Source: Thermodesulfobacteriota bacterium | Lineage (GTDB): Bacteria > Desulfobacterota_D > UBA1144 > Nemesobacterales > Nemesobacteraceae | Reading direction: 5' to 3' | Assembly (NCBI GenBank): GCA_965221875.1 | Contig: OZ244920.1 | Span: forward strand, 489,164-553,163 | Length of the DNA: 64,000 bases | In this document: piece after piece, positions 1 to 64,000 of the stretch | Position numbering within the stretch: position 1 is the first letter of the stretch | How the letters are laid out: every line of letters starts with the position of its first letter | Position numbers and translations under genes: made by a program | The notes under the pieces: generated by a model | Seen by the model: the letters and a program-made list of their open reading frames with translations, nothing else | Told to the model about the DNA's origin: nothing | Database searches by the model: none

Positions 1-144
1 TTCACAGTAAACTACCGCTAGGCTTGGGACAACTTCTTCCGTTTTCCCATCTTAGTTTTTCAAAGTGTTTTCTTGCTTTCTCTTCTGTATTGAAGAGTTC
101 CATAAAGCTGATTCTTTCTCTTTTTGACTTTGCTAATTGACCCA

Positions 145-284
145 TTCCTTTTAATATCTCAAACCGTCGAAGTCAGGTTGTGGAAACAGCGTTCTCAAAG
201 ATGGCTCGTAGTCTTTTACGACATATTCGAGTGACGAGCAAAGAGGAGCTCAAAGAACGTATTCTTAGAGGAAATCAATGCTGA
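145..284 (+). pseudogene. 3' fragment of an IS630-family (DDE_3) transposase gene; upstream frame is degenerate
   Basis: Translation ...ETAFSKMARSLLRHIRVTSKEELKERILRGNQC* resembles C-termini of IS630 transposases, e.g. the copy at 24919-26010 (...FSTLTEKQIRRGVFTSVAHLEKSIKNYL). Confidence 0.3.
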
Positions 285-353
285 CCCTGCTGTGCACAGG
301 TGGAATAAGCTTGATCTGCAGATAGCTTGAAACCGCAAGCCGGGGTTGCTCCC

Positions 354-2048
354 TTATTCGGGTGCGACTTTGAACACGTTGTCGCCGATTTCTTCTCCGG
401 CAATGCCCGTGTTTCTGCGGATAATGTCGGCAAGCTTCGTTTCTTCCACTCTCCTTAGTTCCTCCGCCGACAGGATGCGCTGGTACCAGAAACGGTCGCC
501 GTCGCGCAGCACCCTGAACTGATGGGAGACGATCGTGTGAAAAAGCTCGCCGAGCATTGATTCGCCATGACGACCTTCCGCTATCCCCGCACTCCAGATA
601 TCCATGTCGTCCGTGGTTTCATAGACCTCGCGAAGCTTTCTTTGCACTTCAGGATCTTTGTTTATGTCAGAGAAACTCTCATTCCGCCCAAGTCCCAGCG
701 CTTCGCGCATTTCGTTGTAGTCAGGAAGTCCGTGATCCCGGCCGCGCTGAATGTTGAGGCTGACCAGGTCAAGACCCGCCCCTTGAATTCTCGGTGTTCC
801 CGTCGGCAGGCTGTCTACGAACAGGAAGTTGCGGACATCATCAATGATGAGCGGGTCCACCCGCTGGTGCTTGCGGGTCGCAAAACCTCTGAGTATCAGA
901 TCAATACCGGATTGTATCGGGTCAATTCCTAATTCGGCGAACCTATCCGGCCTGACGAAAAAAGCGTCTTTTAATGCCACTGCCCCAACCTCTTCGCCGT
1001 GCGTGTCGACAAGTGGAATTTTCGGATCAAGGAAGGTGTGTCCTACCCGGAAGGCTGCCGAGGAAAATGAATTGACAACGCCTGAGTTGATTGAGTCATC
1101 ATAGCCGGAGTAAGGCGGCAGAGCGTCGGGTCCCAGCAGTAAGGGCAGAAATTCATTATAGGTGATCGCCTGTATATGGGCTCCGACTATCCGTCTTGCC
1201 CTCTGATAGATTTCCTCGCCGGACAAACTGGGGTTGCTCATGGCAATTTCTTCGGCAAGCCTGTTATGCTCACGCATAAAAAGCGCTTGGATCGAGAGGA
1301 TGCCGAGATTTTCGTTAGCCCGTTCGTCGCCGGCAAAGAAAAAAACCGATAACGCGAAACGAGAGTTGGGAAATTGCCGCTCGTTTCTGGGAAGAAAGTT
1401 TCCTTCGGATGTCTTAAGTCTGCCGGTTCCGTCGTTTGTCCGCAATGCGTCCGCGCGTTTCGCGTCAGATCCGTAAACGGTTGACGCGTCAATCCATCCG
1501 GTGACTTCATTCATCTGCTGGCGAGGGTTTTCCCCTGATCCGCCGGTGGCCGGATCATTGATGGCGCGATTGAAGAACATCTCGGCCTCGCCGGTTCCCT
1601 GCGGATCTAAAATTTCATCTCCCCGCGGAATCTTGATATTGGCCGGTTCTTCGTCGGAATTATCTGAGAAAGTGATGTCGTGATCTATGAACTGCCCCCA
1701 GAGCCACATGAAATTGGTTGTTGAGTCCGGATTGGCAATCAGTTCTTTCTGGGCGTGTACGATGTTGCTGATTCTTCTGGGGTTGGGACGGTCCGGTCCG
1801 GAAAAAGAGCTTATTCCGTCAGCGTATGCGGCAGGGGCGAGGCGAACCAGCTGAGTAACCGCCTTATTCATTTCCGGATATTTGAGATTATTGCCGCTTC
1901 CGTCAATCGTTCTGTATAACTGAACCTCAGCGGGAATATCATTTTTATCTGATCCTCCGCATGTAGTCACGGCGAAAACAGCGCAGAGCAGCAGAGCGCC
2001 TCCCGGATTCAGCTGCCATGAATGCAGAAAAGATAAAAAACGCCTCAT
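354..2048 (-). CDS. animal-type heme peroxidase family protein (peroxinectin/peroxidasin-like), predicted lipoprotein
   Basis: ORF with WGQFIDHD distal-His motif, RFWY, HN motifs typical of PF03098 animal heme peroxidases; likely start MRRFLSF at 2046-2048 giving signal/lipobox LLLCAVFAVTTC; start abuts stop of upstream adhesin gene. Confidence 0.85.
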   Translation of the reverse strand: MRRFLSFLHSWQLNPGGALLLCAVFAVTTCGGSDKNDIPAEVQLYRTIDGSGNNLKYPEMNKAVTQLVRLAPAAYADGISSFSGPDRPNPRRISNIVHAQKELIANPDSTTNFMWLWGQFIDHDITFSDNSDEEPANIKIPRGDEILDPQGTGEAEMFFNRAINDPATGGSGENPRQQMNEVTGWIDASTVYGSDAKRADALRTNDGTGRLKTSEGNFLPRNERQFPNSRFALSVFFFAGDERANENLGILSIQALFMREHNRLAEEIAMSNPSLSGEEIYQRARRIVGAHIQAITYNEFLPLLLGPDALPPYSGYDDSINSGVVNSFSSAAFRVGHTFLDPKIPLVDTHGEEVGAVALKDAFFVRPDRFAELGIDPIQSGIDLILRGFATRKHQRVDPLIIDDVRNFLFVDSLPTGTPRIQGAGLDLVSLNIQRGRDHGLPDYNEMREALGLGRNESFSDINKDPEVQRKLREVYETTDDMDIWSAGIAEGRHGESMLGELFHTIVSHQFRVLRDGDRFWYQRILSAEELRRVEETKLADIIRRNTGIAGEEIGDNVFKVAPE

Positions 2049-2049
2049 C

Positions 2050-5000
2050 TCAGCAAGTATCTTTTTTGTTTTTTGTCTGAATGCCGTTTTCGTGTTGCGC
2101 GTTTCGCCTCCCCGCAAGCAACATCATCCCCAGCAAGAAAACCCCAAGAGCAAACTCCGGAATGTTCTGCCTGAATCCGCTGCCGGAAGCAACGGAGCAT
2201 CCTCCTCCCGCACCTGTCGTCTGGGTTGGTTCGCTTGTGTCGTGGGAGGGAGAGACGGCAGAAGAAGTCCCCTCATCCTGCCCGCAGATATCATTGTCTG
2301 TAAAAACAATATCGTTATCATCAACCCACTGCGTGAACCACTGCTCTTCGGGAGCGCATACCCCGCTTCCGCTTATGTCAACATACTCAAGCGCGGTATC
2401 CGCTATACGCTGTGGCAGTTCTCCCGTTAAATCAGGATTGTCAGAAACATCAAGCCTCTCAAGATCTGAAAGCTCCCACACAGCATCCGTGATATCCCCT
2501 CTTAACCCCGAAGCCGAGAGATCAAGCTCACTTACCCTGTCCTCACTGTTAACCCCTACCCCCTGCCATCCTGAATAATCAAAAACAGTTTCATCAAGAG
2601 CAAACCAGCCCTGAAGAGAAGAATCTCCATTAACGTCCTTAACTCTTCTAAGCACCGCCCTGTCAACCCTCTTTCCAAGCTCATCAGTAATTGTTCCCCC
2701 AAGCCCCGCATTGCCCCAGAGGGCAAGCTCTTCAAGAGAACCAAGTGTCTCAAGCTCCGCTACGGGAATAGTTCCCGCAAGGCTGTTATCGTTCATCCAG
2801 AGAACCTCAAGCTGCTCAAGCTTGCCTATATCCTGATCAATGGTTCCGGAGAGATTGTTGTCTTCGAGGAGAAGCTCAGTAACCCTGCCGTCTGAATCAG
2901 CGCTCACCCCGTACCACAGAGCAATCGGTGCATCACTGTTCCAGTTGTCATTGCGTGTCCATCTTGCTCCCCCCGAAGCTTTGTATATCTCCACAAGCGC
3001 CCCGCGGTCAGGACTCGTAACGTCGTCCGTATTTCCACTGAATGTACCGGTATCTTCACTGACCGCATCGGTAACAGTCGGCGGGTCGTCATCGTCACTG
3101 ACCGTAACAGACGCTGATAACCTGGTACCCACAGTGTAGCCGGTTCCCTGTTTTAATGTCACAGTCACGCTTCCTCCCGGTTCGTCCTTTTTGTCATCCA
3201 GTGTAGACACGGTAAAGGATGCTGAACCCTTATTCGCCTTGATCGTAACTGTTTTGGTTCCTTCATTGCCTGAGTGCACAAAATCCCCTTCGCCTGAATC
3301 CTCAGAGACCGACAGGTTCACTGTAATGTCTTTTGCCGGAGCAGGAGAGGCGCTCACAGTGAATTTAGCGGCCTTACCCTCAGTTACTCCTAAACCACCG
3401 GAGATTGTGATTTCGGGAGTCGGGTCGTCATCATCTTCAACTGTTACGGACGCAGACCCCGGAGACCCTGCACTGTATCCGGTACCCGCCTCCACGGTTG
3501 CAGTGATGGTTCCGTCGAGCTCATCCGCGTTGTCGTTCACCGTTGTCACGGTCAGGCTGGCCGTACCGTCCGTGCCTATAGTTACCCTTGTTGAGCCGGT
3601 CTGCCCGCTTACCGCGAAGTTGCCGCTGTCAGATACCGTGACTTTCACAAAGACACTGCCGGAGCTCGGGGCGGGCGATGCGGTCAGGGTGAAAGTGGCT
3701 GACCCACCTTCGGTTACGGCGTTCCCGCCGGAGATGGTGACTTCAGGAGTCGGGTCGTCATCATCTTCAACTGTTACGGACGCAGACCCCGGAGACCCTG
3801 CACTGTATCCGGTGCCCGCCTCCACGGTTGCAGTGATGGTTCCGTCGAGCTCATCCGCGTTGTCGTTCACCGTTGTCACGGTCAGGCTGGCCGTACCGTC
3901 CGTGCCTATAGTTACCCTTGTTGAGCCGGTCTGCCCGCTTACCGCGAAGTTGCCGCTGTCAGATACCGTGACTTTCACAAAGACACTGCCGGAGCTCGGG
4001 GCGGGCGATGCGGTCAGGGTGAAAGTGGCTGACCCACCTTCGGTTACGGCGTTCCCGCCGGAGATGGTGATTTCAGGAGTCGGGTCGTCATCATCTTCAA
4101 CTGTTACGGACGCAGACCCCGGAGACCCTGCACTGTATCCGGTGCCCGCTTCCACGGTTGCCGTGATGGTTCCGTCCGGCTCATCCGCGTTGTCGTTCGC
4201 CGTGGTCACGGTCAGGCTGGCCGTACCTCCCGTGCCTATAGTTACCTTTTTTGAGCCGGTATGGCCGTTAGCCGCGAAAGAGCCGCTGTCGGCTATCATG
4301 ACTCTCACCGAGATATCGGAGCTCGGGGCGGGCGATGCGGTCAGGGTGAAAGTGGCAGATTCCCCTTCGGTTAAAGTGCTCCCGCCGGAGATGGTAATTA
4401 CAGGAGTCGGGTCGTCATCATCTCTGACTGTCACGGACGCGGAATTCGGAGATCCTATACCATAGCCGCTGCCTGTTCCCAGAGTCGCAGCGATGGTTCC
4501 GTCAAGCTCGTCCGCGCTGTCATTCACCGTGGTCACGGTCAGGCTGGCCGTACCTCCCGTGCCTATAGTCACCTTTTTTGAGCCGGTCTGGCCGTTAGCC
4601 GCGAAAGAGCCGTTGTCGGCTATCGTGACTTTCACCGAGATGGCGGAGCTCGGGGCGGGCGATGCAGTCAGGGTGAAAGTGGCAGATTCCCCTTCGGTTA
4701 CAGCGCTCCCGCCGGAGATGCTCACCAGCGGAACTGTCGGAGGCGCTGTATCGTCAGATTCAATTACTACGTCAAAACTGTTGCTGCTCCCGTGCGGGTT
4801 CGCCCCGCCGCCAACGTTGGTGCCCAGCCCCGCGCGGTCAAAACCGTTGGTTCCGCCGCCGTCGGGACCCAGAGCGACAGTAAGGGTTTCGTCGCTTTCA
4901 ATGTGACTGTCATCTGTCGGCGTCAGCGTTAGGGTAGCCGTTCTGGCTCCGGCATTTTGGAAAATCACCGCGGGCGTGAGAGTGTCTGAACCGGAGACGG

Positions 5001-6369
5001 TGACGCCCTTGTTAAGACTGCCGCCGCTTTTTTTTGCCAGGCTGAAATCCCCGGCTGTGACTCCGCTGCCGGACAGTACAAGAGGCACGTCAATACGTTC
5101 GCCCGTCGCAAGCGCGCGGCTCAGGGTCACCGTGAACTCCGCGTCCGCCTTCACTCCCGTCCCGCCCTCCGCCACTGCTCCCGAATCACTGCGCCCGAGA
5201 TTCACCACCACCGCGTCGTTATCCTCTATGGTAATCGTGACTAGATTGAGATACCCCGCGGCTATTCCCCCAGGCAGAGAGCTGCCAAACTGTATCACTA
5301 CCCTCTCAGACGACTCGTCCGTACTGTCGTCAACCGCCGCGAAGCTCCCGCTGCCGCTTTTTGCCCCGTCGGCAATGCTGATGGAACTTGGTGCCGTGTA
5401 GTCCCCGGACTGCGCGGTCGTGTCTCTTCCGATAACCAGGGGAATGCTGAGCGCACCGCCCGAGGCATTGCTGCTTGTCAGCATCGCTGTAATGCTGAGT
5501 GCCCCGTCCCCTTCGGTCATACTGGTAGCTGATCGGCCGTTCACCAAAAGGTTCACCGTATTAGTGCGCTCGAATGTCATCCTTGCCACAGGAGCGGTTG
5601 CTCCCGAAAACTTGCCTTTCCCCCTAAGGCTGGTGATTGGCACATGAGGTTTGCTGGGAGGATTGTTAAGCGAAAATTCAGTCCCTTCCTCCGTGCCCGC
5701 GTCGTAGGGATAAAGATCCAATGTGACGGAAGAAATCCAGTTGCTCTGGCTGTTGAGAAGAGAATAATTCGAGACTCCTATAAACCAGTCCGGGGAGAAA
5801 TCAAGCATAGCCAGAAAAGTAACCAGAGGAGCTTTTTTGCATAAGGTGATTACTCTGCTCAATGTCTCCTCGCCGCGTGGATAACGACCATACGGGAAGA
5901 AATCGGTAGCTTCCACGGTACCTGCTCTGAATTCATCGATAATTTCATCATTAATCTCAAACGTTTCGCCGAGTTCCGCAACATTTTCCACACCCGGGCT
6001 TGCCATGCCGCCTGGCTTCCAGAAAGTTTTCTGACTGGTATGTGTGACCCATATTATCTGGGTGAACCGCGCAATGTGCGGAAGACCTCCCGGAGAGCTC
6101 GCGCTGTTGAAATTGCCCTGAAACGTCATTCTATAGTGAACCAGTTCGTTGGTAGAGCAAGGGTCACCGGCATAAGCCGTTTCCGTCTTTGCGCCGAGAA
6201 CTGCTGCGGCGAGAACAAGTACCATCGCAACGCTGAGAAATCCGGAAAACCGGTTTTTGCTCGGTCGGGATTTTGATAAAGGATTTTGCGGAAAGGAGGG
6301 AACTGTGGATGAAGGTGCCGCAGGTTCCTGAGTCGGCAACCTCTGGGATTTTGCTGAAACCGAAGACAT
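2050..6369 (-). CDS. giant secreted surface/adhesin protein: spondin_N-like N-domain, five ~110-aa Calx-beta-like tandem repeats, LRR region, C-terminal sorting signal
   Basis: 1439-aa ORF; N-terminal hydrophobic signal; 110-aa repeats DDDDPTPEITISGG..TEG.SATFTLTAS..VNDNADE.DGTITAT (Calx-beta-like); LRR segment LSGTIDQDIGKLEQLEVLWMNDNSLAGTIP; C-terminus GGGCSVASGSG..IPEFALGVFLLGMMLLAGRRN (PEP-CTERM/MYXO-CTERM-like tripartite signal). Confidence 0.8.
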   Translation of the reverse strand: MSSVSAKSQRLPTQEPAAPSSTVPSFPQNPLSKSRPSKNRFSGFLSVAMVLVLAAAVLGAKTETAYAGDPCSTNELVHYRMTFQGNFNSASSPGGLPHIARFTQIIWVTHTSQKTFWKPGGMASPGVENVAELGETFEINDEIIDEFRAGTVEATDFFPYGRYPRGEETLSRVITLCKKAPLVTFLAMLDFSPDWFIGVSNYSLLNSQSNWISSVTLDLYPYDAGTEEGTEFSLNNPPSKPHVPITSLRGKGKFSGATAPVARMTFERTNTVNLLVNGRSATSMTEGDGALSITAMLTSSNASGGALSIPLVIGRDTTAQSGDYTAPSSISIADGAKSGSGSFAAVDDSTDESSERVVIQFGSSLPGGIAAGYLNLVTITIEDNDAVVVNLGRSDSGAVAEGGTGVKADAEFTVTLSRALATGERIDVPLVLSGSGVTAGDFSLAKKSGGSLNKGVTVSGSDTLTPAVIFQNAGARTATLTLTPTDDSHIESDETLTVALGPDGGGTNGFDRAGLGTNVGGGANPHGSSNSFDVVIESDDTAPPTVPLVSISGGSAVTEGESATFTLTASPAPSSAISVKVTIADNGSFAANGQTGSKKVTIGTGGTASLTVTTVNDSADELDGTIAATLGTGSGYGIGSPNSASVTVRDDDDPTPVITISGGSTLTEGESATFTLTASPAPSSDISVRVMIADSGSFAANGHTGSKKVTIGTGGTASLTVTTANDNADEPDGTITATVEAGTGYSAGSPGSASVTVEDDDDPTPEITISGGNAVTEGGSATFTLTASPAPSSGSVFVKVTVSDSGNFAVSGQTGSTRVTIGTDGTASLTVTTVNDNADELDGTITATVEAGTGYSAGSPGSASVTVEDDDDPTPEVTISGGNAVTEGGSATFTLTASPAPSSGSVFVKVTVSDSGNFAVSGQTGSTRVTIGTDGTASLTVTTVNDNADELDGTITATVEAGTGYSAGSPGSASVTVEDDDDPTPEITISGGLGVTEGKAAKFTVSASPAPAKDITVNLSVSEDSGEGDFVHSGNEGTKTVTIKANKGSASFTVSTLDDKKDEPGGSVTVTLKQGTGYTVGTRLSASVTVSDDDDPPTVTDAVSEDTGTFSGNTDDVTSPDRGALVEIYKASGGARWTRNDNWNSDAPIALWYGVSADSDGRVTELLLEDNNLSGTIDQDIGKLEQLEVLWMNDNSLAGTIPVAELETLGSLEELALWGNAGLGGTITDELGKRVDRAVLRRVKDVNGDSSLQGWFALDETVFDYSGWQGVGVNSEDRVSELDLSASGLRGDITDAVWELSDLERLDVSDNPDLTGELPQRIADTALEYVDISGSGVCAPEEQWFTQWVDDNDIVFTDNDICGQDEGTSSAVSPSHDTSEPTQTTGAGGGCSVASGSGFRQNIPEFALGVFLLGMMLLAGRRNAQHENGIQTKNKKDTC
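3090..4740. repeat. ~330-bp tandem DNA repeats (5 units, central units near-identical) encoding the Calx-beta-like modules of the adhesin
   Basis: cgggtcgtcatcatcttcaactgttacggacgcagaccccgg recurs at 3421, 3751, 4081, ~4408 with near-identical intervening sequence. Confidence 0.7.
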
Positions 6370-6659
6370 CTGTTTCTTCCGGTGGTTTTAAGCTACCTCT
6401 AAGAAATATTCTTAAAGTTTTAGGCGCTTCTAAAAAATACCCTCGTATAGCATCAGTTAAACTTGAAAACACTAAAAAAGGGAAAAGTCTATCAACTCAC
6501 CCCCCCCTGTCAAACTGCGGGGTGGCATGTGGAACTTTCATGTGCGCCTCCGGAGGCCGGTGGATAGGGTGGATGCTATGAGGATGGCCGCGACGGCATG
6601 ATAGCCGGTAGCGTCATGGGCGATTGTATCCATGGCGAAGAAGGCAACGACTCCATATA

Positions 6660-6730
6660 AGAGCATGGGTGGTGACAACACTCTTGACGGCGGTTCAGGA
6701 AACGACAAGCTCTGCGGGGTGAATCAGTTT
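6660..6730 (+). pseudogene. short remnant of an RTX (GGxGxD) repeat gene within a 1.3-kb ORF-poor region
   Basis: Translation GGDNTLDGGSGNDKL matches hemolysin-type Ca-binding nonapeptides of the RTX gene at 9546-11639. Confidence 0.25.
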
Positions 6731-7404
6731 CTGTGCTCTCGCAATGTTATCTCAGCATTCCACCGAATAACACATAACCACAGAATATTTTCACAGTATC
6801 AACCTTTCAACAGGACACACTTAACTCGGTGGGTTCTATGGTGCACACATAAGAGCGTGCAGATAGGGCTCATAATTTTTCTTCAGAAACAATCGAATGG
6901 TTCAAGGGGGAGGTAAAGAACCCTGACGCCACCCGTTACGGTCTGGCTAAGGAACTATGCGAGCGGGACAACTGGCGTAATAACAAGGGGAAGCTGTGTG
7001 AGGGATCGGCACGGAAGATACTTCCCAGGATAGCAGACAGTATAAAAGTCACTCTTTCCCCCACTCGGTCTTTGCCCCCGGCCATGGTTCCCGGAGGGGC
7101 TCCTCCCGCTGAGTACGGCAGGGTCGGGGGTATAGGGTTCTGCGCGGCAAGTTGGCATCAGGGAGCTCGGGACAACTGGATTGGGTGGTCACAATCCGCG
7201 CGGGCAGAGAATCTTGACAAGGTGGTGAACGATCACTAAGGTTCTTCTAGGCGAACATCGGGTTTTTGAAGGCACAGTGACCTAGGTGTTCTTTGGGTTC
7301 TGTCGGAGAATCGGCGGGAAAAGGTCTTTTCTGGCAGACACGAGTTAAGTGTGGGTAGTCGAAAGATCCGAACTGTTTAACCAACCTGTGTGAAGCTTCC
7401 TTAG

Positions 7405-9345
7405 TAATTGAGGCATTTGCGTAGTAAAGGATATGCCTGCAGGGCAAGGGGTTTGGGATGGGCAAAAATATTTCTTACCCCAGAATTTCTACCAAAACCC
7501 TCGAAAACCGCCTGATTCTCTCCAGAAACCACAAATTTCACCCCAAGACCAAACAGATTGAAACTAATGCGGGGGCAAGTAACTTACTGATATTACTTGA
7601 TTTAATGTCGCCATGGGTTAGAATTAATGGTGACAGCCAAATTCACTTTCCCGGAGGAAAAAACCCATGGCGACACAATCTAATCTACCTTTTTGCTGGA
7701 ACCAAGTCGACAAACTCTCCGACCTCAGACGTCTCGAACTTGTTCTAGATGCATTGCCTGATGATGAAATCATTCACGCTCTTTTGGCAATGCGCGGAAA
7801 CGGCCGTAACGAATACCCGGTGGCGGCGATGTGGAGGGCGCTTATTGCTGGCATAGTCTTCCAGCACGCCTCCATAGAATCACTCATACGGGAACTTGAC
7901 CGTAACTCATCACTGCTTGAGATGTGCGGGTTTTGCCCCGTACCCCTGCAAAGCCGTACCAGGTACGAAATTGAACCGAGTGAAGGCATAGCCGGGGTGA
8001 TAGCCATAGATTCCCCTCCCCGCACTCCCGCTCCCAAAAGCTCTGCCTTCTCCCGGTTCCTCTCAAACATAGTAAAGCTTGAACAACAGCGGGGGCTTAT
8101 CTCAAAGATGATTGACACAATGAGGGAAGAGCTGATGGAACTGCTGCCTGACTTCGGTGAGAACCTGGGTTATGACGGCAAGGCCGTAGAAAGCCACTCC
8201 ACGGGAAAGGAGAATCGCAGGACAGGGGAGACTTCAGACCCTGGGGCTGACTGGGGAAAACACGAAACCAAAGGCGTTGATTCAAACGGCAAGGCGTGGA
8301 AGAAGATAAAAACATGGTTTGGTTACGGATTGCATATCATAGCCGACACCAGGTACGAGATACCGGTTGCCTTCAGTTTGACCAAGGCGTCTGTTTCGGA
8401 AGTGAAGGAACTTGACCGCATGACAGATCTGTTGTTTGGAAAAGCCCCGGAGTTAAAAAACAGATGCAGATACTTCAGCGCTGACAAGGGGCTTGACAGC
8501 GGTGCTTTGAAGAAGAAATTCTGGGATGATTATGAAACTCGTCCCATTATAGACATAAGAGAACTTTGGAGAGAGGAGAAGCAGGGACAGAGCTATGTTT
8601 GCGGACAGAAGATCATGAGACCTCTTGGGAGTGTTCACGACAATATCTTCTATACGGAGAAGGGACAGATATGGTGTCGGTGTCCTGTAAGCGGAGAAGA
8701 GCGCAAGATGGTATTCAGTGGGTTTGAACCCGGTAGATGCAGTTTGAAGTTCCGCTGTCCGGCGGCAGTGCTTGGTCTTCACTGCAAAGGGTGGGAGAAG
8801 TGTCACAGGGATGCGCAATGCGAGACAAACGGTTACGGCAGGGTCGTACGCGTGCCTCTTGAGAAGGACCGTCGTATATTTACTCCAACGCCGCGGTGCA
8901 GTACATCATGGAAACGGGCTTACAGGCGCAGAAGCGCCATAGAGCGTATCAACTCCAGAATCGATAACAGTTTCGGGTTCGAAAAACACTTTATCAGGGG
9001 CAAGGCGAAGATGACCACCCGGGTGGGGCTGGCTTTGGCGGTGATGATGGCCCTTGCAGTTGGTCACATAAAAGCTGGGAGGCCTGAGTGTATGAGGTCT
9101 CTTGTGGGTGGGGGTTGGGCTAGGGCTGGATAACATCCCGGTGATTCAGTAAAACAATTTAAACAGTAGTTAACCCAGAAGGGAAAGTTGCGTCCGCGGC
9201 TGATCGGGAGAGGTGAATCGGAGGCGGATTACGTCTGAATCGGGCAGTATGGCCATCTGAGTGCCGGAATACGTCTCGCCGCCGCTCTCGTTCCAGAAAC
9301 CTGAACCCTGAAAATCGTTACAGCGCAAATGCCACGTAATTGGGT
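7405..9345 (+). mobile_element. IS4/IS5-superfamily insertion sequence (~1.94 kb) with ~25-bp terminal inverted repeats
   Basis: IRL 7405-7427 AATTGAGGCATTTGCGTAGTAA vs reverse complement of IRR 9316-9342 AATTACGTGGCATTTGCGCTGTAA; encloses DDE transposase ORF. Confidence 0.6.
7667..9133 (+). CDS. DDE transposase (IS4/IS5-like, DDE_Tnp_1 type)
   Basis: 488-aa ORF; N-terminal LELVLDALPDDEII..MWRALIA..ESLIRELDRN and C-terminal Y..R..AIERINSRID motif typical of IS4-like transposases. Confidence 0.8.
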   Translation: MATQSNLPFCWNQVDKLSDLRRLELVLDALPDDEIIHALLAMRGNGRNEYPVAAMWRALIAGIVFQHASIESLIRELDRNSSLLEMCGFCPVPLQSRTRYEIEPSEGIAGVIAIDSPPRTPAPKSSAFSRFLSNIVKLEQQRGLISKMIDTMREELMELLPDFGENLGYDGKAVESHSTGKENRRTGETSDPGADWGKHETKGVDSNGKAWKKIKTWFGYGLHIIADTRYEIPVAFSLTKASVSEVKELDRMTDLLFGKAPELKNRCRYFSADKGLDSGALKKKFWDDYETRPIIDIRELWREEKQGQSYVCGQKIMRPLGSVHDNIFYTEKGQIWCRCPVSGEERKMVFSGFEPGRCSLKFRCPAAVLGLHCKGWEKCHRDAQCETNGYGRVVRVPLEKDRRIFTPTPRCSTSWKRAYRRRSAIERINSRIDNSFGFEKHFIRGKAKMTTRVGLALAVMMALAVGHIKAGRPECMRSLVGGGWARAG

Positions 9346-9545
9346 TGAGATTCAGCTTCACTGGTGTTACACTACAAGTTAGGCGGTTTGTGGGATTTTC
9401 CGGTTCAGGAAAACAGGAAATCCCCTAAGTTGCTGATTTGTAAAGTTTAAAAAATGTGTTGACACTTCAATGTGTTTTCATGTAACTTAATAAACGATGG
9501 TGTTAAGTTTTGCTTGAAATACGGAAACAATTCATGAGGAGGTAA

Positions 9546-19122: not shown

Positions 19123-20331
19123 GGGAATTATATACATAATTACCCAAACAGGATGATGAAATCATGAGAAAGTTTTTGATTCTGGCTTTGCTGGTGGTCT
19201 TTTCAGCTGGTTACGCTGAGGGAAAAGAAGAAGGATATACCTCGATGGTAACAGGAACGATTTATAAAGGGGCGAAGATGGCAAAGGATGGGGTTGTGGT
19301 AGCAACAGGTTACTTGCTGAAAGCGGGGAAATATGGGTTGGAGAAAGGGAAAGATGGTTTCTGGTATTTGACTGGAACCAGCAAGTATTATTTGGCTCCA
19401 GTTCTCTCCGCAACAACAGAGTATGCGGGTGCCGTAGTGAATCTCCCCACGATGTTACCCGTCTTGTCTCAGACGCAATGGCTTAACTATCTTGAAAGTT
19501 TGACAAGTTCTACAGCAACCCGCTTCGACAAGGCGTTAGATGCTAAATATCTAGAAACTGCCATGGGCGGGGGCAATCACCGGCTATTTGACGGAGGACA
19601 CACCCTTGGGGGCGCTTGGAAAAATGTTTCCGAGATGTGCGCCGCAACAGGGTGTTCATCCAGGGAACAAGTAAGTGGGTACTTCGGATCTCTCTGGAAA
19701 GATGCTACCACACCGAAAGGTCTCCCCTTTATGACTATGGAAAAGCAGACGTATGATGCTCTTGCCAATCGCTTAAGTGACTATGGAATCAGCAAGCAAT
19801 GGACATACGATGCCTTGTCCTATGACGCACTGGAAGTTGTGGGAGCGGGAATTTCAGCAGCGGTGGTGGTGTATTATTTGGATGCCGGGCAAACAGAAGA
19901 ACTGTCGGAAGCCTTGGGGGCGATTGGAATTGCAAGTATAGCTTCCGCTAATCCTCTTATGGCACTAGTGGCAATTTCATCGGTTGCGTATGCCATTGCG
20001 ACTGGAACTGATTTGAAAGGAACTGCGGTCGCATCGGGAGTGGTAAAAACCGCCATAGTCTCCGGAGCGTTGGTTCTTGTCCCAGGGCCGTTTGTAATGG
20101 GTTTGACGGGGGGTGTAGCACTTTCCATCATGTTCGACAAGAGTGTGAATTACAAGAATTATGAAATTGCCAAGGATTACGTGTTATATAGTGCTTCGAC
20201 TCTAAAGGCTTGGGTCCCGACATGATAGAAGCAATAATCGAGTTTTTAATTGCAGTGATAGGCGGACATTTGAATGACCCCTACCGAAAGAAAACCAAAA
20301 AGAGCTATGGGTAGTCATGTATATAATTCCC
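19123..20331 (+). mobile_element. 1209-bp non-autonomous TIR cargo element: 23-bp terminal inverted repeats, 8-bp target-site duplication GATGAACC
   Basis: Left TIR GGGAATTATATACATAATTACCC (19123-19145), right TIR GGGTAGTCATGTATATAATTCCC (20309-20331); identical GATGAACC at 19115-19122 and 20332-20339; no transposase inside. Confidence 0.75.
19164..20225 (+). CDS. cargo ORF: secreted protein with N-terminal signal peptide and C-terminal Gly/Ala-rich hydrophobic (glycine-zipper-like) region
   Basis: 353 aa; MRKFLILALLVVFSAGYAEG signal; C-terminal ~120 aa of AxxxG/GxxxA repeats; no homolog recognised. Confidence 0.55.
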   Translation: MRKFLILALLVVFSAGYAEGKEEGYTSMVTGTIYKGAKMAKDGVVVATGYLLKAGKYGLEKGKDGFWYLTGTSKYYLAPVLSATTEYAGAVVNLPTMLPVLSQTQWLNYLESLTSSTATRFDKALDAKYLETAMGGGNHRLFDGGHTLGGAWKNVSEMCAATGCSSREQVSGYFGSLWKDATTPKGLPFMTMEKQTYDALANRLSDYGISKQWTYDALSYDALEVVGAGISAAVVVYYLDAGQTEELSEALGAIGIASIASANPLMALVAISSVAYAIATGTDLKGTAVASGVVKTAIVSGALVLVPGPFVMGLTGGVALSIMFDKSVNYKNYEIAKDYVLYSASTLKAWVPT

Positions 20332-20633
20332 GATGAACCAATACATCCGCACGGTCATAATAGCGCCAATGACATCAACACGGCGAGACTACCCCAGTCG
20401 CGTAGATGTCACCTTTCAGAGAAAAAAAGGCCAAGTGGTACTCGATCAGATAAGAACCGTGGATAAGTCTCGTCTGGTCAGGAGGCTGGGTGTCCTGCCG
20501 GATCTGCGCATGCGAGAGGTGGCAGATGTGTTGCGGGAAATGTTCGCCTACGGCGAATGAAGAGAAATATCAGGGCAAGACGATTTTCCGGAACCTTTCG
20601 CGAATGGTGTTGCGAGTTCCCCAAATAATGTTC

Positions 20634-20972
20634 TCAAGGTCTCGGTTTTTCCGCATGTTGCTTGGATACGAGCACAACGTGGTCTTTTTCTATTTCCCTG
20701 TGGAAGTTTTCCGGAAGACGTGTCCAGTCGCGGGCTTCCACCAGAAAGGGAATATTCGACTCCCGAAACGCCTCCGAGAGCGCCCTCAGCCGGTCGGCGT
20801 CAATCTGTCGCAGCCCGGGTGCGCGCAGAGCCAGGTCCAGATCACTTCCGCCATGGCTTCGGCCATGAATACGGCTGCCGTAAGCCCAGGCCTCGACCCC
20901 GGGCAGGTGGCGGCGCAGCAGCACTTCGATTATCTCCCGGTGCCTCGATGATAAGTGCAACTTTTCAGCCAT
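20634..20972 (-). CDS. minimal nucleotidyltransferase (MNT) component of a HEPN/MNT toxin-antitoxin pair
   Basis: GS-x9-SDLDL nucleotidyltransferase motif (AYGSRIHGRSHGGSDLDLAL). Confidence 0.75.
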   Translation of the reverse strand: MAEKLHLSSRHREIIEVLLRRHLPGVEAWAYGSRIHGRSHGGSDLDLALRAPGLRQIDADRLRALSEAFRESNIPFLVEARDWTRLPENFHREIEKDHVVLVSKQHAEKPRP

Positions 20973-21387
20973 TGTCTGTTCCTTCCATTACGTCTGCCAG
21001 AGCCTTGGCGTCGGCCATAAAATCCGGAAGCAGCTTGATCGTGCTCTCGGCGAAACCCGCTCCGTAGCCGTGCGCCGTGTCGTTACGGTTGTCGCGGTAC
21101 GAAAGCCAGCGCTCGCAGGCCTCCGAGTCAATGAGACCGTGCTTGGCGGCGTAGCGGAAAACATCCTTGAAGACCAGCCGGTCAGCCTGACGGTTGTCAG
21201 CGAAATAAGCGCCGAGAACTTTTCTCAGCAGGCTGCCGCTCTGCTCCAGAATGATTTCGAACTCTTTTACGCAGGCCGCGCGGTAGGCGTCATAGGCGAT
21301 TTCCCCCGGGTCTCTGCGTTTCAACTCTTTGAAACAGTGTTCAAGAGTGGCAAGGCAACGTCTGAGAAATTCCGTATCGATGTTCAT
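20965..21387 (-). CDS. HEPN-domain protein (HepT-like nucleotidyltransferase substrate-binding protein)
   Basis: 140 aa with R-x4-6-H HEPN motif region (RDNRNDTAHGY); overlaps the MNT gene by 8 nt. Confidence 0.7.
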   Translation of the reverse strand: MNIDTEFLRRCLATLEHCFKELKRRDPGEIAYDAYRAACVKEFEIILEQSGSLLRKVLGAYFADNRQADRLVFKDVFRYAAKHGLIDSEACERWLSYRDNRNDTAHGYGAGFAESTIKLLPDFMADAKALADVMEGTDNG

Positions 21388-21615
21388 GGTTTTTGAGGCC
21401 TTCCGCCCCGATTGCCTTCAGCTTTTCGGGAAACTCCTGTCTTTGGAAAATACCCCAAAAGAAGGAGGAAGGCAATTGGGTGTGAATGCTGCGTTGTCTT
21501 CACAGTCTCAGTCGCATTTGCTTTTAACAACACTCTTTACGAACTGAGTCAAAGTATTTACTCTCTACAAGTATTTACTCTCTGACCAACATTATCTCCG
21601 TAGCGGGACGGTTTT

Positions 21616-21722
21616 CCATGTCAACTTGTAGAAGAAATAAAATCCGCCATTTCGGCTCTCTCCAAAGAGGATTACGTCCGTCTGCGCGAGTGGTTCTCCG
21701 AGAAGGACTGGAAACAGGGTGG
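21616..21722 (+). pseudogene. 5' remnant (promoter plus ~100 nt) of a ParD/addiction-module-type antitoxin gene, paralog of 36665-36865, frameshifted and truncated by an IS630 end
   Basis: Nearly identical to 36590-36770 (atgtcaact(t)gtagaagaaataaaatccgccatttcggctct...) with a 1-nt insertion; continues directly into the copy of the IS630 transposase 3' end. Confidence 0.5.
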
Positions 21723-21798
21723 ATTGGCGTTTTACGACGGAGGATGCGAGAATCAAGCTTAAATCGCTGTATCAATCAATACAAAACTGATACTATAC
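21722..21798 (+). mobile_element. right-end fragment (last ~70 bp plus TIR) of an IS630-family element, abutting the next copy head-to-tail through a shared TA
   Basis: 21722-21790 ~85% identical to 24763-24831 (transposase 3' end); CTGATACTATAC-TA-GTATAGCATCAG palindromic junction at 21787-21812. Confidence 0.5.
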
Positions 21799-22593
21799 TA
21801 GTATAGCATCAGTTTAGTACTGATGGGTTTTTCAAGTCTGAGTTATTGAGGTAATGTTTCAGGAAAGAATACGGGTGAGCTAAGGCTGAAAGAACACAAG
21901 CTGTCTGTCCGCATTTCGGTGGAACGTTGAGCGGACATTGATTTAGCGTGAGGAGGTCTTGCTGCCCGAGACCGGGAGGCAAACCATGACAAAGAAGTAT
22001 CGAATCAGACTCAGCGAAGAGGAACGTTTGAATCTCACAGAGATAGTGAGCAAAGGGAAGGCGGCTGCGTACAGACGTCGTCACGCGCATATACTGCTGC
22101 TTGCCGACGAGAATTCAGAGTCGGGAGGGATGGTTGACAAGCAGATTGGGGAATCCGTGCTTGTGGGGGTTGCTACGGTAGAGAGGGTACGGCGTCGCTG
22201 TGTTGAGGATGGGCTTGAAGCCGCGCTTGAGCGGCGAGAGCAGAAAAACCGAAGAAAGCCGGTGCTTGACGGGGAAGGGGAAGCAAGGCTTGTAGCCATT
22301 GCCTGCAGTTCTCCGCCGGAAGGTCACGCGAGATGGTCGCTTCGGCTGCTTGCGGACAAGCTTGTGGAGCTTGAGGTGGTGGACAGCATAAGCAGGGAGA
22401 CGGTAAGTAAGGTTTTAAAAAAAATGAACTTAAGCCCTGGAAGAGCAAGTGCTGGTGCATTCCTCCCATAGAGAACGAGGAATTCGTCTGCGCAATGGAG
22501 GACCCTATATGTCAGGGGAGTTGTCGCGATTTTTGAGTTTTCAAGTTTGAAAAAATTAATTTTTTGAAACTTGAAAAAAGGAGGACAACTTCT

Positions 22594-23088
22594 ATGCAGT
22601 ACAGTTACGAATTCAAGGCACAGGCAGTACAGAAAGTTCTTAACCGTGATCCCGAGGTTTCTTTCAATTCCGTTGCCCAAAGCTTCGGCATTGATCATTC
22701 TACTCTGCGCAGGTGGGTGGCTAAATCTCAAAACCATCACCTCGCGGAGGAGAATATGACCAAGGAGAAAACACCCCAGCAGTGGACCCCCGAGGAAAAA
22801 CTCCAGGCCATTATAGCCTGTGAATCCCTGGATTCACAGCAGACAAGCGCCTGGTGCAGGGAAAACGGAATCTTTCCCCACCACATAAAACAATGGAGAG
22901 ATGAGTTTACGCAAAACTCTCCAAAACCTGCGTCGGGGGGTAGAAAGAAAATAAGAGAACTTACAGAAGAGAACAAGTCCCTTAAAAAGGAACTGCGAAG
23001 AAAGGAAAAGGCGTTATCCGAAACTGCAGCTCTTCTGGTTCTTAAAAAAAAAGTCGACCAGCTTTGGGAGAACGAAGAGGACGACTGA
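22594..23088 (+). CDS. IS3-family transposase OrfA (HTH + leucine zipper)
   Basis: MQYSYEFKAQAVQKVL.. with RBS aaaggagg; coiled coil ELRRKEKALSETAALLVLKKKVDQL. Confidence 0.75.
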   Translation: MQYSYEFKAQAVQKVLNRDPEVSFNSVAQSFGIDHSTLRRWVAKSQNHHLAEENMTKEKTPQQWTPEEKLQAIIACESLDSQQTSAWCRENGIFPHHIKQWRDEFTQNSPKPASGGRKKIRELTEENKSLKKELRRKEKALSETAALLVLKKKVDQLWENEEDD

Positions 23089-24119
23089 CTGTGAGTGAAG
23101 ACAGGAAGAAGATAATCGGCGCAATCAATGAAGCGGTGACTTCAGGGGCAAGACGCGCGAAGGCTTGTGAGGTCGCGGGGATAAGCCTGAGAACACTTCA
23201 GAGATGGGCAAAGCCGGGCAATGTTCATGACGGGCGCATAAATGCCCGTCATGAGCCTGCCAACAAGCTCAGCGAGGAGGAAAGAGTGGAGATTGTGAAG
23301 GTTGCAAACAGTCTCAAGTACTCTGATCTGCCTCCGTGCAAGATAGTGCCTTTACTGGCTGACTCAGGGCGTTATATAGCCAGTGAATCGACGTTCTGCA
23401 GGGTTCTGGGGGAGAAGGGACAGATGACCCATCGTCACCGCTCAAAACCAAAGAGCAAGAAAAAACCCAGAGAACTTAAGGCCACGGGCCCAAACCAGGT
23501 TTACAGCTGGGATATAACGTGGATCCCCGCAAGAATAACGGGGATGTACTTTTATCTGTATATGGTGATGGACATATACAGCAGGAAAATAGTTGGATGG
23601 CAGGTCTATGAGAGAGAATCAAGCGCCAGGGCCGCCGATCTTATGACCGATATATGCGAGAGGGAAGGAATAAGACCCGATCAGGTGACTCTGCACTCCG
23701 ATAACGGAGGGGCGATGAGGGGAGAGGTTATGCTTGTGACCTTGCGGCGTCTCGGGGTGGTTCCGTCTTTCAGCCGTTCCGGGGTAAGCAGTGACAACCC
23801 TTATTCGGAGTCTTTGTTCAAGACGATGAAATACGTGCCGTATTATCCGCAGAAGGGGTTTTCGGAGATAGTGGAAGCACGGCAGTGGGTTGATAAATTC
23901 GTTACTTGGTACAACACGGAGCATCTGCACAGCGCTATAAAGTTCGTTACGCCCAAGCAGCGTCATGATGGTCTTGATAAGGAGATACTATTGCGACGCG
24001 CTTATGTATACGAGCAGGCCAGGGAGAAGAATCCCGCTCGGTGGTCAGGCAAGACGCGGGACTGGTCTGAGATACTGGAGGTGTTTCTTAATCCTGACAA
24101 CACAAAGAAAGCAGCTTGA
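23064..24119 (+). CDS. IS3-family transposase OrfB (rve integrase core), expressed by -1 frameshift from orfA
   Basis: DDE rve motifs YSWDITWIP..MDIYSRKIVGW..HSDNGG..WYNTEHLHSAI. Confidence 0.75.
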   Translation: MGERRGRLTVSEDRKKIIGAINEAVTSGARRAKACEVAGISLRTLQRWAKPGNVHDGRINARHEPANKLSEEERVEIVKVANSLKYSDLPPCKIVPLLADSGRYIASESTFCRVLGEKGQMTHRHRSKPKSKKKPRELKATGPNQVYSWDITWIPARITGMYFYLYMVMDIYSRKIVGWQVYERESSARAADLMTDICEREGIRPDQVTLHSDNGGAMRGEVMLVTLRRLGVVPSFSRSGVSSDNPYSESLFKTMKYVPYYPQKGFSEIVEARQWVDKFVTWYNTEHLHSAIKFVTPKQRHDGLDKEILLRRAYVYEQAREKNPARWSGKTRDWSEILEVFLNPDNTKKAA

Positions 24120-24841
24120 TATGACTGAAAACAGTTTGACATGGAGACTATTGGAGGTAATCGTTAGGGCGATCGACTTAAAATATGCGACAACTACCCT
24201 GAAAAACACCGAGGACGTGCTGAGCGTGTATCAGCGTGAATTCAAGGACGATGAAGTGCTTGTGTGCATGGATGAGACCACAAAGCAGCAGACAAAGGAA
24301 ACACGTGTTCCCATTGGGATGGGGCCCGGAAGGGAAGCGATATATGATTATGAATATGAACGCAACGGGGTGAGCAATCTGTTTATGCTGTTTGCGCCCA
24401 TTGAGGGCAGGCGTCATGTGGAGGTGACGGAACGGAGGACGAAGGAGGATTGGGCTGAGGCGATACGGGGTCTTGTGGATGTGCATTATCCCGGCAAGCG
24501 AATTGTTCTGGTTATGGACAATCTGAATACTCATGGTCCGGCGTCTTTTTACAAGGCGTTTTCCCCCGAAGAGGCGCGCAGGATTATAGAGAGGCTTGAG
24601 ATTCACTACACTCCGAAGCATGGGAGTTGGCTTAACATGGCAGAGATAGAGATAGGAGTTCTTCGGCGTCAGTGTCTTGACCGTCGTATAGGGGATCGGG
24701 AGACTCTGGGGCGAGAGGTGAGTGCTTGGCAGGATAAGCGCAACGAAGACGGAAACACAGTGGATTGGCGTTTTACCACGGAGGATGCGAGAATCAGGCT
24801 TAAATCGTTATACCCATCAATGCAAAACTGATGCTGTACTA

Positions 24842-26033
24842 GCGTAGTGTCCTAGTTATACCTTTAATTATTCTTCTGCTGTGGTAGAATAACAATACCA
24901 TAGCTTGGAGGAAAATTAATGCGTATTGCGGCGGCAATAGAATTATCGGAAGAAGAGGGGAAAAAGCTAAAGCGTCTTTCATCATCTCGGAGTATATCTG
25001 TGGGACTGCACCACAGAGTTCGCATTGTGCTGATGTCCGCTGAGGGAAAGACAAACAAAGAGATTTCCGCTGAACTCGGACTGTCCCAGCCCACAGTAAG
25101 TTTGTGGCGCAACAGGTTTGCGGAGGAAAGGATAGAAGGCATTGAGAAGGAACGTCCCCGGGGAGGCAATCATGGTGGAAGAGATTCTGAGGAGCAGCAG
25201 AGGTTGCGGACAAAGATAATTGAAGCTACGACACAGACGACTCCTTCGGACGCAACGCACTGGTCGTGTCGCAGCATGGCGAGGGCTATGGGCACTACCC
25301 ACAGTTTTGTAAACAGGGTATGGAGAGCCAATGGGCTGAAGCCCCATTTGATAAAGACGTTCAAGCTGAGTAACGATCCGAAGTTTGAAGAGAAGCTTGT
25401 GGATGTGGTGGGGCTGTATGTGCATCCGCCGGAGAATGCGGTGGTGTTCAGCTTTGATGAGAAGAGCTCAATACAGGCGCTTGACAGGACTCAGCCGGGG
25501 CTGCCGCTGAAAAAGGGTCGAAGTGGTACAATGACGCATGACTACAAGCGTCATGGAACGACATCTTTGTTTGCGGCTCTGAACATAGCGTCGGGGGAAG
25601 TGATAGGGAAATCCTACCGCAAGCATCGTCATCAGGAGGTGTTGAAGTTTTTCAAGGAAGTGGAGAAGTCGGTAGACAAGGGTTTGGAGATACATGTCAT
25701 TCTGGACAATTACAGCACGCACAGGCACAAAGATGTGCTTGAATGGATAGAGAGCAAGAAGCGGATATATCTGCACTTCATACCGACAAGTTCTTCGTGG
25801 TTGAATTTGGTGGAGCGTTTTTTTTCAACTCTTACGGAAAAGCAGATACGTCGGGGTGTGTTCACTTCAGTTGCGCATTTGGAAAAAAGCATAAAGAACT
25901 ATTTGGATACGTACAATGAGAATCCTCGTCCGCTGGTATGGACGAAGTCTGTTAAGGAGATAACACAGAAAGTAGGAAGAGGTCGGAGAGCACTTGCGGA
26001 ACAAAACTAAAGATGTAATTAGGACACTACACT
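24842..26033 (+). mobile_element. IS630-family element (copy B), 1.19 kb, ~21-bp TIRs, flanked by TA, directly abutting copy A
   Basis: Left TIR GCGTAGTGTCCTAGTTATACC (24842-) vs right-end reverse complement GTGTAGTGTCCTAATTACATC (..26033); TA at 24840-24841 and 26034-26035. Confidence 0.7.
24919..26010 (+). CDS. IS630-family transposase (HTH + DDE_3)
   Basis: 363 aa; N-terminal HTH (KTNKEISAELGLSQPTVSLW), FDEKSSIQALDR, DNYSTHRH, SSWLNLVERFF motifs. Confidence 0.85.
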   Translation: MRIAAAIELSEEEGKKLKRLSSSRSISVGLHHRVRIVLMSAEGKTNKEISAELGLSQPTVSLWRNRFAEERIEGIEKERPRGGNHGGRDSEEQQRLRTKIIEATTQTTPSDATHWSCRSMARAMGTTHSFVNRVWRANGLKPHLIKTFKLSNDPKFEEKLVDVVGLYVHPPENAVVFSFDEKSSIQALDRTQPGLPLKKGRSGTMTHDYKRHGTTSLFAALNIASGEVIGKSYRKHRHQEVLKFFKEVEKSVDKGLEIHVILDNYSTHRHKDVLEWIESKKRIYLHFIPTSSSWLNLVERFFSTLTEKQIRRGVFTSVAHLEKSIKNYLDTYNENPRPLVWTKSVKEITQKVGRGRRALAEQN

Positions 26034-26426
26034 AGTGTACTGCCTCATAATTGTAGAGACGCCATGAGCGTCGGGCAAATTGATGCCGGGTCCTGTCGAC
26101 TCCAACGAGAAGTTGAGGTTTCGCTTGTTTCCCAGACGGGTATTGTATTCTGCGAAAGACCCGACGGAGCGGGCTCTCGTTAGAGTCAACATTTGAGATA
26201 TTAACACAGTTGTTTCCCAATGGGAAGAATTATGTTATAGTAGGAAGCAAGGAGAAGGTTATGGACTATGAGTTCTGGGTAATGATAGCTGGCTTTGTAG
26301 CTGTTTTAGGCTTCTTGTGGAGGTTCTCACAAGATGTTAGTGGCCAGATAGCTGACTTGAGAGAAAGAATGGCAAAGCTTGAGGGTGTAGTCGAAGGTTT
26401 TATGAAAGGTAACCAATAAACGATGA

Positions 26427-27338
26427 CTAAGCAGATTCCAGATGGGAACAAGGTTGCTTTTGAGGCATTACTAGAACAGATGCTTCTGGGTGAAGCAACT
26501 CAAGAAGAAGAGAGAACATCCGATGAGGAATCTTTCGAGTGTTGTAGCGAAAGTCAAACTCAGCAAGATACTTAGGCATATGTTTCTCTGATATGTGTAT
26601 ATGAGTTCCAAGCACACTTCTCTTGAATAAAGACCAGTAACCTTCAATGCTGTTCGTATGACAGGTTCCAACCACCCATTGCTTTATTCCATGCAGAACA
26701 GTCTTATGTTCATAATCTGAACCCAGGTGCTTATAAGCCCACCACTCATCGGTATTTATCTTTGAACCCTTCATAACGTTCTTTCTGATTACAGGCTCTA
26801 TGGTGCTTCGCTTCGCATCAGGCACTACTTGGGTCTTAACAGATCCATTTCTCTGTGTTATGCCAAGCACCACGGTCTTTCCTTCCGCTCCCCTTCCACG
26901 CTTGCCCGGCTTCTTGCCTCCCATATAGGTCTCGTCTATTTCGATCTCGCCGAATAGCTGGCTTGTATCAAGCTTCGCCATATGAAGGCGTAATTGATGA
27001 GCTATCCGCCACGCGCATTTATAGGTAACTCCAAGCTGTCTCTCAAGCTCCTTAGCGGATACTCCGTGTCTTGTGGAAGTAAAGAGATAAATGGCATAGA
27101 ACCACTTATGAAGCGGAGTAGTAGACTTCTCAAAAAGTGTTCCCTTGCAGGGATAGACGTGATAACCACAGAACTGACAGGCATGCGCCCTGCGCTTCGT
27201 TATGCGATGATACTTTGTCTTCCTGTTGCACTTTTTGCAGACAGGATAACGCTTGGAATAAAACTCCATGATCTTTGCGAGACAAGCATTGTCATTCGGG
27301 AACTCCTGCTGAAATTGATAGAACGAGTATTTTTTCAT
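26427..27338 (-). CDS. IS1595-family (ISXO2-like) transposase
   Basis: 303 aa; N-terminal Zn-ribbon CKKCNRK..CQFCGY, DDE_Tnp_IS1595 core, C-terminal HTNSIEGYWSLFKRSVLGTHIHISEKHMPKYLAEFDFRYN. Confidence 0.8.
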   Translation of the reverse strand: MKKYSFYQFQQEFPNDNACLAKIMEFYSKRYPVCKKCNRKTKYHRITKRRAHACQFCGYHVYPCKGTLFEKSTTPLHKWFYAIYLFTSTRHGVSAKELERQLGVTYKCAWRIAHQLRLHMAKLDTSQLFGEIEIDETYMGGKKPGKRGRGAEGKTVVLGITQRNGSVKTQVVPDAKRSTIEPVIRKNVMKGSKINTDEWWAYKHLGSDYEHKTVLHGIKQWVVGTCHTNSIEGYWSLFKRSVLGTHIHISEKHMPKYLAEFDFRYNTRKIPHRMFSLLLELLHPEASVLVMPQKQPCSHLESA

Positions 27339-27640
27339 TTGACATTAATTCCGAGTGAGTATGTAAATCATACTATGATCGACTTCGCTCCTCATAGTAA
27401 GCAAGATAATGGCCAAGACAGGAAGCGAAATCTATCTGAAGCTGTGCCATCTGTAGAGGTGATAAACGAAGACGCAAAGGGCCTTCTTCTTCAGCGTCAT
27501 TATATCGAAACAATATTTCAAGGATTATCTTTTCTTCCCGACAGTGTACTTCAAACTTGGGGGTACAAGAGATTAACTTAGGCAAATGATTCATATTGGA
27601 TATAAATCCACCTGTTTCTCTACTTGCTGTTAAGGGATAA

Positions 27641-27934
27641 TTGCCCAAAAAAATTTCACTGTCTCGCAAGGACGATTTTCTTACTGTTGAGTTTCACCAC
27701 CTTGAGGCTCCTTTAAAAGAGGTTTATTCAGGACCGTATCAAGGAAAAACAACGCTAGACGGAGAAGACATAGAGGCCGTACTTGATAGAGAGGTAATGT
27801 CGATTTCTGATATAACAGACACTCTTCGGTCTCTTACTGCCACTGTATCAAATATGGAGAAGAGCATAAACAAGACTTTATGGATTGTTGGCCTTGGAGT
27901 GGCTGCTATAGCAATTTTGGTCGCTCTTAAGTAG
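27641..27934 (+). CDS. small hypothetical protein with C-terminal TM anchor (start uncertain)
   Basis: ORF ending ..NKTLWIVGLGVAAIAILVALK. Confidence 0.25.
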   Translation: MPKKISLSRKDDFLTVEFHHLEAPLKEVYSGPYQGKTTLDGEDIEAVLDREVMSISDITDTLRSLTATVSNMEKSINKTLWIVGLGVAAIAILVALK

Positions 27935-28002
27935 ACCTACCATCGAGAAAATCAATCAGTTAATCAATTTCTCGTAAGTAAGCCTTTTCCCCGCAAGTCC
28001 CG

Positions 28003-28240
28003 AGATGGTAAAGTTTATCTGGTCTATAGTGTGCATAGGACGGACATTTGTACGGTTGGCAAATTCGTTAATGTACTTCTTACCGACATACTGTGATAAA
28101 CGCCATAATAACCGCGCTTCAATAAAGCCCAGAGTGACTCAACGCCGTTGGTATGGGCTTCCCTTTAACGTACTCCCCGCTCTTATGATTAACCTTACAG
28201 TGTTCATATCCCAAGTGGGCGAGTATATGCAGTTTTGAAG
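28003..28240 (-). pseudogene. C-terminal remnant of a second IS1595-family transposase gene
   Basis: Minus-strand translation ..HTNGVESLWALLKRGYYGVYHSMSVRS.. matches the IS1595 transposase C-terminal motif. Confidence 0.5.
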
Positions 28241-28566
28241 GTTTGAAACCAAACACCGAATACGAGTTTAGAGATTCGATTCAAGAACGAGCACGGAAAG
28301 AGCGAACCAGTTTTAATCAAGTTTTGCACTGGAAGTCAAGGCACTGCGGGTATCTGACTTCCCGTTACACTTAATCTGAAAGAAACTACCATGTCAGAGA
28401 TTGCATATTACGATTTATTCGGACCATCTTTTCAGTTGAATTCGGACGGTCATTACGAACGAATTCGGACGGCTGAATCTCTTTTTTCTTTTCCCTCAAA
28501 ACAGACTCTAACACGTTCAGAATTTCTCTGTCAAACGACGATTAAAAAGTCTGTTTTTTTTCTCTC

Positions 28567-29355
28567 CTAACAATCACCTTTATTCTCTTCTTTTTCCTTT
28601 GCCGATGTCTGTTTTTCTTCCTTCTCCGCAACGATCTTTCTCATAGATTCCCCGCCGAGTTCAAGACGATGAGAGTTGTGAACGATTCTGTCAAGGATCG
28701 CGTCGGCAACCGTGTTGTCCCCTATCATTCCGTGCCACTCACTCACCGGAAGCTGACTTATCACCACAGTAGAACTCTCCCCGTAACGGTCATCCATTAT
28801 CTCCATCAGATCATATCTCTGGGCCGTGGTCACAGCCTCAAGACCCCAATCGTCTATGATAAAGAGCCCCACTCTGGCAAGCTTTGAGAGAAGCTTGTTG
28901 TAGCTTCCGTCCGCCTTTGCCTGAGAGAGAGCAAAAAACAGTCTTGAGATCCTGTAGTAACGAACCGATACCCCTCTGAGACACGCGTTATGACCCAGGG
29001 CGCACGCTATCCATGTCTTGCCGCTCCCGCAAGGACCCGTTATGAGAAGATTGCGGCCCCGCTCTATCCAGTCCCCCTGGGCAAGCCCTGCGATCTGAGC
29101 CTTTCTCAGGTTACGGGAATGGCCGTAGTCAATATCTGCCAGGTCGGCTTTTAACCTGAAGCGAGCGTTGCTTACGAGACGCTGCTGTTTTCTGCTCTCC
29201 CTCTCAACGCATTCTCTCTCCACAAGCAGTCCGACCCTCTCCGTAAAACCCAGTTCATCGTAAGTGCGGGACTGCTCGCACTGACGCTCAAGCGCCTCGG
29301 CCATGGCTCCAAGCCGAAGTCCCCGAAGACGTGACAATGTCTGTTGCAAACTCAT
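28567..29355 (-). CDS. istB: IS21-family helper ATPase IstB
   Basis: 262 aa; Walker A GPCGSGKT, Walker B LFIIDDWG, IstB family architecture. Confidence 0.85.
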   Translation of the reverse strand: MSLQQTLSRLRGLRLGAMAEALERQCEQSRTYDELGFTERVGLLVERECVERESRKQQRLVSNARFRLKADLADIDYGHSRNLRKAQIAGLAQGDWIERGRNLLITGPCGSGKTWIACALGHNACLRGVSVRYYRISRLFFALSQAKADGSYNKLLSKLARVGLFIIDDWGLEAVTTAQRYDLMEIMDDRYGESSTVVISQLPVSEWHGMIGDNTVADAILDRIVHNSHRLELGGESMRKIVAEKEEKQTSAKEKEENKGDC

Positions 29356-29729
29356 AACAATCTCCTCCTGTTTTTATTTGTATTTCTTTGCTCCCCTGAT
29401 GTTCTTGTGATCCTGGGGAAGAACTGTTTCTTTTTCCTGCTCCTCAAACAGCGGCAACACCTTGTCCCTCCCGTTTTTAAGAATCTCCCTTACCTGCTTG
29501 TACCCTGTAAGTCCTTTCCTGTTGGCCACCCTGCATGCGTCGTTGAGTCTTTTGGGATAATCATTGGAGAGCTTCCTCAACCCCAGAAACGTCCTGTAGA
29601 CCTGCTCCACATGATCTTTTAACTCAAACTGACGCTCAAGCCATTCACTTACAGAAGTGGACCCCAAAATTTAGACAGCGTCTTAAGTGTATTTCTTTGA
29701 TGTAAGATAAAGTACAGAGGAGGTACACA

Positions 29730-30008
29730 ATGAGGAGTAAAAGACGCAATCATTCATCGGAGTTCAAGGCGAAGGTGGCGCTAGCGGCGATAAAAGGGGA
29801 GAAGACGGTAGCAGAACTGTCCCAGCAGTTCGGAGTTCACGCAAACCAGATCAGCATCTGGAAGAAGCAGCTGCTCGCGAATGCTGGAAACGCTTTCGGG
29901 GGCGAGGGCAAGAACGCGACAGGGGAGAAGTACGTGAAGGATCTTGAGGCCAAAGTCGGTCAGTTGACCCTGGAGAATGATTTTTTATCCAAAGCGCTCG
30001 GTCGCTAG
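29730..30008 (+). CDS. IS3-family transposase OrfA
   Basis: MRSKRRNHSSEFKAKVALAAIKGEKTVAELSQQFGVHANQISIWKKQLL HTH. Confidence 0.7.
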   Translation: MRSKRRNHSSEFKAKVALAAIKGEKTVAELSQQFGVHANQISIWKKQLLANAGNAFGGEGKNATGEKYVKDLEAKVGQLTLENDFLSKALGR

Positions 30009-30046
30009 AGCGGGCGCAGCGCAAGGAACTCGTAGACCGCGGACAC

Positions 30047-30868
30047 GTGCTTTCGATGGTGAAGCAGTGCAAGCTGCTGGAGGTAAATCGTTCAAGTCTG
30101 TACTACCGTCGGGCAGGGGTATCGCAAGAGGACGAGGAAACCATGAAGAAGATAGACAGGATCCACATGAAGTATCCGTACAAGGGTTCCCGCAGGGTTG
30201 TGTGGGCTCTTAGGGACATCTATGGCGTAGAGATCAGTCGCAAGCGTGTACGGAGGCTTATGAGGCTGATGGGAATACGGGGGTTGGCGCCCGGTCCCGA
30301 GACTACGAAGAGAGGGGGCGTGGAGCACAGGATATACCCGTATCTGCTGCGGGGGAAGAAGATAGAGCGTCCTGGACAGGTATGGGCAGCTGACATCACG
30401 TATATACCGATGAGCAGGGGTTTCGTATATCTTGTGGCGGTAATGGACTGGTATTCGCGGAAGGTTCTGAGCTGGAGGATATCGAACACCATGGACAACG
30501 ATTTCTGCGTGGATGCACTGCAAGAGGCGCTTTGTCTGTATGAGCAGCCGGAGATATTTAATACGGATCAGGGAAGTCAGTTCACAAGCGATGAGTTCAC
30601 GGGAGTGCTCAAGAGCTGTGGGATTGAGATAAGCATGGATGGGAAGGGGAGTTGGCGGGACAATGTTTTCGTAGAGAGGCTTTGGAGAAGCTTTAAGTAC
30701 GAGGAGGTATACCTGAAAGCGTATGAATCGGTTGGCGCGGCGAAGGCAGGGATAGGGGAGTGGATAGAGTTCTATAACGAGCGGAGGCGTCATCAGGGGC
30801 TTGATATGGAAACGCCGGATATGGTCTACTATGGTTCAGAAAGGTTATCTGGGGAGAAGGTGGCTTAA
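30047..30868 (+). CDS. IS3-family transposase OrfB (rve integrase)
   Basis: WAADITYIP..VMDWYSRKVLSW..NTDQGSQFTS..ERLWRSFKYEEVYL..FYNERRRHQGL. Confidence 0.75.
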   Translation: MLSMVKQCKLLEVNRSSLYYRRAGVSQEDEETMKKIDRIHMKYPYKGSRRVVWALRDIYGVEISRKRVRRLMRLMGIRGLAPGPETTKRGGVEHRIYPYLLRGKKIERPGQVWAADITYIPMSRGFVYLVAVMDWYSRKVLSWRISNTMDNDFCVDALQEALCLYEQPEIFNTDQGSQFTSDEFTGVLKSCGIEISMDGKGSWRDNVFVERLWRSFKYEEVYLKAYESVGAAKAGIGEWIEFYNERRRHQGLDMETPDMVYYGSERLSGEKVA

Positions 30869-32306
30869 GGTTGGCGGCAGGAGTTATGACAGAGACAGGA
30901 GAAAGAGTTTGCTGTTCGGAGAGTCTGAAACTCCAGTCGGGCTACGCCCTCCTTCCGTTTCAGACTCTCCGAAGCATTTCTGCGTTGGTTGGAATACACT
31001 TAAAAAAAGAAAAAAGCTGTCTAAAAAAAAGGCCCACTCCTTACCTCCTCCCCCTGATTCTTTGCCCAGTTCCGAAGACTCCGCGGATTCCACCTGTAAT
31101 GTTGCTGACCCTGGGCATGTGAGAGAACTCGGTACAGTAACGCCTTGTGCTCCGTCTATGCTGCGCTATGATCCTGCCTTTGAGGTAGATCGTCACAATG
31201 TTCTGTGAGGCGTGAATCTCTACCCTCTTGCCCCTGTGAACGCAGGGAACCGAGTACAGAACCTTTTTGTACTCCACATGATAATCAATGTTCACCTTCG
31301 CTGTCTTTATCTCAGTGTAGATGTAGGGATACGGAGGCAGGGGTCTGAGAGCGGGCAGATCAATCTTATCGAATTCATCCCGCCGGCATCCCTCTTCCTT
31401 CTGGAAGGGCTTTTTGTTCAGCTTCTCAACAAGCCCCTTTGCGCGCTTGTTGAGCTCTGCAATAGAGAAGAACTTCTCGTTTCTTATCACTGCCAGAACG
31501 CTTCTCTCCACTATCTGCACAGCGTTCTCCGCCCTGGCCTTGTCCCGGGGCTCGCGGGGTCTTGTCGGGATTACTATCGTATTGTAGTGATTCGCCCATT
31601 GAGCGTAAGCGGGGTTCGTATCGGGATCGTAGCGACACGCACTGCTAACACCGCTTTTAAGATTGTCGGGCACTATTATCTCAGGAACCCCTCCGAAGAA
31701 CTCAAGCATCCGTGTGTGACTCCCAAGCCAGTCGGGAAGGGTCTGTGACGCGGTGGCTTCGGCAAAGGTGTAATTCGACGCCCCCATGACCCCGACGAAT
31801 ATCTGAGCCTTCGTAACTTCCCCCGTATGTGGGTCCGTTATGTTCACTGCAGGCCCGGCGTAATCTACAAAACACTTCTCCCCGGCCTTATGCACCTGCA
31901 CCATTGAGGGTGGCCTGTTCTCTTTACGCCACGCATTGTACAGCTCGCAGAACCGAGTATAGCTGTAACAGTCTTTGCCCTTGTTGGCTTCGATGTACTC
32001 TTCCCAAAGAAGCTGCCTCGTCACCCCCTTTCTGGTGAGTTCCTTGTTTATATAAGAGAAGTCAGGCAGCACCTTGCCATCATAGACTGCCTCGGGCCTG
32101 GGATAGAGAATCTCCTCAAGCTTCTGATCATTAAGATCTTCGGGGAGGGGACATTGCAGACCCGCTTTCTCAGCCTTGCGAATTATATCGTTAACGCTGC
32201 TTTTGGCCTTGTTAACGCTTTGGCCGATCTTCATGGTTGAGAGATTCAGGGACCTGAGCCTCAGGACCTCTCTTATTGTTCTCGTATCCATTCTTCTTCT
32301 CGGCAT

Positions 32307-32489
32307 CTTGTTACCTCCTTGCCTCAGATTGCAAGCAGGTTAACAAAACGCTTTTTAATGATGTTTTCGGGAAGAAGAAAAAAGGGGGATTCAGCCGTCC
32401 GAATTCGCTCGTAACTACCGTCCGAATTCAGTCGTAATGGGTGTCCGAATTCGCTCGTAATCACCGTCCGAATTCAGTCGTAATATGCA
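32307..32489. repeat. IS21 terminal multimeric direct repeats
   Basis: Four copies of CCGTCCGAATTC(G/A)(C/G)TCGTAAT between 32398 and 32489; inverted copies at the other end 28420-28470. Confidence 0.5.
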
Positions 32490-32697
32490 GAGATAGGGAC
32501 TCGTCATCCGGAAAGCTCGATTTCTTGATGGAAGAAGCTAAACCCATCTCAGAAAGCAAGAACGCCTGATTTAGTCATAGCCTTGAATTTTGGGTAGGAT
32601 TTTTGGTTAGGAAGCGCAAATCCAATTTACGGGAAAAGGAGACGCTTTCAGTCAAAAAAGCTGTTCGGACTGCTGGGAACCTGAATTTGGCACAACA

Positions 32698-34302
32698 ATG
32701 ACCTTGGTAAATTCATTAGCTTTGCCCACCCCGGTTGAATCTCTTCTCCGGGGTCATTCCGTGGAATGGGAACGCCTTGAGTTCAAGGCTGGTTGGAATG
32801 CCGAAGCAGTTCTGCATACCATCTGCGCCTTTGCCAACGATTTTCACAATCTCGGTGGCGGGTATATCTTGATCGGCGTGGAAGAGGAGAACGGTCGTCC
32901 GAAACTCCCGCCGAAAGGTATCAGCGAAAACCGTATTGACTCCATACAGAAAGAAATACTCAAGATGGGGCATTCGGCCATCCGGCCCGCATACCATCCC
33001 ATCACCGCACCCCAGCGCGTGGGCGACAGGATGGTTCTCGTCATCTGGGTTCCGGGAGGAGAGACGAGACCTTACAAGGTCAGAACCGCTATTTCCGGCA
33101 AATCTTCCGAATGGGCGTGGTACATAAGGAAGCAGTCAAGCACCGTGCGTGCCGGGGCCGCCGACGAGCGGGAGCTTCTGAGCCTCGCCGCTACAGTGCC
33201 TTTCGATGACCGTTACAACCAGAGAGCCTCGATAGATGATTTGTCGCTGAAGCTGATTGAGGAATTTCTCGTGGAGGTTGGAAGCAGTCTCGGGGATCAG
33301 GCCGCCGGAGTTACCATGGAAAGCCTTGGGCGGCGGATGAATATTGTGGGCGGCCCGCCCGAATCCGTTTTCCCGAAGAATATAGGTTTGATGTTCTTCA
33401 ACGATCACCCCGGGTCTTTTTTCCCCGCGACACAGATTGACGTGGTCTGGTTTCCCGATGGACCCGGCGGCGACCGTTTTGAAGAGAAAGTCTTTGAAGG
33501 TCCCTTGTCGAAAGTGATCCGAAGTGCCTTGGAATACATACAGCGCGGCTACCTGAAGGAGATAGTGGTAAAGCACCCGCGGCGGGCCGAGGCCGACCGC
33601 TTCTGGAACTATCCGTACGCAGCTGTTGAGGAGGCGGTCGTAAACGCCGTTTATCACAGGTCCTACGAGATCAGGGAACCCGTGGAAGTGCGGATAACAC
33701 CTGAGGAACTGAGCGTGTTGAGTTACCCGGGTCCCGATGGGTCAGTTGTAATTGAGGACCTGAGAGTCGGCAGGGCGGTAAGCCGTCGCTACCGCAACCG
33801 CAGGATCGGAGAGTTTCTAAAAGAACTGAATCTTGCCGAAGGTCGCTCCACCGGCATCCCCAAGATTCTCAAGGCCATGAGCGAAAACGGGTCTCCCGCC
33901 CCTGTTTTCGAAATGGACGGGGAACGGAGCTACTTTTTAACCCGTCTTCCTTCGCATCCTCATGCTCCCGGGAGAACCGAGAAGACATCCGAGAAGCTTG
34001 GGGCCCATGACGAGGCCCATGACGAGGCCCATGATGCCTCAGCCGTGAACCTGAGCGGCACGGAACGCCGGATATTGATTGCCTGCGGGAGGGGCCCGCA
34101 GAAGGCATCCGAACTTCTCAGCACTCTCGGTTACGAATCCCGCACCGGTAATTTCAAAAGGTCCCTGAATCGTCTTATCGATTCGCGGATACTGGAGAGA
34201 ACTCTGGGAAGAGCGCCGAGGAGCAGGAATCAGAAATACAGGCTGACGGACAAGGGCCGGGCCATTGCGTCGTGCCTGGGTGAGGGGAATGTCGAGACAT
34301 AA
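32698..34302 (+). CDS. AlbA_2 (Schlafen-like) DNA-binding domain + HATPase_c_4 protein (often annotated RecG-like / transcriptional regulator)
   Basis: 534 aa; N-terminal E.-.LEFK.G ..AFAN..GGY.LIGV AlbA_2 signature; central ATPase-like region; C-terminal wHTH-like region. Confidence 0.6.
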   Translation: MTLVNSLALPTPVESLLRGHSVEWERLEFKAGWNAEAVLHTICAFANDFHNLGGGYILIGVEEENGRPKLPPKGISENRIDSIQKEILKMGHSAIRPAYHPITAPQRVGDRMVLVIWVPGGETRPYKVRTAISGKSSEWAWYIRKQSSTVRAGAADERELLSLAATVPFDDRYNQRASIDDLSLKLIEEFLVEVGSSLGDQAAGVTMESLGRRMNIVGGPPESVFPKNIGLMFFNDHPGSFFPATQIDVVWFPDGPGGDRFEEKVFEGPLSKVIRSALEYIQRGYLKEIVVKHPRRAEADRFWNYPYAAVEEAVVNAVYHRSYEIREPVEVRITPEELSVLSYPGPDGSVVIEDLRVGRAVSRRYRNRRIGEFLKELNLAEGRSTGIPKILKAMSENGSPAPVFEMDGERSYFLTRLPSHPHAPGRTEKTSEKLGAHDEAHDEAHDASAVNLSGTERRILIACGRGPQKASELLSTLGYESRTGNFKRSLNRLIDSRILERTLGRAPRSRNQKYRLTDKGRAIASCLGEGNVET

Positions 34303-34542
34303 GTTCCGGGGGCGAGTGTAGCCGCTGGGGCTGCCCGTTTAGGATTTCTCCGCGTTCTCAGGGTCCCGTTTTTCTGTATGCTACCCGCAAAAACGTGCTT
34401 ACTTTATAGTTGGTACTTGGAAGACAGGAGTGCCAGAGAGGCTTTGGGAAAATTGCTCAACTTCGAAAAGCAGTTTTCCCGACAGTACAAACTGCTGGCA
34501 GAACCAGGGTTCTTTTTGAAATACTGTCAATTTACTGGTAAA

Positions 34543-34622
34543 GTCGCGGAGTTCGTGTTATAAAAATTGCGAGGTCTCCACTGGTAAAATTGCGGAGTTC
34601 GTGTTATAAAAATTGCGGGGTC
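34543..34622 (+). promoter_or_regulatory. two tandem 40-bp direct repeats upstream of the DUF4143 ATPase gene
   Basis: gtaaagtcgcggagttcgtgttataaaaattgcgaggtct / gtaaaattgcggagttcgtgttataaaaattgcggggtct. Confidence 0.4.
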
Positions 34623-34651
34623 TTTGCTACTAAAATCGGAGGAAACCGAAA

Positions 34652-35884
34652 ATGGCCGAAATGCTGCCGAGATGGCAGAGGAAATCTATTGAAACTGCTA
34701 TGGGGGAACGCAGGGTCCTGCTTCTGGCAGGCCCTCGCCAATGCGGCAAGACAACCCTGGTCAGGCACCTTGACGGGGAGAATGTCGAGTACCGCACTCT
34801 GGACGACAAAATATCAAGAGAGCTTGCCGACGTTGATCCCCTTGAGTTCATCAATCATGAAAAAGGAATGCTCGTAATTGATGAAGTTCAGAAAGCCCCG
34901 GATCTCCTGCCTGTCATAAAAATGGCAGTCGATGAAAACAGAAGGCCGGGACAGTTTCTGCTTGCCGGATCATCCAATGTCCGCAAATTTCCGGGCGTGA
35001 CGGAGTCTCTTGCCGGCCGCGTCGCGAAAATAAGGCTGAGAACCCTTACCGAGGGAGAAATAAGAAACACCGGAACCGGTTTTCTCGAACGGGCGTTTGA
35101 TCAGGATTTTAAATACCAGTGGGAGGGATACGGTCGCGGCGAGTTAATCGAGGCTGCGGCCAGAGGCGGCTATCCGGAAGCGGTTGGGCTCGGGGAACGC
35201 GCGCGCAGGCGATGGCACACGGATTATGTGGAATCCCTGCTTGAGAGGGACCTTGCTGAGATAGCCAGAATAAAAGACCATGACGCCATGCGTCGGCTTG
35301 TTAGGATTCTCGCCGCGTGGTCCTCAAGGTTCGTTGACCTCTCGGCCATAGGCGGCGGAATGTCCATTCAGCGCCCGACTCTTGAGTCCTACATAAATAT
35401 GCTTGAGACCATGTTTCTAGTGGAGTGCCTGCAGCCCTGGAGCGATACGGACTATGGGCGCGTCGGGAAACGGAGGAAGATTTTCATGACTGACAGCGGA
35501 CTGATTTTCTCAATGCTGCGCTTAAGCACAGACCGCATAAGGCGGGATGTCGACCAAAGCGGAAAACTTCTTGAAAATTTCGCTTTTAACGAGCTTGCGT
35601 CTCTTGTGGATGCGGGCGGCGGGCAATACGAACTTTATCATTACCGCGACCGCGAAAAACGCGAGGTTGACTTCATCATAACCCGCGACGACGGCGCGAT
35701 ACTGGGCATTGAGGTAAAAGCCTCCACGACCGTCCAGAGAAGCGACTTCAGGCATCTGAAGTGGTTCAGGGACAGGGCCGCCGGGGGAAATCCTTTTGTG
35801 GGGCTGGTGCTCTATTGCGGAAAAACTGCGGGATCATTCGGCGAGGGGCTCTGGCTGGTTCCCTTTGGAGCCATGTGGGTCTGA
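34652..35884 (+). CDS. AAA+ ATPase (AAA_14 + DUF4143 family)
   Basis: Walker A GPRQCGKTTL, Walker B LVIDEVQ; paralog of 52340-53578. Confidence 0.75.
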   Translation: MAEMLPRWQRKSIETAMGERRVLLLAGPRQCGKTTLVRHLDGENVEYRTLDDKISRELADVDPLEFINHEKGMLVIDEVQKAPDLLPVIKMAVDENRRPGQFLLAGSSNVRKFPGVTESLAGRVAKIRLRTLTEGEIRNTGTGFLERAFDQDFKYQWEGYGRGELIEAAARGGYPEAVGLGERARRRWHTDYVESLLERDLAEIARIKDHDAMRRLVRILAAWSSRFVDLSAIGGGMSIQRPTLESYINMLETMFLVECLQPWSDTDYGRVGKRRKIFMTDSGLIFSMLRLSTDRIRRDVDQSGKLLENFAFNELASLVDAGGGQYELYHYRDREKREVDFIITRDDGAILGIEVKASTTVQRSDFRHLKWFRDRAAGGNPFVGLVLYCGKTAGSFGEGLWLVPFGAMWV

Positions 35885-35889
35885 GGCTC

Positions 35890-35914
35890 AGGGGCGCCAT
35901 TGCGCCTCTTTTTT
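35890..35914 (+). terminator. rho-independent terminator (hairpin + T6) of the ATPase gene
   Basis: AGGGGCGCCattGCGCCTCT + TTTTTT. Confidence 0.55.
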
Positions 35915-36542
35915 GTGTGCCGAGCATGAACAGCAGCTTGGGGGTGCGAGTCCCCTATACAACCTGATGGCGGTGAAGTATTAGCGAAGCGCAAGGGCCG
36001 TGTCGCGAGGCATGGTCTGAAGGAAGTGCGTAGCAAAGCCGCGACCCGATGGACAAGAACTGAATACGAGGCCTGTGCGGCCGGACGAGCGGGCAAATGA
36101 TCGCGAAGTCCATAGTCATCAAGGGCCGTGGAGGTAAATTCGGCGGGTGTGCGGTGAAGGCTGTTGGTCTTACCTCGGGAGGTCTGCGTCGTGTCCCAAA
36201 TAGAGGACTGAGCGGTTCGCAAGGGCCGTGATCGCGGTGCAGAAGTCAGCAGAGGGCATAGTAGCCACGGAAGTGGCGAAGGCCCGAACGATGGAAGGGA
36301 ATAAGGACGGCGAGCTCATGGGGGCAAAGCGGCAGAATAACCAGCTGGAGCTGGCCTTTGGCAAGAGGAGCGAGGGTGAAGCCCGAAGCGGAGCTTGCGA
36401 AGGGACCGAAGTCTGCGTGGCGCGAGCCGAAACCGAAGCCCGGCGGTTTTCATCAGCTTAAATCCATCGAACCGCCACGTACGGACCCGTACGCGTGGTG
36501 GTGTGGGAGGGGAGGAATCGAGAGATTTCCCCCTATCCCGAT
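35915..36542 (+). repeat. 628-bp repeat copy 1; candidate ORF-less group IIC intron
   Basis: Starts GTGTG directly after the terminator T-run; D5-like hairpin CCGCCACGUACGG..CCGUACGCGUGGUGG (CGC triad, 2-nt bulge); D6-like hairpin with GAGA loop and bulged A at -8; >98% identical to copies 2 and 3. Confidence 0.55.
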
Positions 36543-36592
36543 TGAGGCATTTGCATAGTTGAGGATACCCTTACAGCGCAAACGCCTCTGCA
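36541..36592 (+). repeat. IS4-like IRL/IRR pair separated by ~10 bp (excision scar or minimal MITE) abutting repeat copy 1
   Basis: ATTGAGGCATTTGCATAGTTGAGGATACC resembles IRL 7405-7435; CTTACAGCGCAAACGCC resembles IRR 9316-9335. Confidence 0.4.
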
Positions 36593-36664
36593 GGCAGTCT
36601 TTACAAATTAAACTGAAGTATTTACTATCTAGTTGACGTTACCTCCGCAGTAGGACGGCTTGCC

Positions 36665-36865
36665 ATGTCAACTGTAGAAGAAATAAAATCCGCCATTTCG
36701 GCTCTTTCCAAAGAGGATTATATCCGTCTGCGCGAGTGGTTCTCCGAGAAGAACTGGGAACAGTGGGATAAGGAAATCGAAAGAGACTCGTCATCTGGAA
36801 AGCTGGACTTCTTGATGGAAGAGGCGGTTGCGGAGAAAAATCAAGGACGACTCAGTAAACTTTAG
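36665..36865 (+). CDS. type II antitoxin (putative addiction module component, ParD/Phd-like)
   Basis: 66 aa MSTVEEIKSAISALSKEDYIRLREWF..; immediately precedes the toxin gene with a 0-nt gap. Confidence 0.6.
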   Translation: MSTVEEIKSAISALSKEDYIRLREWFSEKNWEQWDKEIERDSSSGKLDFLMEEAVAEKNQGRLSKL

Positions 36866-37120
36866 ATGCATAAAGCGACGAGTCGTTTCTGGTCCTGCTT
36901 GGAAGCTCTTCCGGAAGAAACAAGAGAATTAGCCCGTAAGAATTACGCTTTGTTAGAGAACAATCCTCGTCATCCCTCCCTTCATTTCAAGAAAGTCGGG
37001 AATTTCTGGTCAGTCAGGGTCGGCCTCAATCACAGAGCCCTTGCCATTGAAGATGAAGATTGCTTTATATGGGTTTGGATCGGAACTCATAGGGAATATC
37101 AGAGCATGCTGCGGGGATAA
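36866..37120 (+). CDS. RelE/ParE-family toxin
   Basis: 84 aa; ..YRVGLNHRALAIEDEDCFIWVWIGTHREY typical ParE/RelE C-terminal pattern. Confidence 0.6.
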   Translation: MHKATSRFWSCLEALPEETRELARKNYALLENNPRHPSLHFKKVGNFWSVRVGLNHRALAIEDEDCFIWVWIGTHREYQSMLRG

Positions 37121-37280
37121 TCACGGATATCCGCTTTCAACTCTGACCACACCCTGTCTTAAGGTCCTCTTTTTTCCTTCTATCCCTTGACACCCGCAAA
37201 AACGTGCTTACTTTATAGTTGGCACTTGGAAGACAGGAGTGCCAGACAAGCTTTAAAAAGTTAAAAAGGAGGTATTAGAG

Positions 37281-39232
<1,952 letters not shown>

Positions 39233-39262
39233 AATCCCCCCTGTACCTGGCAGAAACCACGA

Positions 39263-39299
39263 AGCGGGCACGGCGCACGAGCGTCCTGCCCGCTTTTTT
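39263..39299 (+). terminator. groEL rho-independent terminator
   Basis: AGCGGGCAcggcgcacgagcgtccTGCCCGCT + TTTTTT. Confidence 0.6.
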
Positions 39300-39927
39300 G
39301 TGTGCCGAGCATGAACAGCAGCTTGGGGGTGCGAGTCCCCTATACAACCTGATGGCGGTGAAGTATTAGCGAAGCGCAAGGGCCGTGTCGCGAGGCATGG
39401 TCTGAAGGAAGTGCGTAGCAAAGCCGCGACCCGATGGACAAGAACTGAATACGAGGCCTGTGCGGCCGGACGAGCGGGCAAATGATCGCGAAGTCCATAG
39501 TCATCAAGGGCCGTGGAGGTAAATTCGGCGGGTGTGCGGTGAAGGCTGTTGGTCTTACCTCGGGAGGTCTGCGTCGTGTCCCAAATAGAGGACTGAGCGG
39601 TTCGCAAGGGCCGTGATCGCGGTGCAGAAGTCAGCAGAGGGCATAGTAGCCACGGAAGTGGCGAAGGCCCGAACGATGGAAGGGAATAAGGACGGCGAGC
39701 TCATGTGGGCAAAGCGGCAGAATAACCAGCTGGAGCTGGCCTTTGGCAAGAGGAGCGAGGGTGAAGCCCGAAGCGGAGCTTGCGAAGGGACCGAAGTCTG
39801 CGTGGCGCGAGCCGAAACCGAAGCCCGGCGGTTTTCATCAGCTTAAATCCATCGAACCGCCACGTACGGACCCGTACGCGTGGTGGTGTGGGAGGGGAGG
39901 AATCGAGAGATTTCCCCCTATCCCGAT
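39300..39927 (+). repeat. 628-bp repeat copy 2; candidate ORF-less group IIC intron inserted right after the groEL terminator
   Basis: Same sequence as copy 1; begins GTGTGCCGAGC directly after T6. Confidence 0.55.
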
Positions 39928-39963
39928 TGCTGTTTTAAAATTTTTTTAATTTTCCCTTGACAG

Positions 39964-39992
39964 TTTAAGTAAATTACTTATATTTATAGCGT
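39964..39992 (+). promoter_or_regulatory. sigma70-like promoter (TTGACA-16-TATATT) driving a short transcript that ends at the 40044-40077 terminator
   Basis: TTGACA 39964-39969, TATATT 39986-39991, in an AT-rich spacer between repeat copies 2 and 3. Confidence 0.3.
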
Positions 39993-40043
39993 TGATTAGA
40001 AACATTGATCAATACTCATCCTTCATCCTCCTTTTTGTTAGGA

Positions 40044-40077
40044 AGAGCGCCTCGGCCCCCCTGAGGCGCTCTTTTTT
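40044..40077 (+). terminator. terminator-like hairpin + T6 immediately preceding repeat copy 3
   Basis: AGAGCGCCTCggccccccTGAGGCGCTCT + TTTTTT. Confidence 0.5.
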
Positions 40078-40706
40078 GTGTGCCGAGCATGAACAGCAGC
40101 TTGGGGGTGCGAGTCCCCTATACAACCTGATGGCGGTGAAGTATTAGCGAAGCGCAAGGGCTGTGTCGCGAGGCATGGTCTGAAGGAAGCGTGAAGCAAA
40201 GCCGCGACCCGATGGACAAGAACTGAATACGAGGCCTGTGCGGCCGGACGAGCGAGCTAATGATCGCGAAGTCCACAGTCATCAAGGGCCGTGGAGGTAA
40301 ATTCGGCGGGTGTGCGGTGAAGGCTGTTGGTCTTACCTCGGGAGGTCTGCGTCGTGTCCCAAATAGAGGACTGAGCGGTTCGCAAGGGCCGTGATCGCGG
40401 TGCAGAAGTCAGCAGAGGGCATAGTAGCCACGGAAGTGGTGAAGGCCCGAACGATGGAAGGGAGTAAGGACGGCGAGCTCATGTGGGCAAAGCGGCAGAA
40501 TAACCAGCTGGAGCTGGCCTTTGGCAAGAGGAGCGAGGGTGAAGCCCGAAGCGGAGCTTGCGAAGGGACCGAAGTCTGCGTGGCGCGAGCCGAAACCGAA
40601 CGCCCGGCGGTTTTCATCAGCTTAAATCCATCGAACCGCCACGTACGGACCCGTACGCGTGGTGGTGTGGGAGGGGAGGAATCGAGAGATTTCCCCCTAT
40701 CCCGAT
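40078..40706 (+). repeat. 629-bp repeat copy 3; candidate ORF-less group IIC intron
   Basis: Same family; one extra nt relative to copies 1 and 2. Confidence 0.55.
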
Positions 40707-40765
40707 TGTCTAATCCTAAAGTTTATGTATATTTCCTGCCCTGATCTGTTACGGAGTCTCATGGA

Positions 40766-41356
40766 ATGAAACGGCACTACTGGCTTTTAACCACTTTGGC
40801 GCTGATCGCTCTTGTGTGGGTTGCGGTTCTCGGGTTTCTTCGCACTGACAAGGGAAGCTTCCACGGGGATGAGTATCGCCGCCCCGCCTTTGATTTTTCC
40901 CTGACCGACCACCGGAACCGGGAGTTTTCTCTTTCCGGTCACCAGGGCAAGGTCATACTGCTTAACTTCGGCTTTACCAACTGTCCGGACATATGCCCCA
41001 CCACTCTGGGGACGCTGGGAGAGGTGCTTGATCTGGTGGAAGACGAGAGGGCCACGGCACTTTTCATAACCATTGACCCGCAGCGCGACACCGTGGCCAG
41101 GCTCGGGGCCTACATTCCATTTTTCCATGACCGAATAGTCGGTCTCACCGGTCCGGAGCAGATTATAAAGCAGGTAAACGACGCCTGCGGAACCTTTTAT
41201 TCAAAGGAGCGGGGAACCTCGGAATCGGACTATGGCATGGTTCATTCGCCCGCAGTTTACCTGATAGGTCCCGGCGGTGAGATGATGCTCCGCTACCCCG
41301 AGGAAAAACTTGACCCGAAGAAAATCGCAGGCGACGTAAAACGCCTTCTCCTGTAG
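40766..41356 (+). CDS. SCO1/SenC family copper chaperone (thioredoxin fold)
   Basis: 196 aa; N-terminal TM anchor; CxxxC motif FTNCPDICP; conserved H near the C-terminus. Confidence 0.8.
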   Translation: MKRHYWLLTTLALIALVWVAVLGFLRTDKGSFHGDEYRRPAFDFSLTDHRNREFSLSGHQGKVILLNFGFTNCPDICPTTLGTLGEVLDLVEDERATALFITIDPQRDTVARLGAYIPFFHDRIVGLTGPEQIIKQVNDACGTFYSKERGTSESDYGMVHSPAVYLIGPGGEMMLRYPEEKLDPKKIAGDVKRLLL

Positions 41357-41824
41357 GTGCCCATGAACGTTAGAAGAGTGCTGCTCGTTTTAGTTGTTTT
41401 CCTTCTTGTTGCTCCCCCGGCTTGGAGCAACGGGGAAATCTCCGTTAAGGACCCGTGGGTAAGGCGAAATCCCCCCGGGACTTCCGTAACCGCGGCCTAC
41501 ATGGTTATCGAGAATCCCTCTTCGGCGGGAGACGAACTTGTGGAGGCGGGCTGCAGCTGCTCCGCTTCGGCCTCGATTCACGTTACGGAGATGAGGGAAG
41601 ATTCGATGGCAATGAAGAAGGTCGCTTCCATTGAGGTTCCGGCGGGTACGTCGGTCGCCCTCTCGCCGGGAGGCTATCACTTGATGCTCGAAGGCCTCTC
41701 GGGCGACATGAAGGAAAGCGTGATTCTGGAGTTAAAGTTCCGCTCGGGCACGCGGATATCGGTTACGGCGCCTGTCCTCGATCCCCCGGAGGCAAGCCGC
41801 CGAAGCCACCACCACCATCACTAG
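41357..41824 (+). CDS. copper chaperone PCu(A)C (DUF461) with natural C-terminal His-rich tail
   Basis: 155 aa; signal peptide; H..M..M metal-binding pattern; ends SRRSHHHHH; no gap after the SCO gene. Confidence 0.7.
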   Translation: MPMNVRRVLLVLVVFLLVAPPAWSNGEISVKDPWVRRNPPGTSVTAAYMVIENPSSAGDELVEAGCSCSASASIHVTEMREDSMAMKKVASIEVPAGTSVALSPGGYHLMLEGLSGDMKESVILELKFRSGTRISVTAPVLDPPEASRRSHHHHH

Positions 41825-42237
41825 GATTTAGTGACTTGTGAGGGGCCGGGAACCTGGCCTTTATCCTTTGGGCTTTTCTGTGGGGGGCTTTTCATTTCGC
41901 ACTTCGCCCTCATGATTCCTCCGGCCTCGGTTATCAGGGTCTCGATCAGGACTTCTCCGGTTATTTCCCCCGTGCTTTTGATCTCGAGCGCCTCGGCATC
42001 TATCTTTCCGGTTACTTTTCCGAATATGATGACCTCTCTGGCGTTTATGTCCCCGGTCACCGAACCGTTAGGACCCACCACGATTGAACTGGTGACTTTT
42101 ATGTCTCCCTTGAGCTCGCCTTCAACCTTCATCGATCCCTCGCACGAGATGATTCCCTCGAACACCACGCCTTCGCCCAGAACCGTTTCCACGGCACCCG
42201 GGTTACCGCTTTTGTTCTTCTGCTTGCTGTTGTACAT
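41821..42237 (-). CDS. bactofilin
   Basis: 138 aa; beta-helical DUF583 repeats (VEGELKGDIKVTSSIVVGPNGSVTGDINAREVIIFGKVTGKIDA). Confidence 0.75.
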   Translation of the reverse strand: MYNSKQKNKSGNPGAVETVLGEGVVFEGIISCEGSMKVEGELKGDIKVTSSIVVGPNGSVTGDINAREVIIFGKVTGKIDAEALEIKSTGEITGEVLIETLITEAGGIMRAKCEMKSPPQKSPKDKGQVPGPSQVTKS

Positions 42238-42249
42238 GCGGGGTTTCCC

Positions 42250-43092
42250 TTATCTTACGTATTTTTCAGGGTTGATCCTTCTTCCGTGCCTTATTATCTC
42301 GTAGTGAAGATGCGGCCCGGTCGAGCGGCCCGTTGATCCTACTTCCCCTATCTTCTCTCCCGCTACGACCTTCTGGCCCTTGGTGACGCTTATCTTGGAG
42401 AGATGTCCGTAGAGAGTCTTGTAACCTTTTTTGTGCCTGATAATAACGTGCTTTCCGTAGCCCTTATCGTACTTGGCCTTCTCAACCACCCCGTCCGCCG
42501 TCGCCGCGGCCGCGTCTCCTATCTTTCCCCTGAAATCTATTCCGCCATGGAACTCCCTGGCCTCCGAGAAGGGAGATTTCCTGTAGCCGTAGCGCGAGGA
42601 GATTCCTCCCCGGGTGGGCTTTCCGAGAGGAATGAAGTCCAGGACCTTGGCGAGGCGGTCTATGTCCTTCTCCACCGCGTCAAAGTAATCGTGACCGATA
42701 TCGCTTGTCCGGAAGCCGCTCCCTCCCGCGGGGAGAGTTCTTCTCCGCTTTTTCTCAGAGAGCGTCCTCTCCATGGAGGCAAGTTTTTTCTCGAGACGAA
42801 GGACCCTTTTTATGAACCTGTCCTCAAGTTTCTTGTCCCCGATTATGTCATGCGACATCGCCTCGACGGCGCTCAGCAGTTCGTCTATCTCGGCCTGCTT
42901 CTGCGCCCGGATATCCTGCGCGTCCCCGTAGAACTTGTATGAGAGAAAGAAGGAGAGAAGCGCGCCCAGCACGAAAACCCCAAGGGCGCCCAGCAGCAGC
43001 TGAAACCGTTCCCTGCCTATGCCCCAAGACCTGGTCCAGCCGAACTTGTTACAGCATACTATGAATGATAACCCGTCGTTTCTTTTCTCCAC
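42250..43092 (-). CDS. M23 family (LytM) metallopeptidase with N-terminal TM anchor and coiled coil
   Basis: HGGIDF..., GYGKHVIIRHK.GYKTLYGHL, STGRSTGPHLHYEI motifs. Confidence 0.8.
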   Translation of the reverse strand: MEKRNDGLSFIVCCNKFGWTRSWGIGRERFQLLLGALGVFVLGALLSFFLSYKFYGDAQDIRAQKQAEIDELLSAVEAMSHDIIGDKKLEDRFIKRVLRLEKKLASMERTLSEKKRRRTLPAGGSGFRTSDIGHDYFDAVEKDIDRLAKVLDFIPLGKPTRGGISSRYGYRKSPFSEAREFHGGIDFRGKIGDAAAATADGVVEKAKYDKGYGKHVIIRHKKGYKTLYGHLSKISVTKGQKVVAGEKIGEVGSTGRSTGPHLHYEIIRHGRRINPEKYVR

Positions 43093-43214
43093 CCTTCACC
43101 CCGCTGCCGCCCGGTAGCGGCTCAATATAACGTGAATGCTAAGTAAGAATAATTGATAAAAGCCCCTTGTCAAAGAAATAGCAAGTGATCGCAGCACCTT
43201 GTAGCGGGGAACTT

Positions 43215-44036
43215 TCACTTGCCCGAATAGCCCGAGATCCTCGCGAGCTGCTCGAGGCTCTTTACCCCCTCGTGGAACTCTCCGCCGATTTCCCAGGTAG
43301 GGTAGCTCTTTATGTTCTTGGCCGCGCAGAGGTCGGGGTCGGGGTCGGGACCGCTTCGGCTGCACTCGACGTAGGTTATGTAGCCGAATGCCCCACCGAA
43401 AAGCTCCTTCTGCTTCTCGCAGTGAACGCAGGTGTATGAGCCGTACATGGTCGCTCCGCGCTCCGAGAGGTATTTCGCAAGGCTTACCTGGTAGAAGGTG
43501 GCCGCGGACGGCGGGTCCTCCTGCGGGGCGGGGGAATGAATGGAGTAAGACGCGGCAAACACCAGGACAAACAGGGCCGCCGCTACGCCGAAAGACCTTA
43601 TGACGCCGCCGGTTGTTTGAGAGGCCGCCAGCAGAAACAGCGCTACCGCGATTGCGGCCGAGGCGACGCACCATGAGCAAAACGCCTCTATTATGAAAAG
43701 TTCGAGGTAGGTCAGGTAGGCTGAAAAACCGACGGCCGCAGCCGATAGCCAGAAAAGAAGGTTCCACCTTGTCCGCCGCCCAAGGCGCGAGACGGAAACG
43801 GCAGCCATGGCCGCGTATCCCAAAACTCCGAGCAGCGAGACCGGAATGCCTCCGATGCTCGAGTACCGGCTCTCCCTCACCATGTCGCAGCCCTTGCCCG
43901 TGAGGCAGAGCTCCGTGCCCCCGAGCACGAAATCAGCCACAAGCAGGTATCCCGATACGAGCGTTCCAAGCGCGCAAAGAACGAATGCCGCTCCCGCATG
44001 ATTGCCGAGAAAGCTCTTTTTCCGTCTCATAGTCAT
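43215..44036 (-). CDS. vitamin K epoxide reductase (VKOR) fused to a thioredoxin-like domain
   Basis: 273 aa; TM core with CSWC; C-terminal CVHC thioredoxin-type motif. Confidence 0.75.
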   Translation of the reverse strand: MTMRRKKSFLGNHAGAAFVLCALGTLVSGYLLVADFVLGGTELCLTGKGCDMVRESRYSSIGGIPVSLLGVLGYAAMAAVSVSRLGRRTRWNLLFWLSAAAVGFSAYLTYLELFIIEAFCSWCVASAAIAVALFLLAASQTTGGVIRSFGVAAALFVLVFAASYSIHSPAPQEDPPSAATFYQVSLAKYLSERGATMYGSYTCVHCEKQKELFGGAFGYITYVECSRSGPDPDPDLCAAKNIKSYPTWEIGGEFHEGVKSLEQLARISGYSGK

Positions 44037-44207
44037 CCCGACCGGTATTATACAGATTATCCGCGGGTTTTAGAAACCTCCTTCCCCGCAACTTTAAGGC
44101 CGTGTTAACGGTTTTTAAAAGGGCGATTAAAAAACGCAAAACCTTCGGTTTACCCCTTGTTTTTTGCGCGCCATGCGGTTTTTATTTTATACAGGGTTTC
44201 TGGAAAG

Positions 44208-44834
44208 ATGATCAACAACGACAACATAGCTCAAAAGATAACGTTTCCGCGCCCCGCCGAGGGCGGCAGGACCACGGGCGTGGCGAACTTCGTCTCCACC
44301 GTTTTCTCACCCCCGCTTGTGGTTTTCTACGCGGTGATTCTCTGCTCCTACTCGATCGACCACTCCTCCAAGTTCCTCTGGACCTCTTTTTTCGTGCTCC
44401 TCTTCGTGCTCGCCCCGACGGCCTATATCTTCTATCTCATGGGCCAGGGCAAGGTTACGGATTTCCACATGAGCGTGAGGGAGGAGCGTATAAGGCCCCT
44501 CAGCATTGTTTTCATCTACTCGGTATTCTCGCTTCTTGTCTACGGTTTCGTCGGCGGCCCGGGCGCCCTTGTAACCTTCGGCTATTCGTGCCTGGCGCTT
44601 ACGGGCTTCTGGATACTGGTATCGCTTTACTGGAAGATAAGCGGTCACTGCGCCGCCATGGGCGCGCTCGGGGCTATGGTGTTCGCTCATCCGCACGAAA
44701 CCTTGGTCTTCGTTATCCCTGTCCTTGTCCTGCTGGTCGCTTGGTCGAGGGTGAGGCTCGGGTGCCACAGCCCGGCTCAGACCCTGGCCGGACTGGTTCT
44801 CGGGGTCGCGGTCTTCTGGCTTTTCCTTTCCTGA
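44208..44834 (+). CDS. PAP2-superfamily membrane phosphatase
   Basis: ISGH and SRVRLGCHSP (SR-x5-H) PAP2 motifs; six hydrophobic segments; probable start MINNDN. Confidence 0.6.
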   Translation: MINNDNIAQKITFPRPAEGGRTTGVANFVSTVFSPPLVVFYAVILCSYSIDHSSKFLWTSFFVLLFVLAPTAYIFYLMGQGKVTDFHMSVREERIRPLSIVFIYSVFSLLVYGFVGGPGALVTFGYSCLALTGFWILVSLYWKISGHCAAMGALGAMVFAHPHETLVFVIPVLVLLVAWSRVRLGCHSPAQTLAGLVLGVAVFWLFLS

Positions 44835-44857
44835 TTTTCCCCACGGGGGCTCTTTTC

Positions 44858-45931
44858 TCACAGAAAAAGATCAAGAAGCCCTTTCTGCTCGGCGTCTTCA
44901 ATGGGGGAACCGGTCGGATGTCCGTATTCCTCTTCGCCCCCGTAGCGCTCGGCAAGGGCGAGAATGGTTTCCGATATGTCGGGAACGACATCCCTGTAGG
45001 ACTCGGGCTTGGCCCGGGGAAGTGATACCCATCTCTCAAGTATGCTGTCGAAATCCCCGCCCACCTTGTGGAGCACCTCAAATCCCATCTCCTCAAGCGC
45101 CACCGCGTTGCATTCCTGCTCGTACTGCCCCTTCATCGGCACCGCAAGCAGCTTCTTGCCGAGGAAAAGGGCCTCGGAGGGCGTCTCGAACCCGGCGTTT
45201 GTGAGTATGCCCTCGCTTCCGGTGAAGCTTTCTATGAACTTCTCGTAGCTTACCGGGTACACGGTGACGTTTCCTTCGGTGTAGGGCTCTCCCTTGTAGT
45301 GTTTTGAGAAAAGTTCCCAGCGCACGTCGATTTTCCCGAGGTGACCGATCAGTTTCCTCTCGTCGAAGCTCGGGAGGTAGACCGTGTAGTGGCCGTTTCG
45401 GCGCACTTCGTAGCGGCGAAGCTCCTTTCTTATTATGGGGGTTTTTATGAAGTTGTCGTACTCGCGGAAATGAAGCCCGAGCGGTATGCACACCGGGGCG
45501 TACCACTTTATTATGAATTCCATTATCTTGTTCGGCTTCCCGGGCCTCGGGGTCTTGGGCGAGGCGAACGAGGTCTGGTGGGAGAGAGAGACGCAGGGCC
45601 TTTTCTTGAGGCGGCACGCCCACGAGGATATGGGCTCGAAGTCGCTTATCACCATGTCGTAGTCCCCGACAGGAAGATCGTTAACGTCGGCAAGCAGCTT
45701 GTCGAAGCGGGCCTTCTTTATGGAGGCGTAATAGTCGATTCCGCCGTTTTTCCCGAAAACGAACCCGAGTCCCCGCAGGTTGTACTTCACCTCGAAGCCG
45801 AGATCTATCTCGTGCTGGCGCTCGCTTACCAGTATGTCGATCTCGGCCGACTTTCGAAGCTCGGCTATCACGTCTTTTGAGCGGCTTATGTGGCCGTTTC
45901 CGGTTCCCTGTATGGCGTAGAGTATCTTCAA
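44858..45931 (-). CDS. glycosyltransferase (GT1/GT28-like, MJ1255/TIGR00661-type)
   Basis: 357 aa; N-terminal MKILYAIQGTGNGHISRS glycine-rich motif; C-terminal Rossmann-like region. Confidence 0.55.
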   Translation of the reverse strand: MKILYAIQGTGNGHISRSKDVIAELRKSAEIDILVSERQHEIDLGFEVKYNLRGLGFVFGKNGGIDYYASIKKARFDKLLADVNDLPVGDYDMVISDFEPISSWACRLKKRPCVSLSHQTSFASPKTPRPGKPNKIMEFIIKWYAPVCIPLGLHFREYDNFIKTPIIRKELRRYEVRRNGHYTVYLPSFDERKLIGHLGKIDVRWELFSKHYKGEPYTEGNVTVYPVSYEKFIESFTGSEGILTNAGFETPSEALFLGKKLLAVPMKGQYEQECNAVALEEMGFEVLHKVGGDFDSILERWVSLPRAKPESYRDVVPDISETILALAERYGGEEEYGHPTGSPIEDAEQKGLLDLFL

Positions 45932-46212
45932 ACCCTCTTCTCCTCGTGCGTAGCGTAATTCTAAACAGTTTTGCGGGCGTTGTTAAACATATCCCCGGGC
46001 GCTGATTATTCCCGGTCTTCGTCAAAGCGGCGCAAAGTGTCTGTTAAGGGGCGGTTAACGGTTTCCTGTGGCCTGTTGCCGGAAAAATTTTCCCAATGTT
46101 CATCACCTTGCCGCTGGTGTCCTAAGACCTTGAATCTAGCGTGAAATTGGGTAACCTGCTATCTGTTCCGAAAAGCTTAGGGTGTGTCCAGAAAACAAGG
46201 GAGAAATTAAAT

Positions 46213-46428
46213 ATGCAAACTTTTGTCTTTGAGGCAAACTGGGATGATGAGGCAAAGGTATGGTGGATTTCAAAAACTCCTATACCGGGGTTAGTAACTG
46301 AAGCTTCGACCTTAGATGAACTGTACCGCAAACTTTCTATAATGATTCCCGAGATGCTTGAAACGGAGAACACCAAGAATCCGTTACCGATCAAAGTAAC
46401 TTCATTCAGAGAATGCGCAACGGTCTAG
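46213..46428 (+). CDS. hicB: HicB-family antitoxin
   Basis: MQTFVFEANWDDEAKVWWISKTPIPGLVTEASTLDELYRKLSIMIPEML - UPF0150/HicB N-domain pattern. Confidence 0.55.
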   Translation: MQTFVFEANWDDEAKVWWISKTPIPGLVTEASTLDELYRKLSIMIPEMLETENTKNPLPIKVTSFRECATV

Positions 46429-46622
46429 CCGTGGCGGATTTCGCTCCAAAAGTAAGGAAGATTCTTAAGGAAAACGGATATTTCTACCATGGTCCGGGGA
46501 AGGGAGACCATGAGAAATGGAGGAACAATGCTGGGAAGCAAGTTATTGTTGATGGGAAAATTCGTTCCCGCCACACCGCAAACGAAATTCTTAAACAAGC
46601 GGGATTGAAAAAAGCTTTCTAG
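46413..46622 (+). CDS. hicA: HicA-family toxin (mRNA interferase)
   Basis: ..VRKILKENGYFYHGPGKGDHEKWRN..TANEILKQAGLKK; overlaps hicB end. Confidence 0.65.
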   Translation: MRNGLAVADFAPKVRKILKENGYFYHGPGKGDHEKWRNNAGKQVIVDGKIRSRHTANEILKQAGLKKAF

Positions 46623-46787
46623 CGAGGCTTAGGAGATTGCAGTTCCAGATAAGAAGCCCGCTGAAACACGAAATCCCCGACATATCGCAGTTGGAGATTG
46701 AGGATGTATTCTTGGGAGTTCCTCCCGAGGGAGAAAAATCATCATTTACGAAGACGGGGAGAAAGCGAAAGGCAGGAGGTAACGGCA

Positions 46788-47090
46788 ATGGCTAGGGAAC
46801 CTATTCACCCCGGTGAGTTTCTTATTGACGAACTTAGGGAAATCAGCGTGACGCCGACGGAGCTGTCACATCGTATCGGTGTGCCGCCAAATCGCATTTC
46901 CCAGATCATTCGCGGGAAGCGGGATATAACGGTTGATACCGCCTTGCGGCTTGGACAGTTTTTCGGTACCACGCCCGAACTCTGGATCAATCTGCAAAGA
47001 GATTATGATCTTGACAAGGTGAGGGCTGAATCATTGCCGGAGATTCAAAAGATTCGCCGCTGGCAACCTGAAACCGGTTCGCATGGATAA
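46788..47090 (+). CDS. higA: HigA-family antitoxin (XRE HTH), apparently orphan
   Basis: MAREPIHPGEFLIDELREISVTPTELSHRIGVPPNRISQIIRGKRDITVDTALRLGQFF; RBS aggagg. Confidence 0.65.
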   Translation: MAREPIHPGEFLIDELREISVTPTELSHRIGVPPNRISQIIRGKRDITVDTALRLGQFFGTTPELWINLQRDYDLDKVRAESLPEIQKIRRWQPETGSHG

Positions 47091-47359
47091 TTTGCCTCGG
47101 GGCGGATATTCACCGGGTTATAGCCGGCTGCGTTCAACAAAGAGCGGTTTCTTTATGTGCCCGCTTTTGCTCTCGGACTACGTGACATGGACATGATTCT
47201 TCCAATACCAAGATGTCATAGCTGTTTCCTCGGAATTCATCCAGCCTCATGCTTGCGGGGCTATGTGGATAACCGGGGGTTTCCGAGCTTGAATAGATGA
47301 CTTCTTCAAGTTAACCTAAACGCTTCATTAGCACCCATCTATTCCTTGGAGGACCTTAC

Positions 47360-48526
47360 ATGGAAATCAAATGGGCAAAGAGGATCGAGGAACTTCCCCC
47401 CTATCTTTTCGCCGAGATCGACAGGAAAAAAAACGAGCTTGTCGAGCGCGGGGTCGACGTGATCGACCTTGGGGTGGGCGATCCGGACATACCGACGCCG
47501 GATCACATAGTGGAATCGCTTCGCGAGGCGGCCGGGAATCCGGAGCACCACCGCTACCCGTCCTACGTGGGCATGCTGTCTTTTCGGGAAGCGGCTGCCG
47601 AGTGGTACGCAGAGCGCTTCGGGGTAAGCCTCGACCCCGCAAAGCAGGTAGTGACCCTCATAGGCTCCAAGGAAGGCGTAGCCCACGCGCCTTTAGCGTT
47701 TGTTGACCCGGGAGACGTGGTGCTCGTGCCAGACCCCGGATACCCCGTGTACCCGGTCTCGACCACGTTTGCCGGAGGGGTTCCCTACGCTATGCCGCTT
47801 CTTAAGGAAAACGATTTTCTCCCGGACCTTGACGCCATTCCCGCTGAGGTGGCCAAGCGGGCCGTCATGATGTTTCTTAACTATCCGAACAATCCGACGA
47901 CGGTTCTCGCCGACGAGAGGTTCTTTGGGGAAGTGGTCGATTTCGCCCGGGAAAACGAGATACTCATCTGCCACGACGCCGCCTACACGGAGATAGCGTT
48001 TTACGGAAAAAATCCCCTGAGCTTCCTCGAGATACCGGGGGCGACAGATGTGGGAATCGAGTTCCACTCGCTTTCAAAGACCTTCAGCATGACCGGGTGG
48101 CGCCTGGCCTTTGCCGCGGGGAACGAGAGGGCAATAGCGGGTTTGGGGAAAATAAAGACGAACATAGACTCGGGGGTTTTCCAGGCGGTCCAGGAGGCGG
48201 GCATAACGGCGCTTCGCAACAGTTCCGTCGGGCTTGAGGAGAGAAAGGAAGTCTACAGGGAGCGCCTCGAGATATTCTGCCGCGGCCTTCGGGAAGCGGG
48301 CATAAGCTATACGCAGCCCGATGCTACCTTCTACGTGTGGTTCGAGGTTCCCGAGGGTATGACATCTTCAGAGTTCTCGGAGAGAATGCTCACCGAAGCC
48401 GGAGTGGTCGTAACTCCCGGAAACGGTTTCGGGGACTGCGGAGAGGGGTACGCCAGGGTGTCGGTGACGTTTGACACGCAGAGGATAGAGCAGGCGGCCG
48501 AGAGGATAGCTAAGTTCAAGCCGTAG
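47360..48526 (+). CDS. dapL: class I/II aminotransferase, LL-diaminopimelate aminotransferase (DapL)-like
   Basis: 388 aa; RIEELPPYLFAEIDRKK N-terminal motif; PLP lysine region SLSKTFSMTGWR. Confidence 0.65.
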   Translation: MEIKWAKRIEELPPYLFAEIDRKKNELVERGVDVIDLGVGDPDIPTPDHIVESLREAAGNPEHHRYPSYVGMLSFREAAAEWYAERFGVSLDPAKQVVTLIGSKEGVAHAPLAFVDPGDVVLVPDPGYPVYPVSTTFAGGVPYAMPLLKENDFLPDLDAIPAEVAKRAVMMFLNYPNNPTTVLADERFFGEVVDFARENEILICHDAAYTEIAFYGKNPLSFLEIPGATDVGIEFHSLSKTFSMTGWRLAFAAGNERAIAGLGKIKTNIDSGVFQAVQEAGITALRNSSVGLEERKEVYRERLEIFCRGLREAGISYTQPDATFYVWFEVPEGMTSSEFSERMLTEAGVVVTPGNGFGDCGEGYARVSVTFDTQRIEQAAERIAKFKP

Positions 48527-48563
48527 GGACGGCCGGGTCTTTAGAGATAAGAGGTTTTGAGAG

Positions 48564-50024
48564 TTGTTTGAATTCATAAAGTACTTCTGCACCCTGCTTT
48601 ACATTATCTCCTCTGCTTTTCTCTGCATATTCGGCCTTCATCGCTACTACCTGGTACATCTTTACTCGAGGACAAAGGCGCGCCGCGTTGCGGCCCCGCA
48701 GGAACAGGGCCCCCTTCCGCGCGTCACGGTGCAGCTCCCCGTCTATAACGAGATGTACGTGACGGAGAGGCTCATACGCGCGGTCTGCGCGATCGACTAC
48801 CCGAGGGACCTGCTCGAGGTGCAGGTGCTTGACGACTCAACAGACGACACAAGCCGCATAGCGGCGGGCTGCACCGAGGAGCTCCGGGCCGCGGGGTTCG
48901 ATATAAAGCATATCTGGAGGGGGAACCGCGAGGGGTACAAGGCGGGGGCGCTTGCCGCGGGCTGCGCACAGGCAAGCGGAGAGTTCCTTGCGGTTTTCGA
49001 CGCGGACTTCGTTCCCCCCAGGGATTTTCTCCGAAGGACCGTGCCGTGCTTCGAAGATCCAGAGGTCGGAATAGTACAGACCAGGTGGGGGCACCTTAAC
49101 CGCGACTACTCCCTTCTGACCAAGGCCCAGTCGGTGCTTCTTGATGGACATTTTGTGGTGGAACAGGCCGCACGGCACTCAAACGGACTTTTTCTTAACT
49201 TCAACGGCACCGCCGGGGTGATCCGCAAGAAATGCATAGAACAGAGCGGGGGATGGCAGCACGACACCCTGACCGAGGATCTCGATCTGAGCTACAGGGC
49301 GCAGATAAACGGGTGGCGCGCGGTCTACCTGCCCGACGTCATATCGGACGCCGAGCTTCCCGTTGACATGAACGCCTTTAAGATACAGCAGCACAGATGG
49401 GTTAAGGGGGGGATCCAGACGGCGGGGAAGCTTCTGCCCTCGGTACTTGGTGACTCCCAGGTTCCGTTTAAGGTCAAGGCAGAGAGCATTTTCCACCTCC
49501 TCGGCAATTTCAGCTACCTGTTTCTGCTCGCCACGATAATTCTCATAATACCCATGAATTTCCTCTGGGAGCGGATCTGGCTTAACGACTTTTTCATAGC
49601 GAGCGTCACAGGGGTGGCGCTTGGCACTTTCGCCATAATAAGGTTCTACATACTGGCCGTAAGCGAGGCCCATGGCTCCCGGGCCCGGGAGTTCTACAAG
49701 TACATACCCGTTGCGCTAAGCGTCGGGGCGGGCATAGCGGTTAACAACGCCAAGGCCGTGCTTGAGGCGGTTCTGGGCAGGACGTCTGGTTTTGCGAGAA
49801 CGCCCAAGTACGCCGTCGTGGGCAGGAAGGACCGGTGGAGAACCTCGGCGTACGTTTCCTCAAAAGGGGTTACCACCTTTTTAGAGGTCATCCTCTCGGT
49901 TTTCTTCACGTTCCAGGTGGCGTACGTCCTCTACATGGGATTTTTCATCTGGGTTCCCTTCCTGCTGCTTATGCAGTTCGGTTTCACGTACACCGCTTTT
50001 CTCTCGATATATCACGGTTCCTGA
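48564..50024 (+). CDS. family 2 glycosyltransferase, processive membrane-embedded type (cellulose-synthase-like)
   Basis: N-terminal TM; DDS..DAD..TED..QHRWVKGG (QxxRW) motifs; C-terminal TM helices. Confidence 0.75.
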   Translation: MFEFIKYFCTLLYIISSAFLCIFGLHRYYLVHLYSRTKARRVAAPQEQGPLPRVTVQLPVYNEMYVTERLIRAVCAIDYPRDLLEVQVLDDSTDDTSRIAAGCTEELRAAGFDIKHIWRGNREGYKAGALAAGCAQASGEFLAVFDADFVPPRDFLRRTVPCFEDPEVGIVQTRWGHLNRDYSLLTKAQSVLLDGHFVVEQAARHSNGLFLNFNGTAGVIRKKCIEQSGGWQHDTLTEDLDLSYRAQINGWRAVYLPDVISDAELPVDMNAFKIQQHRWVKGGIQTAGKLLPSVLGDSQVPFKVKAESIFHLLGNFSYLFLLATIILIIPMNFLWERIWLNDFFIASVTGVALGTFAIIRFYILAVSEAHGSRAREFYKYIPVALSVGAGIAVNNAKAVLEAVLGRTSGFARTPKYAVVGRKDRWRTSAYVSSKGVTTFLEVILSVFFTFQVAYVLYMGFFIWVPFLLLMQFGFTYTAFLSIYHGS

Positions 50025-50187
50025 GAGGCTTTCGCCTCGCTTCGGGATAATAATTTTTTTAACTTTTCACAGTTTCCGAATTTCCGATGGGTTTCTTACG
50101 TTAAAAAAGCATGTATATACTCTTGACATATCCCGGCAGCCGGCTATTATGTATATATCTTAAGTATATCCTTATTTGGAGGCAGAG

Positions 50188-50418
50188 ATGGAAAGGGTGA
50201 AAGTCTTTAAGAACAATAAAAGCCAGGCGGTACGGCTTCCCAAGCCGGTTTCTTTGCCGGATACCGTAAAGGAAGTGGATATTATCCGTCTTGGACGTTC
50301 CCGCTTGATCACTCCGGCTGGAGAGGCATGGGACAGCTGGTTTGAGGGGGACGGTGTTACGGATGATTTCATGAATGAGCGTGATCAGACCGGGAGTCAG
50401 GAGAGGGAACCGTTCTGA
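50188..50418 (+). CDS. vapB: VapB antitoxin (AbrB/MazE-fold)
   Basis: MERVKVFKNNKSQAVRLPKPVSLPDTVKEVDIIRLG.. typical VapB. Confidence 0.7.
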   Translation: MERVKVFKNNKSQAVRLPKPVSLPDTVKEVDIIRLGRSRLITPAGEAWDSWFEGDGVTDDFMNERDQTGSQEREPF

Positions 50419-50819
50419 TGCTGAGGTACATGCTGGACACCAATATAGTTATCTACACTATAAAGAATAAGCCTGAGAAAATAAAAAGGGAGTTTGTCGC
50501 TCATTACGGGCAGGTATGCATATCAACCATCACCTTGATGGAGCTTGTTTATGGAGCCGAAAAGTCTGCAAACCCCAGACGCAATCTGGATGATATAGAG
50601 GGGTTTGTTGCCAGATTGGACGTGCTGTCCTATGATTACGCCGCGGCGCTTCATTCCGGTGAAATCAGGGCGGAGTTAGCCGGATCGGGCACGCCGATCG
50701 GGCATTATGACCTGATGATTGCCGGGCACGCCAGATCGCTCGGGCACATTCTGGTGACCAATAACACCCGGGAATTCAAGCGCGTGGCCGGTTTGCGCCT
50801 GGATGACTGGAGCAAATAG
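50418..50819 (+). CDS. vapC: VapC PIN-domain ribonuclease toxin
   Basis: MLRYMLDTNIVIY.. PIN domain with conserved acidic residues; start overlaps vapB stop. Confidence 0.8.
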   Translation: MLRYMLDTNIVIYTIKNKPEKIKREFVAHYGQVCISTITLMELVYGAEKSANPRRNLDDIEGFVARLDVLSYDYAAALHSGEIRAELAGSGTPIGHYDLMIAGHARSLGHILVTNNTREFKRVAGLRLDDWSK

Positions 50820-50967
50820 GCTTCTTTGTCTTCGTGGAGAGTCAGAGATCAGGCCAGCAGGCCGAAATTTCGAGGAATCGACGAATCTCTAAGGCGACAC
50901 TAATCCGACAAATCGGTTTTTCTTGTCTTGCCGGACTTCGATACGGTGGCAAGGTAATTAATTGATT

Positions 50968-52178
50968 GGGACTTATATACATAACTAGACGTATACTGTT
51001 CCTGGCCGAACGGGCCCTACTTCAGCCCGCTTCATCTCCATCCTTCCGGCCATGCGGGACTCTAAACCAAGCTTCCCACCCGCAATCGAGATGCCTCGAT
51101 GAAGGATATTTATTGCTGCGTTTACATCCCTGTCCATAACTACTCCACACTCACATCTGTGCGTCCTGACGGACAGAGACTTCTTTACCGTAGCTCCGCA
51201 ACCTGAACACTCCTGAGATGTCCCCCGGGGATCAACCTCCACCACCCTGACGCCAGCACTCTCAGCCTTCTCGTTAAGCAGTGTTATCAACTTACCCCAG
51301 TTCTGCTCATGTATGCTCCTCGCAAGTTTACTGTTGCGAACCATGTTCTTTGTCCTAAGCTTCTCCACCACAATGAAGTCGTACATCTTTACTATCTCCG
51401 CACTCAGGCGGTGAAGATAATCTCTTTCCTTGTCACTTATCCTCTGCCACTCCCTGGCAAGCAGTAAAACTGCTTTTTTCCAGTTGTTGCTTCCCTTCTT
51501 CTTGCGGGACACAGAACGCTGAAGCCGTATTATTTTACTCCTGTCTATCACTCTCTTCTCTACCGTCTCCCCGTCACTAAGCGTAAGACGCTTCGTTATC
51601 CCCATGTCTATGCCCACTGGATTGGTTATCTGTTCTGCGGCAGGAACATCATCTATTTCATACGACAGGGCCACTTCAGTGCGCAGTGCCTTCCTCGTAA
51701 TGCGTATAGCTCTCAGAAGTCCGTTCGGTGGAAGTTCACGGGATGTCTTTACTTCAATACGGGGAAGTCCCTTTATCCTGAGAACAGTCTTGTTCCCCTC
51801 TCTCTTTAACATGCTCCCGCACTGATCGTTTACCTCTATGCTTCTCCACCTGCGAGAGCTTTTAAAGCGGGGGAAGCCTCCATGGGTAAAAAACCTCTTG
51901 TACGCCTTGTCAAGCCTTGAGAGAACACCTCTAAACAGAATGGCGGATATATCTTTGAATTCCTGAATCTCAGCCCTGACCTCGGTTAGTTCCTTGCACT
52001 GATCAAAGTAGCTTCGGCTTTTGCCTGTTTTTTTGTAGCAGTCAATACGGGACTCAAGACCGGCGTTATAGAGTTCAGCGGACAGTCTCAGCACCTGATC
52101 AAGCCTGCTGTGCCCAGCTCTGGATATCTTGGTACGACACTTATAAGTCCTTATCATGGCTATGTCATTATACCCAGC
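50968..52178 (-). mobile_element. ~1.21-kb tnpB-carrying unit bounded by sequences related to the TIR-cassette family (boundaries tentative)
   Basis: GGGACTTATATACATAACTAG at 50968-50988 directly abuts the tnpB stop; degenerate related sequence TATGTCATTATACCC at 52161-52175 abuts the start. Confidence 0.4.
50985..52157 (-). CDS. tnpB: TnpB (OrfB_IS605 / IS1341-type RNA-guided nuclease-like transposon protein)
   Basis: 390 aa; RuvC-like motifs (GIDMGI, E, D) and C-terminal Zn-ribbon CSGCGATVKK..HRCECGVVMDRDVNAAINI. Confidence 0.85.
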   Translation of the reverse strand: MIRTYKCRTKISRAGHSRLDQVLRLSAELYNAGLESRIDCYKKTGKSRSYFDQCKELTEVRAEIQEFKDISAILFRGVLSRLDKAYKRFFTHGGFPRFKSSRRWRSIEVNDQCGSMLKREGNKTVLRIKGLPRIEVKTSRELPPNGLLRAIRITRKALRTEVALSYEIDDVPAAEQITNPVGIDMGITKRLTLSDGETVEKRVIDRSKIIRLQRSVSRKKKGSNNWKKAVLLLAREWQRISDKERDYLHRLSAEIVKMYDFIVVEKLRTKNMVRNSKLARSIHEQNWGKLITLLNEKAESAGVRVVEVDPRGTSQECSGCGATVKKSLSVRTHRCECGVVMDRDVNAAINILHRGISIAGGKLGLESRMAGRMEMKRAEVGPVRPGTVYV

Positions 52179-52339
52179 ACCCTTCTATATGACTACTCAA
52201 CCCTGGCACTGTCAACTTTCCTACATAGTTCCCATAATTTGCAAGGATAACGGAACTTCATATTTCTTATCAAGCGGCAAGAGAAGTTCTGTACGCCATG
52301 CCGCCATGCATTTTACTCTTTCAAGGTGAGCCAGCTGGC

Positions 52340-53578
52340 TTACGACCGGTTCCAGACCGTTCCGAAAGGAACGGCCCACAGCCCGTCACCCATGGAACCC
52401 GCGAGTTCTCCCGAATAGAGTACGATCCCGGTGAATTTTCTGTCGCGCGCGATGTTTTTCTTAAACCAGCTGAGGCTCCTGAAATCGCTCGTTCCGATGG
52501 CCGAGCCCGCCTTGATCTCAATCCCGAGTAGCGCCGAGTCCTCCCTTTCGATCAGGAAGTCAATCTCGCGCTTTTCGCGGTCACGGTAATGAAACAGGCT
52601 GTATTTTCCGGCATTGGCGTCCGCCTGGGCGGCTATTTCGTTGAACATGAAGGTTTCAATCAGTTTGCCCGAGCGGTCCGCGTCCATGCGAACCTGCTGC
52701 CTGTCCCAGTCGAGAATCGAAGACATAAGTCCCGAATCGGTCATAAACAGCTTGGGGCGGCTCCCCACCCGCGCGTAGTCCGTGCGTTTCCACGGCCTTA
52801 TGCGCTCGACCACATACAGGGTTTCCAAGGCGTTTATATATGTCTCGACCGTGGAGCGGACGATGGAAAGTCCGGCGGCTATGGATGAGATGTCCATGAA
52901 TTTGCCCGACCATGCTGCCAGGGCATATATCAGTTCGCTCATGGCATCGCGTCGCTGGATACGCCCGAGATCCCTCAGGTCGCGCTCAAGAATCGCGTCC
53001 ACATAGTCCCGATGCCATAGTCTTCGTTCTGCGTCTCCAAGCAGAATAGCTTCCGGGAAGCCGCCCCCAAAAGAGATGTTCAGCATGGCGTCACGACCGT
53101 AAGCGCGGTCGGGATGCCCGAAGTCCTGTCCGAAAGCCCGGTCAAGGAAATCTGGAACCACCCCCAAAATCTCTCCCTGCGTGAGCGGACGCAGCCGTAC
53201 CTTTCTTATACGTCCGGCGAGAGATTCCCGCACCCCTGGAGAAGACTGTATGTCGGCCGAACCTGTCAGCAGGTATTGTCCGGGCCTTGTATCTTCATCT
53301 ACATTTATCTTGATCGCGGAAAGCAGATCGGGGGCACGCTGGACTTCGTCGATGATGAGGGTTTTTCCCGAGTGCCTAACGAAACCTCGGGGGTCGGTTT
53401 CGGCAATCTGCCGTACGGCCGGATCATCTAAAGTGCGGTAGGCGACATCATGTGAAACCAGTTCCTTGGCAAGAGTAGTCTTGCCGCATTGCCGCGCTCC
53501 GCAGAGCAACAGCACGCGGCGCGCTTCGAGAGCTTTTTCCAAAGTGTTCCGCTGCCAGCGGACATAAGAACGTGACAT
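52340..53578 (-). CDS. AAA+ ATPase (AAA_14 + DUF4143), paralog of 34652-35884
   Basis: GARQCGKTTL Walker A; ~45% identity to the other copy. Confidence 0.75.
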   Translation of the reverse strand: MSRSYVRWQRNTLEKALEARRVLLLCGARQCGKTTLAKELVSHDVAYRTLDDPAVRQIAETDPRGFVRHSGKTLIIDEVQRAPDLLSAIKINVDEDTRPGQYLLTGSADIQSSPGVRESLAGRIRKVRLRPLTQGEILGVVPDFLDRAFGQDFGHPDRAYGRDAMLNISFGGGFPEAILLGDAERRLWHRDYVDAILERDLRDLGRIQRRDAMSELIYALAAWSGKFMDISSIAAGLSIVRSTVETYINALETLYVVERIRPWKRTDYARVGSRPKLFMTDSGLMSSILDWDRQQVRMDADRSGKLIETFMFNEIAAQADANAGKYSLFHYRDREKREIDFLIEREDSALLGIEIKAGSAIGTSDFRSLSWFKKNIARDRKFTGIVLYSGELAGSMGDGLWAVPFGTVWNRS

Positions 53579-53610
53579 GATCCTAAACTCGCTGTATTGT
53601 TATTTCCGTA

Positions 53611-53679
53611 TCCGCGTTTTTGCAAAAATCGCATCCGCGTTTTTATAGAAATTATACCCGCGTTTTTATAGAAAACAAT
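53611..53679. promoter_or_regulatory. three 23-bp direct repeats (iteron-like) upstream of the minus-strand DUF4143 ATPase gene
   Basis: atccgcgtttttgcaaaaatcgc / atccgcgtttttatagaaattat / acccgcgtttttatagaaaacaa. Confidence 0.4.
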
Positions 53680-53849
53680 GTTCCCAAGTCGTATTATCCG
53701 GATCCGTCGTCTTTTTCCTGCTGCGCCCTGCTGCTCTCGATAGACTTTCTGATTTCAGACATTCCCTGTTCCCGGTAGGCCTCGTCCGATTTAGCGTTTT
53801 CAAGGCGCTCCCGCACCCCTCTGGTCGAGCGCCGCAGATCTTCCCCGCC

Positions 53850-55560
53850 CTAGCGTATCTCGCCCCGTCCCGCCCCGAAGTCTTCCGCGGTCTTCGTCTC
53901 TTCGGTTCCGATTCTCTCCTGGGACCGCTCCCGCGCCTGGGCTACCCGTTCCCTGACCTCGGTGGAGCCCTCGTTTATCGAGCCCTGAGTTTGCTCGATT
54001 CCCGCCCCGCCCGCCCCCGCGGCGGACTTTCTGTATTCCCCGAAGGACTGTTCCGCGTCGACCTCGAATCTGCGGACGTTGCCGAGGCCGTAGCCGTCGG
54101 CGGGTATCGCGGCGACCGATTCTCTGGTTTTCCTTCCCCCGCCGACAAGTTCCGAGAGGCCCGTGACCCTGTGTATCGATCCGGAGACGGCTTCCGCTTC
54201 CTCGGTATCGTATCTTCCGTCGCGAAGGTCGGTAAGCCCCCTGGCCACGTAGCTGTCCGAATAGCCTTGCCCCCTCATGTCGGCAAACACCGTCTGGGTG
54301 TACTCCCTCTCAAGACCCGCGCCGAAGGAACTCTCCCCCGAGAGCACTTCTGAGTAGGCTTTTGCCCTCTCCCTCTGGGAGGAGTAGTCCCGCGGTCGCC
54401 CCCGTAGTCTTGTCCACCTCGATGGGCCCGTATCCCTCGGCGGAACTCTCGCCGTCCGCGGTCGTCGCAAGGCAGCGCTCCATGTCGGCGAGCATGGCCA
54501 TGCGCGAGGCCACTTCGAGAAAATCCGTGTTCTGCTCCGTCTGCGTATCGAAGCAGTCATCCCCCGAGGCGCAGCGGATTTCCCCGTCGCACTCATACGT
54601 GACGCTTTTTTCCCGGCAGAGGCTTACGCTTTTCTGGCAGTCGTAGGCGTTTTCCTGGATAAGGCATACCCCGAGGTTCCTCCCCGGCGGGTCAGGAAAC
54701 TCGGGATGCTCGCGGAACCGCATGACGCAGCGCGCCCCGGTCTGGTGGCAGCCATCGGCGCGCAGCTGAGGGCAGTCGGGGTCTTCCACCAGGGGGCTCG
54801 CGCAGAGGTAGGTGTATTCCCTGTCTGTGCAGACGGTTTCTCCATCCGGGGTCTCGGTGCTCTGAAGGCAGCGGTTGCTGAAGGTTTCGCAGTTTCCGGC
54901 CGCTTTGTAGCCCCCGCAGCCGTCTTCGGTTTCGATGTGGATTTCGTATGTGGTTTCGGTGTCCGTGGGCGAGGCTCTCCGCCGGGATTCGATACCAAGG
55001 GGGACCACGGTAACGGTAACGGTCTTTTTCACGTTGCAGTAATGTCTGCTGAGCGTCGCCTGTTCGTGGCACTTCTTTGGTTCGTTCCAGAAGTTCTCCG
55101 CGTACTCGGTGCACACCTCCTGTTTCTCGCATGAGGACAAGGGGGCCTCGATCGCATCCTTGGAGCTTGCGATCATGGGGTCCGTTTCAGGGTCTACGGT
55201 GAACGCGGGGCGCTGCGCGGAGCTTTGCCTGAGGAATCCGGGAGCATCCGAGGTGGCCGGGTTCCCGCCCTGTATGGCGCCCTCCGCCTCCGTTTTCATT
55301 CCCCCGGGATTCCCGGTCCACCGCGCCCCCTCGCTTCTGAGTTCCTCGAGGGTCTCTGTACCGTAGCCCGGAAGCGTTTCTGTTTCAACTGCTGACGGCA
55401 TCAGGGCTTGCGAGTGGCGAGACAGCATTTCAGTCCCGTGGAGATGTCCTTCCCGGAGGCCCGCCTCGAAATCCTCCCCGGCGCCGGGCGCCGGCACAAG
55501 CAGGAGACTAATTGTCACTAAAGCCGCTTTTTTCAAGGCGCCTTCTAAACACCCCGGCAT
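53850..55560 (-). pseudogene. traN: F-type T4SS mating-pair stabilisation protein TraN-like, Cys-rich, apparently frameshifted near 54310-54400
   Basis: 416-aa ORF with signal peptide and >20 Cys in C-x-C-rich arrangement, positioned after trbC as in the F tra operon; continues in another frame (53850-54596). Confidence 0.55.
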
Positions 55561-56214
55561 TTGCGTCCTCCTTTTCCATGAGCCCGAGAGCGTAGGGAAG
55601 CGATACGTCCCCGGAAACCTTTACGTGGGTAAGCCCCTCGCAGTCTGTGCCCGGCAGGTAGCCGTAGGTAAGCACAAGCTGCGGCACCGCCCCGACCGAA
55701 AAGCATTCGAAAAGAACGGGGTCTATCCAGACCTCCGCCCCGGTCTTCCCGATCAAGCCTGATATCCGCGAGGCGGTTTCCCCGATATCTTCTCCCGAAA
55801 GTCCCCGAAGAACCATCACCGCGCCCCCGGCCGCGCTCTCCCGCGCCGCCTCCCTGAGAGAGGAACGCGGCATCGAGAATGAGAAAAAGTAAAAGAGCTC
55901 GGGTGTCCCGTCCTCTGTGCTTGCGTTTTTTTCGGGGAAAGCCCGAGAGGGCGACGGTTTTACCGAAAGCAGTTCCATTACTTCTTCGGTTTCCTTCGCT
56001 CTGGGGGAGTTTGTTTCAGAAAGTGTCTTCTCCGCTCCCGCAATGTCGGGCGAGAGCAGTTCTCCGAGCAGTTCCCTCGCGCGGGAGATATCCGCTTCGC
56101 CGGGTTCGATCCTTATTTCCCCGAGCGAAACGGGATTCTCTTCGGGTGAAGCGGCAACTCCCGAGGCAACGAGCACAGCCGCGATCAGAGCAGGCAGCAG
56201 TCTTTTTTTCTCCA
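55508..56214 (-). CDS. trbC: F-type conjugative pilus assembly protein TrbC
   Basis: LFYFFSFSMP, VMVLRGL, VWIDPVLF..AVPQLVL, GDVSLPYALGLM closely parallel F-plasmid TrbC; signal peptide; probable start MEKKRLL. Confidence 0.8.
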
Positions 56215-57174
56215 TAGCACCCATACCCAGTCCTCTCCCTGCGTGGGATACCACTTGCCGGGGGCCCAGCGCGCAGTAGTCCTTCCTATCGGGAACGCTT
56301 GCGTGTTCTTCGGAAAGGCGAGCTGAAGCTTGTACTGGTCTTTCACTATGACCCTGTGGGGCCGGGGCGCGCACAGGGAACCCTCTCCCGTGGTCTTAAA
56401 AGCCAGAAGTTCGTTATGCAGCTTCGCGAGCAGCTTCACGGCCGAAAGCGCGTAGACGGCCGGGAGGTCTCCCGTCGCCCCGTTGTTTCCCGTGTGGGGG
56501 TAGACGCTCCCCCACGACCCGGCGCACCAGAAAAGCTCGTTAAGCGCAAAGCCCCCCGCGGCGGCCACGGCGTCCGCGGCGCACGAGGCCTGCGCCACGG
56601 GGTTTGCCACGAGCGCTATTTCGGGGTGGAGCAGAAAAGAGAGTTCGTCGTTGCTCCAGAGGGGATCAAACGCCGTCATGTATGCGAGGTCGAATCCTCC
56701 CCGGGTCATGCACCCGAAACTTGAAAAAAGGCTCAGCACGGAGAACACAGGGTAAATAAAGTGGTGGACGTGAAGAAATGAGGTCCTGTCCCCACGCTGT
56801 CCGCCTCCCTCTCCGTATGCCCCAGTCATGGCGAAGGATGGAAGGGGAAGCTTACTGCCCCCGAACGAAGGGAAACACCCTGGGTGCCTTACGACCTCGA
56901 TCAGCTTAACCGGCTCCCAGAAGGAAACCTTTATGCCGACCCTGGGGACCGGCGACCCGCAGAAACAGAGCGGGAAATGGCTTACGGTTTGGGTTCCCTT
57001 TCCGGGCGTTACCGCCACTCCCCCTATCTTTATCGGGAACATCGCCCTCCAGTCAACGTCCGTGAGCGGGTTAAAAAACCTGCCGCCGCACTTGGGCGAC
57101 GCCACGGCCTCCCTTGCGGGACCGGTGAACAGGGCGGCGAGCAGAAATGCGAAGAGTATCCTTTTTCCGTGCAT
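56185..57174 (-). CDS. traU: F-type conjugative pilus assembly protein TraU
   Basis: CGGRFFNPLTDVDW, NPVAQASCAADAVAAA, LFWCAGSWGSVYP, WRKKDCC align with F TraU motifs (CEGRFVNPITD.., NPIAQGACAADAIA, LFWCAGSQGSMYP, WRKRNC). Confidence 0.9.
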   Translation of the reverse strand: MHGKRILFAFLLAALFTGPAREAVASPKCGGRFFNPLTDVDWRAMFPIKIGGVAVTPGKGTQTVSHFPLCFCGSPVPRVGIKVSFWEPVKLIEVVRHPGCFPSFGGSKLPLPSFAMTGAYGEGGGQRGDRTSFLHVHHFIYPVFSVLSLFSSFGCMTRGGFDLAYMTAFDPLWSNDELSFLLHPEIALVANPVAQASCAADAVAAAGGFALNELFWCAGSWGSVYPHTGNNGATGDLPAVYALSAVKLLAKLHNELLAFKTTGEGSLCAPRPHRVIVKDQYKLQLAFPKNTQAFPIGRTTARWAPGKWYPTQGEDWVWVLWRKKDCCLL

Positions 57175-57277
57175 TTAAATAACAATGTATTACAAAAAGG
57201 AGAGTAAGGCAAGCAGAATCCGCCTGGGCGACGAGGATTCACTCTGGCTTGAGTCTATGATTTGCGGGAAGTTCTTT

Positions 57278-59404
57278 TTATTTGCCGTCGCTGCGATACT
57301 TGCGGGAGAGGAGGGGCAGCAGGGCGGCTGTGCCCAGAAGCAGGCGCGCAAGCTCAGTCTTCGCGTGACCCGCTCTTTTGCCCGCGGCGATTGAGCACCC
57401 TCCTCCACCAGAGGAGTCCCCGCTTCCCGGCGACGGGCGTTTTTCTTCCGGAGGCTCCACCGAGGGCGGTTTTTCCTCTTCCGGAGGCTCCTCCACGGGC
57501 GGTGACGACGGCTCGGGGTCTGGTGTCGGTGTCGGATTCGGGGTGGGTGTTGGTGTCGGATTCGGGGCAGGTGCCGGAGGTCTTGTCGGCGGCGGCTGTT
57601 CATCATCCCTTATGGTTCCAGTTGCACGACTTCGCCTGATCTGAGCGTTTTGCGGATTCAGAAGCTCAACGATGAATGTTTCAGTTCCTTCCCGGGTTGA
57701 ATCATCCGTCAGGGACACACTGACAGTCTTCTGCGTTTCGCATGGGGCAAAGGTGATCGGCGAAGGCCGCCCGCCTGTGTAATCGGAACCTTCTTCTGCC
57801 GTTCTGTCCGTTATTGAGTATTCAACGGTTACTGACTGATCATCCCGGGGAGAGGCAAGGTTTACGGTGAATTCAATACTGCCGTCTCCTTCTCCGGCGA
57901 CTGAGTCTTCAATTGAAAGCCTCGGGGCAGGATGGTTCTCAAGGGAGAGCGTTTTGGGAACGGGTTCAAATCCGCTGTAGAACCTGTCGTTGCTCTGCGC
58001 CGGGCCTATACGTATTTCGTAGTTTCCTACCCCGTCGCAGCTTCCGTCATCAACTCCCCTCACCGTCACTTCCCGCGGAGTGCTCCAGCTCGAAGGGGTG
58101 AATGTAACTACGCTCGAGACCTCACCCTCCGAAGGGGTATCGCTTGTCAGGGGTATTGTGATGTTTCCAGAGGGTTTTGACTCAAGTTTTATCTCGAATT
58201 TCGCAGTCCCGCCGCTCTCGGTCGTCACAAGCTGCTGTGACAATGGTCTTACTGAGATACCCGTTGGCATGCAGTCCGGGGCAAGTCCGCTTACGCTCCA
58301 GCCTATATCGCTCAGGATGCCGAGCGAGAGATCCATGTTTCTCGGGGACGGGGCGAAGGCTTCCATGGTATCTCCGGCGGAAGAAAAGACGTGGGAGACG
58401 GATGAGGTGCTGTCAAAAGACGAGGGAGCGTGGAGAAGCGGTTTTCCGTCATCTGATTTTGCGGAAGGGTGCGTAAGCTCCGCCATCTTCACCCCGTAGC
58501 TGCAGTTCCCGCTACGCCCGTATGTGCCCTCCCAGAGAAGTCCTGTTTCAGATGTCATCGCCGCCTCCCGTTGCGCCCGGGTGATGTCCGGAAAAGATGC
58601 GTCTTCTGCCTCCGAGTAAAGCTGCTCGTCGTAAACTGACCGCGAAACTATATTGACATCGCCTGAGAAAGGTATGCCGCCACACACCGTTCCGCTTACC
58701 ATCAGAGTTCTTGGAGGAAATGCGCCGTCACCTTCTATTGTAGAGAGGAACCCGATCCCGTGCATGATCTCATGGATTACGAGCTGGATGAAGTCAACTC
58801 TGTTTGAGGGATCAGTTCCGGTGATCCCGTAGTAATAGGGAACGCATTTGCTGAGCCGAATACGTATGTCGTCATTCTGTCCGTTAATATCCGTGTTCCC
58901 TGGTATAGCTTCGAAAAGGGCGTAAGGGTAAGCCGTTTGAAGCGACGGGTCGCCTGTCTGCATCGGTGTGAGCAAAGAGCAGTCAAACTGTATCCTAAGA
59001 TTATAGGCGTAACCGGTAGGCCCGGCGAAACCGACAGTGGTGAGTGACGGAAGCGGATTGTTGCAGTGACCCGGCATAAGTAGATCCTCCTGACCGTCAA
59101 AAAACACGAATTCGGCTCTTATCCTTATGGTGCTTTGATTGCCGAGCCTTCCCTCAAGGATGGAAATCGCGTGTCGAAAGGCGTTTTTCCTGGCCTCTCC
59201 CAGAGTCTGGGCGTTATTTCCACGTGAGGAAAGAAGATTTCTTTGTTCCTGCGAAAGAGGGGTCGGATCGTTAAACCCTTCGTTTAAGGCGTCTGTGTAC
59301 GTTACATCAATCGTTACCGAAGCGCCCGGGGGCGTCGCCGCAAACAGCGCGGTGAGCATAAGGAGAATTATGAGGGGGGGGGCCATCGGGCCTAGTGATC
59401 GCAT
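57278..59404 (-). CDS. secreted zinc metalloprotease (HExxH metzincin-like) with Calx-beta domains, Pro/Thr linker and C-terminal GGGGCS-TM-basic sorting signal
   Basis: 708 aa; signal peptide; HEIMHGIGF; Calx-beta-like segments (..TVEYSITDRTAEEGSDYTGG..ETFIVELLNP); PTPTPTPNPTPTP linker; C-terminus GGGGCSIAAG..LLLGTAALLPLLSRKYR. Confidence 0.65.
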   Translation of the reverse strand: MRSLGPMAPPLIILLMLTALFAATPPGASVTIDVTYTDALNEGFNDPTPLSQEQRNLLSSRGNNAQTLGEARKNAFRHAISILEGRLGNQSTIRIRAEFVFFDGQEDLLMPGHCNNPLPSLTTVGFAGPTGYAYNLRIQFDCSLLTPMQTGDPSLQTAYPYALFEAIPGNTDINGQNDDIRIRLSKCVPYYYGITGTDPSNRVDFIQLVIHEIMHGIGFLSTIEGDGAFPPRTLMVSGTVCGGIPFSGDVNIVSRSVYDEQLYSEAEDASFPDITRAQREAAMTSETGLLWEGTYGRSGNCSYGVKMAELTHPSAKSDDGKPLLHAPSSFDSTSSVSHVFSSAGDTMEAFAPSPRNMDLSLGILSDIGWSVSGLAPDCMPTGISVRPLSQQLVTTESGGTAKFEIKLESKPSGNITIPLTSDTPSEGEVSSVVTFTPSSWSTPREVTVRGVDDGSCDGVGNYEIRIGPAQSNDRFYSGFEPVPKTLSLENHPAPRLSIEDSVAGEGDGSIEFTVNLASPRDDQSVTVEYSITDRTAEEGSDYTGGRPSPITFAPCETQKTVSVSLTDDSTREGTETFIVELLNPQNAQIRRSRATGTIRDDEQPPPTRPPAPAPNPTPTPTPNPTPTPDPEPSSPPVEEPPEEEKPPSVEPPEEKRPSPGSGDSSGGGGCSIAAGKRAGHAKTELARLLLGTAALLPLLSRKYRSDGK

Positions 59405-59769
59405 TCTAAATGGGGCTTGCCGTCCTCATCGAACCGCACTTGCGTGTGGACTCCGTGAGACTCGGGCATGTCGACAACTATCACGTAATCTCCGTTTCCA
59501 AGCTCCACCAGCCTGCCCTCAAGCGGGGCTTGGGAGCTCTGTTTTTCCGGGGCGCGGCCTTGCGGTAGGGATCGCTCCCCGGGCCTCTCATCCTCAATGC
59601 CGAGGTCAAGCCACTGCTCGCGGGTAAGTATCTCTCCGGTGTCCGGATGTATGAAGATTTTAACTCCCGCGCCTTCGGGGGAGTCGGCGCGCGTGTCGGC
59701 GGCGAGGGCTCCCGCTGGGCAGAGAAAGAAAAAAAGCGCAACAGCCATAAAAAGCATCTTCATCTTCAT
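59392..59769 (-). CDS. small secreted hypothetical protein
   Basis: MKMKMLFMAVALFFFLCPAGALA signal peptide; overlaps the metalloprotease start. Confidence 0.35.
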   Translation of the reverse strand: MKMKMLFMAVALFFFLCPAGALAADTRADSPEGAGVKIFIHPDTGEILTREQWLDLGIEDERPGERSLPQGRAPEKQSSQAPLEGRLVELGNGDYVIVVDMPESHGVHTQVRFDEDGKPHLECDH

Positions 59770-59888
59770 CTTAATTATAAACCAATCCGGACCCGAAAGA
59801 AATCCTGCTGCCCGCTTGGCGGGAGAAAAGTATGCTGAGTATACAATATGGTGGCTGAAAAAAGGTGATAGTGCGGAACAAAAAAAGA

Positions 59889-60512
59889 TCATTTTAGAAC
59901 CATTTCCCGCACTTTGAGTTTCCTGCCCTCCTGCTCTACAAGCGACGGCACCCTCTCGACCCCGAGCCGCCTGAGCATAAAAGGAGTTGCCTTGCACACT
60001 GCCTGGTTCGCACGCAGCGAAGCTTCCCGGACATCGCCATCCGTAAGCAGCAGAATCAGTTTTCCCGCCGCACCGCCCGTTTTCTCAAGTGCTTTTTCTA
60101 CCTGGTACTCTCTCAGCACCAGGATGTTTTTTGAAAGCGATACGTGATCAAGCGGATTTACTGCGCCCGCGGGGAAGATCATTTTCCCCGTGTGGTCGTA
60201 GAGCGGATTTTGTACGTTCACCGAAGGGTCTACATAACGCACCCGCTCTTTCGCAGCTGAAGGGACGTCGAGGGAAACAAGAGAGTGCCGCGCGTAGGAT
60301 TCCTTAAGTTTTCTCTCCATGCTTTCCCGAAACGCCTGCAAGTCAATTTCCCCGGTCTTTCTCCGGACATAGGAAAGCATGTCCTCTTCCCTTATTTCGT
60401 AGAGGCGCCCGTGAACTCCGAGATCCTTACCCGAAGCCCGGGCCGGCGCCGGGGAGAACTGGATAAAAAATACCGAGGCTAGAACAAGGGAAACCCACGC
60501 CCGACTATCCAT
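59889..60512 (-). CDS. traW: F-type conjugative pilus assembly protein TraW (copy 1)
   Basis: GKDLGVHGRLYEIREEDML.., RVRYVDPSVNV, ATPFMLRRLGVERVPSLV parallel F TraW (AADLGTWGDLWPVKEPDML, SRLFDPSVRL, LCQRLGIDQVPARV). Confidence 0.8.
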   Translation of the reverse strand: MDSRAWVSLVLASVFFIQFSPAPARASGKDLGVHGRLYEIREEDMLSYVRRKTGEIDLQAFRESMERKLKESYARHSLVSLDVPSAAKERVRYVDPSVNVQNPLYDHTGKMIFPAGAVNPLDHVSLSKNILVLREYQVEKALEKTGGAAGKLILLLTDGDVREASLRANQAVCKATPFMLRRLGVERVPSLVEQEGRKLKVREMVLK

Positions 60513-60752
60513 GATTTTCTTACAAACCGTTACGCCTCTGCAGTTTTATGCAACAGCCTTTCCAGTGGTTAATTCAGCCGAATAAAATAAATAACCGGTT
60601 TGCTAGGCATGAAGTCTCCCTAAGTGTGTTTGTGGGGATTATGCCCAGCCAAGAAAAGAATTCCCGGTCGGAAGTATTAACTCTTACAGGCTAAAGGTCA
60701 GGCGTGTTTTCTGTAGCTTTGAGACACGAGTATGGTATTCAAAATATCACGG

Positions 60753-61271
60753 TTATAAAGTTTCTTTATCAAGCAATTTCTGTACTTCTACTTTGACTTT
60801 TTCTTCGAGCTTGTCCAGATCAATGCGTTCTTGTTTAACAGCTGTTGCCAAGAGTTTAGCTAGAGCTTTTTTTGTTAAATAAGTGTAACCATCCGCCTTA
60901 ATTTCGGTAGAGATGCGGGAGGCGATTTTCCCGAGGCGTACATAATCAAGCCGGTACACATCAACATGTTGCTTGACGAGATCCTCAACAGGTGTTCGCC
61001 CGTCAGTATCTTTCCATGTTTGACCGTCTTCCTGCAATTTATCATTGGCAATACAAATAAGATCGAGTCTTTCAATGGAGTTACCTGCCGCTACTATAGC
61101 CAAGGCCACCTCTTCAATGTTTTCTCTGGAATCCGATTTACATTTCCAAAAGGATAAAGAATTTCCTTTCGTGCGAAGATCCACAGTTACAGCATCGGCT
61201 GGTATCTCCTCACTAGATAATCCTTGCTTGAGTCCCCACTTTGCGCGTGTAATCTTGCGGATCAGAAACAT
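60753..61271 (-). CDS. hypothetical protein (cassette gene C), lower GC
   Basis: 172-aa ORF in tight operon spacing with the two upstream genes; no recognised domain. Confidence 0.45.
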   Translation of the reverse strand: MFLIRKITRAKWGLKQGLSSEEIPADAVTVDLRTKGNSLSFWKCKSDSRENIEEVALAIVAAGNSIERLDLICIANDKLQEDGQTWKDTDGRTPVEDLVKQHVDVYRLDYVRLGKIASRISTEIKADGYTYLTKKALAKLLATAVKQERIDLDKLEEKVKVEVQKLLDKETL

Positions 61272-61274
61272 GGG

Positions 61275-62057
61275 TTATTCTCCCAAGTCGTTGATTACGT
61301 CCAAGATGTACTCACGAAGCCACGATTCACTCTCGTGATGCGATTTGAGAATGCTTACTAGACCTTGATCACCCCACGATTCTGCTGCCTGCACAGCGGC
61401 GTCCCTAATTTCCACATTGTCAACAGTCAGGCCTCGGCGAACGAGTTCAGCACGCCATGAGTATGTTCCCAGATTCGTCTGACGTCCAAGGCAGCGCAGT
61501 ACTGATGCAGCGAAACTCGGACGCTCTATGTTTAGAGAAAAATCCTTAAACCAGTCAAAAATTGGCTGATTTTCCGAGAACTGCAGAGCTTTTTTAATGA
61601 TTTGTTCCGCTGGATGGTCCATTCCGTTTTCAAAAGGGTCAGCTTCAAAGGCTGCATGTAAGTTGTACAAAAGTTGCGCTTGCCCCGATTCCACAAAAGA
61701 AGACTTCTTTACAGTTGTTTGCCGAAAGTATTTTACATCGCCAAGTGCGGAGAAAAGCTCCTGGCCGAGCCACGCACTCCGCCATACACTGGTTTTATAT
61801 TCTGTTAAGTATAGATCATAGTTAAGTCCCTCAACCGCCTCTCGCAACCGCACGGCATCAGAAGAGGCTGCGAGCGAGTTTTTTCCGAAGACGACCCAGT
61901 TGATGATATTTGAAAAAGTCATAAGTGAATCTTTCACTATGACGAACTGAGTTGGTACATCAACATGTGGTGCTATTGATTGGTCCACCCAGTTTGGGGC
62001 ATACGCGACTAGGCCCGAAGCTGTGGAGGGCATGGGTAAGTGGCCTTTAATTTGCAT
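61275..62057 (-). CDS. hypothetical protein (cassette gene B), lower GC
   Basis: 260-aa ORF overlapping gene A stop by 11 nt; no recognised domain. Confidence 0.45.
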   Translation of the reverse strand: MQIKGHLPMPSTASGLVAYAPNWVDQSIAPHVDVPTQFVIVKDSLMTFSNIINWVVFGKNSLAASSDAVRLREAVEGLNYDLYLTEYKTSVWRSAWLGQELFSALGDVKYFRQTTVKKSSFVESGQAQLLYNLHAAFEADPFENGMDHPAEQIIKKALQFSENQPIFDWFKDFSLNIERPSFAASVLRCLGRQTNLGTYSWRAELVRRGLTVDNVEIRDAAVQAAESWGDQGLVSILKSHHESESWLREYILDVINDLGE

Positions 62058-62817
62058 TAAAGAGCTCCCTTGCTTTATCTGTTATTACACTTTCAAATGC
62101 ATCTCTTTCGCGAATACGCAAATCCTGGGTTTTTTTCAGTGCTTCGTCCAGAGCGACCGGCTCAGCGGTTTCCCATATTACATCCAGGTCTAGAAGAAAA
62201 CCTATATGGTCTGTTTGTGCACCGGCCAAGCCTTGGGATAAAACAAGATGAACGCCGTCTTCGTAAGCATAATCAACGCGGCTCATGAAGTTGCTCAAAC
62301 GGTCTGGTAATCCGTTAACGACTGGCAAGGCACACTTTAGATATTCTTCTACTTTCACGTTTTTTTCAGGGACAACAATTTTGTTTATGTACCGAATGCC
62401 GATTCGGCGCACGCCAACCGGTTTCGATACACTCTCGTATGCTTTAAGTGCGGTTGCAATTCTCGGTTTGAATTCGTCCCATCCACTAGCTTCGGGATTA
62501 GATGGATCTTGATAAGGGCGTAGCATGTGGATACTGAGTACATCCTGTCCAACTCCAACCATCCTTTTGCCATCCTTGGTGACAAGCTGGACTTTTGCAA
62601 AGCCTTCACGGTAACGAAGGTTGGGAGAACCACCTTTTTGCGTATCTAGTTCTACCTCGACGACTTTTCCCTGTTGAGGTTTACCTGTATATTTGTTGCC
62701 CAATTTAGCTTGGAGTTTGCCGGGAACGGTGAGATCCCAGTCTCGTCCCGGTTCGAAGCGAAATTCACATAGTGCTTCTTCTATAGGTGGGTTTTTATAA
62801 CGCCGTCGCTTGCTCAT
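62047..62817 (-). CDS. hypothetical protein (cassette gene A); possibly TIGR04255-like family
   Basis: 256 aa; N-terminus KNPPIEEALCEFRF resembles my recollection of TIGR04255-family N-termini; AT-rich promoter region upstream. Confidence 0.45.
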   Translation of the reverse strand: MSKRRRYKNPPIEEALCEFRFEPGRDWDLTVPGKLQAKLGNKYTGKPQQGKVVEVELDTQKGGSPNLRYREGFAKVQLVTKDGKRMVGVGQDVLSIHMLRPYQDPSNPEASGWDEFKPRIATALKAYESVSKPVGVRRIGIRYINKIVVPEKNVKVEEYLKCALPVVNGLPDRLSNFMSRVDYAYEDGVHLVLSQGLAGAQTDHIGFLLDLDVIWETAEPVALDEALKKTQDLRIRERDAFESVITDKARELFNAN

Positions 62818-63365
62818 AAATGTCTTCCTTCAAAAGTTTTGTGTAGAAATTTACCACATCCACTAGTCTGCACTACTCCAAGGCAGTTTCTGGATTCGTG
62901 TTGGCCACGTAATTAAGTTTTTGCACTCAGAAGCACGAAGGAACATTTCCTTTATTTAGAGGTGCGCGCATGTTTAGCCGGGTTTCCGGCGAAAATGTCT
63001 CTTTTTGCTAAAAACTCAAAAAAGAAAAAGATTGTCGACACCTTTTTTTTGCTGATGGCAAGAAGTTTTTTCTGTGGAAAGAGGAGAGGTGCCTGCTTGT
63101 CGTTCCTGCGTCTTGAATTCTCATTTTTTCTTTTTGAAAAGATCACGAAAATTTTCAAGATTCTCTGTACGAACCCTCACAATATCGGGCGAGCAACTTT
63201 TTTTCGCTAGGGATTATCAAGCAATCTATATGCTTAAATATATACATTGATTTTTTTTAGACAAGTGCAAGGAGTACTTGAAGATCTAAGCGACCTTAAG
63301 AGGTTGTTAGGGAAATTCTATGATTAAGCTTGTTTTATCGCTAACACATAAACAAAGTCACAGCA

Positions 63366-63989
63366 TTATTCTAAAAATATTTCTTTTATCATGAGTTTCT
63401 TGCCCTCCTGCGTTACAAGCGACGGCACTTTTTCAACTTGAAGCCTCTTGAGCATGAAAGGACTTGCCTTGTATACGATCCGACCCGCAAGCGAGGAAAC
63501 TCTTCGGATATTACCGTCGGTGAGCAGCAGAATCGGTTTTTCACCTCTTTTGTTCGTTTCATCAAGCGCTCTTTTCACCTGGTCCTCTCTCAGTATCAGG
63601 ATGCTTTTTGAAAGCGGCACGTGATCAAGCGGATTTACTGTGCCCGCGGGGAAAATCATTTTCCCCGTGTGGTCGTAGAGCGGATTCCGCACATTCACCG
63701 AAGGGTCGACGTAACGCACCCGCTCTTCCGTGGCCGAGGGTACGTCGAGGGAAACCAAAGAGTGCTTCGAGTAGGATTCCTCGAGTTTTCTCTCCATGCT
63801 TTCCCGAAGCGCCGCCATTGAGATTTCTCCTGCCTCTCTCCTGACATAGGAAAGCATGTCCTCTTCCTTTATCTCGTAGAGTCGCCCGTGAACCCCGAGG
63901 TCTTTCCCCGAAGCCTGGGCCGCCGCCGGGGAGAACTGGATAAAAAAGACCGAGGCTAGAACAAGGGAAACCCACGCCCGACTATCCAT
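63366..63989 (-). CDS. traW: F-type conjugative pilus assembly protein TraW (copy 2, diverged paralog)
   Basis: 207 aa, ~80% identical to copy 1 (MDSRAWVSLVLASVFFIQFSPA..); gene continues to the window edge context. Confidence 0.8.
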   Translation of the reverse strand: MDSRAWVSLVLASVFFIQFSPAAAQASGKDLGVHGRLYEIKEEDMLSYVRREAGEISMAALRESMERKLEESYSKHSLVSLDVPSATEERVRYVDPSVNVRNPLYDHTGKMIFPAGTVNPLDHVPLSKSILILREDQVKRALDETNKRGEKPILLLTDGNIRRVSSLAGRIVYKASPFMLKRLQVEKVPSLVTQEGKKLMIKEIFLE

Positions 63990-64000
63990 GATTTTCTTAC

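Follow-up and report, generated by a model that had tools for sequence, protein, structure and literature searches.

A conserved gene pair encoding a spondin-domain surface protein and a predicted heme peroxidase lipoprotein in a small Dadabacteria clade

We examined two adjacent genes in a 64,000-nucleotide stretch of DNA (the whole of which is referred to here as the window), both of them intact and carried on the minus strand at the coordinates proposed in an initial annotation. The gene for a large adhesin-type protein (the 'partner' protein) comes first on that strand and a heme peroxidase gene second. The initial annotation had described overlapping stop and start codons; the sequence instead reads TGAgATG, with 1 nt separating the stop codon at 2052-2050 from the start codon at 2048-2046. 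The junction region (GCTGAGATGA) is kept in orthologues, and gene calls for three of these (L089, where the junction is ATGA, L002 and L090) place the two codons in true overlap. No promoter or terminator signals for the pair were convincing above chance. The features of the locus are as follows.

2050-6369, minus strand: gene for the large surface protein, 1439 aa, with Spond_N, Calx-beta-fold repeats, plant-type LRRs and a C-terminal anchor signal
6169-6369, minus strand: N-terminal region with signal peptide, hydrophobic core at aa 44-60
5623-6138, minus strand: Spondin_N domain, aa 78-249 (PF06468)
4852-5526, minus strand: two degenerate repeat units, aa 282-385 and 410-506 (weak matches to the repeat HMM)
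3085-4740, minus strand: five tandem 110-aa Calx-beta-fold repeats, aa 544-1095 (repeat HMM, AF2/Foldseek)
2356-3009, minus strand: two blocks of cap plus plant-specific-type LRRs, aa 1121-1233 and 1252-1338
2104-2214, minus strand: C-terminal tripartite signal, consisting of GAGGGCSVASGSGF, a hydrophobic helix and RR
2046-2052, minus strand: gene junction TGA-g-ATG with 1-nt spacer (direct sequence reading)
354-2048, minus strand: heme peroxidase gene, 564 aa, peroxidase-cyclooxygenase superfamily, predicted lipoprotein (full PF03098 profile)
1959-2048, minus strand: signal peptide ending in lipobox V-T-T-C (Cys30), the Cys aligned with the orthologue lipobox
1677-1700, minus strand: distal heme motif WGQFIDHD (Gln, ester-forming Asp, distal His), aa 117-124 (alignment with CyanoPOX and peroxinectin A)
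1470-1493, minus strand: Ca site IDASTVYG (alignment)
1311-1322, minus strand: R-A-N-E motif (catalytic Arg, ester-forming Glu)
1035-1052, minus strand: proximal His motif FRVGHT (alignment)
729-758, minus strand: LNIQRGRDHG, holding the partner Asn of the proximal His (alignment)

The peroxidase matches the Pfam An_peroxidase model (PF03098) across its entire length (E 9.9e-149, profile positions 1-530 of 530), and both the WGQFIDHD and RFWY (aa 519-522) motifs are present, in agreement with the animal-type assignment made initially. Its start was judged, from an alignment of orthologues and from protein P0001, to be the ATG at 2048-2046 and not the TTG at 2117. The lipobox that had been proposed is also found, as V-T-T-C at aa 27-30; its position -1 is non-canonical, and its Cys aligns with the one in the canonical lipobox, L-S-S-C-G-S, carried by about 35 orthologues (P0002-P0037). 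WGQFIDHD is invariant among paired and solo relatives, and the R-A-N-E motif, conserved among relatives, fits the superfamily pattern X-R-X-X-E (PMC4420034). Every catalytic residue is kept in the protein and invariant across its relatives, and the enzyme is predicted to be catalytically intact and of the bacterial lactoperoxidase-like type (LspPOX, CyanoPOX).

Neither the peroxidase nor the spondin component is rare among bacteria. More than 7,900 homologues of the peroxidase were found across many bacterial phyla; its closest solved structure is the cyanobacterial CyanoPOX (8s6c, E 6e-137), followed at a distance by Dictyostelium peroxinectin A (1e-82) and by MPO and LPO (about 1e-70). NCBI maintains its own model for bacterial spondin-domain proteins (NF038123). 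The components do not bear out the description of the locus as unusual for a bacterium.

The partner protein is 100% identical to a database protein (P0146) that is called from Met49, but a start upstream of that residue is favoured by the N-termini of its orthologues. Signal peptide cleavage probably follows A-Y-A at aa 67, in a region where orthologues keep ...LGAKTE.(A/V)(Y/H)A. The predicted spondin_N-like domain was confirmed by both PF06468 (E 9.6e-33) and NF038123 (E 9e-20), and among solved structures it matches human F-spondin (3q13, E 4e-24) and mindin (3d34, E 1.5e-20). The five repeats start at aa 544, 654, 763, 873 and 983, each matching the repeat HMM at E 1e-52 to 1e-57, and appear at the DNA level as a 330-nt tandem array (4 copies, 91% matches); the copy number varies from 3 to 8 among orthologues. 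The preceding degenerate units match the same HMM at E 0.018 and 0.25, the first of them reaching 1.4e-5 in an orthologue (L001).

The initial annotation had termed these repeats Calx-beta-like. Their fold bears this out: the AF2 model of the repeat has a pLDDT of 96, and its top 27 Foldseek matches in the PDB are all Calx-beta domains (TM 0.67-0.77), led by those of NCX1, CALX and integrin beta4. The likeness is also carried by transitive homology. The Pfam Calx-beta model matched neither the whole protein nor the repeats taken one by one, even with the threshold relaxed to E<=10. The LRRs proved to be of plant type, as had been suggested. LRR_1 scores 31.7 bits on the LRR fragment (cut-off 20.6), and phmmer against the PDB returned plant LRR receptor kinase ectodomains as best matches (GSO1 at 6e-53, then FLS2 and PEPR1); the AF2 model of the region is weak (pLDDT 56) and its Foldseek matches are all plant LRR proteins. 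All four of the initial domain assignments stand. At the C-terminus, 12 orthologues and paralogues all keep GGGC..ASG.G unchanged, and a helix is predicted within the signal. The signal has no significant match among NCBIfam and Pfam sorting domains (MYXO-CTERM at E 3-6 only), and nothing resembling a sortase turned up in the neighbourhood of any copy of the pair.

We believe that the best explanation, to which we give about an even chance, is that the two genes are transcribed together and form a cell-envelope module that interacts with host surfaces. The source bacterium (class Dadabacteria) is probably a sponge-associated symbiont; the closest relatives of the partner repeat are found in MAGs from the sponge Ircinia ramosa, and sponge symbionts, Dadabacteria included, show an enrichment of adhesion domains and eukaryote-like repeats (PMC8163846). 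In such a module the partner protein would be a long surface fibre, exported by means of its signal peptide and either anchored or sorted by way of the conserved GGGC, helix and RR signal, its presumed route to the surface. The plant-type LRRs would lie closest to the anchor, followed by a Calx-beta-fold stalk of variable copy number, with the F-spondin-type domain as the distal tip and the site of binding to a putative host or matrix ligand. The second product would be a lipoprotein heme peroxidase of a type that oxidises halides, pseudohalides and aromatic compounds, its putative substrates, with H2O2. Made together, the two products would sit together at the envelope, so that peroxide would be consumed and oxidants formed where the cell touches host material. 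This could shield the cell from H2O2, whether from the host or the surroundings, or allow oxidative reactions to act locally on the adhesin or the matrix.

A less probable but still serious possibility is that the genes are neighbours by history: a general envelope peroxidase acting on H2O2 and halides and an independent host-binding adhesin, which share a transcript and no joint function. Several features of their distribution fit this account. Both families occur unpaired elsewhere, even in the same genome: a solo peroxidase paralogue shares a genome with a paired one (L003/L024), partner paralogues P0152 and L093 have no adjacent peroxidase, and small Spond_N proteins also occur alone. The catalytic motifs of solo and paired peroxidases are identical, and none of roughly 70 peroxidase loci of other phyla has a Spond_N neighbour. 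The pairing is not general and is confined to one small Dadabacteria clade. In a neighbour-joining tree the paired peroxidases form a single clade (200/200 bootstraps) with the unpaired ones outside it; the same-strand linkage arose once, and its conservation could therefore partly reflect inheritance.

Against a purely historical association, the related genomes support the pairing drawn initially. The same gene order is found in six further Dadabacteria-like contigs (L001/L006, L002/L007, L090, L089, L088 and L092), the peroxidases of which are 69-78% identical to that of the window. Since the flanking genes differ in every contig and the surroundings are IS-rich, the pair outlasts rearrangement, and it does so with a spacing of 1 nt or an overlap. 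Furthermore, the association takes a second form in the basal L011, where the peroxidase gene is flanked by two Spond_N genes on the opposite strand. The conserved pairing appears to be undescribed, each of its parts being of a known kind.

It is doubtful, though worth weighing, that the pair acts as a split counterpart of peroxidasin, in which the LRR/Ig-like protein would position the peroxidase, and H2O2 with seawater bromide or iodide would yield covalent bonds (dityrosine or sulfilimine-type) linking adhesin, bacterial envelope and host matrix. The domain content runs parallel (LRR, then Ig-like repeats, then peroxidase), the LRRs adjoin the anchor, where the lipoprotein would sit, and the ester-forming Asp and Glu, which accompany halogenating activity in the superfamily (PMC4420034), are kept; peroxidasin itself is reported to cross-link collagen IV via released HOBr (PMC5377774). 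The likeness, however, is architectural only: the peroxidase belongs to a bacterial lineage and not to the peroxidasins, a vWC domain and the fusion are both absent, and heme is non-covalently bound in the CyanoPOX crystal (PMC11776367). Quite improbable is a haloperoxidase serving halogenated metabolites in the sponge holobiont, with the adhesin as unrelated cargo; the enzyme class is described as oxidising halides (PMC11776367; PMC4859513), but none of the seven copies has biosynthetic genes nearby, and the adhesin is the sole conserved neighbour. A host origin of the DNA, or its very recent acquisition from an animal, suggested by the eukaryotic sound of the Pfam names (Animal haem peroxidase, Spondin_N, Calx-beta fold, plant-type LRR), is effectively refuted by the bacterial surroundings (IS elements, MutS, GroEL, F-type T4SS genes), the bacterial lipobox, identical proteins on a 2.1-Mb bacterial contig, and closest relatives that comprise thousands of bacterial proteins and a cyanobacterial solved structure.

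The C-terminus of the partner protein resembles MYXO-CTERM, GlyGly-CTERM and PEP-CTERM in its short Gly/Cys signature, hydrophobic helix and basic cluster, and differs in matching none of their models, in the roughly 10 residues between its Cys motif and helix, and in having no cognate sorting enzyme identified. With the adhesion and eukaryote-like-repeat proteins of sponge symbionts and the LapA-type giant adhesins it shares a secreted, multi-repeat build in which the number of repeats varies. Symbiont phyla have modules of LRR, Calx-beta and cadherin type in common, and among 44 relatives of the repeat, 20 show a weak match to the Pfam LapA domain. Unlike those adhesins, it combines a Spond_N tip, a plant-type LRR base and the GGGC signal, shows no LapA-type T1SS or RTX secretion signal, and is encoded beside an enzyme gene.

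The peroxidase is homologous over its full length to LspPOX (Lyngbya) and CyanoPOX, with which it shares the distal Q/D/H, R-x-x-E, the proximal His/Asn, the Ca-site residues and a catalytic core of about 520 aa that lacks extra domains and is targeted outside the cytoplasm. The means of targeting differ: an N-terminal lipobox here, dockerin modules in 'peroxidockerins', and a C-terminal PEP-CTERM in CyanoPOX, which is thereby directed to the envelope and oxidises iodide and aromatics (PMC11776367). The present gene, unlike theirs, lies directly 3' of a giant adhesin gene; the activity of its product is predicted.

The initial annotation had likened the pair to arthropod peroxinectin, which also combines adhesion and peroxidase; this is an analogy only, since peroxinectin is one metazoan polypeptide with its own integrin motif and here there are two proteins. 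Similarity to the nearest solved namesake (Dictyostelium PoxA, 6erc) is far below that to the cyanobacterial enzyme. The window peroxidase does contain R-G-D at aa 142-144, with R/K-G-D there in 5 of 6 paired relatives; because G-D is conserved across the whole peroxidase family, the R/K may be due to chance. By domain content (LRR, Ig-like repeats and peroxidase), animal peroxidasin is the closer analogue. It carries LRR, Ig, peroxidase and vWC modules on one chain in an extracellular setting, and its heme peroxidase likewise has the ester-forming Asp and Glu. The pair described here is not a member of that family: it consists of two polypeptides with a peroxidase of bacterial lineage, bears Calx-beta-fold repeats in place of Ig C2 domains, and has an additional Spondin_N domain, no vWC and a reversed domain order.

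The interval from 354 to 6369 is filled by two long open reading frames, both on the minus strand:

The gene pair
6369 to 2050, minus strand: partner (adhesin) gene, the upstream ORF, 1439 amino acids
2048 (ATG) to 354, minus strand: peroxidase gene, the downstream ORF in its best reading, 564 amino acids

The mechanical ORF for the peroxidase starts at a TTG at 2117; the ATG at 2048 is backed by the orthologues and by database protein P0001. At the junction (GCTGAGATGAGG) a 1-nt spacer separates the partner's stop codon (TGA, 2052–2050) from the start codon of the peroxidase (ATG, 2048–2046), so that the two codons, contrary to the initial annotation, do not overlap. The operon arrangement proposed there is supported by the common strand, the 1-nt spacer and a gene order common to seven contigs. 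Overlapping gene calls are found in orthologous pairs on other database contigs (ATGA in L089; overlaps of 4 nt for L002 and 16 nt for L090). Promoter and terminator scans returned counts at chance level, and the 1.3-kb spacer (6370–7666) that precedes the adhesin gene contains no conserved element. Only two matches turned up in it: 52 nt in L001, and a 240-nt stretch sharing 68% identity with the region of the DruA gene in L002. That stretch (6800–7035) resembles the DruA (Druantia) region that lies downstream of the peroxidase in L002, and may be a gene remnant. An antisense ORF (3191–4465, plus strand, 424 aa) was discarded because all homology is on the minus strand; it is taken for a side effect of the repeat array.

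The peroxidase matches the Pfam An_peroxidase profile PF03098 from end to end (496.7 bits against a cut-off of 25, E 9.9e-149, profile positions 1–530 of 530). Its closest solved structure is 8s6c, the CyanoPOX of Cyanobacterium sp. TDX16 (PMC11776367), and because that match (E 6e-137) is far stronger than those to Dictyostelium peroxinectin A (6erc, 1e-82) and to mammalian MPO/LPO (~1e-70), the sequence is assigned to the bacterial lactoperoxidase-like branch (LspPOX/CyanoPOX; Family 6 in PMC4420034) of the peroxidase-cyclooxygenase superfamily. When aligned to solved structures, the active-site motifs are all kept, and they are invariant among relatives: WGQFIDHD (distal Gln, Asp and His), R-A-N-E (R-x-x-E), the proximal FRVGHT, LNIQRGRDHG (Asn) and the calcium-site IDASTVYG. 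Judged against the residues that define the superfamily active site (PMC4420034), the enzyme is predicted to have an intact one. PF03098 is the sole domain match in the protein, which ends 5 residues past the domain and carries no dockerin or PEP-CTERM appendage. At its N-terminus is a signal peptide closing with V-T-T-C-G-G, in which the Thr at position −1 is atypical. A canonical lipobox, L-S-S-C-G-S (pattern [LVI][ASTVI][GAS]C), occupies the aligned position in ~35 orthologues, from which we consider the peroxidase likely to be a lipoprotein, the window copy being atypical at that one position.

An R-G-D tripeptide is present at amino acids 142–144 of the peroxidase (window 1617–1625, minus strand), within a conserved 'IP-x-GD' segment. 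R/K-G-D occurs there in 5 of 6 enzymes of the paired clade (those adjoining a Spond_N/LRR partner gene) versus 2 of 9 enzymes of the solo clade. KGD is the integrin motif proposed for peroxinectin; the enrichment is suggestive as a weak lead, and may have arisen by chance.

The partner protein begins with a long N-region and a hydrophobic core (aa 44–60), a signal peptide that is probably cleaved after A-Y-A. In the database copy, P0146 (1391 aa), the annotation begins at Met49 (window 6225 versus 6369, minus strand) and so truncates the signal peptide; N-termini of the orthologues favour a start upstream of Met49. The Spondin_N domain follows at aa 78–249 (PF06468, 114.4 bits against a cut-off of 24, E 9.6e-33; NF038123, 71.6 bits against a cut-off of 40, E 9e-20) and matches the solved domains of human F-spondin (3q13, 4e-24) and mindin (3d34, 1.5e-20). 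The C-terminal region (344 aa) contains two blocks, each with a W..W.GV cap followed by LRRs of the plant-specific type (LxxLxLxxNxLxGxIP; LRR_1, 31.7 bits versus a cut-off of 20.6). Its best matches are the plant LRR ectodomains of GSO1, FLS2 and PEPR1 (up to 6e-53). A low-confidence structure model of these 344 residues, built from 12 sequences (pLDDT 56) and used qualitatively, matched plant LRR proteins throughout in Foldseek. The Pfam, NCBIfam and PDB searches thus agree with the domains first assigned to the pair (An_peroxidase, Spond_N and plant-type LRRs).

Between the Spondin_N and LRR regions lies a repeat array:

Repeat units of the partner protein
aa 282–385 and aa 410–506: two degenerate units
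aa 544–1095: five clear 110-aa repeats

Pfam Calx-beta (PF03160) has no match at E<=10 to the whole protein or to single repeats, and it weakly matches just 2 of 44 related repeats. An HMM made from the repeats matches Pfam-annotated Calx-beta segments of two related proteins (P0161 and P0165) at 1e-8. The LapA repeat (PF20579) reaches 23.1 bits on repeat 5 (E 1e-4), below its cut-off of 27, and its model is weakly matched by 20 of the 44 diverse related repeats. For the AF2 model of the repeat (pLDDT 96.3), the 27 best PDB matches are all Calx-beta domains (NCX1, CALX and integrin beta4; TM 0.67–0.77). Because of the HMM link, the weak LapA matches and the modelled fold, we class the units as a divergent adhesin repeat of predicted Calx-beta fold; their earlier description as Calx-beta-like stands by fold and homology and fails by Pfam. 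Four orthologues carry 3, 4, 5 and 8 repeats, a variation typical of adhesin stalks. The closest repeat relatives come from MAGs of Cyanobacteria, Nitrospira, Chloroflexi and Gammaproteobacteria, giving one repeat type common to symbionts of several phyla. Other proteins with the same 110-aa repeat are encoded no more than a few kb from the pair in L089 (8465–10168, minus strand) and L090 (10420–12405, minus strand), the former also having the partner's LRR C-terminal region; there appears to be shuffling of repeat and LRR modules among surface proteins.

At the partner's C-terminus, a stretch containing Cys precedes GAGGGCSVASGSGF, after which come a hydrophobic helix and RR. Twelve orthologues and paralogues all carry an unchanged GGGC..ASG.G with the hydrophobic stretch and RR behind it. 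None of the curated sorting-domain models in NCBIfam and Pfam (MYXO-CTERM, GlyGly-CTERM and PEP-CTERM) matches this end significantly, MYXO-CTERM giving E 3.3–5.6 and no other model a hit; the tripartite layout of signature, helix and basic cluster is common to those signals and to the partner and its relatives. Neither the window nor the surroundings of the related loci showed a cognate sorting enzyme. The conserved GGGC signal may belong to an uncatalogued sorting system.

Examination of related genomes, as had been proposed for the pair, showed the gene order to be kept in six further contigs:

Further contigs with a Spond_N/LRR protein gene followed by a peroxidase gene (identity to the window's peroxidase)
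L001/L006: 78% identical
L002/L007: 73% identical
L092: 74% identical
L089: 72% identical
L088: 77% identical; partner cut by the contig end
L090: 69% identical; partner of 1680 aa

The genes flanking the pair differ in every contig (a trypsin-like protease, DruA, a dehydrogenase, a methyltransferase and various IS). All seven peroxidases known to be paired, together with three without known gene context (P0001–P0010), group as one clade in all 200 NJ bootstrap replicates. Every peroxidase of known unpaired context, including a paralogue in the L001 genome, falls outside it. The pairing is conserved within one small clade and restricted to it. Partner paralogues without a peroxidase exist (P0152 and L093), and small Spond_N proteins stand alone. 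No Spond_N neighbour was found at the peroxidase loci of Planctomycetota, Cyanobacteria, Proteobacteria, Verrucomicrobiota and other phyla, and a word-indexed search with the Spond_N domain, which missed true orthologues, yielded nothing but small stand-alone Spond_N proteins, none of them beside a peroxidase. In L002, two gene pairs of identical length (66 aa + 444 aa; 4314–5845 and 15838–17369, minus strand), with no Pfam match, bracket the adhesin-peroxidase-DruA segment in direct orientation, which looks like a composite-transposon arrangement.

The main alternative to a functional partnership is that the two genes are merely inherited neighbours, as the single origin of their same-strand linkage would allow; the pair has nevertheless been retained amid heavy rearrangement, and the L011 contig (CAYSDX010000022.1, 1–4302) keeps the Spond_N-peroxidase association in an alternative arrangement. 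There, two Spond_N genes flank the peroxidase gene on the opposite strand, one of them a 450-aa short form with Spond_N, LRR and GGGC signal and without the repeat stalk. The L011 peroxidase branches below both the paired and unpaired groups. The contig was binned as Spirochaetia; its proteins group with Dadabacteria.

The nearest genomes are 1.5–2.4-Mb MAGs labelled Thermodesulfobacteriota or Candidatus Dadabacteria, the latter a class of Thermodesulfobacteriota in the NCBI ranking, and a protein identical to the partner sits on a 2.1-Mb contig. Two of the MAGs with the closest repeat relatives (IRC4_bin_6 and SB0677_bin_15) are from the sponge Ircinia ramosa (PMC8163846 supplement); sponge Dadabacteria have been reported, and LRR, cadherin and fibronectin-type proteins are enriched in sponge symbionts (PMC8163846). 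Densely packed within the window are IS elements, a TnpB gene, F-type conjugation genes and repeats resembling group II introns. Taken together, the sponge-MAG repeat relatives, the reported enrichment and the mobile-element load make it likely that the window comes from a sponge symbiont. Host DNA, or a recent animal-to-bacterium transfer, was rejected on gene context and phylogenetic neighbours.

Other features of the window
7667–9133, 21959–32306 and 50985–52157: very high mobile-element load; the window's elements are IS4/IS5-like, IS3, IS630-like, IS1595, IS21 (IstB + Mu-like transposase) and TnpB/IS605 OrfB
9546–11639 and 13091–13738, plus strand: RTX (HemolysinCabind) ORFs with a DDE transposase gene (11711–12853) between them; may be one RTX gene split by IS insertion
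32698–34302: SLFN/AlbA_2 protein gene
34652–35884 and 52340–53578: two AAA_14/DUF4143 ATPase genes
35905–36544, 39290–39929 and 40068–40708, plus strand: three near-identical (100/100/97%), apparently ORF-less copies matching group II intron domains (RF02001 + RF01998 at 35999–36284, 39384–39669 and 40162–40447); copies 1 and 2 flank a GroEL gene (37592–39232), copies 2 and 3 are in tandem, 778 nt apart
40766–41824, plus strand: adjoining SCO1/SenC and PCu(A)C copper-chaperone genes
57278–59404, minus strand: protein of 708 aa in which Pfam finds a genuine Calx-beta domain (E 3e-17), directly upstream of F-type conjugation genes (minus strand; TraU 56185–57174, TrbC 55508–56374, TraN-like 54310–55560)

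Our data establish two exported proteins in tight, conserved linkage. If the fibre is anchored or sorted via its C-terminus, its LRRs would lie near the envelope and its Spondin domain at the tip; the lipoprotein peroxidase would sit at the same envelope. CyanoPOX is active on iodide and aromatics (PMC11776367); from the shared placement of fibre and peroxidase, a comparable H2O2-driven oxidation of halides or aromatics could take place at the site of host contact, and might serve protection, antagonism or covalent matrix chemistry. A more specific and quite improbable reading is that of a two-polypeptide bacterial analogue of peroxidasin, in which the membrane-proximal LRR would dock the lipoprotein peroxidase, which with host-derived H2O2 and seawater bromide or iodide would weld the Spondin-tipped fibre covalently to the sponge matrix, or remodel that matrix; if true, this would amount to fixing a symbiont within host tissue by enzymatic means. 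What bacterial animal-type heme peroxidases do physiologically is largely unknown, as stated for part of the superfamily (PMC4420034), and the conserved link to a defined surface protein offers a concrete context for it. The pair also adds an enzyme partner to the proteins with adhesion domains and eukaryote-like repeats that are thought to mediate host contact.

Peroxinectin (Family 3) is a single metazoan polypeptide combining a peroxidase domain and a KGD that binds integrin, whereas the window holds two genes of a bacterial lineage, and the closest relatives of its peroxidase are bacterial rather than Family 3. Peroxidasin (Family 2) carries LRR, Ig C2, peroxidase and vWC domains in one chain, whereas the domains here are split over two genes; in domain searches of both proteins, no Ig C2 above threshold and no vWC was found. 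Identity with either was rejected on the separate genes and the bacterial branch. The likeness to peroxidasin (LRR, Ig-like and peroxidase) and to peroxinectin (adhesion and peroxidase) is one of logic only, and the peroxinectin comparison drawn in the initial annotation survives as an analogy and not as membership. Nor are the parts unusual in a bacterium, as had been suggested, each building block being of a known kind. Fusions of bacterial peroxidases to dockerin or RTX modules have already been described (PMC4420034), and CyanoPOX carries a C-terminal PEP-CTERM signal where the window's peroxidase has a putative N-terminal lipobox; because of these precedents, association with the envelope is not new. 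No paper on a bacterial spondin-peroxidase pair was found in our literature search. The new elements are the partnership, at operon level, of the peroxidase with a Spond_N/Calx-beta-fold/LRR fibre, and the fibre's GGGC C-terminal signal.

What the first reader, a model, noticed from the sequence alone, without database searches (positions are those of the whole stretch)
50968..52178. TnpB gene bounded by the same terminal-repeat family as the cargo element: a TIR/8-bp-TSD element carrying TnpB rather than an IS200/IS605 architecture?
GGGACTTATATACATAACTAG (19/23 match to the cargo-element TIR) lies directly against the tnpB stop codon. A degenerate related sequence lies directly against the start, giving a ~1.21-kb unit of almost the same size as the 1209-bp cargo element. 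A solo copy of the repeat (17285-17307) truncates another ORF. Canonical TnpB elements (IS200/IS605, IS607) lack TIRs and TSDs. A TIR family that alternately carries TnpB or an unrelated cargo would be unusual. IS1595-family transposases, which make 8-bp TSDs, are present nearby (26427-27338), with a remnant at 28003-28240.
Basis: partly seen in the sequence, partly recalled or inferred. Interest (0 to 1): 0.7.

Follow-up and report, generated by a model that had tools for sequence, protein, structure and literature searches.

The report
TnpB riding an IS1595-type transposon
The tnpB gene here is not in the usual IS200/IS605 setting. It sits inside a 1.27-kb element bounded by the inverted repeats of an IS1595-type cut-and-paste transposon, an arrangement rare in bacteria that resembles how eukaryotic Fanzor nucleases travel.

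Summary
The repeat is real. GGGAMTTATATACATRAYTA occurs four times in the window against 0 expected, and one copy overlaps the tnpB stop codon.

The true left end is at 52209-52233, about 50 bp upstream of the ATG, so the unit is 50968-52233 (1266 bp).

The same termini occur in 79 genome loci and 35 viral contigs. There they bound four kinds of element:
- IS1595-family insertion sequences
- 170-800-bp miniature elements (MITEs)
- cargo elements
- TnpB-only elements of 1245-1255 bp, several with perfect 8-bp target-site duplications (TSDs)

So this is a non-autonomous IS1595-type element carrying TnpB, not an IS200/IS605 element.

The window copy is a chimera. It is 95-100% identical to a "type-3" element (L182, perfect TSD) until the last ~30 nt, where it switches to the "type-1" end. 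It has no TSD.

Two further findings:
- A covarying RNA structure (98% of cells paired, 11 compensated pairs) spans the tnpB 3' end. Its last helix uses bases of the inverted repeat.
- The base just 5' of the TSD on the left side is G in 21 of 23 TnpB elements, against 17 of 76 control ends. This looks like a target-adjacent motif (TAM).

DDE-associated TnpBs are already described. IS1595 is not among the partners named in the texts I could read.

The parts
50968..50992 (-). Right-end terminal inverted repeat of the tnpB element ('type 1', ...GTCTAGTTATGTATATAAGTCCC on the tnpB strand). It contains the tnpB stop codon.
   Evidence: It is 98% identical over the last ~50 alignment columns to the type-1 right end of L065.
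50985..52157 (-). tnpB, 390 aa, the only gene of the element. The RuvC motifs (GIDMG around D184, VVEKL around E265, DRDVN at 342-346) and the CxxC...CxxC zinc finger are present.
   Evidence: (ISDra2 TnpB 8bf8, E = 4e-38).
50968..51107 (-). Omega-RNA-like structured region: six helices, one of them pseudoknotted. It overlaps the C-terminal coding tail and runs to the element end. The last helix pairs right-end-specific bases with bases of the inverted repeat.
   Evidence: Alignment A2 with the structure count: 98.4% of cells paired, against 30-49% when partners are slid. 11 pairs changed on both sides; 0 of 500 shuffles reach the observed values. Single-sequence fold z = -2.3. No Rfam family matches.
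50948..50967 (-). Flank immediately 3' of the right end (AATCAATTAATTACCTTGCC on the tnpB strand). This is the inferred guide-encoding segment of the RNA.
   Evidence: Inference from TnpB biology. This segment differs at every insertion compared. Not tested.
52167..52195 (-). Promoter-like site TAGTCA-17-TATAAT inside the element, just upstream of the tnpB ATG. The GGTATAAT box is conserved in most relatives compared.
52209..52233 (-). Left-end terminal inverted repeat ('type 3', GGGAACTATGTAGGAAAGTTGACAG).
   Evidence: It is the best hit in the whole window to the type-2 left end (19/25, the only site at 18 or more). It matches the L182-derived type-3 pattern with 0 mismatches, 0 expected. 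It lies at the position expected from relatives.
52242..52244 (-). TTG at positions -11 to -9 from the left end, where the 8-bp duplication would begin. This is a candidate target-adjacent motif (W-K-G).
   Evidence: G at -9 in 21/23 independent TnpB elements against 17/76 control ends of the same repeat family, Fisher p = 3e-9. L220 adds one more.
19123..20331 (.). 1209-bp sister element with type-1 inverted repeats and 8-bp duplications (19115-19122 and 20332-20339, GATGAACC). It carries a 353-aa protein of unknown family and interrupts a MazF-like gene.
   Evidence: No Pfam, NCBIfam, PADLOC or PHROG hit for the cargo protein.
17284..17304 (+). Solo type-1 repeat. The ORF 17089-17304 ends inside it.
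27962..28214 (-). C-terminal remnant of an IS1595-family transposase of the group found inside these repeats elsewhere.
   Evidence: tblastn with the L026 transposase gives 63-73% identity in its two best pieces over residues 225-312. No repeat lies next to it.

Best explanation
Window 50968-52233 is a non-autonomous transposable element of the IS1595 kind. It has 20-25-bp terminal inverted repeats starting with GGGAAYTAT.

Contents of the element:
- an internal promoter
- tnpB
- a guide-RNA (omega-RNA) scaffold that overlaps the 3' end of tnpB and finishes in the right inverted repeat

Shown by comparison with relatives:
- Intact elements of this kind are 1245-1255 bp long and flanked by 8-bp target duplications.
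- Elements with the same termini elsewhere carry an IS1595-family DDE transposase, nothing at all (MITEs), or other cargo.

Inferred:
- TnpB elements are moved in trans by such a transposase.
- The RNA is transcribed through the right repeat into the flank, so the guide is the 8-bp duplication plus downstream DNA.
- An unoccupied copy of the site then reads W-K-G followed by the guide match, and would be cut by TnpB.
- In the occupied site the same sequence is preceded by ...GTCCC and is spared.
- This would favour retention or copying of the element, extending the IS605 'cut the empty site' logic to a transposon that makes target duplications.

The window copy is a recombinant. It has a type-3 left end and body joined to a type-1 right terminus, and it has no duplication. 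It may no longer be a good transposase substrate, although tnpB is intact.
For: The repeat:
- Four copies in the window, 0 expected.
- 79 loci in metagenome-assembled genomes of many phyla and 35 viral contigs.
- Internal sequence diverges immediately inside about 24 nt.

Target duplications:
- About 30 non-TnpB elements have perfect 8-bp duplications.

Transposase:
- Full IS1595 transposases lie inside the repeats of L026, L054 and L070.
- A 1174-bp element with a partial IS1595 transposase match lies in L216.

TnpB-only elements:
- Both repeats plus perfect duplications in L071, L085, L080, L081, L083, L182 and L220. L028 and L160 match 7/8. L029, a more distant TnpB, also matches 7/8.
- The layout is the same for TnpBs only 27-41% identical to the window protein: L057, L073, L077, L185, L218.

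Window copy:
- Left end identified.
- Chimera: 95-100% identical to L182 until the last ~50 alignment columns. There identity is 98% to the type-1 end of L065 and 61% to L182.

RNA structure:
- Six helices, 98.4% of cells paired, 11 compensated pairs.
- In L082 and L084 the repeat changed at both ends (..ATGTATTTT.. to ..ATCCTTTTT..), and the partner strand of helix 6 changed with it.

TAM-like signal:
- G at -9 in 21/23 elements against 17/76 controls.
- No mirror-image C after the right-hand duplication: 1/19, counted by hand from the flanks printed.

Other:
- Nuclease motifs intact.
- At least six paralogues on the same 2.09-Mb contig.
Against: - The window copy has no target duplication and has ends of two different flavours (15/25 between them).
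- No cognate transposase gene is in the window. The intact IS1595 transposase at 26427-27338 is only 34% identical, and there is no repeat beside it.
- No element with both an IS1595 transposase and tnpB inside one repeat pair was seen.
- Type-2 and type-3 repeats were seen only around tnpB, so which transposase acts on them is unknown. In the genome of L026/L220 the IS has type-1 ends and the TnpB element has type-2 ends.
- About half of the TnpB elements lack a duplication.
- Several sit at the same chromosomal site in many samples. This fits old, immobile copies as well as active ones.
- The RNA, its 3' end, the TAM and any cleavage are inferred from sequence only.
- A DDE cut-and-paste element already leaves a break at the donor site, so the selective benefit of TnpB is less obvious than for IS605 (argument in PMC13565253).
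Confidence: 0.85

Rival explanations
1. This is an ordinary IS200/IS605 (IS1341-type, TnpB-only) element. The GGGACTTATATAC motif is simply its conserved right end, moved by a Y1 TnpA on single-stranded DNA without duplications.
For: - tnpB with an RNA structure at its 3' end is what IS605 elements have.
- The repeat can be drawn as a small hairpin in the cargo copies (GGGAATTAT-ATAC-ATAATTaCCC; read).
- The window copy shows no duplication.
Against: - Relatives have the motif inverted at both ends with perfect 8-bp duplications.
- The same ends bound IS1595 DDE transposases and MITEs.
- The hairpin is lost in the tnpB copy and the solo copy.
- NCBIfam scores the protein below the IS200/IS605 TnpB cutoff (214 against 425) while it passes the general TnpB model.
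- No Y1 transposase was seen in any of these elements.
Confidence: 0.03
2. The juxtaposition is accidental. An IS605-type tnpB unit happened to land in, or next to, an IS1595-derived MITE or solo repeat, so the shared repeat says nothing about how tnpB moves.
For: - Nesting is common here. IS630-like elements sit inside the repeat in L047 and L050, and an IS interrupts tnpB in L028.
- The window copy's right terminus was indeed acquired by recombination.
Against: - More than 20 independent insertions share one layout: repeat, leader of about 50-75 nt, tnpB, stop codon within or next to the right repeat. Length stays constant at 1245-1266 bp.
- The RNA helix pairs with repeat bases and co-varies with them.
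- TnpBs as distant as 27% identity keep the same layout.
Confidence: 0.04
3. The copy in the window, and perhaps many relatives, is an immobilised TnpB kept for a host or other non-transposon role. The repeats are relics.
For: - Mismatched ends and no duplication in the window copy.
- Several relatives occupy one fixed site across many samples while keeping intact reading frames.
- Altae-Tran et al. 2023 (PMC10691335) report that most TnpB clusters are immobile.
Against: - Catalytic motifs are intact.
- The RNA scaffold is maintained by compensatory changes.
- Several very similar paralogues lie in one genome.
- A >90%-identical copy elsewhere has perfect repeats and a perfect duplication (L182).
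- The LE-side G signal points to nuclease targeting tied to insertion sites.
Confidence: 0.12

Closest known systems
DDE-transposase-associated TnpB branches (DDE-1 to DDE-6) of Altae-Tran et al. 2023, PNAS (PMC10691335)
   Same: tnpB lies inside symmetrical inverted terminal repeats rather than IS605/IS607 ends, with the tnpB 3' end within 250 bp of the element end. Solo TnpBs are surrounded by ends nearly identical to those of transposase-carrying relatives, implying movement in trans.
   Different: - The only DDE family named in that main text is IS630. A 2026 review (PMC13565253) lists ISL2, IS630 and IS1031. IS1595 appears in neither, and no paper in the library links TnpB with IS1595. 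The supplement of the PNAS paper could not be read, so prior listing cannot be excluded.
- No element seen here holds the transposase and tnpB together.
IS1595 family insertion sequences, including members with passenger genes (from my own knowledge: ISfinder; Siguier et al. 2009)
   Same: Inverted repeats, 8-bp target duplications, a transposase of about 300 aa with an N-terminal zinc ribbon, and derivatives with passenger genes and MITEs.
   Different: The window element has no transposase. Its passenger is an RNA-guided nuclease whose RNA uses the right inverted repeat as part of its fold.
IS200/IS605 and IS607 TnpB-omega-RNA systems (ISDra2 and others)
   Same: A TnpB of the same fold family (ISDra2 TnpB, E = 4e-38). 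An RNA scaffold overlaps the tnpB 3' end and stops at the element boundary, with a pseudoknot-type helix. The guide is presumably read from the flank.
   Different: No Y1 or serine transposase. Inverted repeats and 8-bp duplications instead of asymmetric ends inserted next to a fixed tetra- or pentanucleotide. The putative TAM is separated from the left end by the duplication.
Eukaryotic Fanzor1 and Fanzor2* in cut-and-paste DNA transposons (Yoon et al. 2023, PMC10711439)
   Same: A TnpB-family nuclease carried by a transposon with inverted repeats and target duplications. [quoted passage not shown]
   Different: Bacterial hosts. The 8-bp duplication varies in sequence, so it cannot be a fixed scaffold part as proposed for Fanzor. 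Here it is more likely the first 8 nt of the guide.

Membership tests
IS1595-family element (non-autonomous derivative) | Terminal inverted repeats shared with elements that encode an IS1595-family DDE transposase | tested here: met
   The type-1 repeat at 50968-50992 is the repeat that bounds the L026, L054 and L070 elements. Their transposases pass Pfam PF12762 and PF12760 and NCBIfam NF033547. The left end is a sister flavour seen so far only around tnpB.
IS1595-family element (non-autonomous derivative) | 8-bp target-site duplication | tested here: not met
   The window tnpB copy matches 2/8, which its chimeric origin explains. The feature is met in the window cargo element and in relatives L071, L085, L080, L081, L083, L182 and L220.
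IS1595-family element (non-autonomous derivative) | Own IS1595 transposase gene | tested here: not met
   tnpB is the only gene between the ends. The element would have to be moved in trans.
IS1595-family element (non-autonomous derivative) | Actual mobilisation by an IS1595 transposase | not testable with these tools
   Needs a transposition assay.
IS200/IS605 family (IS1341-type TnpB-only element) | No inverted repeats and no target duplication; asymmetric ends with subterminal hairpins; insertion 3' of a fixed 4-5-nt site | tested here: not met
   Inverted repeats at both ends and variable 8-bp duplications in relatives.
IS200/IS605 family (IS1341-type TnpB-only element) | TnpB of the IS200/IS605 type | tested here: inconclusive
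   NCBIfam IS200_TnpB scores 214 bits, below its 425-bit cutoff. The general guided_TnpB model passes at 257 against 100.
TnpB-omega-RNA (OMEGA) system | RuvC-type TnpB with an intact catalytic triad and zinc finger | tested here: met
   Pfam and NCBIfam hits, alignment to ISDra2-type TnpB, and the motifs GIDMG, VVEKL and DRDVN plus CxxC...CxxC.
TnpB-omega-RNA (OMEGA) system | Conserved structured RNA overlapping the tnpB 3' end and reaching the element boundary | tested here: met
   Covariation count on 17 sequences. No Rfam family matches.
TnpB-omega-RNA (OMEGA) system | TAM next to the guide-matching target; RNA-guided cleavage | tested here: inconclusive
   A W-K-G signal lies just 5' of the duplication on the left side. 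Cleavage is not testable here.
DDE-associated TnpB (Altae-Tran et al. 2023) | tnpB within inverted terminal repeats that also bound a DDE transposase; tnpB 3' end within 250 bp of the end | tested here: met
   The stop codon lies 17 nt from the end. Ends are shared with IS1595 elements. Whether this clade is one of their six branches could not be tested.

The most novel reading that the evidence does not exclude
This would be a bacterial counterpart of the Fanzor arrangement: a whole clade of TnpB-omega-RNA modules adapted to a duplication-making DDE transposon (IS1595 type). The right inverted repeat doubles as the last helix of the guide RNA. The guide begins with the 8-bp target duplication. 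The TAM (W-K-G) lies just outside the duplication on the left side, so only the empty site is cut. These non-autonomous nuclease elements are spread across many phyla of sponge-associated and other bacteria, and onto viral contigs.
Probability: 0.4. Interest if true: 0.75.

Novelty: new variant of a known kind. Interest (0 to 1): 0.6.

Why it matters
TnpB is the ancestor of Cas12. Its role is understood only for IS605/IS607 elements, which excise without a scar and make no target duplication.

This case offers a natural bacterial family in which TnpB and its RNA have been fitted to a cut-and-paste DDE transposon. It includes many complete copies, three repeat flavours, and a sequence signature for the TAM. 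Two questions become directly testable:
- How an RNA-guided nuclease copes with a variable target duplication.
- What the nuclease gains for a transposon that already leaves a double-strand break.

It also gives a prokaryotic model for the Fanzor situation in eukaryotes, and a set of compact (about 390 aa) nucleases with defined RNA ends.

Tried and rejected
- **Rfam** on 49000-54000 at E up to 1: no family.
- **Direct comparison of the window element's two ends:** only 15/25, not distinguishable from background (21 sites at 15 or more in the window). The left end could be recognised only through relatives.
rejected. It aligns with the conserved leader and promoter region of relatives.
- **Reading the repeat as an IS605-type hairpin end:** considered because the cargo copies can fold (GGGAATTAT/ATAATTaCCC). 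Rejected because of the duplications and because the tnpB and solo copies lose the stem.
- **Exact-protein look-ups of P0001 and P0002**, to get the other copies in the same genome: not on record.
- **Viral-contig scan for type-2/type-3 repeats:** nothing found.
- **The intact IS1595 transposase at 26427-27338 as mobiliser:** unlikely. It is 34% identical and has no matching ends.
- **A 9-10-nt similarity (GCAAGG-TAA) between the two flanks of the window copy:** judged chance.
- **Cargo protein 19164-20225 and the small ORFs near the solo repeat:** no convincing hit in Pfam, NCBIfam, PADLOC or PHROGs.
- **RNAalifold on the raw alignment:** it missed two helices because of gap placement. They were added by hand and then tested by pair counting.
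Full report
**1. What is at the coordinates**

- The minus-strand ORF 50985-52157 encodes a 390-aa TnpB. It hits Pfam OrfB_IS605 and Cas12f1-like_TNB and NCBIfam guided_TnpB at 257 bits against a cutoff of 100.
- Its best solved relative is ISDra2 TnpB, E = 4e-38.
- The RuvC motifs and the zinc finger are present.
- The sequence GGGACTTATATACATAACTAG at 50968-50988 overlaps the stop codon.
- With up to three mismatches the motif occurs four times in the window, against none in 100 shuffles: 17284 (+), 19123 (+), 20311-20331 (-) and 50968 (+).
- The pair 19123/20331 bounds a 1209-bp element flanked by GATGAACC on both sides. Removing the element and one repeat restores a MazF/PemK-like frame. 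The repeat family therefore makes true 8-bp target duplications.

**2. The second end of the tnpB unit**

In relatives it is the conserved leader GGGTATAAT...ATG, and it scores as a promoter-like TAGTCA-17-TATAAT.
- The real terminus is at 52209/10-52233 (GGGAACTATGTAGGAAAGTTGACAG on the tnpB strand).
- It is the single best site in the 64-kb window for the left end of relative L080 (19/25).
- It matches with 0 mismatches a degenerate 24-nt pattern written from the two termini of L182, whose TnpB is more than 90% identical to the window's. None is expected by chance.
- The element is 50968-52233, 1266 bp.

**3. The repeat family elsewhere**

An exact scan of one genome per species found the 20-mer in 79 loci. 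Hosts include Alpha- and Gammaproteobacteria, Oligoflexia, Thermodesulfobacteriota/Dadabacteria, Chloroflexi, Acidobacteria, Spirochaetia, Omnitrophota, Latescibacterota and even an archaeon. Judging by their isolate names, several of these genomes appear to come from sponge metagenomes. A viral-contig scan found 35 more. Sequence similarity stops about 24 nt inside the terminus.

Paired, inverted copies bound four kinds of element:
- **Full IS1595-family elements.** The transposases of L026 and L054 were scored: both pass Pfam DDE_Tnp_IS1595 and Zn_ribbon_IS1595, and L026 passes NCBIfam transpos_IS1595 at 184 bits against 75. L070 encodes a 77%-identical transposase by tblastn. There is also a 1174-bp IS in L216.
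- **MITEs of 170-815 bp**.
- **Cargo elements**, such as DUF1643 and a methylase-HNH gene.
- **TnpB-only elements**.

About 30 of the non-TnpB elements have perfect 8-bp duplications.

**4. TnpB-only elements**

- Relatives at 70-76% protein identity, and one above 90%, come in three repeat flavours that share GGGAAYTAT...:
  - type 1: GGGAMTTATATACATAACTASACAG
  - type 2: GGGAATTATGTATTTTAGTTGACGG
  - type 3: GGGAAYTATGYAGGARAGTTGACA
- Elements with both ends are 1245-1255 bp long.
- Their duplications are perfect in L071, L085, L080, L081, L083, L182 and L220. L028 and L160 match 7/8, and L019 matches 8/8 with a 1-nt offset.
- TnpBs only 27-41% identical to the window protein have the same layout inside the same ends: L057, L073, L077, L029, L185, L218.
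- No Y1 or serine transposase was seen in any of them. None holds an IS1595 transposase together with tnpB.

This rules out an ordinary IS200/IS605 element and a one-off nesting event.

**5. The window copy is a chimera**

- Aligned with L182 it is 95-100% identical over about 1260 columns.
- In the last ~50 columns identity to L182 drops to 61% and identity to the type-1 right end of L065 rises to 98%.
- The switch lies in the conserved ...GGCCAGGAACAGT segment.
- Recombination between two elements of different flavours would also join flanks from two different insertions. That explains the absent duplication (2/8).
- At least six paralogues of this TnpB lie on the same 2.09-Mb contig, so partners for recombination exist.

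**6. RNA structure**

- I aligned the last ~150 nt of 17 elements and defined six helices, one of which forms a pseudoknot.
- They are paired in 98.4% of cells, against 30-49% when partners are slid by 1-3 columns.
- There are 11 pairs with changes on both sides, and 0 of 500 shuffles reach the observed values.
- Helix 6 pairs bases just inside the right repeat with bases of the repeat itself. It is maintained through GTATA/TATAT, GTGTAT/ATACAT and GTCCTT/AAGGAT variants.
- In L082 and L084 the repeat changed at both element ends, and the RNA partner changed too.
- The C-terminal ~30 residues of the ORF, which lie beyond the region alignable to ISDra2 TnpB, are encoded by this RNA region.
- The scaffold ends at the element boundary, as in IS200/IS605 systems. 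The sequence beyond it differs at every insertion, as expected for a guide.
- Use of inverted-repeat bases in the scaffold was previously predicted for Fanzor1 and Fanzor2* (PMC10711439).

**7. A TAM-like signal**

- On the tnpB-upstream side, the base at -9 from the left end, immediately 5' of the duplication, is G in 21 of 23 independent TnpB insertions.
- In other ends of the same repeat family it is G in 17 of 76 (Fisher p = 3e-9).
- Position -10 is T or G in 21/23, and -11 is A or T in 18/23. L220 adds another TTG.
- There is no mirror-image C after the right-hand duplication: 1/19, counted by hand from the flanks.
- Transposase-carrying elements do not show the signal: 2/6, counted by hand.
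- The window copy has TTG at 52244-52242.

My reading, which is inference: the guide is the duplication plus downstream flank, and the TAM is W-K-G just upstream of it in the empty site. The occupied site is protected because ...GTCCC precedes the same sequence.

**8. Caveats**

- About half of the TnpB elements lack a duplication, far more than the MITEs.
- Several sit at one fixed site across many samples: L160-167, L168-173 and L174-181. Many copies are therefore old residents.
- The transposase that recognises type-2 and type-3 ends is unknown.
- The window's intact IS1595 transposase (26427-27338) is a distant relative at 34% and has no such ends. A remnant at 27962-28214 is closer.

**9. 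Comparison with the literature**

- IS200/IS605 and IS607 have neither inverted repeats nor duplications (PMC13565253).
- Altae-Tran et al. 2023 describe six DDE-associated TnpB branches with inverted terminal repeats. They also describe solo TnpBs with the same ends as transposase-bearing elements, and name IS630 (PMC10691335).
- The 2026 review lists ISL2, IS630 and IS1031.
- I found no text linking TnpB to IS1595. Their supplement was not available.

The kind is therefore known. The IS1595 partnership, the TnpB-only non-autonomous form with a variable 8-bp duplication, the repeat-embedded RNA helix and the TAM signature appear to be new details.

**10. Verdict**

This is a moderately to highly interesting new variant of a known, rare kind.

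Noticed in passing
window 24838-26036: IS630-like element: a 363-aa DDE_3/HTH transposase ORF (24919-26010) between 32-nt inverted ends. The same kind of end (ACTAGTGTAGTGTCCTAATTATAC...) directly follows the CTAG of the type-1 repeat in L050. In L047 an IS630-like transposase gene (Pfam DDE_3) sits between the left repeat's CTAG and tnpB.
   Followed up: partly
window 27962-28214 (-) and 23-133 (-): Fragments of IS1595-family transposase genes. The 27962-28214 remnant is 63-73% identical in its two best pieces to the transposases found inside GGGAMTTATATAC-bounded elements, closer than the intact copy at 26427-27338 (34%). No repeat is left beside it.
   Followed up: partly
window 17284-18750: Behind the solo repeat lie small ORFs with no family hit, including two paralogous coiled-coil proteins (17566-17769 and 18296-18544). 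A further degenerate repeat copy sits at about 18090-18112 (+). The right boundary of this element was not found.
   Followed up: partly
window 28417-28493 and 32374-32484: 77-nt inverted ends containing 23-bp tandem repeats (GTCCGAATTC...) around an ORF with an IstB-like ATPase motif (28567-29355). This looks like an IS21-type element.
   Followed up: no
window 35905-36544, 39290-39929, 40068-40708: Three copies (97-100% identical) of a segment of at least 300-640 bp. Other duplicated segments lie at 21569-21806 with 36616-36763 and with 24751-24847. The window is dense in repeated mobile DNA and toxin-antitoxin genes (VapC at 50418-50819; an interrupted MazF at about 19012-20560).
   Followed up: no
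L001-L079 (genome scan) and L185-L219 (viral contigs): The 20-nt terminus is identical across bacterial phyla, one archaeal genome (Methanophagales, L032) and 35 viral contigs, while everything inside differs. One genome (Oligoflexia RHO2_bin_34) holds more than ten copies of a 170-bp MITE.
   Followed up: partly
L065, L068, L168, L174, L185, L218, L073 versus the MITEs: TnpB-bearing elements lack a target duplication much more often (about half) than MITEs and ISs of the same repeat family (about one in five). The cause could be age, recombination between 1.25-kb copies, or something TnpB does.
   Followed up: partly
L160-L167, L168-L173, L174-L181: Three TnpB insertions are each found at one fixed chromosomal site in many independent samples: def/unknown gene, alaS/unknown gene, and SSF transporter/uvrC. 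The SSF/uvrC site holds two diverged orthologous proteins (P0102, P0104), so it predates strain divergence.
   Followed up: partly
window 9978-13354 and 3074-4725: Long tandem and dispersed coding repeats: 27-nt Gly/Asp-rich RTX-like units, a 2.1-kb duplication at 99% identity, and 330-nt tandem units.
   Followed up: no

Follow-up and report, generated by a model that had tools for sequence, protein, structure and literature searches.

The window, by which we mean the whole 64,000-nt stretch of DNA analysed, encodes MutS and GroEL, which indicates a chromosomal setting, and carries at its upper end a set of F-type tra genes whose operon reads towards lower coordinates. Profile matches upheld the assignment of two traW copies, traU and trbC in the order of plasmid F made in an earlier note on this DNA, with all of these flagged tra genes on the minus strand. 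The features are listed below from the window edge downwards; loci of relatives carry L numbers.

63956..64000, minus strand: 3' end of an S26 signal-peptidase-like tra gene, 14 codons and a TAG stop; the gene extends past the window
63366..63989, minus strand: traW copy A (traW_A), 207 aa, intact; TIGR02743 TraW, E=3.6e-29
62047..62817, minus strand: cargo gene 1, TIGR04255-family protein, 256 aa; TIGR04255, 134 bits against a cutoff of 30
61275..62057, minus strand: cargo gene 2, 260 aa; 69% identity to its L003 counterpart
60753..61271, minus strand: cargo gene 3, 172 aa; 86% identity to its L003 counterpart
59889..60528, minus strand: traW copy B (traW_B; ORF 60512..59889), 207 aa, intact; TIGR02743, E=1.1e-26
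59392..59769, minus strand: small secreted protein, 125 aa, signal peptide MKMKMLFMAVALFFFLCPAGALAA; homologues of ~137 aa near traU
57278..59404, minus strand: 708-aa predicted surface protein; Calx-beta domain and HExxH motif
56185..57174, minus strand: traU, 329 aa, intact; PF06834, E=1.4e-96, profile positions 1-305 of 306
55508..56224, minus strand: trbC, 238 aa, intact; TIGR02742, 83.1 bits against a cutoff of 66.45; PF09673, E=1.1e-20
54310..55560, minus strand: traN pseudogene; PF06986, 35.5 bits, above cutoff, profile positions 26-125 of 240
54387..54392, minus strand: deletion junction with CGGGAC microhomology (6 nt); blastn against L017 and direct comparison of the junction sequence
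53694..54392, minus strand: traG 3' remnant, last ~230 codons (~23%); tblastn, TraG residues 752-977 of 982
52340..53578, minus strand: DUF4143/AAA_14 ATPase, 412 aa; PF13635 and PF13173; PADLOC PDC-S01, E=9.5e-137
50825..52323, minus strand: IS200/IS605-type insertion carrying a putative tnpB, 390 aa, 52157..50985

The TIGR02743 alignments were full-length for both traW copies, with scores under the curated NCBI cutoff of 174.75. TraU was 88-92% identical to Dadabacteria homologues and ~42% identical to annotated plasmid TraU. The trbC start was placed at M51 of a 288-aa ORF by tblastn alignment.

The operon beyond the window edge

The gene set had been described as an orphan without VirB4, pilin or coupling protein within 10 kb. 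These absences hold for the window (traC, for instance, had no match anywhere in the 64 kb) but are uninformative, as the genes belong upstream of traW; given the direction of the operon, traC (VirB4), the pilin and the coupling protein are expected beyond base 64000. The last bases of the window agree with this. Positions 64000..63956 code for VRKSWIVGRGFPLF followed by a stop, and in the relative L004 this peptide is the end of the S26 peptidase, whose gene overlaps the start of traW. The stretch is identical to L004 9990-10034 save for one synonymous base, and its counterpart there is the terminus of a 164-aa PF10502 Peptidase_S26 ORF.

The F-type transfer island proved to be widespread in Dadabacteria and complete in most relatives. 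A presence/absence matrix showed the colinear order traD-HD477-orf137-traA-L-E-K-B-V-C-trbI-S26-traW in 11 of 12 GTDB Dadabacteria loci, TraC, TraB/K/V, TraL/E and TraA being present and colinear in 11 of the 12 related genomes. Judging from the 45 nt at the window edge and from these relatives, the coupling protein, pilin, traL-E-K-B-V, traC, trbI and S26 very probably lie just past base 64000 in this genome as well. The S26 end together with the proximal operon upstream of traW in 11 of 12 relatives thus points to a transfer region that very probably continues outside the window on the base-64000 side, and the operon looked orphaned largely because the window ends there.

"Conjugative" is used here for a T4SS with a coupling protein only. 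The TraD-type coupling protein of the relatives had SXT_TraD (TIGR03743) as its best model, at E=2.9e-42 but below cutoff, and their conserved 477-aa HD-domain protein matched generic HD models only. Neither a relaxase nor an integrase could be recognised within 10 kb upstream of the L004 traW, and no tRNA gene or tyrosine or serine recombinase was found adjoining the island in the window, the island's left end lying outside it. The relatives have small genomes (1.5-2.0 Mb) and are all MAGs. The islands occur in small-genome Dadabacteria that are apparently sponge- or host-associated; NCBI labels these genomes Thermodesulfobacteriota.

Companion genes and the cargo site after traW

Between traW_B and traU lie two genes, which the earlier note had described as a small secreted ORF and an inserted metalloprotease. 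The small ORF does encode a signal peptide, and its real extent is 59769..59392. The gene of the putative metalloprotease, however, is no idiosyncratic insertion: with the small ORF it forms a conserved pair immediately upstream of traU in at least seven related loci, with homologues of the 708-aa protein at the same position in L003, L004, L009, L010, L012, L014 and L016. Of the 14 loci that contain traU, 11 (all except L001, L002 and L004) have a homologue of the small ORF upstream of it, either next to traU or directly ahead of the Calx-beta gene; homologues also occur in L011, where traU was not found, and in L012 and L014, where traU lies beyond the stretch covered. When the window ORF itself was the query, an L004 homologue appeared upstream of the Calx-beta gene there (42% identity). 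The small protein had no Pfam, NCBIfam or PADLOC match.

The 708-aa protein consists of a signal peptide, a ~375-aa HExxH domain, a linker or Ig-like region, a Calx-beta domain (aa ~498-601), a Pro-rich linker and a C-terminal GGGGC-SIA motif followed by a TM segment and a basic tail. The HExxH motif and Calx-beta fold of the earlier description stand, but there is one Calx-beta domain rather than several (PF03160, E=2.8e-17, 63.3 bits against a cutoff of 27, residues 498-601), which also matches Na/Ca-exchanger CBD structures at E=4e-9. The family of the N-domain counts only 30 members among 5.8 billion proteins. Its invariant residues are H211-E212-x-x-H215-G216-x-G218-F219, H338, E348, D366 and W369; across 26 aligned members, HExxHGxGF, H338 and E348 do not vary. 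The HExxH region gave no Pfam match even at E<5 and no PDB sequence or profile match, and Foldseek comparison of an AF2 model (pLDDT 77.6) with the PDB returned a best E of 1.2. The sole peptidase-family match was to the NF038122 metalloprotease (29 bits, below the cutoff of 80); this sub-threshold match and the invariant HExxH motif are the only grounds for the protease assignment. The tail GGGGC[AS]xA…TM…K/R is conserved family-wide, and the best sorting-signal model for it was JDVT-CTERM (12.9 bits, E=0.076, cutoff 27). The protein is probably a surface-anchored adhesin or peptidase, and both genes can be regarded as lineage-specific companions of the tra operon.

The two traW copies bracket three cargo genes (62817..60753), on which the earlier note is silent. 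The copy A protein is 85.5% identical to L004 TraW, and the nucleotide identity of the gene to L017 (85.4%) matches the divergence of the remaining island. Copy B has diverged further than the rest, with only 81% nucleotide identity to L017. The two proteins share 74.9% identity, and the first ~90 nt of the genes are nearly identical; by alignment, the repeat runs from ~16 nt upstream of the copy B ATG to the stop codon. The same three-gene cargo module is carried by L003 (84.5% nucleotide identity), and its G+C content is low (0.455 against 0.55-0.62 in the tra genes). Cargo gene 1 had no PADLOC match, cargo gene 2 no Pfam, NCBIfam or PADLOC match, and cargo gene 3 no family match. In relatives, the post-traW site holds restriction-modification genes or TIGR04255-family genes, and the stretch after traW is the island's variable cargo site. 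The second traW copy would most likely have been brought in through recombination with a related element.

Deletion of the distal end

Alignment with L017 indicated what has happened downstream of trbC. L017 has a complete distal operon, traW-…-small-traU-trbC-traN(576)-traF-traH-traG(999), and beyond traG both loci share a flank comprising the DUF4143 ATPase gene, a PIN gene, a 76-aa gene and a 486-aa glycosyltransferase gene. Nucleotide identity is ~86% in the tra genes and the flank alike, and on these comparisons the window locus is judged orthologous to the L017 locus, the DUF4143/AAA_14 ATPase being the conserved right-hand neighbour of traG in L017 too. By blastn, window 57213..54387 corresponds to L017 3685..6511 and window 54392..52323 to L017 11577..13640. 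The intervening 5,065 bp (L017 6512-11576), with the 3' third of traN, traF, traH and three quarters of traG, are missing from the window.

The traN claimed by the earlier note is accordingly real as a traN-like ORF (PF06986) but is a truncated pseudogene, in which ~391 first codons of the 576-codon L017 orthologue are followed by 25 out-of-frame codons to a stop; an intact TraN, the mating-pair stabilisation protein of the outer membrane, is not present, its Cys-rich C-terminal third having been deleted. A 248-aa ORF taken for a gene (54596..53850) is the traG 3' remnant read out of frame across the junction. The remnant is 76% identical to the C-terminus of L017 TraG and has a premature in-frame stop at 53852-53850, where L017 has a Glu codon. 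TraF and TraH from L001 and L017 had no tblastn match in the 64 kb. We propose that a microhomology-mediated event deleted 5.07 kb and left traN, at codon ~391, joined out of frame to the final ~230 codons of traG. Both traF and traH would have gone with the deleted stretch, and the stop codon in the remnant would have been acquired afterwards. Pilus extension and retraction in plasmid F depend on TraF and TraH, and mating-pair stabilisation on TraN and TraG (PMC7555446). With two of these genes gone and two reduced to fragments, this copy of the island is not expected to form a functional pilus or mating junction on its own.

The IS200/IS605-type stretch, whose TnpB/OrfB identity comes from reading the translation, is absent from L017, where the AAA and PIN genes are separated by ~115 bp; an IS605-type element would thus have inserted beside the island. 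The window's IS elements represent at least six transposase families, a load consistent with ongoing erosion. The host genome appears to be symbiont-like and IS-rich, with eukaryote-like proteins.

Six genes nevertheless remain intact beside the remnants: both traW copies and the small, Calx, traU and trbC genes. The dN/dS values of traU, trbC and traW are below 0.5, and overall well under 1, and with six genes intact either the deletion is recent or some selection persists. For traU, dN/dS was 0.15-0.19 in pairs that include the window but 0.07-0.10 in intact-intact pairs of similar dS, suggesting that constraint on traU has been relaxed here.

An eroding F-type island

Our reading, held with good confidence, is that an F-type (MPF-F) conjugative-transfer island, integrated in the chromosome, is eroding here and that the region represents its distal half, from traW to traG. 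The intact L017, the window with its 5-kb deletion and L011, with only a traW fragment and the small ORF, represent different states of this island. Of the three options in the earlier note, two are supported, a fragment of an ICE and a decayed cluster, in that the locus is the distal part of a chromosomal F-type island with a 5,065-bp deletion. The note's headline reading of an orphan set was not supported, and neither was a repurposed module, because the window edge cuts the operon and the 5-kb deletion broke its distal end.

Could the island still work, drawing the functions of traF, traH, traG and traN from a second intact copy elsewhere in the genome? Two diverged traW alleles at one locus imply that two related elements met in this lineage, and there is precedent in the RAGE of Orientia, multi-copy F-type ICEs of which partly degraded copies coexist with intact ones (PMC10732058). 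We consider this very unlikely, however: the 64 kb hold no second tra set, a genome scan gave one TraW locus for each relative with a complete chromosome, and the genomes are small (1.5-2.0 Mb).

That traW, traU, trbC and the Calx-beta/HExxH protein form a true orphan module, kept for a non-conjugation function such as envelope or host interaction, is a very doubtful proposition. It would fit the six intact ORFs beside two pseudogenes, dN/dS values still under 0.5, a Calx-beta protein family that is limited to the lineage and always accompanies traU, and the symbiont-like host genome with its IS elements and eukaryote-like proteins. Yet the S26 end at the window edge and the full proximal operon in 11 of 12 relatives speak against an orphan, the orthologous L017 locus keeps the distal operon complete, one recent deletion that leaves a decaying remnant behind is no tidy retained subset, and constraint on traU is relaxed rather than renewed. 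That chimeric metagenome assembly of co-occurring strains created the traW duplication, the deletion or both is likewise very improbable: the source seems uncultured (all relatives are MAGs), the near-identical first ~90 nt of the traW copies could mislead an assembler and JGI metagenome contigs contained neither junction sequence, but 6 nt of microhomology are far too short for a mis-join, the downstream remnant has a nonsense mutation as in a real pseudogene, and the stretch between the cargo and traW_B (60513-60752) is unique, with no switch between two known haplotypes.

The eroding island resembles known systems. Like plasmid F, it has the order trbI, traW, traU, trbC, traN, traF, traH, traG, and the islands of relatives carry traA, traL-E-K-B-V-C and a TraD-type coupling protein. 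Unlike plasmid F, it is chromosomal and in Dadabacteria, with an S26 peptidase gene between trbI and traW, a cargo site after traW and two added lineage-specific genes before traU (small secreted and Calx-beta/HExxH); the window, in addition, is without traF and traH, has only fragments of traN and traG, and has a duplicated traW. SXT/R391 ICEs have the order traC-trhF-traW-traU-traN … traF-traH-traG with cargo hotspots. They share with the island an S26-family peptidase gene between traC and traW and variable cargo at fixed intergenic sites, although the post-traW position is not known as one of the SXT hotspots. In contrast to these ICEs, the island encodes TrbC in a gene of its own and has low sequence identity to them, and neither a MOBH relaxase nor an integrase was identified within the 10 kb that precede traW in L004. 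Chromosomal F-type tra islands in small, IS-rich, apparently host-associated genomes are also found in Orientia/Rickettsia (RAGE; PMC10732058) and Protochlamydia amoebophila (PMC548262), where copies likewise range from intact to heavily eroded and cargo piggy-backs on the island. Those hosts belong to other phyla; the Dadabacteria island is apparently single-copy rather than present in dozens, and its cargo consists of restriction-modification, TIGR04255-family and Calx-beta genes rather than ankyrin or TPR effectors.

We class the locus as a decaying mobile element of the ordinary sort, a degraded chromosomal MPF-F island of a known kind. It is unlikely that the F-type island, seen in 11 of 12 species-level genomes, is instead an apparatus inherited vertically at one chromosomal position rather than a transient ICE, and that it has gained a surface-anchored Calx-beta/HExxH protein and a small periplasmic partner as a new, lineage-specific adhesion or peptidase module of an F-type T4SS. 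If it were kept in this way, the intact traW, small, Calx, traU and trbC genes might retain a pilus-independent role at the cell surface.

Gene content and chromosomal setting of the island

The island occupies the high-coordinate end of the window, where the earlier note had read an F-type pilus-assembly set of two traW genes, traU, trbC and traN. The genes run as follows.

63989..63366, minus strand: traW_A, the first traW copy, full-length alignment to TIGR02743
62817..60753, minus strand: three cargo genes with little or no annotation
60512..59889, minus strand: traW_B, the second traW copy, full-length alignment to TIGR02743
59769..59392, minus strand: small signal-peptide ORF
59404..57278, minus strand: 708-aa protein with a Calx-beta domain
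57174..56185, minus strand: traU (PF06834)
56224..55508, minus strand: trbC (TrbC_Ftype models)
55560..54310, minus strand: traN-like ORF, partial TraN model match
54596..53850, minus strand: overlapping 248-aa ORF, traG remnant plus alternative traN frame

Family searches confirmed the identities of both traW copies, traU and trbC, and the observation in the earlier note holds in part. TraU covered the whole PF06834 profile (E=1.4e-96), TrbC exceeded both the Pfam and the NCBIfam TrbC_Ftype cutoffs, and the TraW copies aligned over their full length with TIGR02743 (E≈1e-26 to 4e-29), yet under its curated cutoff. The traN-like ORF reached 35.5 bits and covered only positions 26-125 of the 240 in the TraN profile. 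The locus is an MPF-F transfer region; its TraU shares about 42% identity with TraU proteins annotated on conjugative plasmids.

The window is chromosomal, because it carries MutS (14010-16613) and GroEL (37592-39232). A search for an attachment site found zero tRNA genes in the window and no Rfam family within 44-64 kb. Insertion sequences are unusually abundant, with very high density at 7667-12853 and 21959-32306; these include two DDE_Tnp_1 elements, an IS3-type element (HTH_Tnp_1 plus rve), two IS630-type DDE_3 elements, IS1595, an IS21 IstB with a Mu-like transposase, and another rve integrase-core ORF, and an IS605 tnpB at 50985-52157 adds to this load. One such element appears to have split the RTX-repeat proteins encoded at 9546-11639 and 13091-13738. 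Amid IS elements at 32698-34302 lies a 534-aa protein combining Schlafen AlbA_2, HATPase_c_4 and a Fic-like C-terminal domain, which may be a defence or regulatory gene. At the other end of the window, the minus strand encodes two adjacent secreted proteins of eukaryote-like type (354-6369): an animal haem peroxidase of 587 aa (PF03098, E=1e-148) and a 1,439-aa protein that combines leucine-rich repeats with Spondin_N, Ig and CBM_4_9. Secreted proteins of these types are typical of animal (sponge) symbionts, and the pair may hint at the lifestyle of the organism.

Extent and erosion of the transfer operon

In F-type systems traC and trbI precede traW; on the minus strand here, both would sit above position 64000. 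At its very edge (64000..63956), the window encodes VRKSWIVGRGFPLF-stop in 45 nt. At both DNA and peptide level this agrees with the 3' end of a Peptidase_S26 gene (164 aa) in the related Dadabacteria locus L004, where this gene overlaps the traW start codon. A scan with TraW_A across one genome per GTDB species yielded 12 loci, all in Dadabacteria MAGs (NCBI label: Thermodesulfobacteriota), with TraW identities of 86% or less; a number of these MAGs are complete chromosomes (1.5-2.0 Mb). A colinear proximal tra set was present within 10 kb upstream of traW in 11 of these 12 loci: the coupling protein (TraD-type), a conserved HD-domain protein with a 137-aa ORF, the pilin TraA (NF041281, 78.9 bits, over cutoff), TraL, TraE, TraK, TraB, TraV, a VirB4-type TraC, TrbI and the S26 peptidase.

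The earlier note had called the gene set an orphan and had allowed that a complete transfer region just outside the window would speak against this. On this side, the conjugative transfer region very probably does continue past 64000; with an S26 gene ending at the window edge and the proximal operon present in 11 of 12 relatives, the orphan reading is not supported. The remark that VirB4, pilin and coupling protein are lacking within 10 kb is correct for the window but uninformative about the genome.

In every intact island, the 477-aa HD-domain protein is encoded between the coupling-protein and pilin genes (L004 1177-2610; same place in 11 loci). In the search for a relaxase, this protein matched only generic HD/Cas3-HD models and, among plasmids, only entries named "HD domain-containing protein"; it is not called a relaxase here.

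The nearest TraU homologue with genomic context (P0001, 92% identity) is located on L017, a contig bearing the orthologous locus. There, traW and a single cargo gene come first, then the small ORF and traU, trbC, traN (576 aa), traF, traH and traG (999 aa). Beyond traG lie genes for a DUF4143/AAA_14 ATPase, a PIN-domain protein, a 76-aa protein and a 486-aa glycosyltransferase, the very flank also found at window 53578..48564. Two blastn blocks link the loci, window 57213..54387 to L017 3685..6511 (86.4%) and window 54392..52323 to L017 11577..13640 (86.3%), and 5,065 bp of L017 therefore have no counterpart in the window. This loss appears to be an illegitimate, microhomology-mediated deletion, because the hexamer CGGGAC is common to both sides of the junction. 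At the junction, traN breaks off at about codon 391 and runs out of frame into what is left of traG, its last ~230 codons. The C-terminal third of traN and about 77% of traG have been lost, and traF and traH are missing entirely. The "traN" of the earlier note is therefore a pseudogene. The traG remnant has also gained a nonsense codon (Glu to stop, 53852-53850), and TraF, TraH and TraC had no match anywhere in the 64-kb window. The overlapping 248-aa ORF was rejected as a gene: an alternative traN frame supplies its first ~65-75 residues and traG the remainder. Relative to L017, ~1.5 kb with an IS200/IS605-type tnpB (52157..50985) is inserted between the ATPase and PIN-domain genes.

In F, pilus extension needs TraF, TraH mutations alter extension as well as retraction, and mating pairs are stabilised by TraN and TraG (PMC7555446). 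Because of these roles, the window copy would by itself be unable to form a functional pilus or mating junction. Nei-Gojobori estimates, made pairwise, were consistent with recent loss of function: dN/dS of traU was 0.15-0.19 in pairs with the window versus 0.07-0.10 among intact loci at similar dS. The traG remnant rose only slightly (0.18-0.19 versus 0.15), and the deletion is therefore young relative to the split from L017. Together, the 5-kb deletion, the traN pseudogene and the traG remnant with its stop support the alternative of a decayed ICE fragment.

Dadabacteria loci form an erosion gradient from the intact L017, through the window with its 5-kb deletion, to the extreme case of L011. 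In L011 (OZ241855.1, 683938-704483), nothing of the island remains but the small ORF and a traW that has lost its 5' end (aa 23-207 are left); traC, traU and other tra genes were absent within ±10 kb. Possible frameshifts were seen in S26 and traC of L013 and L014.

The cargo site and the genes before traU

Among relatives, the interval from traW to the small ORF ranges from about 2 to >8 kb. In two other Dadabacteria islands, L001 (4011-9791) and L016 (1-5566), it holds DNA methylases, NgoFVII or MamI-type endonucleases and Vsr, and with such restriction-modification genes the post-traW site behaves like a hotspot for defence or cargo. A single 453-462-aa gene occupies it in L017 and L018. 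The window carries a low-GC module (0.455) of a TIGR04255-family protein with 260-aa and 172-aa proteins, and this three-gene module recurs in L003 at 84.5% nucleotide identity. Distant TIGR04255-family genes follow traW in L004 (11521-12288), L013 (~11530-12243) and L015 (~11548-12240), on either strand and with about 22-23% identity to the window copy (62047-62817); recurrence of the family directly after traW in several islands suggests that it is functionally tied to this site.

In a PADLOC search for defence families, none of the three cargo genes gave a match, nor did the small ORF or the Calx-beta protein; among the island and flank genes run, only the flanking DUF4143 ATPase matched. 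This ATPase (52340-53578), which adjoins traG in L017, was assigned to candidate defence family PDC-S01 (E=9.5e-137) and is a paralogue, 54% identical, of a second DUF4143/AAA_14 ATPase at 34652-35884.

The two traW copies share 74.9% protein identity, and their homology extends from about 16 nt before the ATG to the stop codon. The spacer between the 172-aa cargo gene and traW_B is 240 nt, of which about 205 nt have no counterpart in L003. Compared with L017, traW_A was 85.4% identical at the nucleotide level, the same as the rest of the island, whereas traW_B was 81.0% identical. From traW_B through the small ORF and the Calx-beta gene there is no close L017 counterpart, and high identity returns just upstream of traU. 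We infer that a segment of a second, related island has probably recombined into that of the window. The deletion junction and the cargo/traW_B junction had no exact DNA match in JGI metagenome contigs. Besides the traW_B segment, dS against L017 was 0.73 for the traG 3' remnant (53694-54392) versus 0.31-0.37 for traU, trbC and traN (54393-57213), a contrast that suggests mosaic recombination within the island.

In most related loci traU is preceded by a homologue of the small ORF (about 137 aa), immediately where the Calx-beta gene is missing and otherwise with that gene in between. Homologues of the large protein occur between the small ORF and traU in L003, L004, L009, L010, L012, L014 and L016; they span 785 to 1,144 aa (where length is known), with about 50% N-domain identity to the window copy. 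The metalloprotease that had been described as inserted between traW and traU is thus, like the small ORF, a conserved lineage-specific neighbour of traU rather than an insertion particular to this genome.

The 708-aa protein has one Calx-beta domain (E=2.8e-17), and its N-terminal ~375 residues define a family that numbers just 30 in a set of 5.8 billion clustered proteins; no member has a Pfam domain in this region. In an alignment of 26 members, HExxHGxGF was invariant, as were H338, E348, D366 and W369; the middle varied, with 0 to about 3 Calx-beta/Ig-like units and Pro-rich linkers, and the C-terminal tail kept GGGGC(A/S)xA, next a hydrophobic helix and then basic residues. This is predicted to be the build of a cell-surface-anchored protein; among sorting-tag models, only JDVT-CTERM matched the tail, insignificantly. 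Assignment as a zinc peptidase is plausible but unproven, the sole peptidase-family basis besides the motif being an NF038122 match of 29 bits against a cutoff of 80. An AlphaFold (AF2) model of the HExxH domain (pLDDT 77.6, pTM 0.80) returned nothing significant in Foldseek against PDB. A PDB sequence search matched the Calx-beta domain alone, the family profile had no match in PDB, and the HExxH domain had none in Pfam at E<5.

Relation to known transfer islands

The Dadabacteria island resembles SXT/R391-type ICEs in having an S26 peptidase gene placed after traC/trbI and ahead of traW, in its SXT_TraD-like coupling protein and in its fixed-site cargo. Chromosomal F-type islands are also known from host-associated bacteria, from intact to heavily degraded, including the F-like tra island of Protochlamydia amoebophila (PMC548262) and the RAGE of Orientia (PMC10732058). 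Like the RAGE of Rickettsiales, the Dadabacteria islands are at erosion stages that differ by genome. The family seems undescribed, though its kind is well known, because a full-text search of the library covered, for Dadabacteria with type IV secretion or conjugation, returned nothing relevant.

What appeared here to be an orphan subset of a secretion system is the combined product of a window edge and a recent deletion. Among uncultured Dadabacteria whose genomes measure 1.5-2 Mb, an F-type transfer island is commonly present, complete, on the chromosome, with a defined cargo site after traW (restriction-modification, TIGR04255) and two lineage-restricted genes before traU. The HExxH/Calx-beta family has neither a Pfam model nor a structural match, and what remains new is the apparently undescribed island family itself together with this surface protein.

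Follow-up and report, generated by a model that had tools for sequence, protein, structure and literature searches.

A three-gene cassette in the traW-traU interval of an F-type conjugation locus, a candidate defence or addiction module

Layout of the cassette and its flanking tra genes

In the window, i.e., the whole 64-kb stretch of DNA that was analysed, three co-directional genes (A, B and C) are located between two copies of traW (Table 1). All three open reading frames proposed in a first-pass annotation of this DNA were recovered at identical positions on the minus strand, and their organization as an operon was confirmed: the stop of A overlaps the start of B by 11 nt, C starts 3 nt past the stop of B, and a purine-rich ribosome binding site precedes both B and C.

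Table 1. Features of the cassette and its surroundings, in order of transcription.
Feature	Position	Strand	Remarks
traW copy 2, upstream of cassette	63366..63989	-	207 aa, signal peptide; TIGR02743 3.6e-29, full length, below cut-off
AT-rich non-coding spacer, probable promoter and long leader for cassette	62818..63365	-	548 bp, 37.8% GC
Gene A, TIGR04255-family protein, variable "first gene" of module	62047..62817	-	256 aa
Gene B, variable N-terminal half and strongly conserved helical-repeat (HEAT-like) C-terminal domain (~residues 110-260)	61275..62057	-	260 aa
Gene C, candidate effector, tentative ADP-ribosyltransferase-like fold	60753..61271	-	172 aa
Junction cassette/traW copy 1	60513..60752	-	89% identical to gene-C 3' stub-to-traW stretch of L108
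traW copy 1, downstream of cassette, more divergent allele	59889..60512	-	207 aa; TIGR02743 1.1e-26
Small secreted-protein gene (p138-like), backbone gene of element family	59392..59853	-	likely start ATG ~59769
Calx-beta protein, metalloprotease-like N-terminus, further traW-traU cargo	57278..59404	-	708 aa
traU, conserved right-hand boundary of cargo interval	56185..57174	-	Pfam TraU 1.4e-96

The GC content of the cassette is 45.5%; the whole window has 52.3%, the two traW genes lie at 51-55% and traU reaches 61%. GC3 is lower too, at 0.38-0.46 versus 0.60-0.73. The lower GC content noted at first pass thus held under a windowed analysis, yet the dip is modest: 7.9% of equal-sized windows within the 64 kb are as low or lower, and the regions at 17-19 kb and 26-29 kb have a GC content as low as that of the cassette.

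The AT-rich region of ~550 bp described ahead of gene A was likewise found (Table 1). It is 90-91% identical to the spacer of related elements, and 1-nt indels between them indicated that it is non-coding; small open reading frames within it were considered and dropped, since their reading is broken by these indels. With a Jukes-Cantor (JC) distance of 0.10, the spacer has diverged less than the cassette at its synonymous sites (dS 0.24-0.27). A promoter-like TTGTCT-16-TATATT at 63264-63237 shows full conservation, but sites of this kind occur here no more often than expected by chance. An Rfam search of the spacer matched no family, and its single-sequence RNA fold gave a z of -1.2.

Both traW genes aligned with TIGR02743 over their full length at 94-102 bits, below the cut-off of 174.75, and their assignment is supported by the synteny TraC-TrbI-PeptS26-TraW...TraU in relatives. 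The two copies, previously described as ~80% identical, are both intact (207 codons) and share 81% DNA and 75% protein identity; the first 150 nt are 92.6% identical, the 3' ends only 71%. Copy 2 sits where traW stands in all related elements, and its DNA is 78-81% identical to traW of L083-L088 and L001. Copy 1 is 73-76% identical to the traW of relatives (dS of 0.86 versus L085), and the last 16-34 nt before its ATG also precede traW in relatives. From these identities, an import of traW copy 2 together with the cassette is only weakly suggested, since the cassette is 90-93% identical to that of relatives, and only the 3' end of traW copy 2 is relative-like (79-80%).

Next to traW copy 1, the p138-like gene had no Pfam match; it is homologous to genes of 138, 144 and 160 aa preceding traU in L083-L089 and L108, and tblastn matched it to a 172-aa gene of L001. 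The adjacent gene matched Calx-beta (Pfam, 2.8e-17) and the NF038122 metalloprotease family (8.5e-07); at this position, relatives have a single Calx-beta gene, two of them, or a gene with RTX repeats. The tra locus of the window is truncated, with traF, traH, traG and part of traN gone. The window also encodes eukaryote-like proteins (animal haem peroxidase, spondin, Calx-beta, RTX).

Gain and loss at the traW-traU junction

Comparison with other tra loci revealed the cassette immediately behind traW in 8 related elements. L089, the closest tra locus (TraU 92%), has no cassette, and in L108 the cassette is reduced to a 3' stub of gene C, a deletion scar. Among distant F-type loci, traW and traU are direct neighbours. 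The interval holds A-B-C, traW copy 1 and the Calx-beta gene in the window; A-B-C, p129, HipBA and Calx-beta in L083-87; A-B-C only in L001; and an RTX gene with the cassette absent in L089 and L108. The absence from the closest locus and the scar in a relative indicated that the traW-traU junction is a cargo hotspot in a family of F-type elements, with different content between the same backbone genes. Against the same relatives, dS was 0.24-0.27 for the cassette and 0.56-0.62 for the flanking traW and traU. With a dS under half that of its flanks, and with relatives that lack it entirely or retain a stub, the cassette is a horizontally acquired accessory module in a conjugation locus, as had been proposed.

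A function in conjugation itself (entry exclusion, anti-conjugation, or help in pilus assembly) would explain the place of the cassette between the traW copies, and both the conserved position right after traW in the 8 elements and the conserved upstream spacer would agree with it. Such a role is nonetheless extremely improbable, and the anti-conjugation option of the first-pass annotation was not borne out: a T4SS context is missing at 81 of 82 reference-genome loci (the sampled tra-locus contexts with the cassette number 8), further copies reside on small non-conjugative plasmids and in prophages, the closest tra loci lack the cassette, and the tra locus of the window is itself incomplete. 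In addition, no signal peptide or membrane segment was evident in models of A, B and C.

The three proteins

Gene A, formerly considered possibly TIGR04255-like, is a definite member of this family. It matched the NCBIfam model over its full length (E 5.7e-39; 134.4 bits versus a curated cut-off of 30), residues 6-254 aligning to model positions 1-252, and its homologues carry the database name "TIGR04255 family protein." The earlier view that the cassette has no recognisable domains therefore does not apply to A and stands for B and C, which matched nothing in Pfam, NCBIfam or PADLOC. TIGR04255 is listed in NCBIfam as a "sporadically distributed" hypothetical protein; it carries no assigned function, and a literature search found no mention of it. 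The fold of gene A is a duplicated beta-alpha-beta arrangement, closest to guanidino-kinase/GS-type domains. Gene A is present in ~48 of 82 loci, and the first genes of plasmid and Dehalococcoidia cassettes have no detectable likeness to it.

Gene B shows weak alphaRep/HEAT_2 similarity and evolves under purifying selection (dN/dS of 0.25). Its C-terminal domain also occurs as a 145-aa stand-alone protein, with other N-termini, or fused to HTH_17, the last only in Spirochaetia variants; no DNA-binding domain was detected in gene B of the window with Pfam and NCBIfam. A motif of gene B is shared with the middle gene of an Acinetobacter plasmid cassette (hhalign probability of 83%). In the window and across phyla, only 3-4 nt separate the stop of B from the start of C. 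The co-directional B-C pair thus has the layout of type II toxin-antitoxin (TA) modules, i.e., two small, adjacent genes that are translationally coupled and travel on mobile DNA, here plasmids, a prophage and an ICE.

Gene C was compared with the catalytic triad of ADP-ribosyltransferases (ARTs), in which R-S-E or H-Y-E occupy strands 1, 2 and 5. The tentative counterparts among its conserved residues are R5 (97%) on strand 1, S40 on strand 2 (100%, within "NxLSFW") and, on strand 5, H102 (100%) and D104 (95%; E in 4). All four are retained in remote homologues. Neither C nor 114 of its homologues matched an ART family profile in Pfam or NCBIfam, and profiles of C reached no ART among PDB sequences. 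Pfam gave only scattered weak matches of the 114 homologues to small helical domains (SAMD1_SHD, SHOCT-like), located at the C-terminal helices. A match of a broad C profile to the all-helical Smac/DIABLO in the PDB was dismissed as chance; sequence and profile searches with A, B and C against PDB chains yielded nothing useful. We tentatively assign an ART-like fold to C.

Distribution, possible role and known counterparts

The C-terminal domain of B and gene C are adjacent in 82 of 82 loci from at least 13 phylum-level lineages, and the family comprises ~2,400 clusters at 50% identity. Its distribution is patchy and mobile: remote homologues are the sole cargo on small mobilizable, non-conjugative plasmids of Acinetobacter and Enterobacter, one of them the 7.5-kb Acinetobacter plasmid pYWS30-1-6, and also occur in Acinetobacter prophages. 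The Enterobacter cassette DNA was absent from complete E. coli genomes, and a scan of IMG/VR with the C profile found nothing. PADLOC-DB v2.0 (including DarTG) gave no match to A, B and C at E <= 1 or to the plasmid and prophage cassettes at E <= 0.01, and a literature search for a system matching A-B-C found none.

At least 11 of the 82 loci lie inside type III-like R-M operons, with the arrangement Mod-[A]-B-C-Res in 7 and Res-NYN-Mod-...-B-C-helicase in ~4; L002 and L047 exemplify the Mod-A-B-C-Res type. Translational coupling to Res was observed, as was coupling to a defence-type UvrD helicase. R-M/TA/Abi-type neighbours are locally enriched around homologues; for methylases, the enrichment is confined to the immediate surroundings of the module. 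Its presence in R-M operons, small plasmids and prophages makes the three-gene module a credible candidate for a new bacterial defence or addiction system, widespread and horizontally exchanged. The defence role suggested at first pass is plausible, but is argued indirectly, from the R-M-embedded copies, the enriched neighbours, the plasmid and prophage cargo and the ART-like fold of C.

The R-M loci could also mean that the module is an accessory of type III R-M systems, guarding the enzyme and firing upon its inhibition, or regulating or extending restriction, with the ICE copy as a detached version. [quoted passage not shown] The module has no homology to PrrC, however, and ~61 of the 82 copies as well as the plasmid, prophage and window versions have no R-M partner nearby; around the window copy, which sits between tra genes, no R-M gene was found within the window. 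As most copies lack such a partner, the module must work on its own, and an accessory role is improbable.

We therefore favour, with a probability of about 0.5, an autonomous mobile conflict module of the TA or abortive-infection type, carried as cargo in a decaying F-type ICE, in which C would be a putative NAD+-using effector restrained by B. The conserved core would be the pair of C and the helical-repeat domain of B. C would act as the effector and is probably an NAD+-using member of the ART superfamily with the R5/S40/H102-x-D104 constellation. B may bind C and restrain or position it, as the antitoxin-like gene order and translational coupling suggest, and variable input or specificity could be contributed jointly by the N-terminal half of B and the exchangeable first gene (here A). 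The trigger might be an infecting phage, loss of the element or, in R-M-embedded versions, inhibition of the linked restriction enzyme; released C would then ADP-ribosylate a macromolecule or consume NAD+, leading to growth arrest.

The same pair might instead be a pure addiction module that stabilizes an ICE or plasmid by post-segregational killing and has no anti-phage role. The coupled B-then-C order, the HTH-fused variants of B, the existence as sole cargo on small mobilizable plasmids, the ICE interval shared with HipBA and the intactness of the cassette inside a decaying element all fit such a module. A role during infection is suggested by the embedding in R-M operons with coupling to Res and by the coupling to the defence-type UvrD helicase, and the variable first gene and N-terminus of B look more like sensor diversification than like a minimal TA pair; addiction alone is thus possible but rather unlikely, and the two roles are not mutually exclusive. 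It is very unlikely that the module is a host-directed symbiosis factor, i.e., an ART-type effector and a eukaryote-like repeat protein acting on an animal (sponge) host. The closest relatives appear to come from taxa typical of sponge microbiomes, the window holds the other eukaryote-like proteins mentioned above, and eukaryotes are the target of many ART toxins; against this, a secretion signal and a linked secretion system are both lacking, and members of the family are also found on plasmids and in prophages of Acinetobacter and Enterobacter as well as in R-M operons.

A bolder version of the conflict module is doubtful. B+C would then form an unrecognised, very widespread clade of ART-superfamily effectors (R/S/H-x-D) with a dedicated helical-repeat partner and interchangeable sensor genes including TIGR04255, whose R-M-embedded versions respond to phage inhibition of type III restriction by killing the cell, a type III, NAD+-based counterpart of PrrC-EcoprrI, and which ICEs, plasmids and prophages have spread across phyla within sponge microbiomes.

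If the preferred conflict module is correct, a new and numerous family, whose three components all escape Pfam-based annotation and PADLOC, would be added to the bacterial immunity or addiction systems that work through NAD+/ADP-ribosylation. The constant association with B and C at these loci would also place TIGR04255, an orphan family, in a functional context for the first time, and stand-alone, R-M-embedded, helicase-coupled and HTH-fused modules would provide a natural series for effector-restriction wiring. The small Acinetobacter and Enterobacter plasmid versions offer an inexpensive laboratory route for testing this idea. A traW-traU cargo hotspot in a family of F-type elements is also documented, with gain, exchange and loss (scar) directly visible.

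This hotspot resembles hotspot 5 of SXT ICEs, a variable cargo site holding BREX or Abi (PMC11580459), in that cargo varies within a fixed interval between transfer genes, here A-B-C, HipBA, Calx-beta or RTX genes. It differs in ICE family and interval and in the duplicated traW flanking the cargo, whose defence role is putative here. As with PrrC-EcoprrI, effector genes are inserted among and co-transcribed with R-M genes in Mod-[A]-B-C-Res loci, for which a guard logic is, by analogy, a plausible mechanism; in contrast, the R-M systems are of type III and not Ic, the effector is ART-like instead of an ABC-ATPase plus RNase, and a linked R-M system is lacking for the window copy and for the majority of the family.

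DarTG, ParST and RES-Xre/MbcTA are ART-fold TA or defence pairs, but sequence profiles connect C neither with DarT or RES nor with any ART family. Its partner is a helical-repeat protein and not a macrodomain or Xre/COG5642 antitoxin, a third, variable gene is usually present, and the putative acidic residue is Asp in an H-x-D motif, not Glu. CmdTAC is a tripartite toxin-antitoxin-chaperone defence system with an mRNA ADP-ribosyltransferase (PMC11618068). Although A is a TIGR04255 protein and not a SecB-like chaperone, the gene order differs and no homology was detected, CmdTAC likewise comprises three genes, with an ART effector kept in check by its partner and another protein that could sense infection, and thus provides a working model for A-B-C.

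Gene structure and composition of the cassette

All three ORFs proposed in the first-pass annotation, here genes A, B and C, were found at the positions given there, as an overlapping or abutting set on the minus strand. In the window, the stop of A and the start of B overlap by 11 nt, a 3-nt gap separates the B stop from the C start, and all three genes have a purine-rich ribosome-binding site ahead of the start codon. The absence of recognizable domains held for B and C, which had no match in Pfam, NCBIfam or PADLOC, but not for A, an unambiguous TIGR04255 member (NCBIfam; 134 bits, cut-off 30). The conserved domain of B is helical-repeat-like, with weak alphaRep and HEAT_2 matches.

At 45.5%, the GC content of the cassette was below that of the window (52.3%), both traW genes (51-55%) and traU (61%); GC3 was 0.38-0.46 versus 0.60-0.73. 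The low GC noted previously is real but not extreme: 7.9% of segments of equal size have the same or a lower value. GC was 42-46%, equal to or below that of the cassette, at 17000-19000 and 26000-29000.

As described earlier (∼550 bp), the region upstream of A is AT rich (37.8% GC). This noncoding spacer shares 90-91% identity with relatives and evolves more slowly than the adjoining traW coding sequence; its JC distance is 0.10, compared to a cassette dS of 0.24-0.27 (∼40% of the synonymous rate). A promoter-like TTGTCT-16-TATATT ∼420 nt upstream of A is fully conserved, and no Rfam match, significant RNA fold or conserved ORF was found that would account for the slow evolution. Just 5' of the A start (window ∼62818-62835) lies an 11-nt unit, GAAGACACCTA, holding the ribosome-binding site of A; it is single in the window and in the related F-type element L001, and tandemly duplicated in the related elements L084, L085 and L088 (alignment columns 579-600).

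Features of the window
Feature	Position	Strand	Size	Remarks
Animal haem peroxidase	354-2117			
Spondin_N/Ig/CBM protein	2050-6369		1439 aa	
RTX-repeat protein	9546-11639			
Schlafen AlbA_2 + HATPase_c_4 + Fic-like C-terminal protein	32698-34302		534 aa	unrelated to cassette
Truncated part of tra locus	50985-55560			degenerate
IS605-family TnpB	50985-52157			in place of missing tra genes; chromosomal genes (GroEL, MutS) beyond
AAA_14/DUF4143 ATPase	52340-53578			in place of missing tra genes
GC-rich ORF	53850-54596		248 aa	in truncated tra region
Calx-beta protein	57278-59404			metalloprotease-like N-terminus; within tra interval
traW1	59889-60512		207 codons	downstream of cassette
Gene C	60753-61271	minus	172 aa	
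Gene B	61275-62057	minus	260 aa	
Gene A	62047-62817	minus	256 aa	
Spacer	62818-63365		548 bp	
traW2	63366-63989		207 codons	upstream of cassette

Exchange and loss of the cassette among tra elements

In eight related F-type elements the cassette directly follows traW, which is single in all of them. The gene order in six of these (L083-L088) is TraL-E-K-B-V-C-TrbI-PeptS26-TraW-spacer-A-B-C-p129-(HipBA)-p138-Calx-beta-TraU-TrbC-TraN, p138 being a small-protein gene; L001 is shorter. A HipA/HipB (HTH) pair lies on the opposite strand right after the cassette in L083-L087 (∼12596-14123), in the same traW-traU interval, and HipA also occupies the corresponding site in the tra locus L108.

Whether genomes with this tra locus can lack the cassette, a question raised in the first-pass annotation, was answered by a TraU-based search, which recovered two close cassette-free loci (L089 and L108); in distant F-type loci traU directly adjoins traW. 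In L089 (TraU 92%), TraW is followed by a 484-amino-acid RTX-repeat gene on the opposite strand, the small-protein gene p144 and TraU, and L108 is arranged similarly. Compared with window 60513-60802, the latter (JGI Ga0209543_1006303, 1-440) still carries the final ∼17 codons of C (KKVKVEVQKLLEKEPS*), with unrelated sequence 5' of this stub; a 240-bp stretch with 89% identity to window 60513-60752, and then traW, come after it. The stub is a deletion scar left by cassette loss at this site, and it shows that the window is not alone in having this C-spacer-traW junction.

Both traW ORFs flanking the cassette are intact and align over their full length to the TraW model TIGR02743, scoring under its cut-off. 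Their mutual identity (81% DNA, 75% protein) agrees with the ∼80% estimated before. Divergence across the cassette and its flanks is mosaic. Between the window and L085, DNA identity was 90-93% for the spacer and A-B-C (dS 0.24-0.27), ∼81% for traW2 (dS 0.56), 85% for traU (dS 0.62) and 74% for genes beyond traU, and between L085 and L084 the cassette was 99-100% identical, with traW and traU at only 89-92%. Among the relatives, the conserved block reaches into the traW 3' end (98-100% identity). The first 150 nt of traW1 and traW2 are 92.6% identical, the 3' ends only 71%; the 3' end of traW2 resembles the relatives (79-80% identity) and that of traW1 does not (66-69%; traW1 dS of 0.86 versus L085). 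The duplicated unit reaches no further than 34 nt 5' of the traW ATG. In the simplest reading, the cassette would shift between elements by recombination, with traW as the upstream homology arm; in the window lineage, recombination of two diverged elements may have flanked the cassette with two traW copies, and the 5' ends of the two copies were probably converted later. These comparisons support the earlier view of a horizontally acquired accessory module in a conjugation-like locus, in the form of a horizontally exchanged cassette.

The tra locus of the window itself is degenerate: traF, traH and traG are absent, and TraN is matched over just two stretches of its 724 residues, 1-211 and 341-537, and lacks an internal segment and the C-terminal ∼190 residues. 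The cassette genes are nonetheless under purifying selection, with intact reading frames and dN/dS of 0.09, 0.25 and 0.29. The first-pass annotation also named an anti-conjugation function. This option is unsupported and a conjugation-specific role is unlikely, as nearly all module copies have no T4SS around them, the cassette is missing from the closest tra loci, and the tra locus of the window is decaying.

Distribution and neighborhood of the module family

Word-indexed searches detected 495 homologues of B and at least 138 of C, and a full HMM scan with the C profile matched 2,449 representative clusters (E ≤ 1e-3), almost all of them stand-alone proteins ∼170 amino acids long. Of the 82 loci that we gathered, one-genome-per-species reference genomes supplied 80 and metagenome contigs the other 2. 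The C-terminal half of B (∼residues 110-260) lay directly upstream of C in all 82, and A directly upstream of B in ∼47-49. This arrangement is conserved across phyla, with an overlap between the A stop and the B start and ∼4 nt between the B stop and the C start. Where A is missing, B is a bare domain of ∼145 amino acids, is fused to an HTH_17 DNA-binding domain (Spirochaetia), carries another N-terminal extension, or is preceded by an unrelated 231-amino-acid protein. Given this invariant adjacency and the variable forms of A and B, the constant core is the B C-terminal domain plus C, and the first gene and the B N terminus are interchangeable. Three Spirochaetia loci with HTH_17-fused B and no A (L040, L044 and L049; ∼9370-10017) have a TPP/POR-type enzyme gene 12-14 nt after C. 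Single modules can be mosaic relative to the window, as in L003 (Dadabacteria; C 88%, B 60%, A 70%), L004 (A 78%, C 62%) and L001 (DNA identity: C 94%, B 88%); in L004 a 3.6-kb methylase-bearing insert splits A and the B N terminus from the core.

The hosts, all MAGs, span at least 13 phylum-level lineages: Chloroflexota (22), Latescibacterota (12), Gammaproteobacteria (10), Spirochaetota (8), Rhodothermales (7), Binatia (5), Thermodesulfobacteriota (4), Alphaproteobacteria (3), and one each from Dadabacteria, Verrucomicrobiota, Nitrospirales, Cyanobacteria and Myxococcota; A homologues are named also from Candidatus Poribacteria. The window carries several eukaryote-like or adhesion-type proteins (haem peroxidase, Spondin_N, RTX and Calx-beta), a repertoire typical of animal-associated (sponge) symbionts. 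Together with the host taxa, this may point to a sponge-microbiome origin. Architectures like that of the AlbA_2/HATPase_c_4/Fic-like protein are frequent in defence or regulatory contexts. An enrichment of defence-related features in sponge metagenomes has been reported (PMC5099237).

Apart from A, B and C, no neighbor family occurred in more than 14 of the 82 loci; a restriction-modification (R-M)-type gene lay within 10 kb of the module in 21. Seven loci show the order Mod-[A]-B-C-Res with all genes in the same direction, in four of which the ResIII+RE_endonuc gene starts 0-18 nt from the C stop. About four more have ResIII-NYN-Mod-(A or 231-amino-acid protein)-B-C, followed 31 nt on by a 690-amino-acid UvrD-type helicase with matches to two defence models, NERD+UvrD and GajB. 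The two closest ORFs to the left and right of the module (237 proteins, 62 loci) were compared with a far set from the same loci, at distances above 6 kb (150 proteins, 45 loci). N6_N4 methylases (13 near, at most 1 far) were commoner near the module (Fisher p = 0.0015-0.009, with crude ORF calling and several mutually related loci), and RE_endonuc (5) and ResIII (at least 3) each occurred at most once in the far set. The near set also held Eco57I-type methylases, AAA_15, AAA_21 (AbiEii-like), PemK toxins, GreAB-C/PIN conflict-system domains, DUF4143/AAA_14 and IS21/DDE transposases; the far set consisted mostly of housekeeping families.

By tblastn, C-like genes (24-31% identity) were found on plasmids of Acinetobacter and on 5-kb ColE1-type plasmids of Enterobacter, as well as in the Acinetobacter prophages Ab105-1phi and AbTJ. 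The sole cargo of the 7.5-kb MOBQ plasmid pYWS30-1-6 is three overlapping genes (231, 189 and 182 amino acids); Ab105-1phi has a 226/215/197-amino-acid trio after its tail and lysis genes, and the Enterobacter plasmid a 213/183-amino-acid pair. The 182-amino-acid protein is a full-length C homologue (hhalign probability 98.6%, E 8.6e-16) that keeps R5, K11-W12, N37, S40, W42, T93-P94, H102, D104 and Y110, and the 189-amino-acid middle protein shares the C-terminal motif of B (probability 83%, E 9e-6). The first plasmid gene showed no likeness to A, and none of the plasmid and prophage proteins matched PADLOC.

Inferred function and known systems

The defence function proposed in the first-pass annotation is, along with addiction, the best-supported candidate, given the R-M embedding and the plasmid, prophage and ICE-hotspot cargo. 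A toxin-antitoxin (TA) or abortive-infection type conflict module fits better than any alternative with the tight coupling, mobility, patchy distribution and purifying selection, with the embedding in R-M operons, with carriage on small plasmids, a prophage and a HipBA-holding ICE hotspot, and with an antitoxin-like partner gene beside an ADP-ribosyltransferase (ART)-like candidate effector. The family is large, uncatalogued and linked to type III restriction, and its small natural plasmids make testing feasible. The literature searched mentioned neither TIGR04255 nor a matching system, which may be described elsewhere. All homology-based membership tests against known systems failed, and the cassette belongs to none of DarTG, ParST, RES-Xre, CmdTAC and PrrC-EcoprrI. 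Its closest analogues nevertheless include the first three of these, which are ART-fold TA and defence pairs, as well as the tripartite CmdTAC (PMC11618068), the R-M-embedded PrrC-EcoprrI (PMC1484252) and cargo hotspots of ICEs, for example SXT hotspot 5 (PMC11580459).
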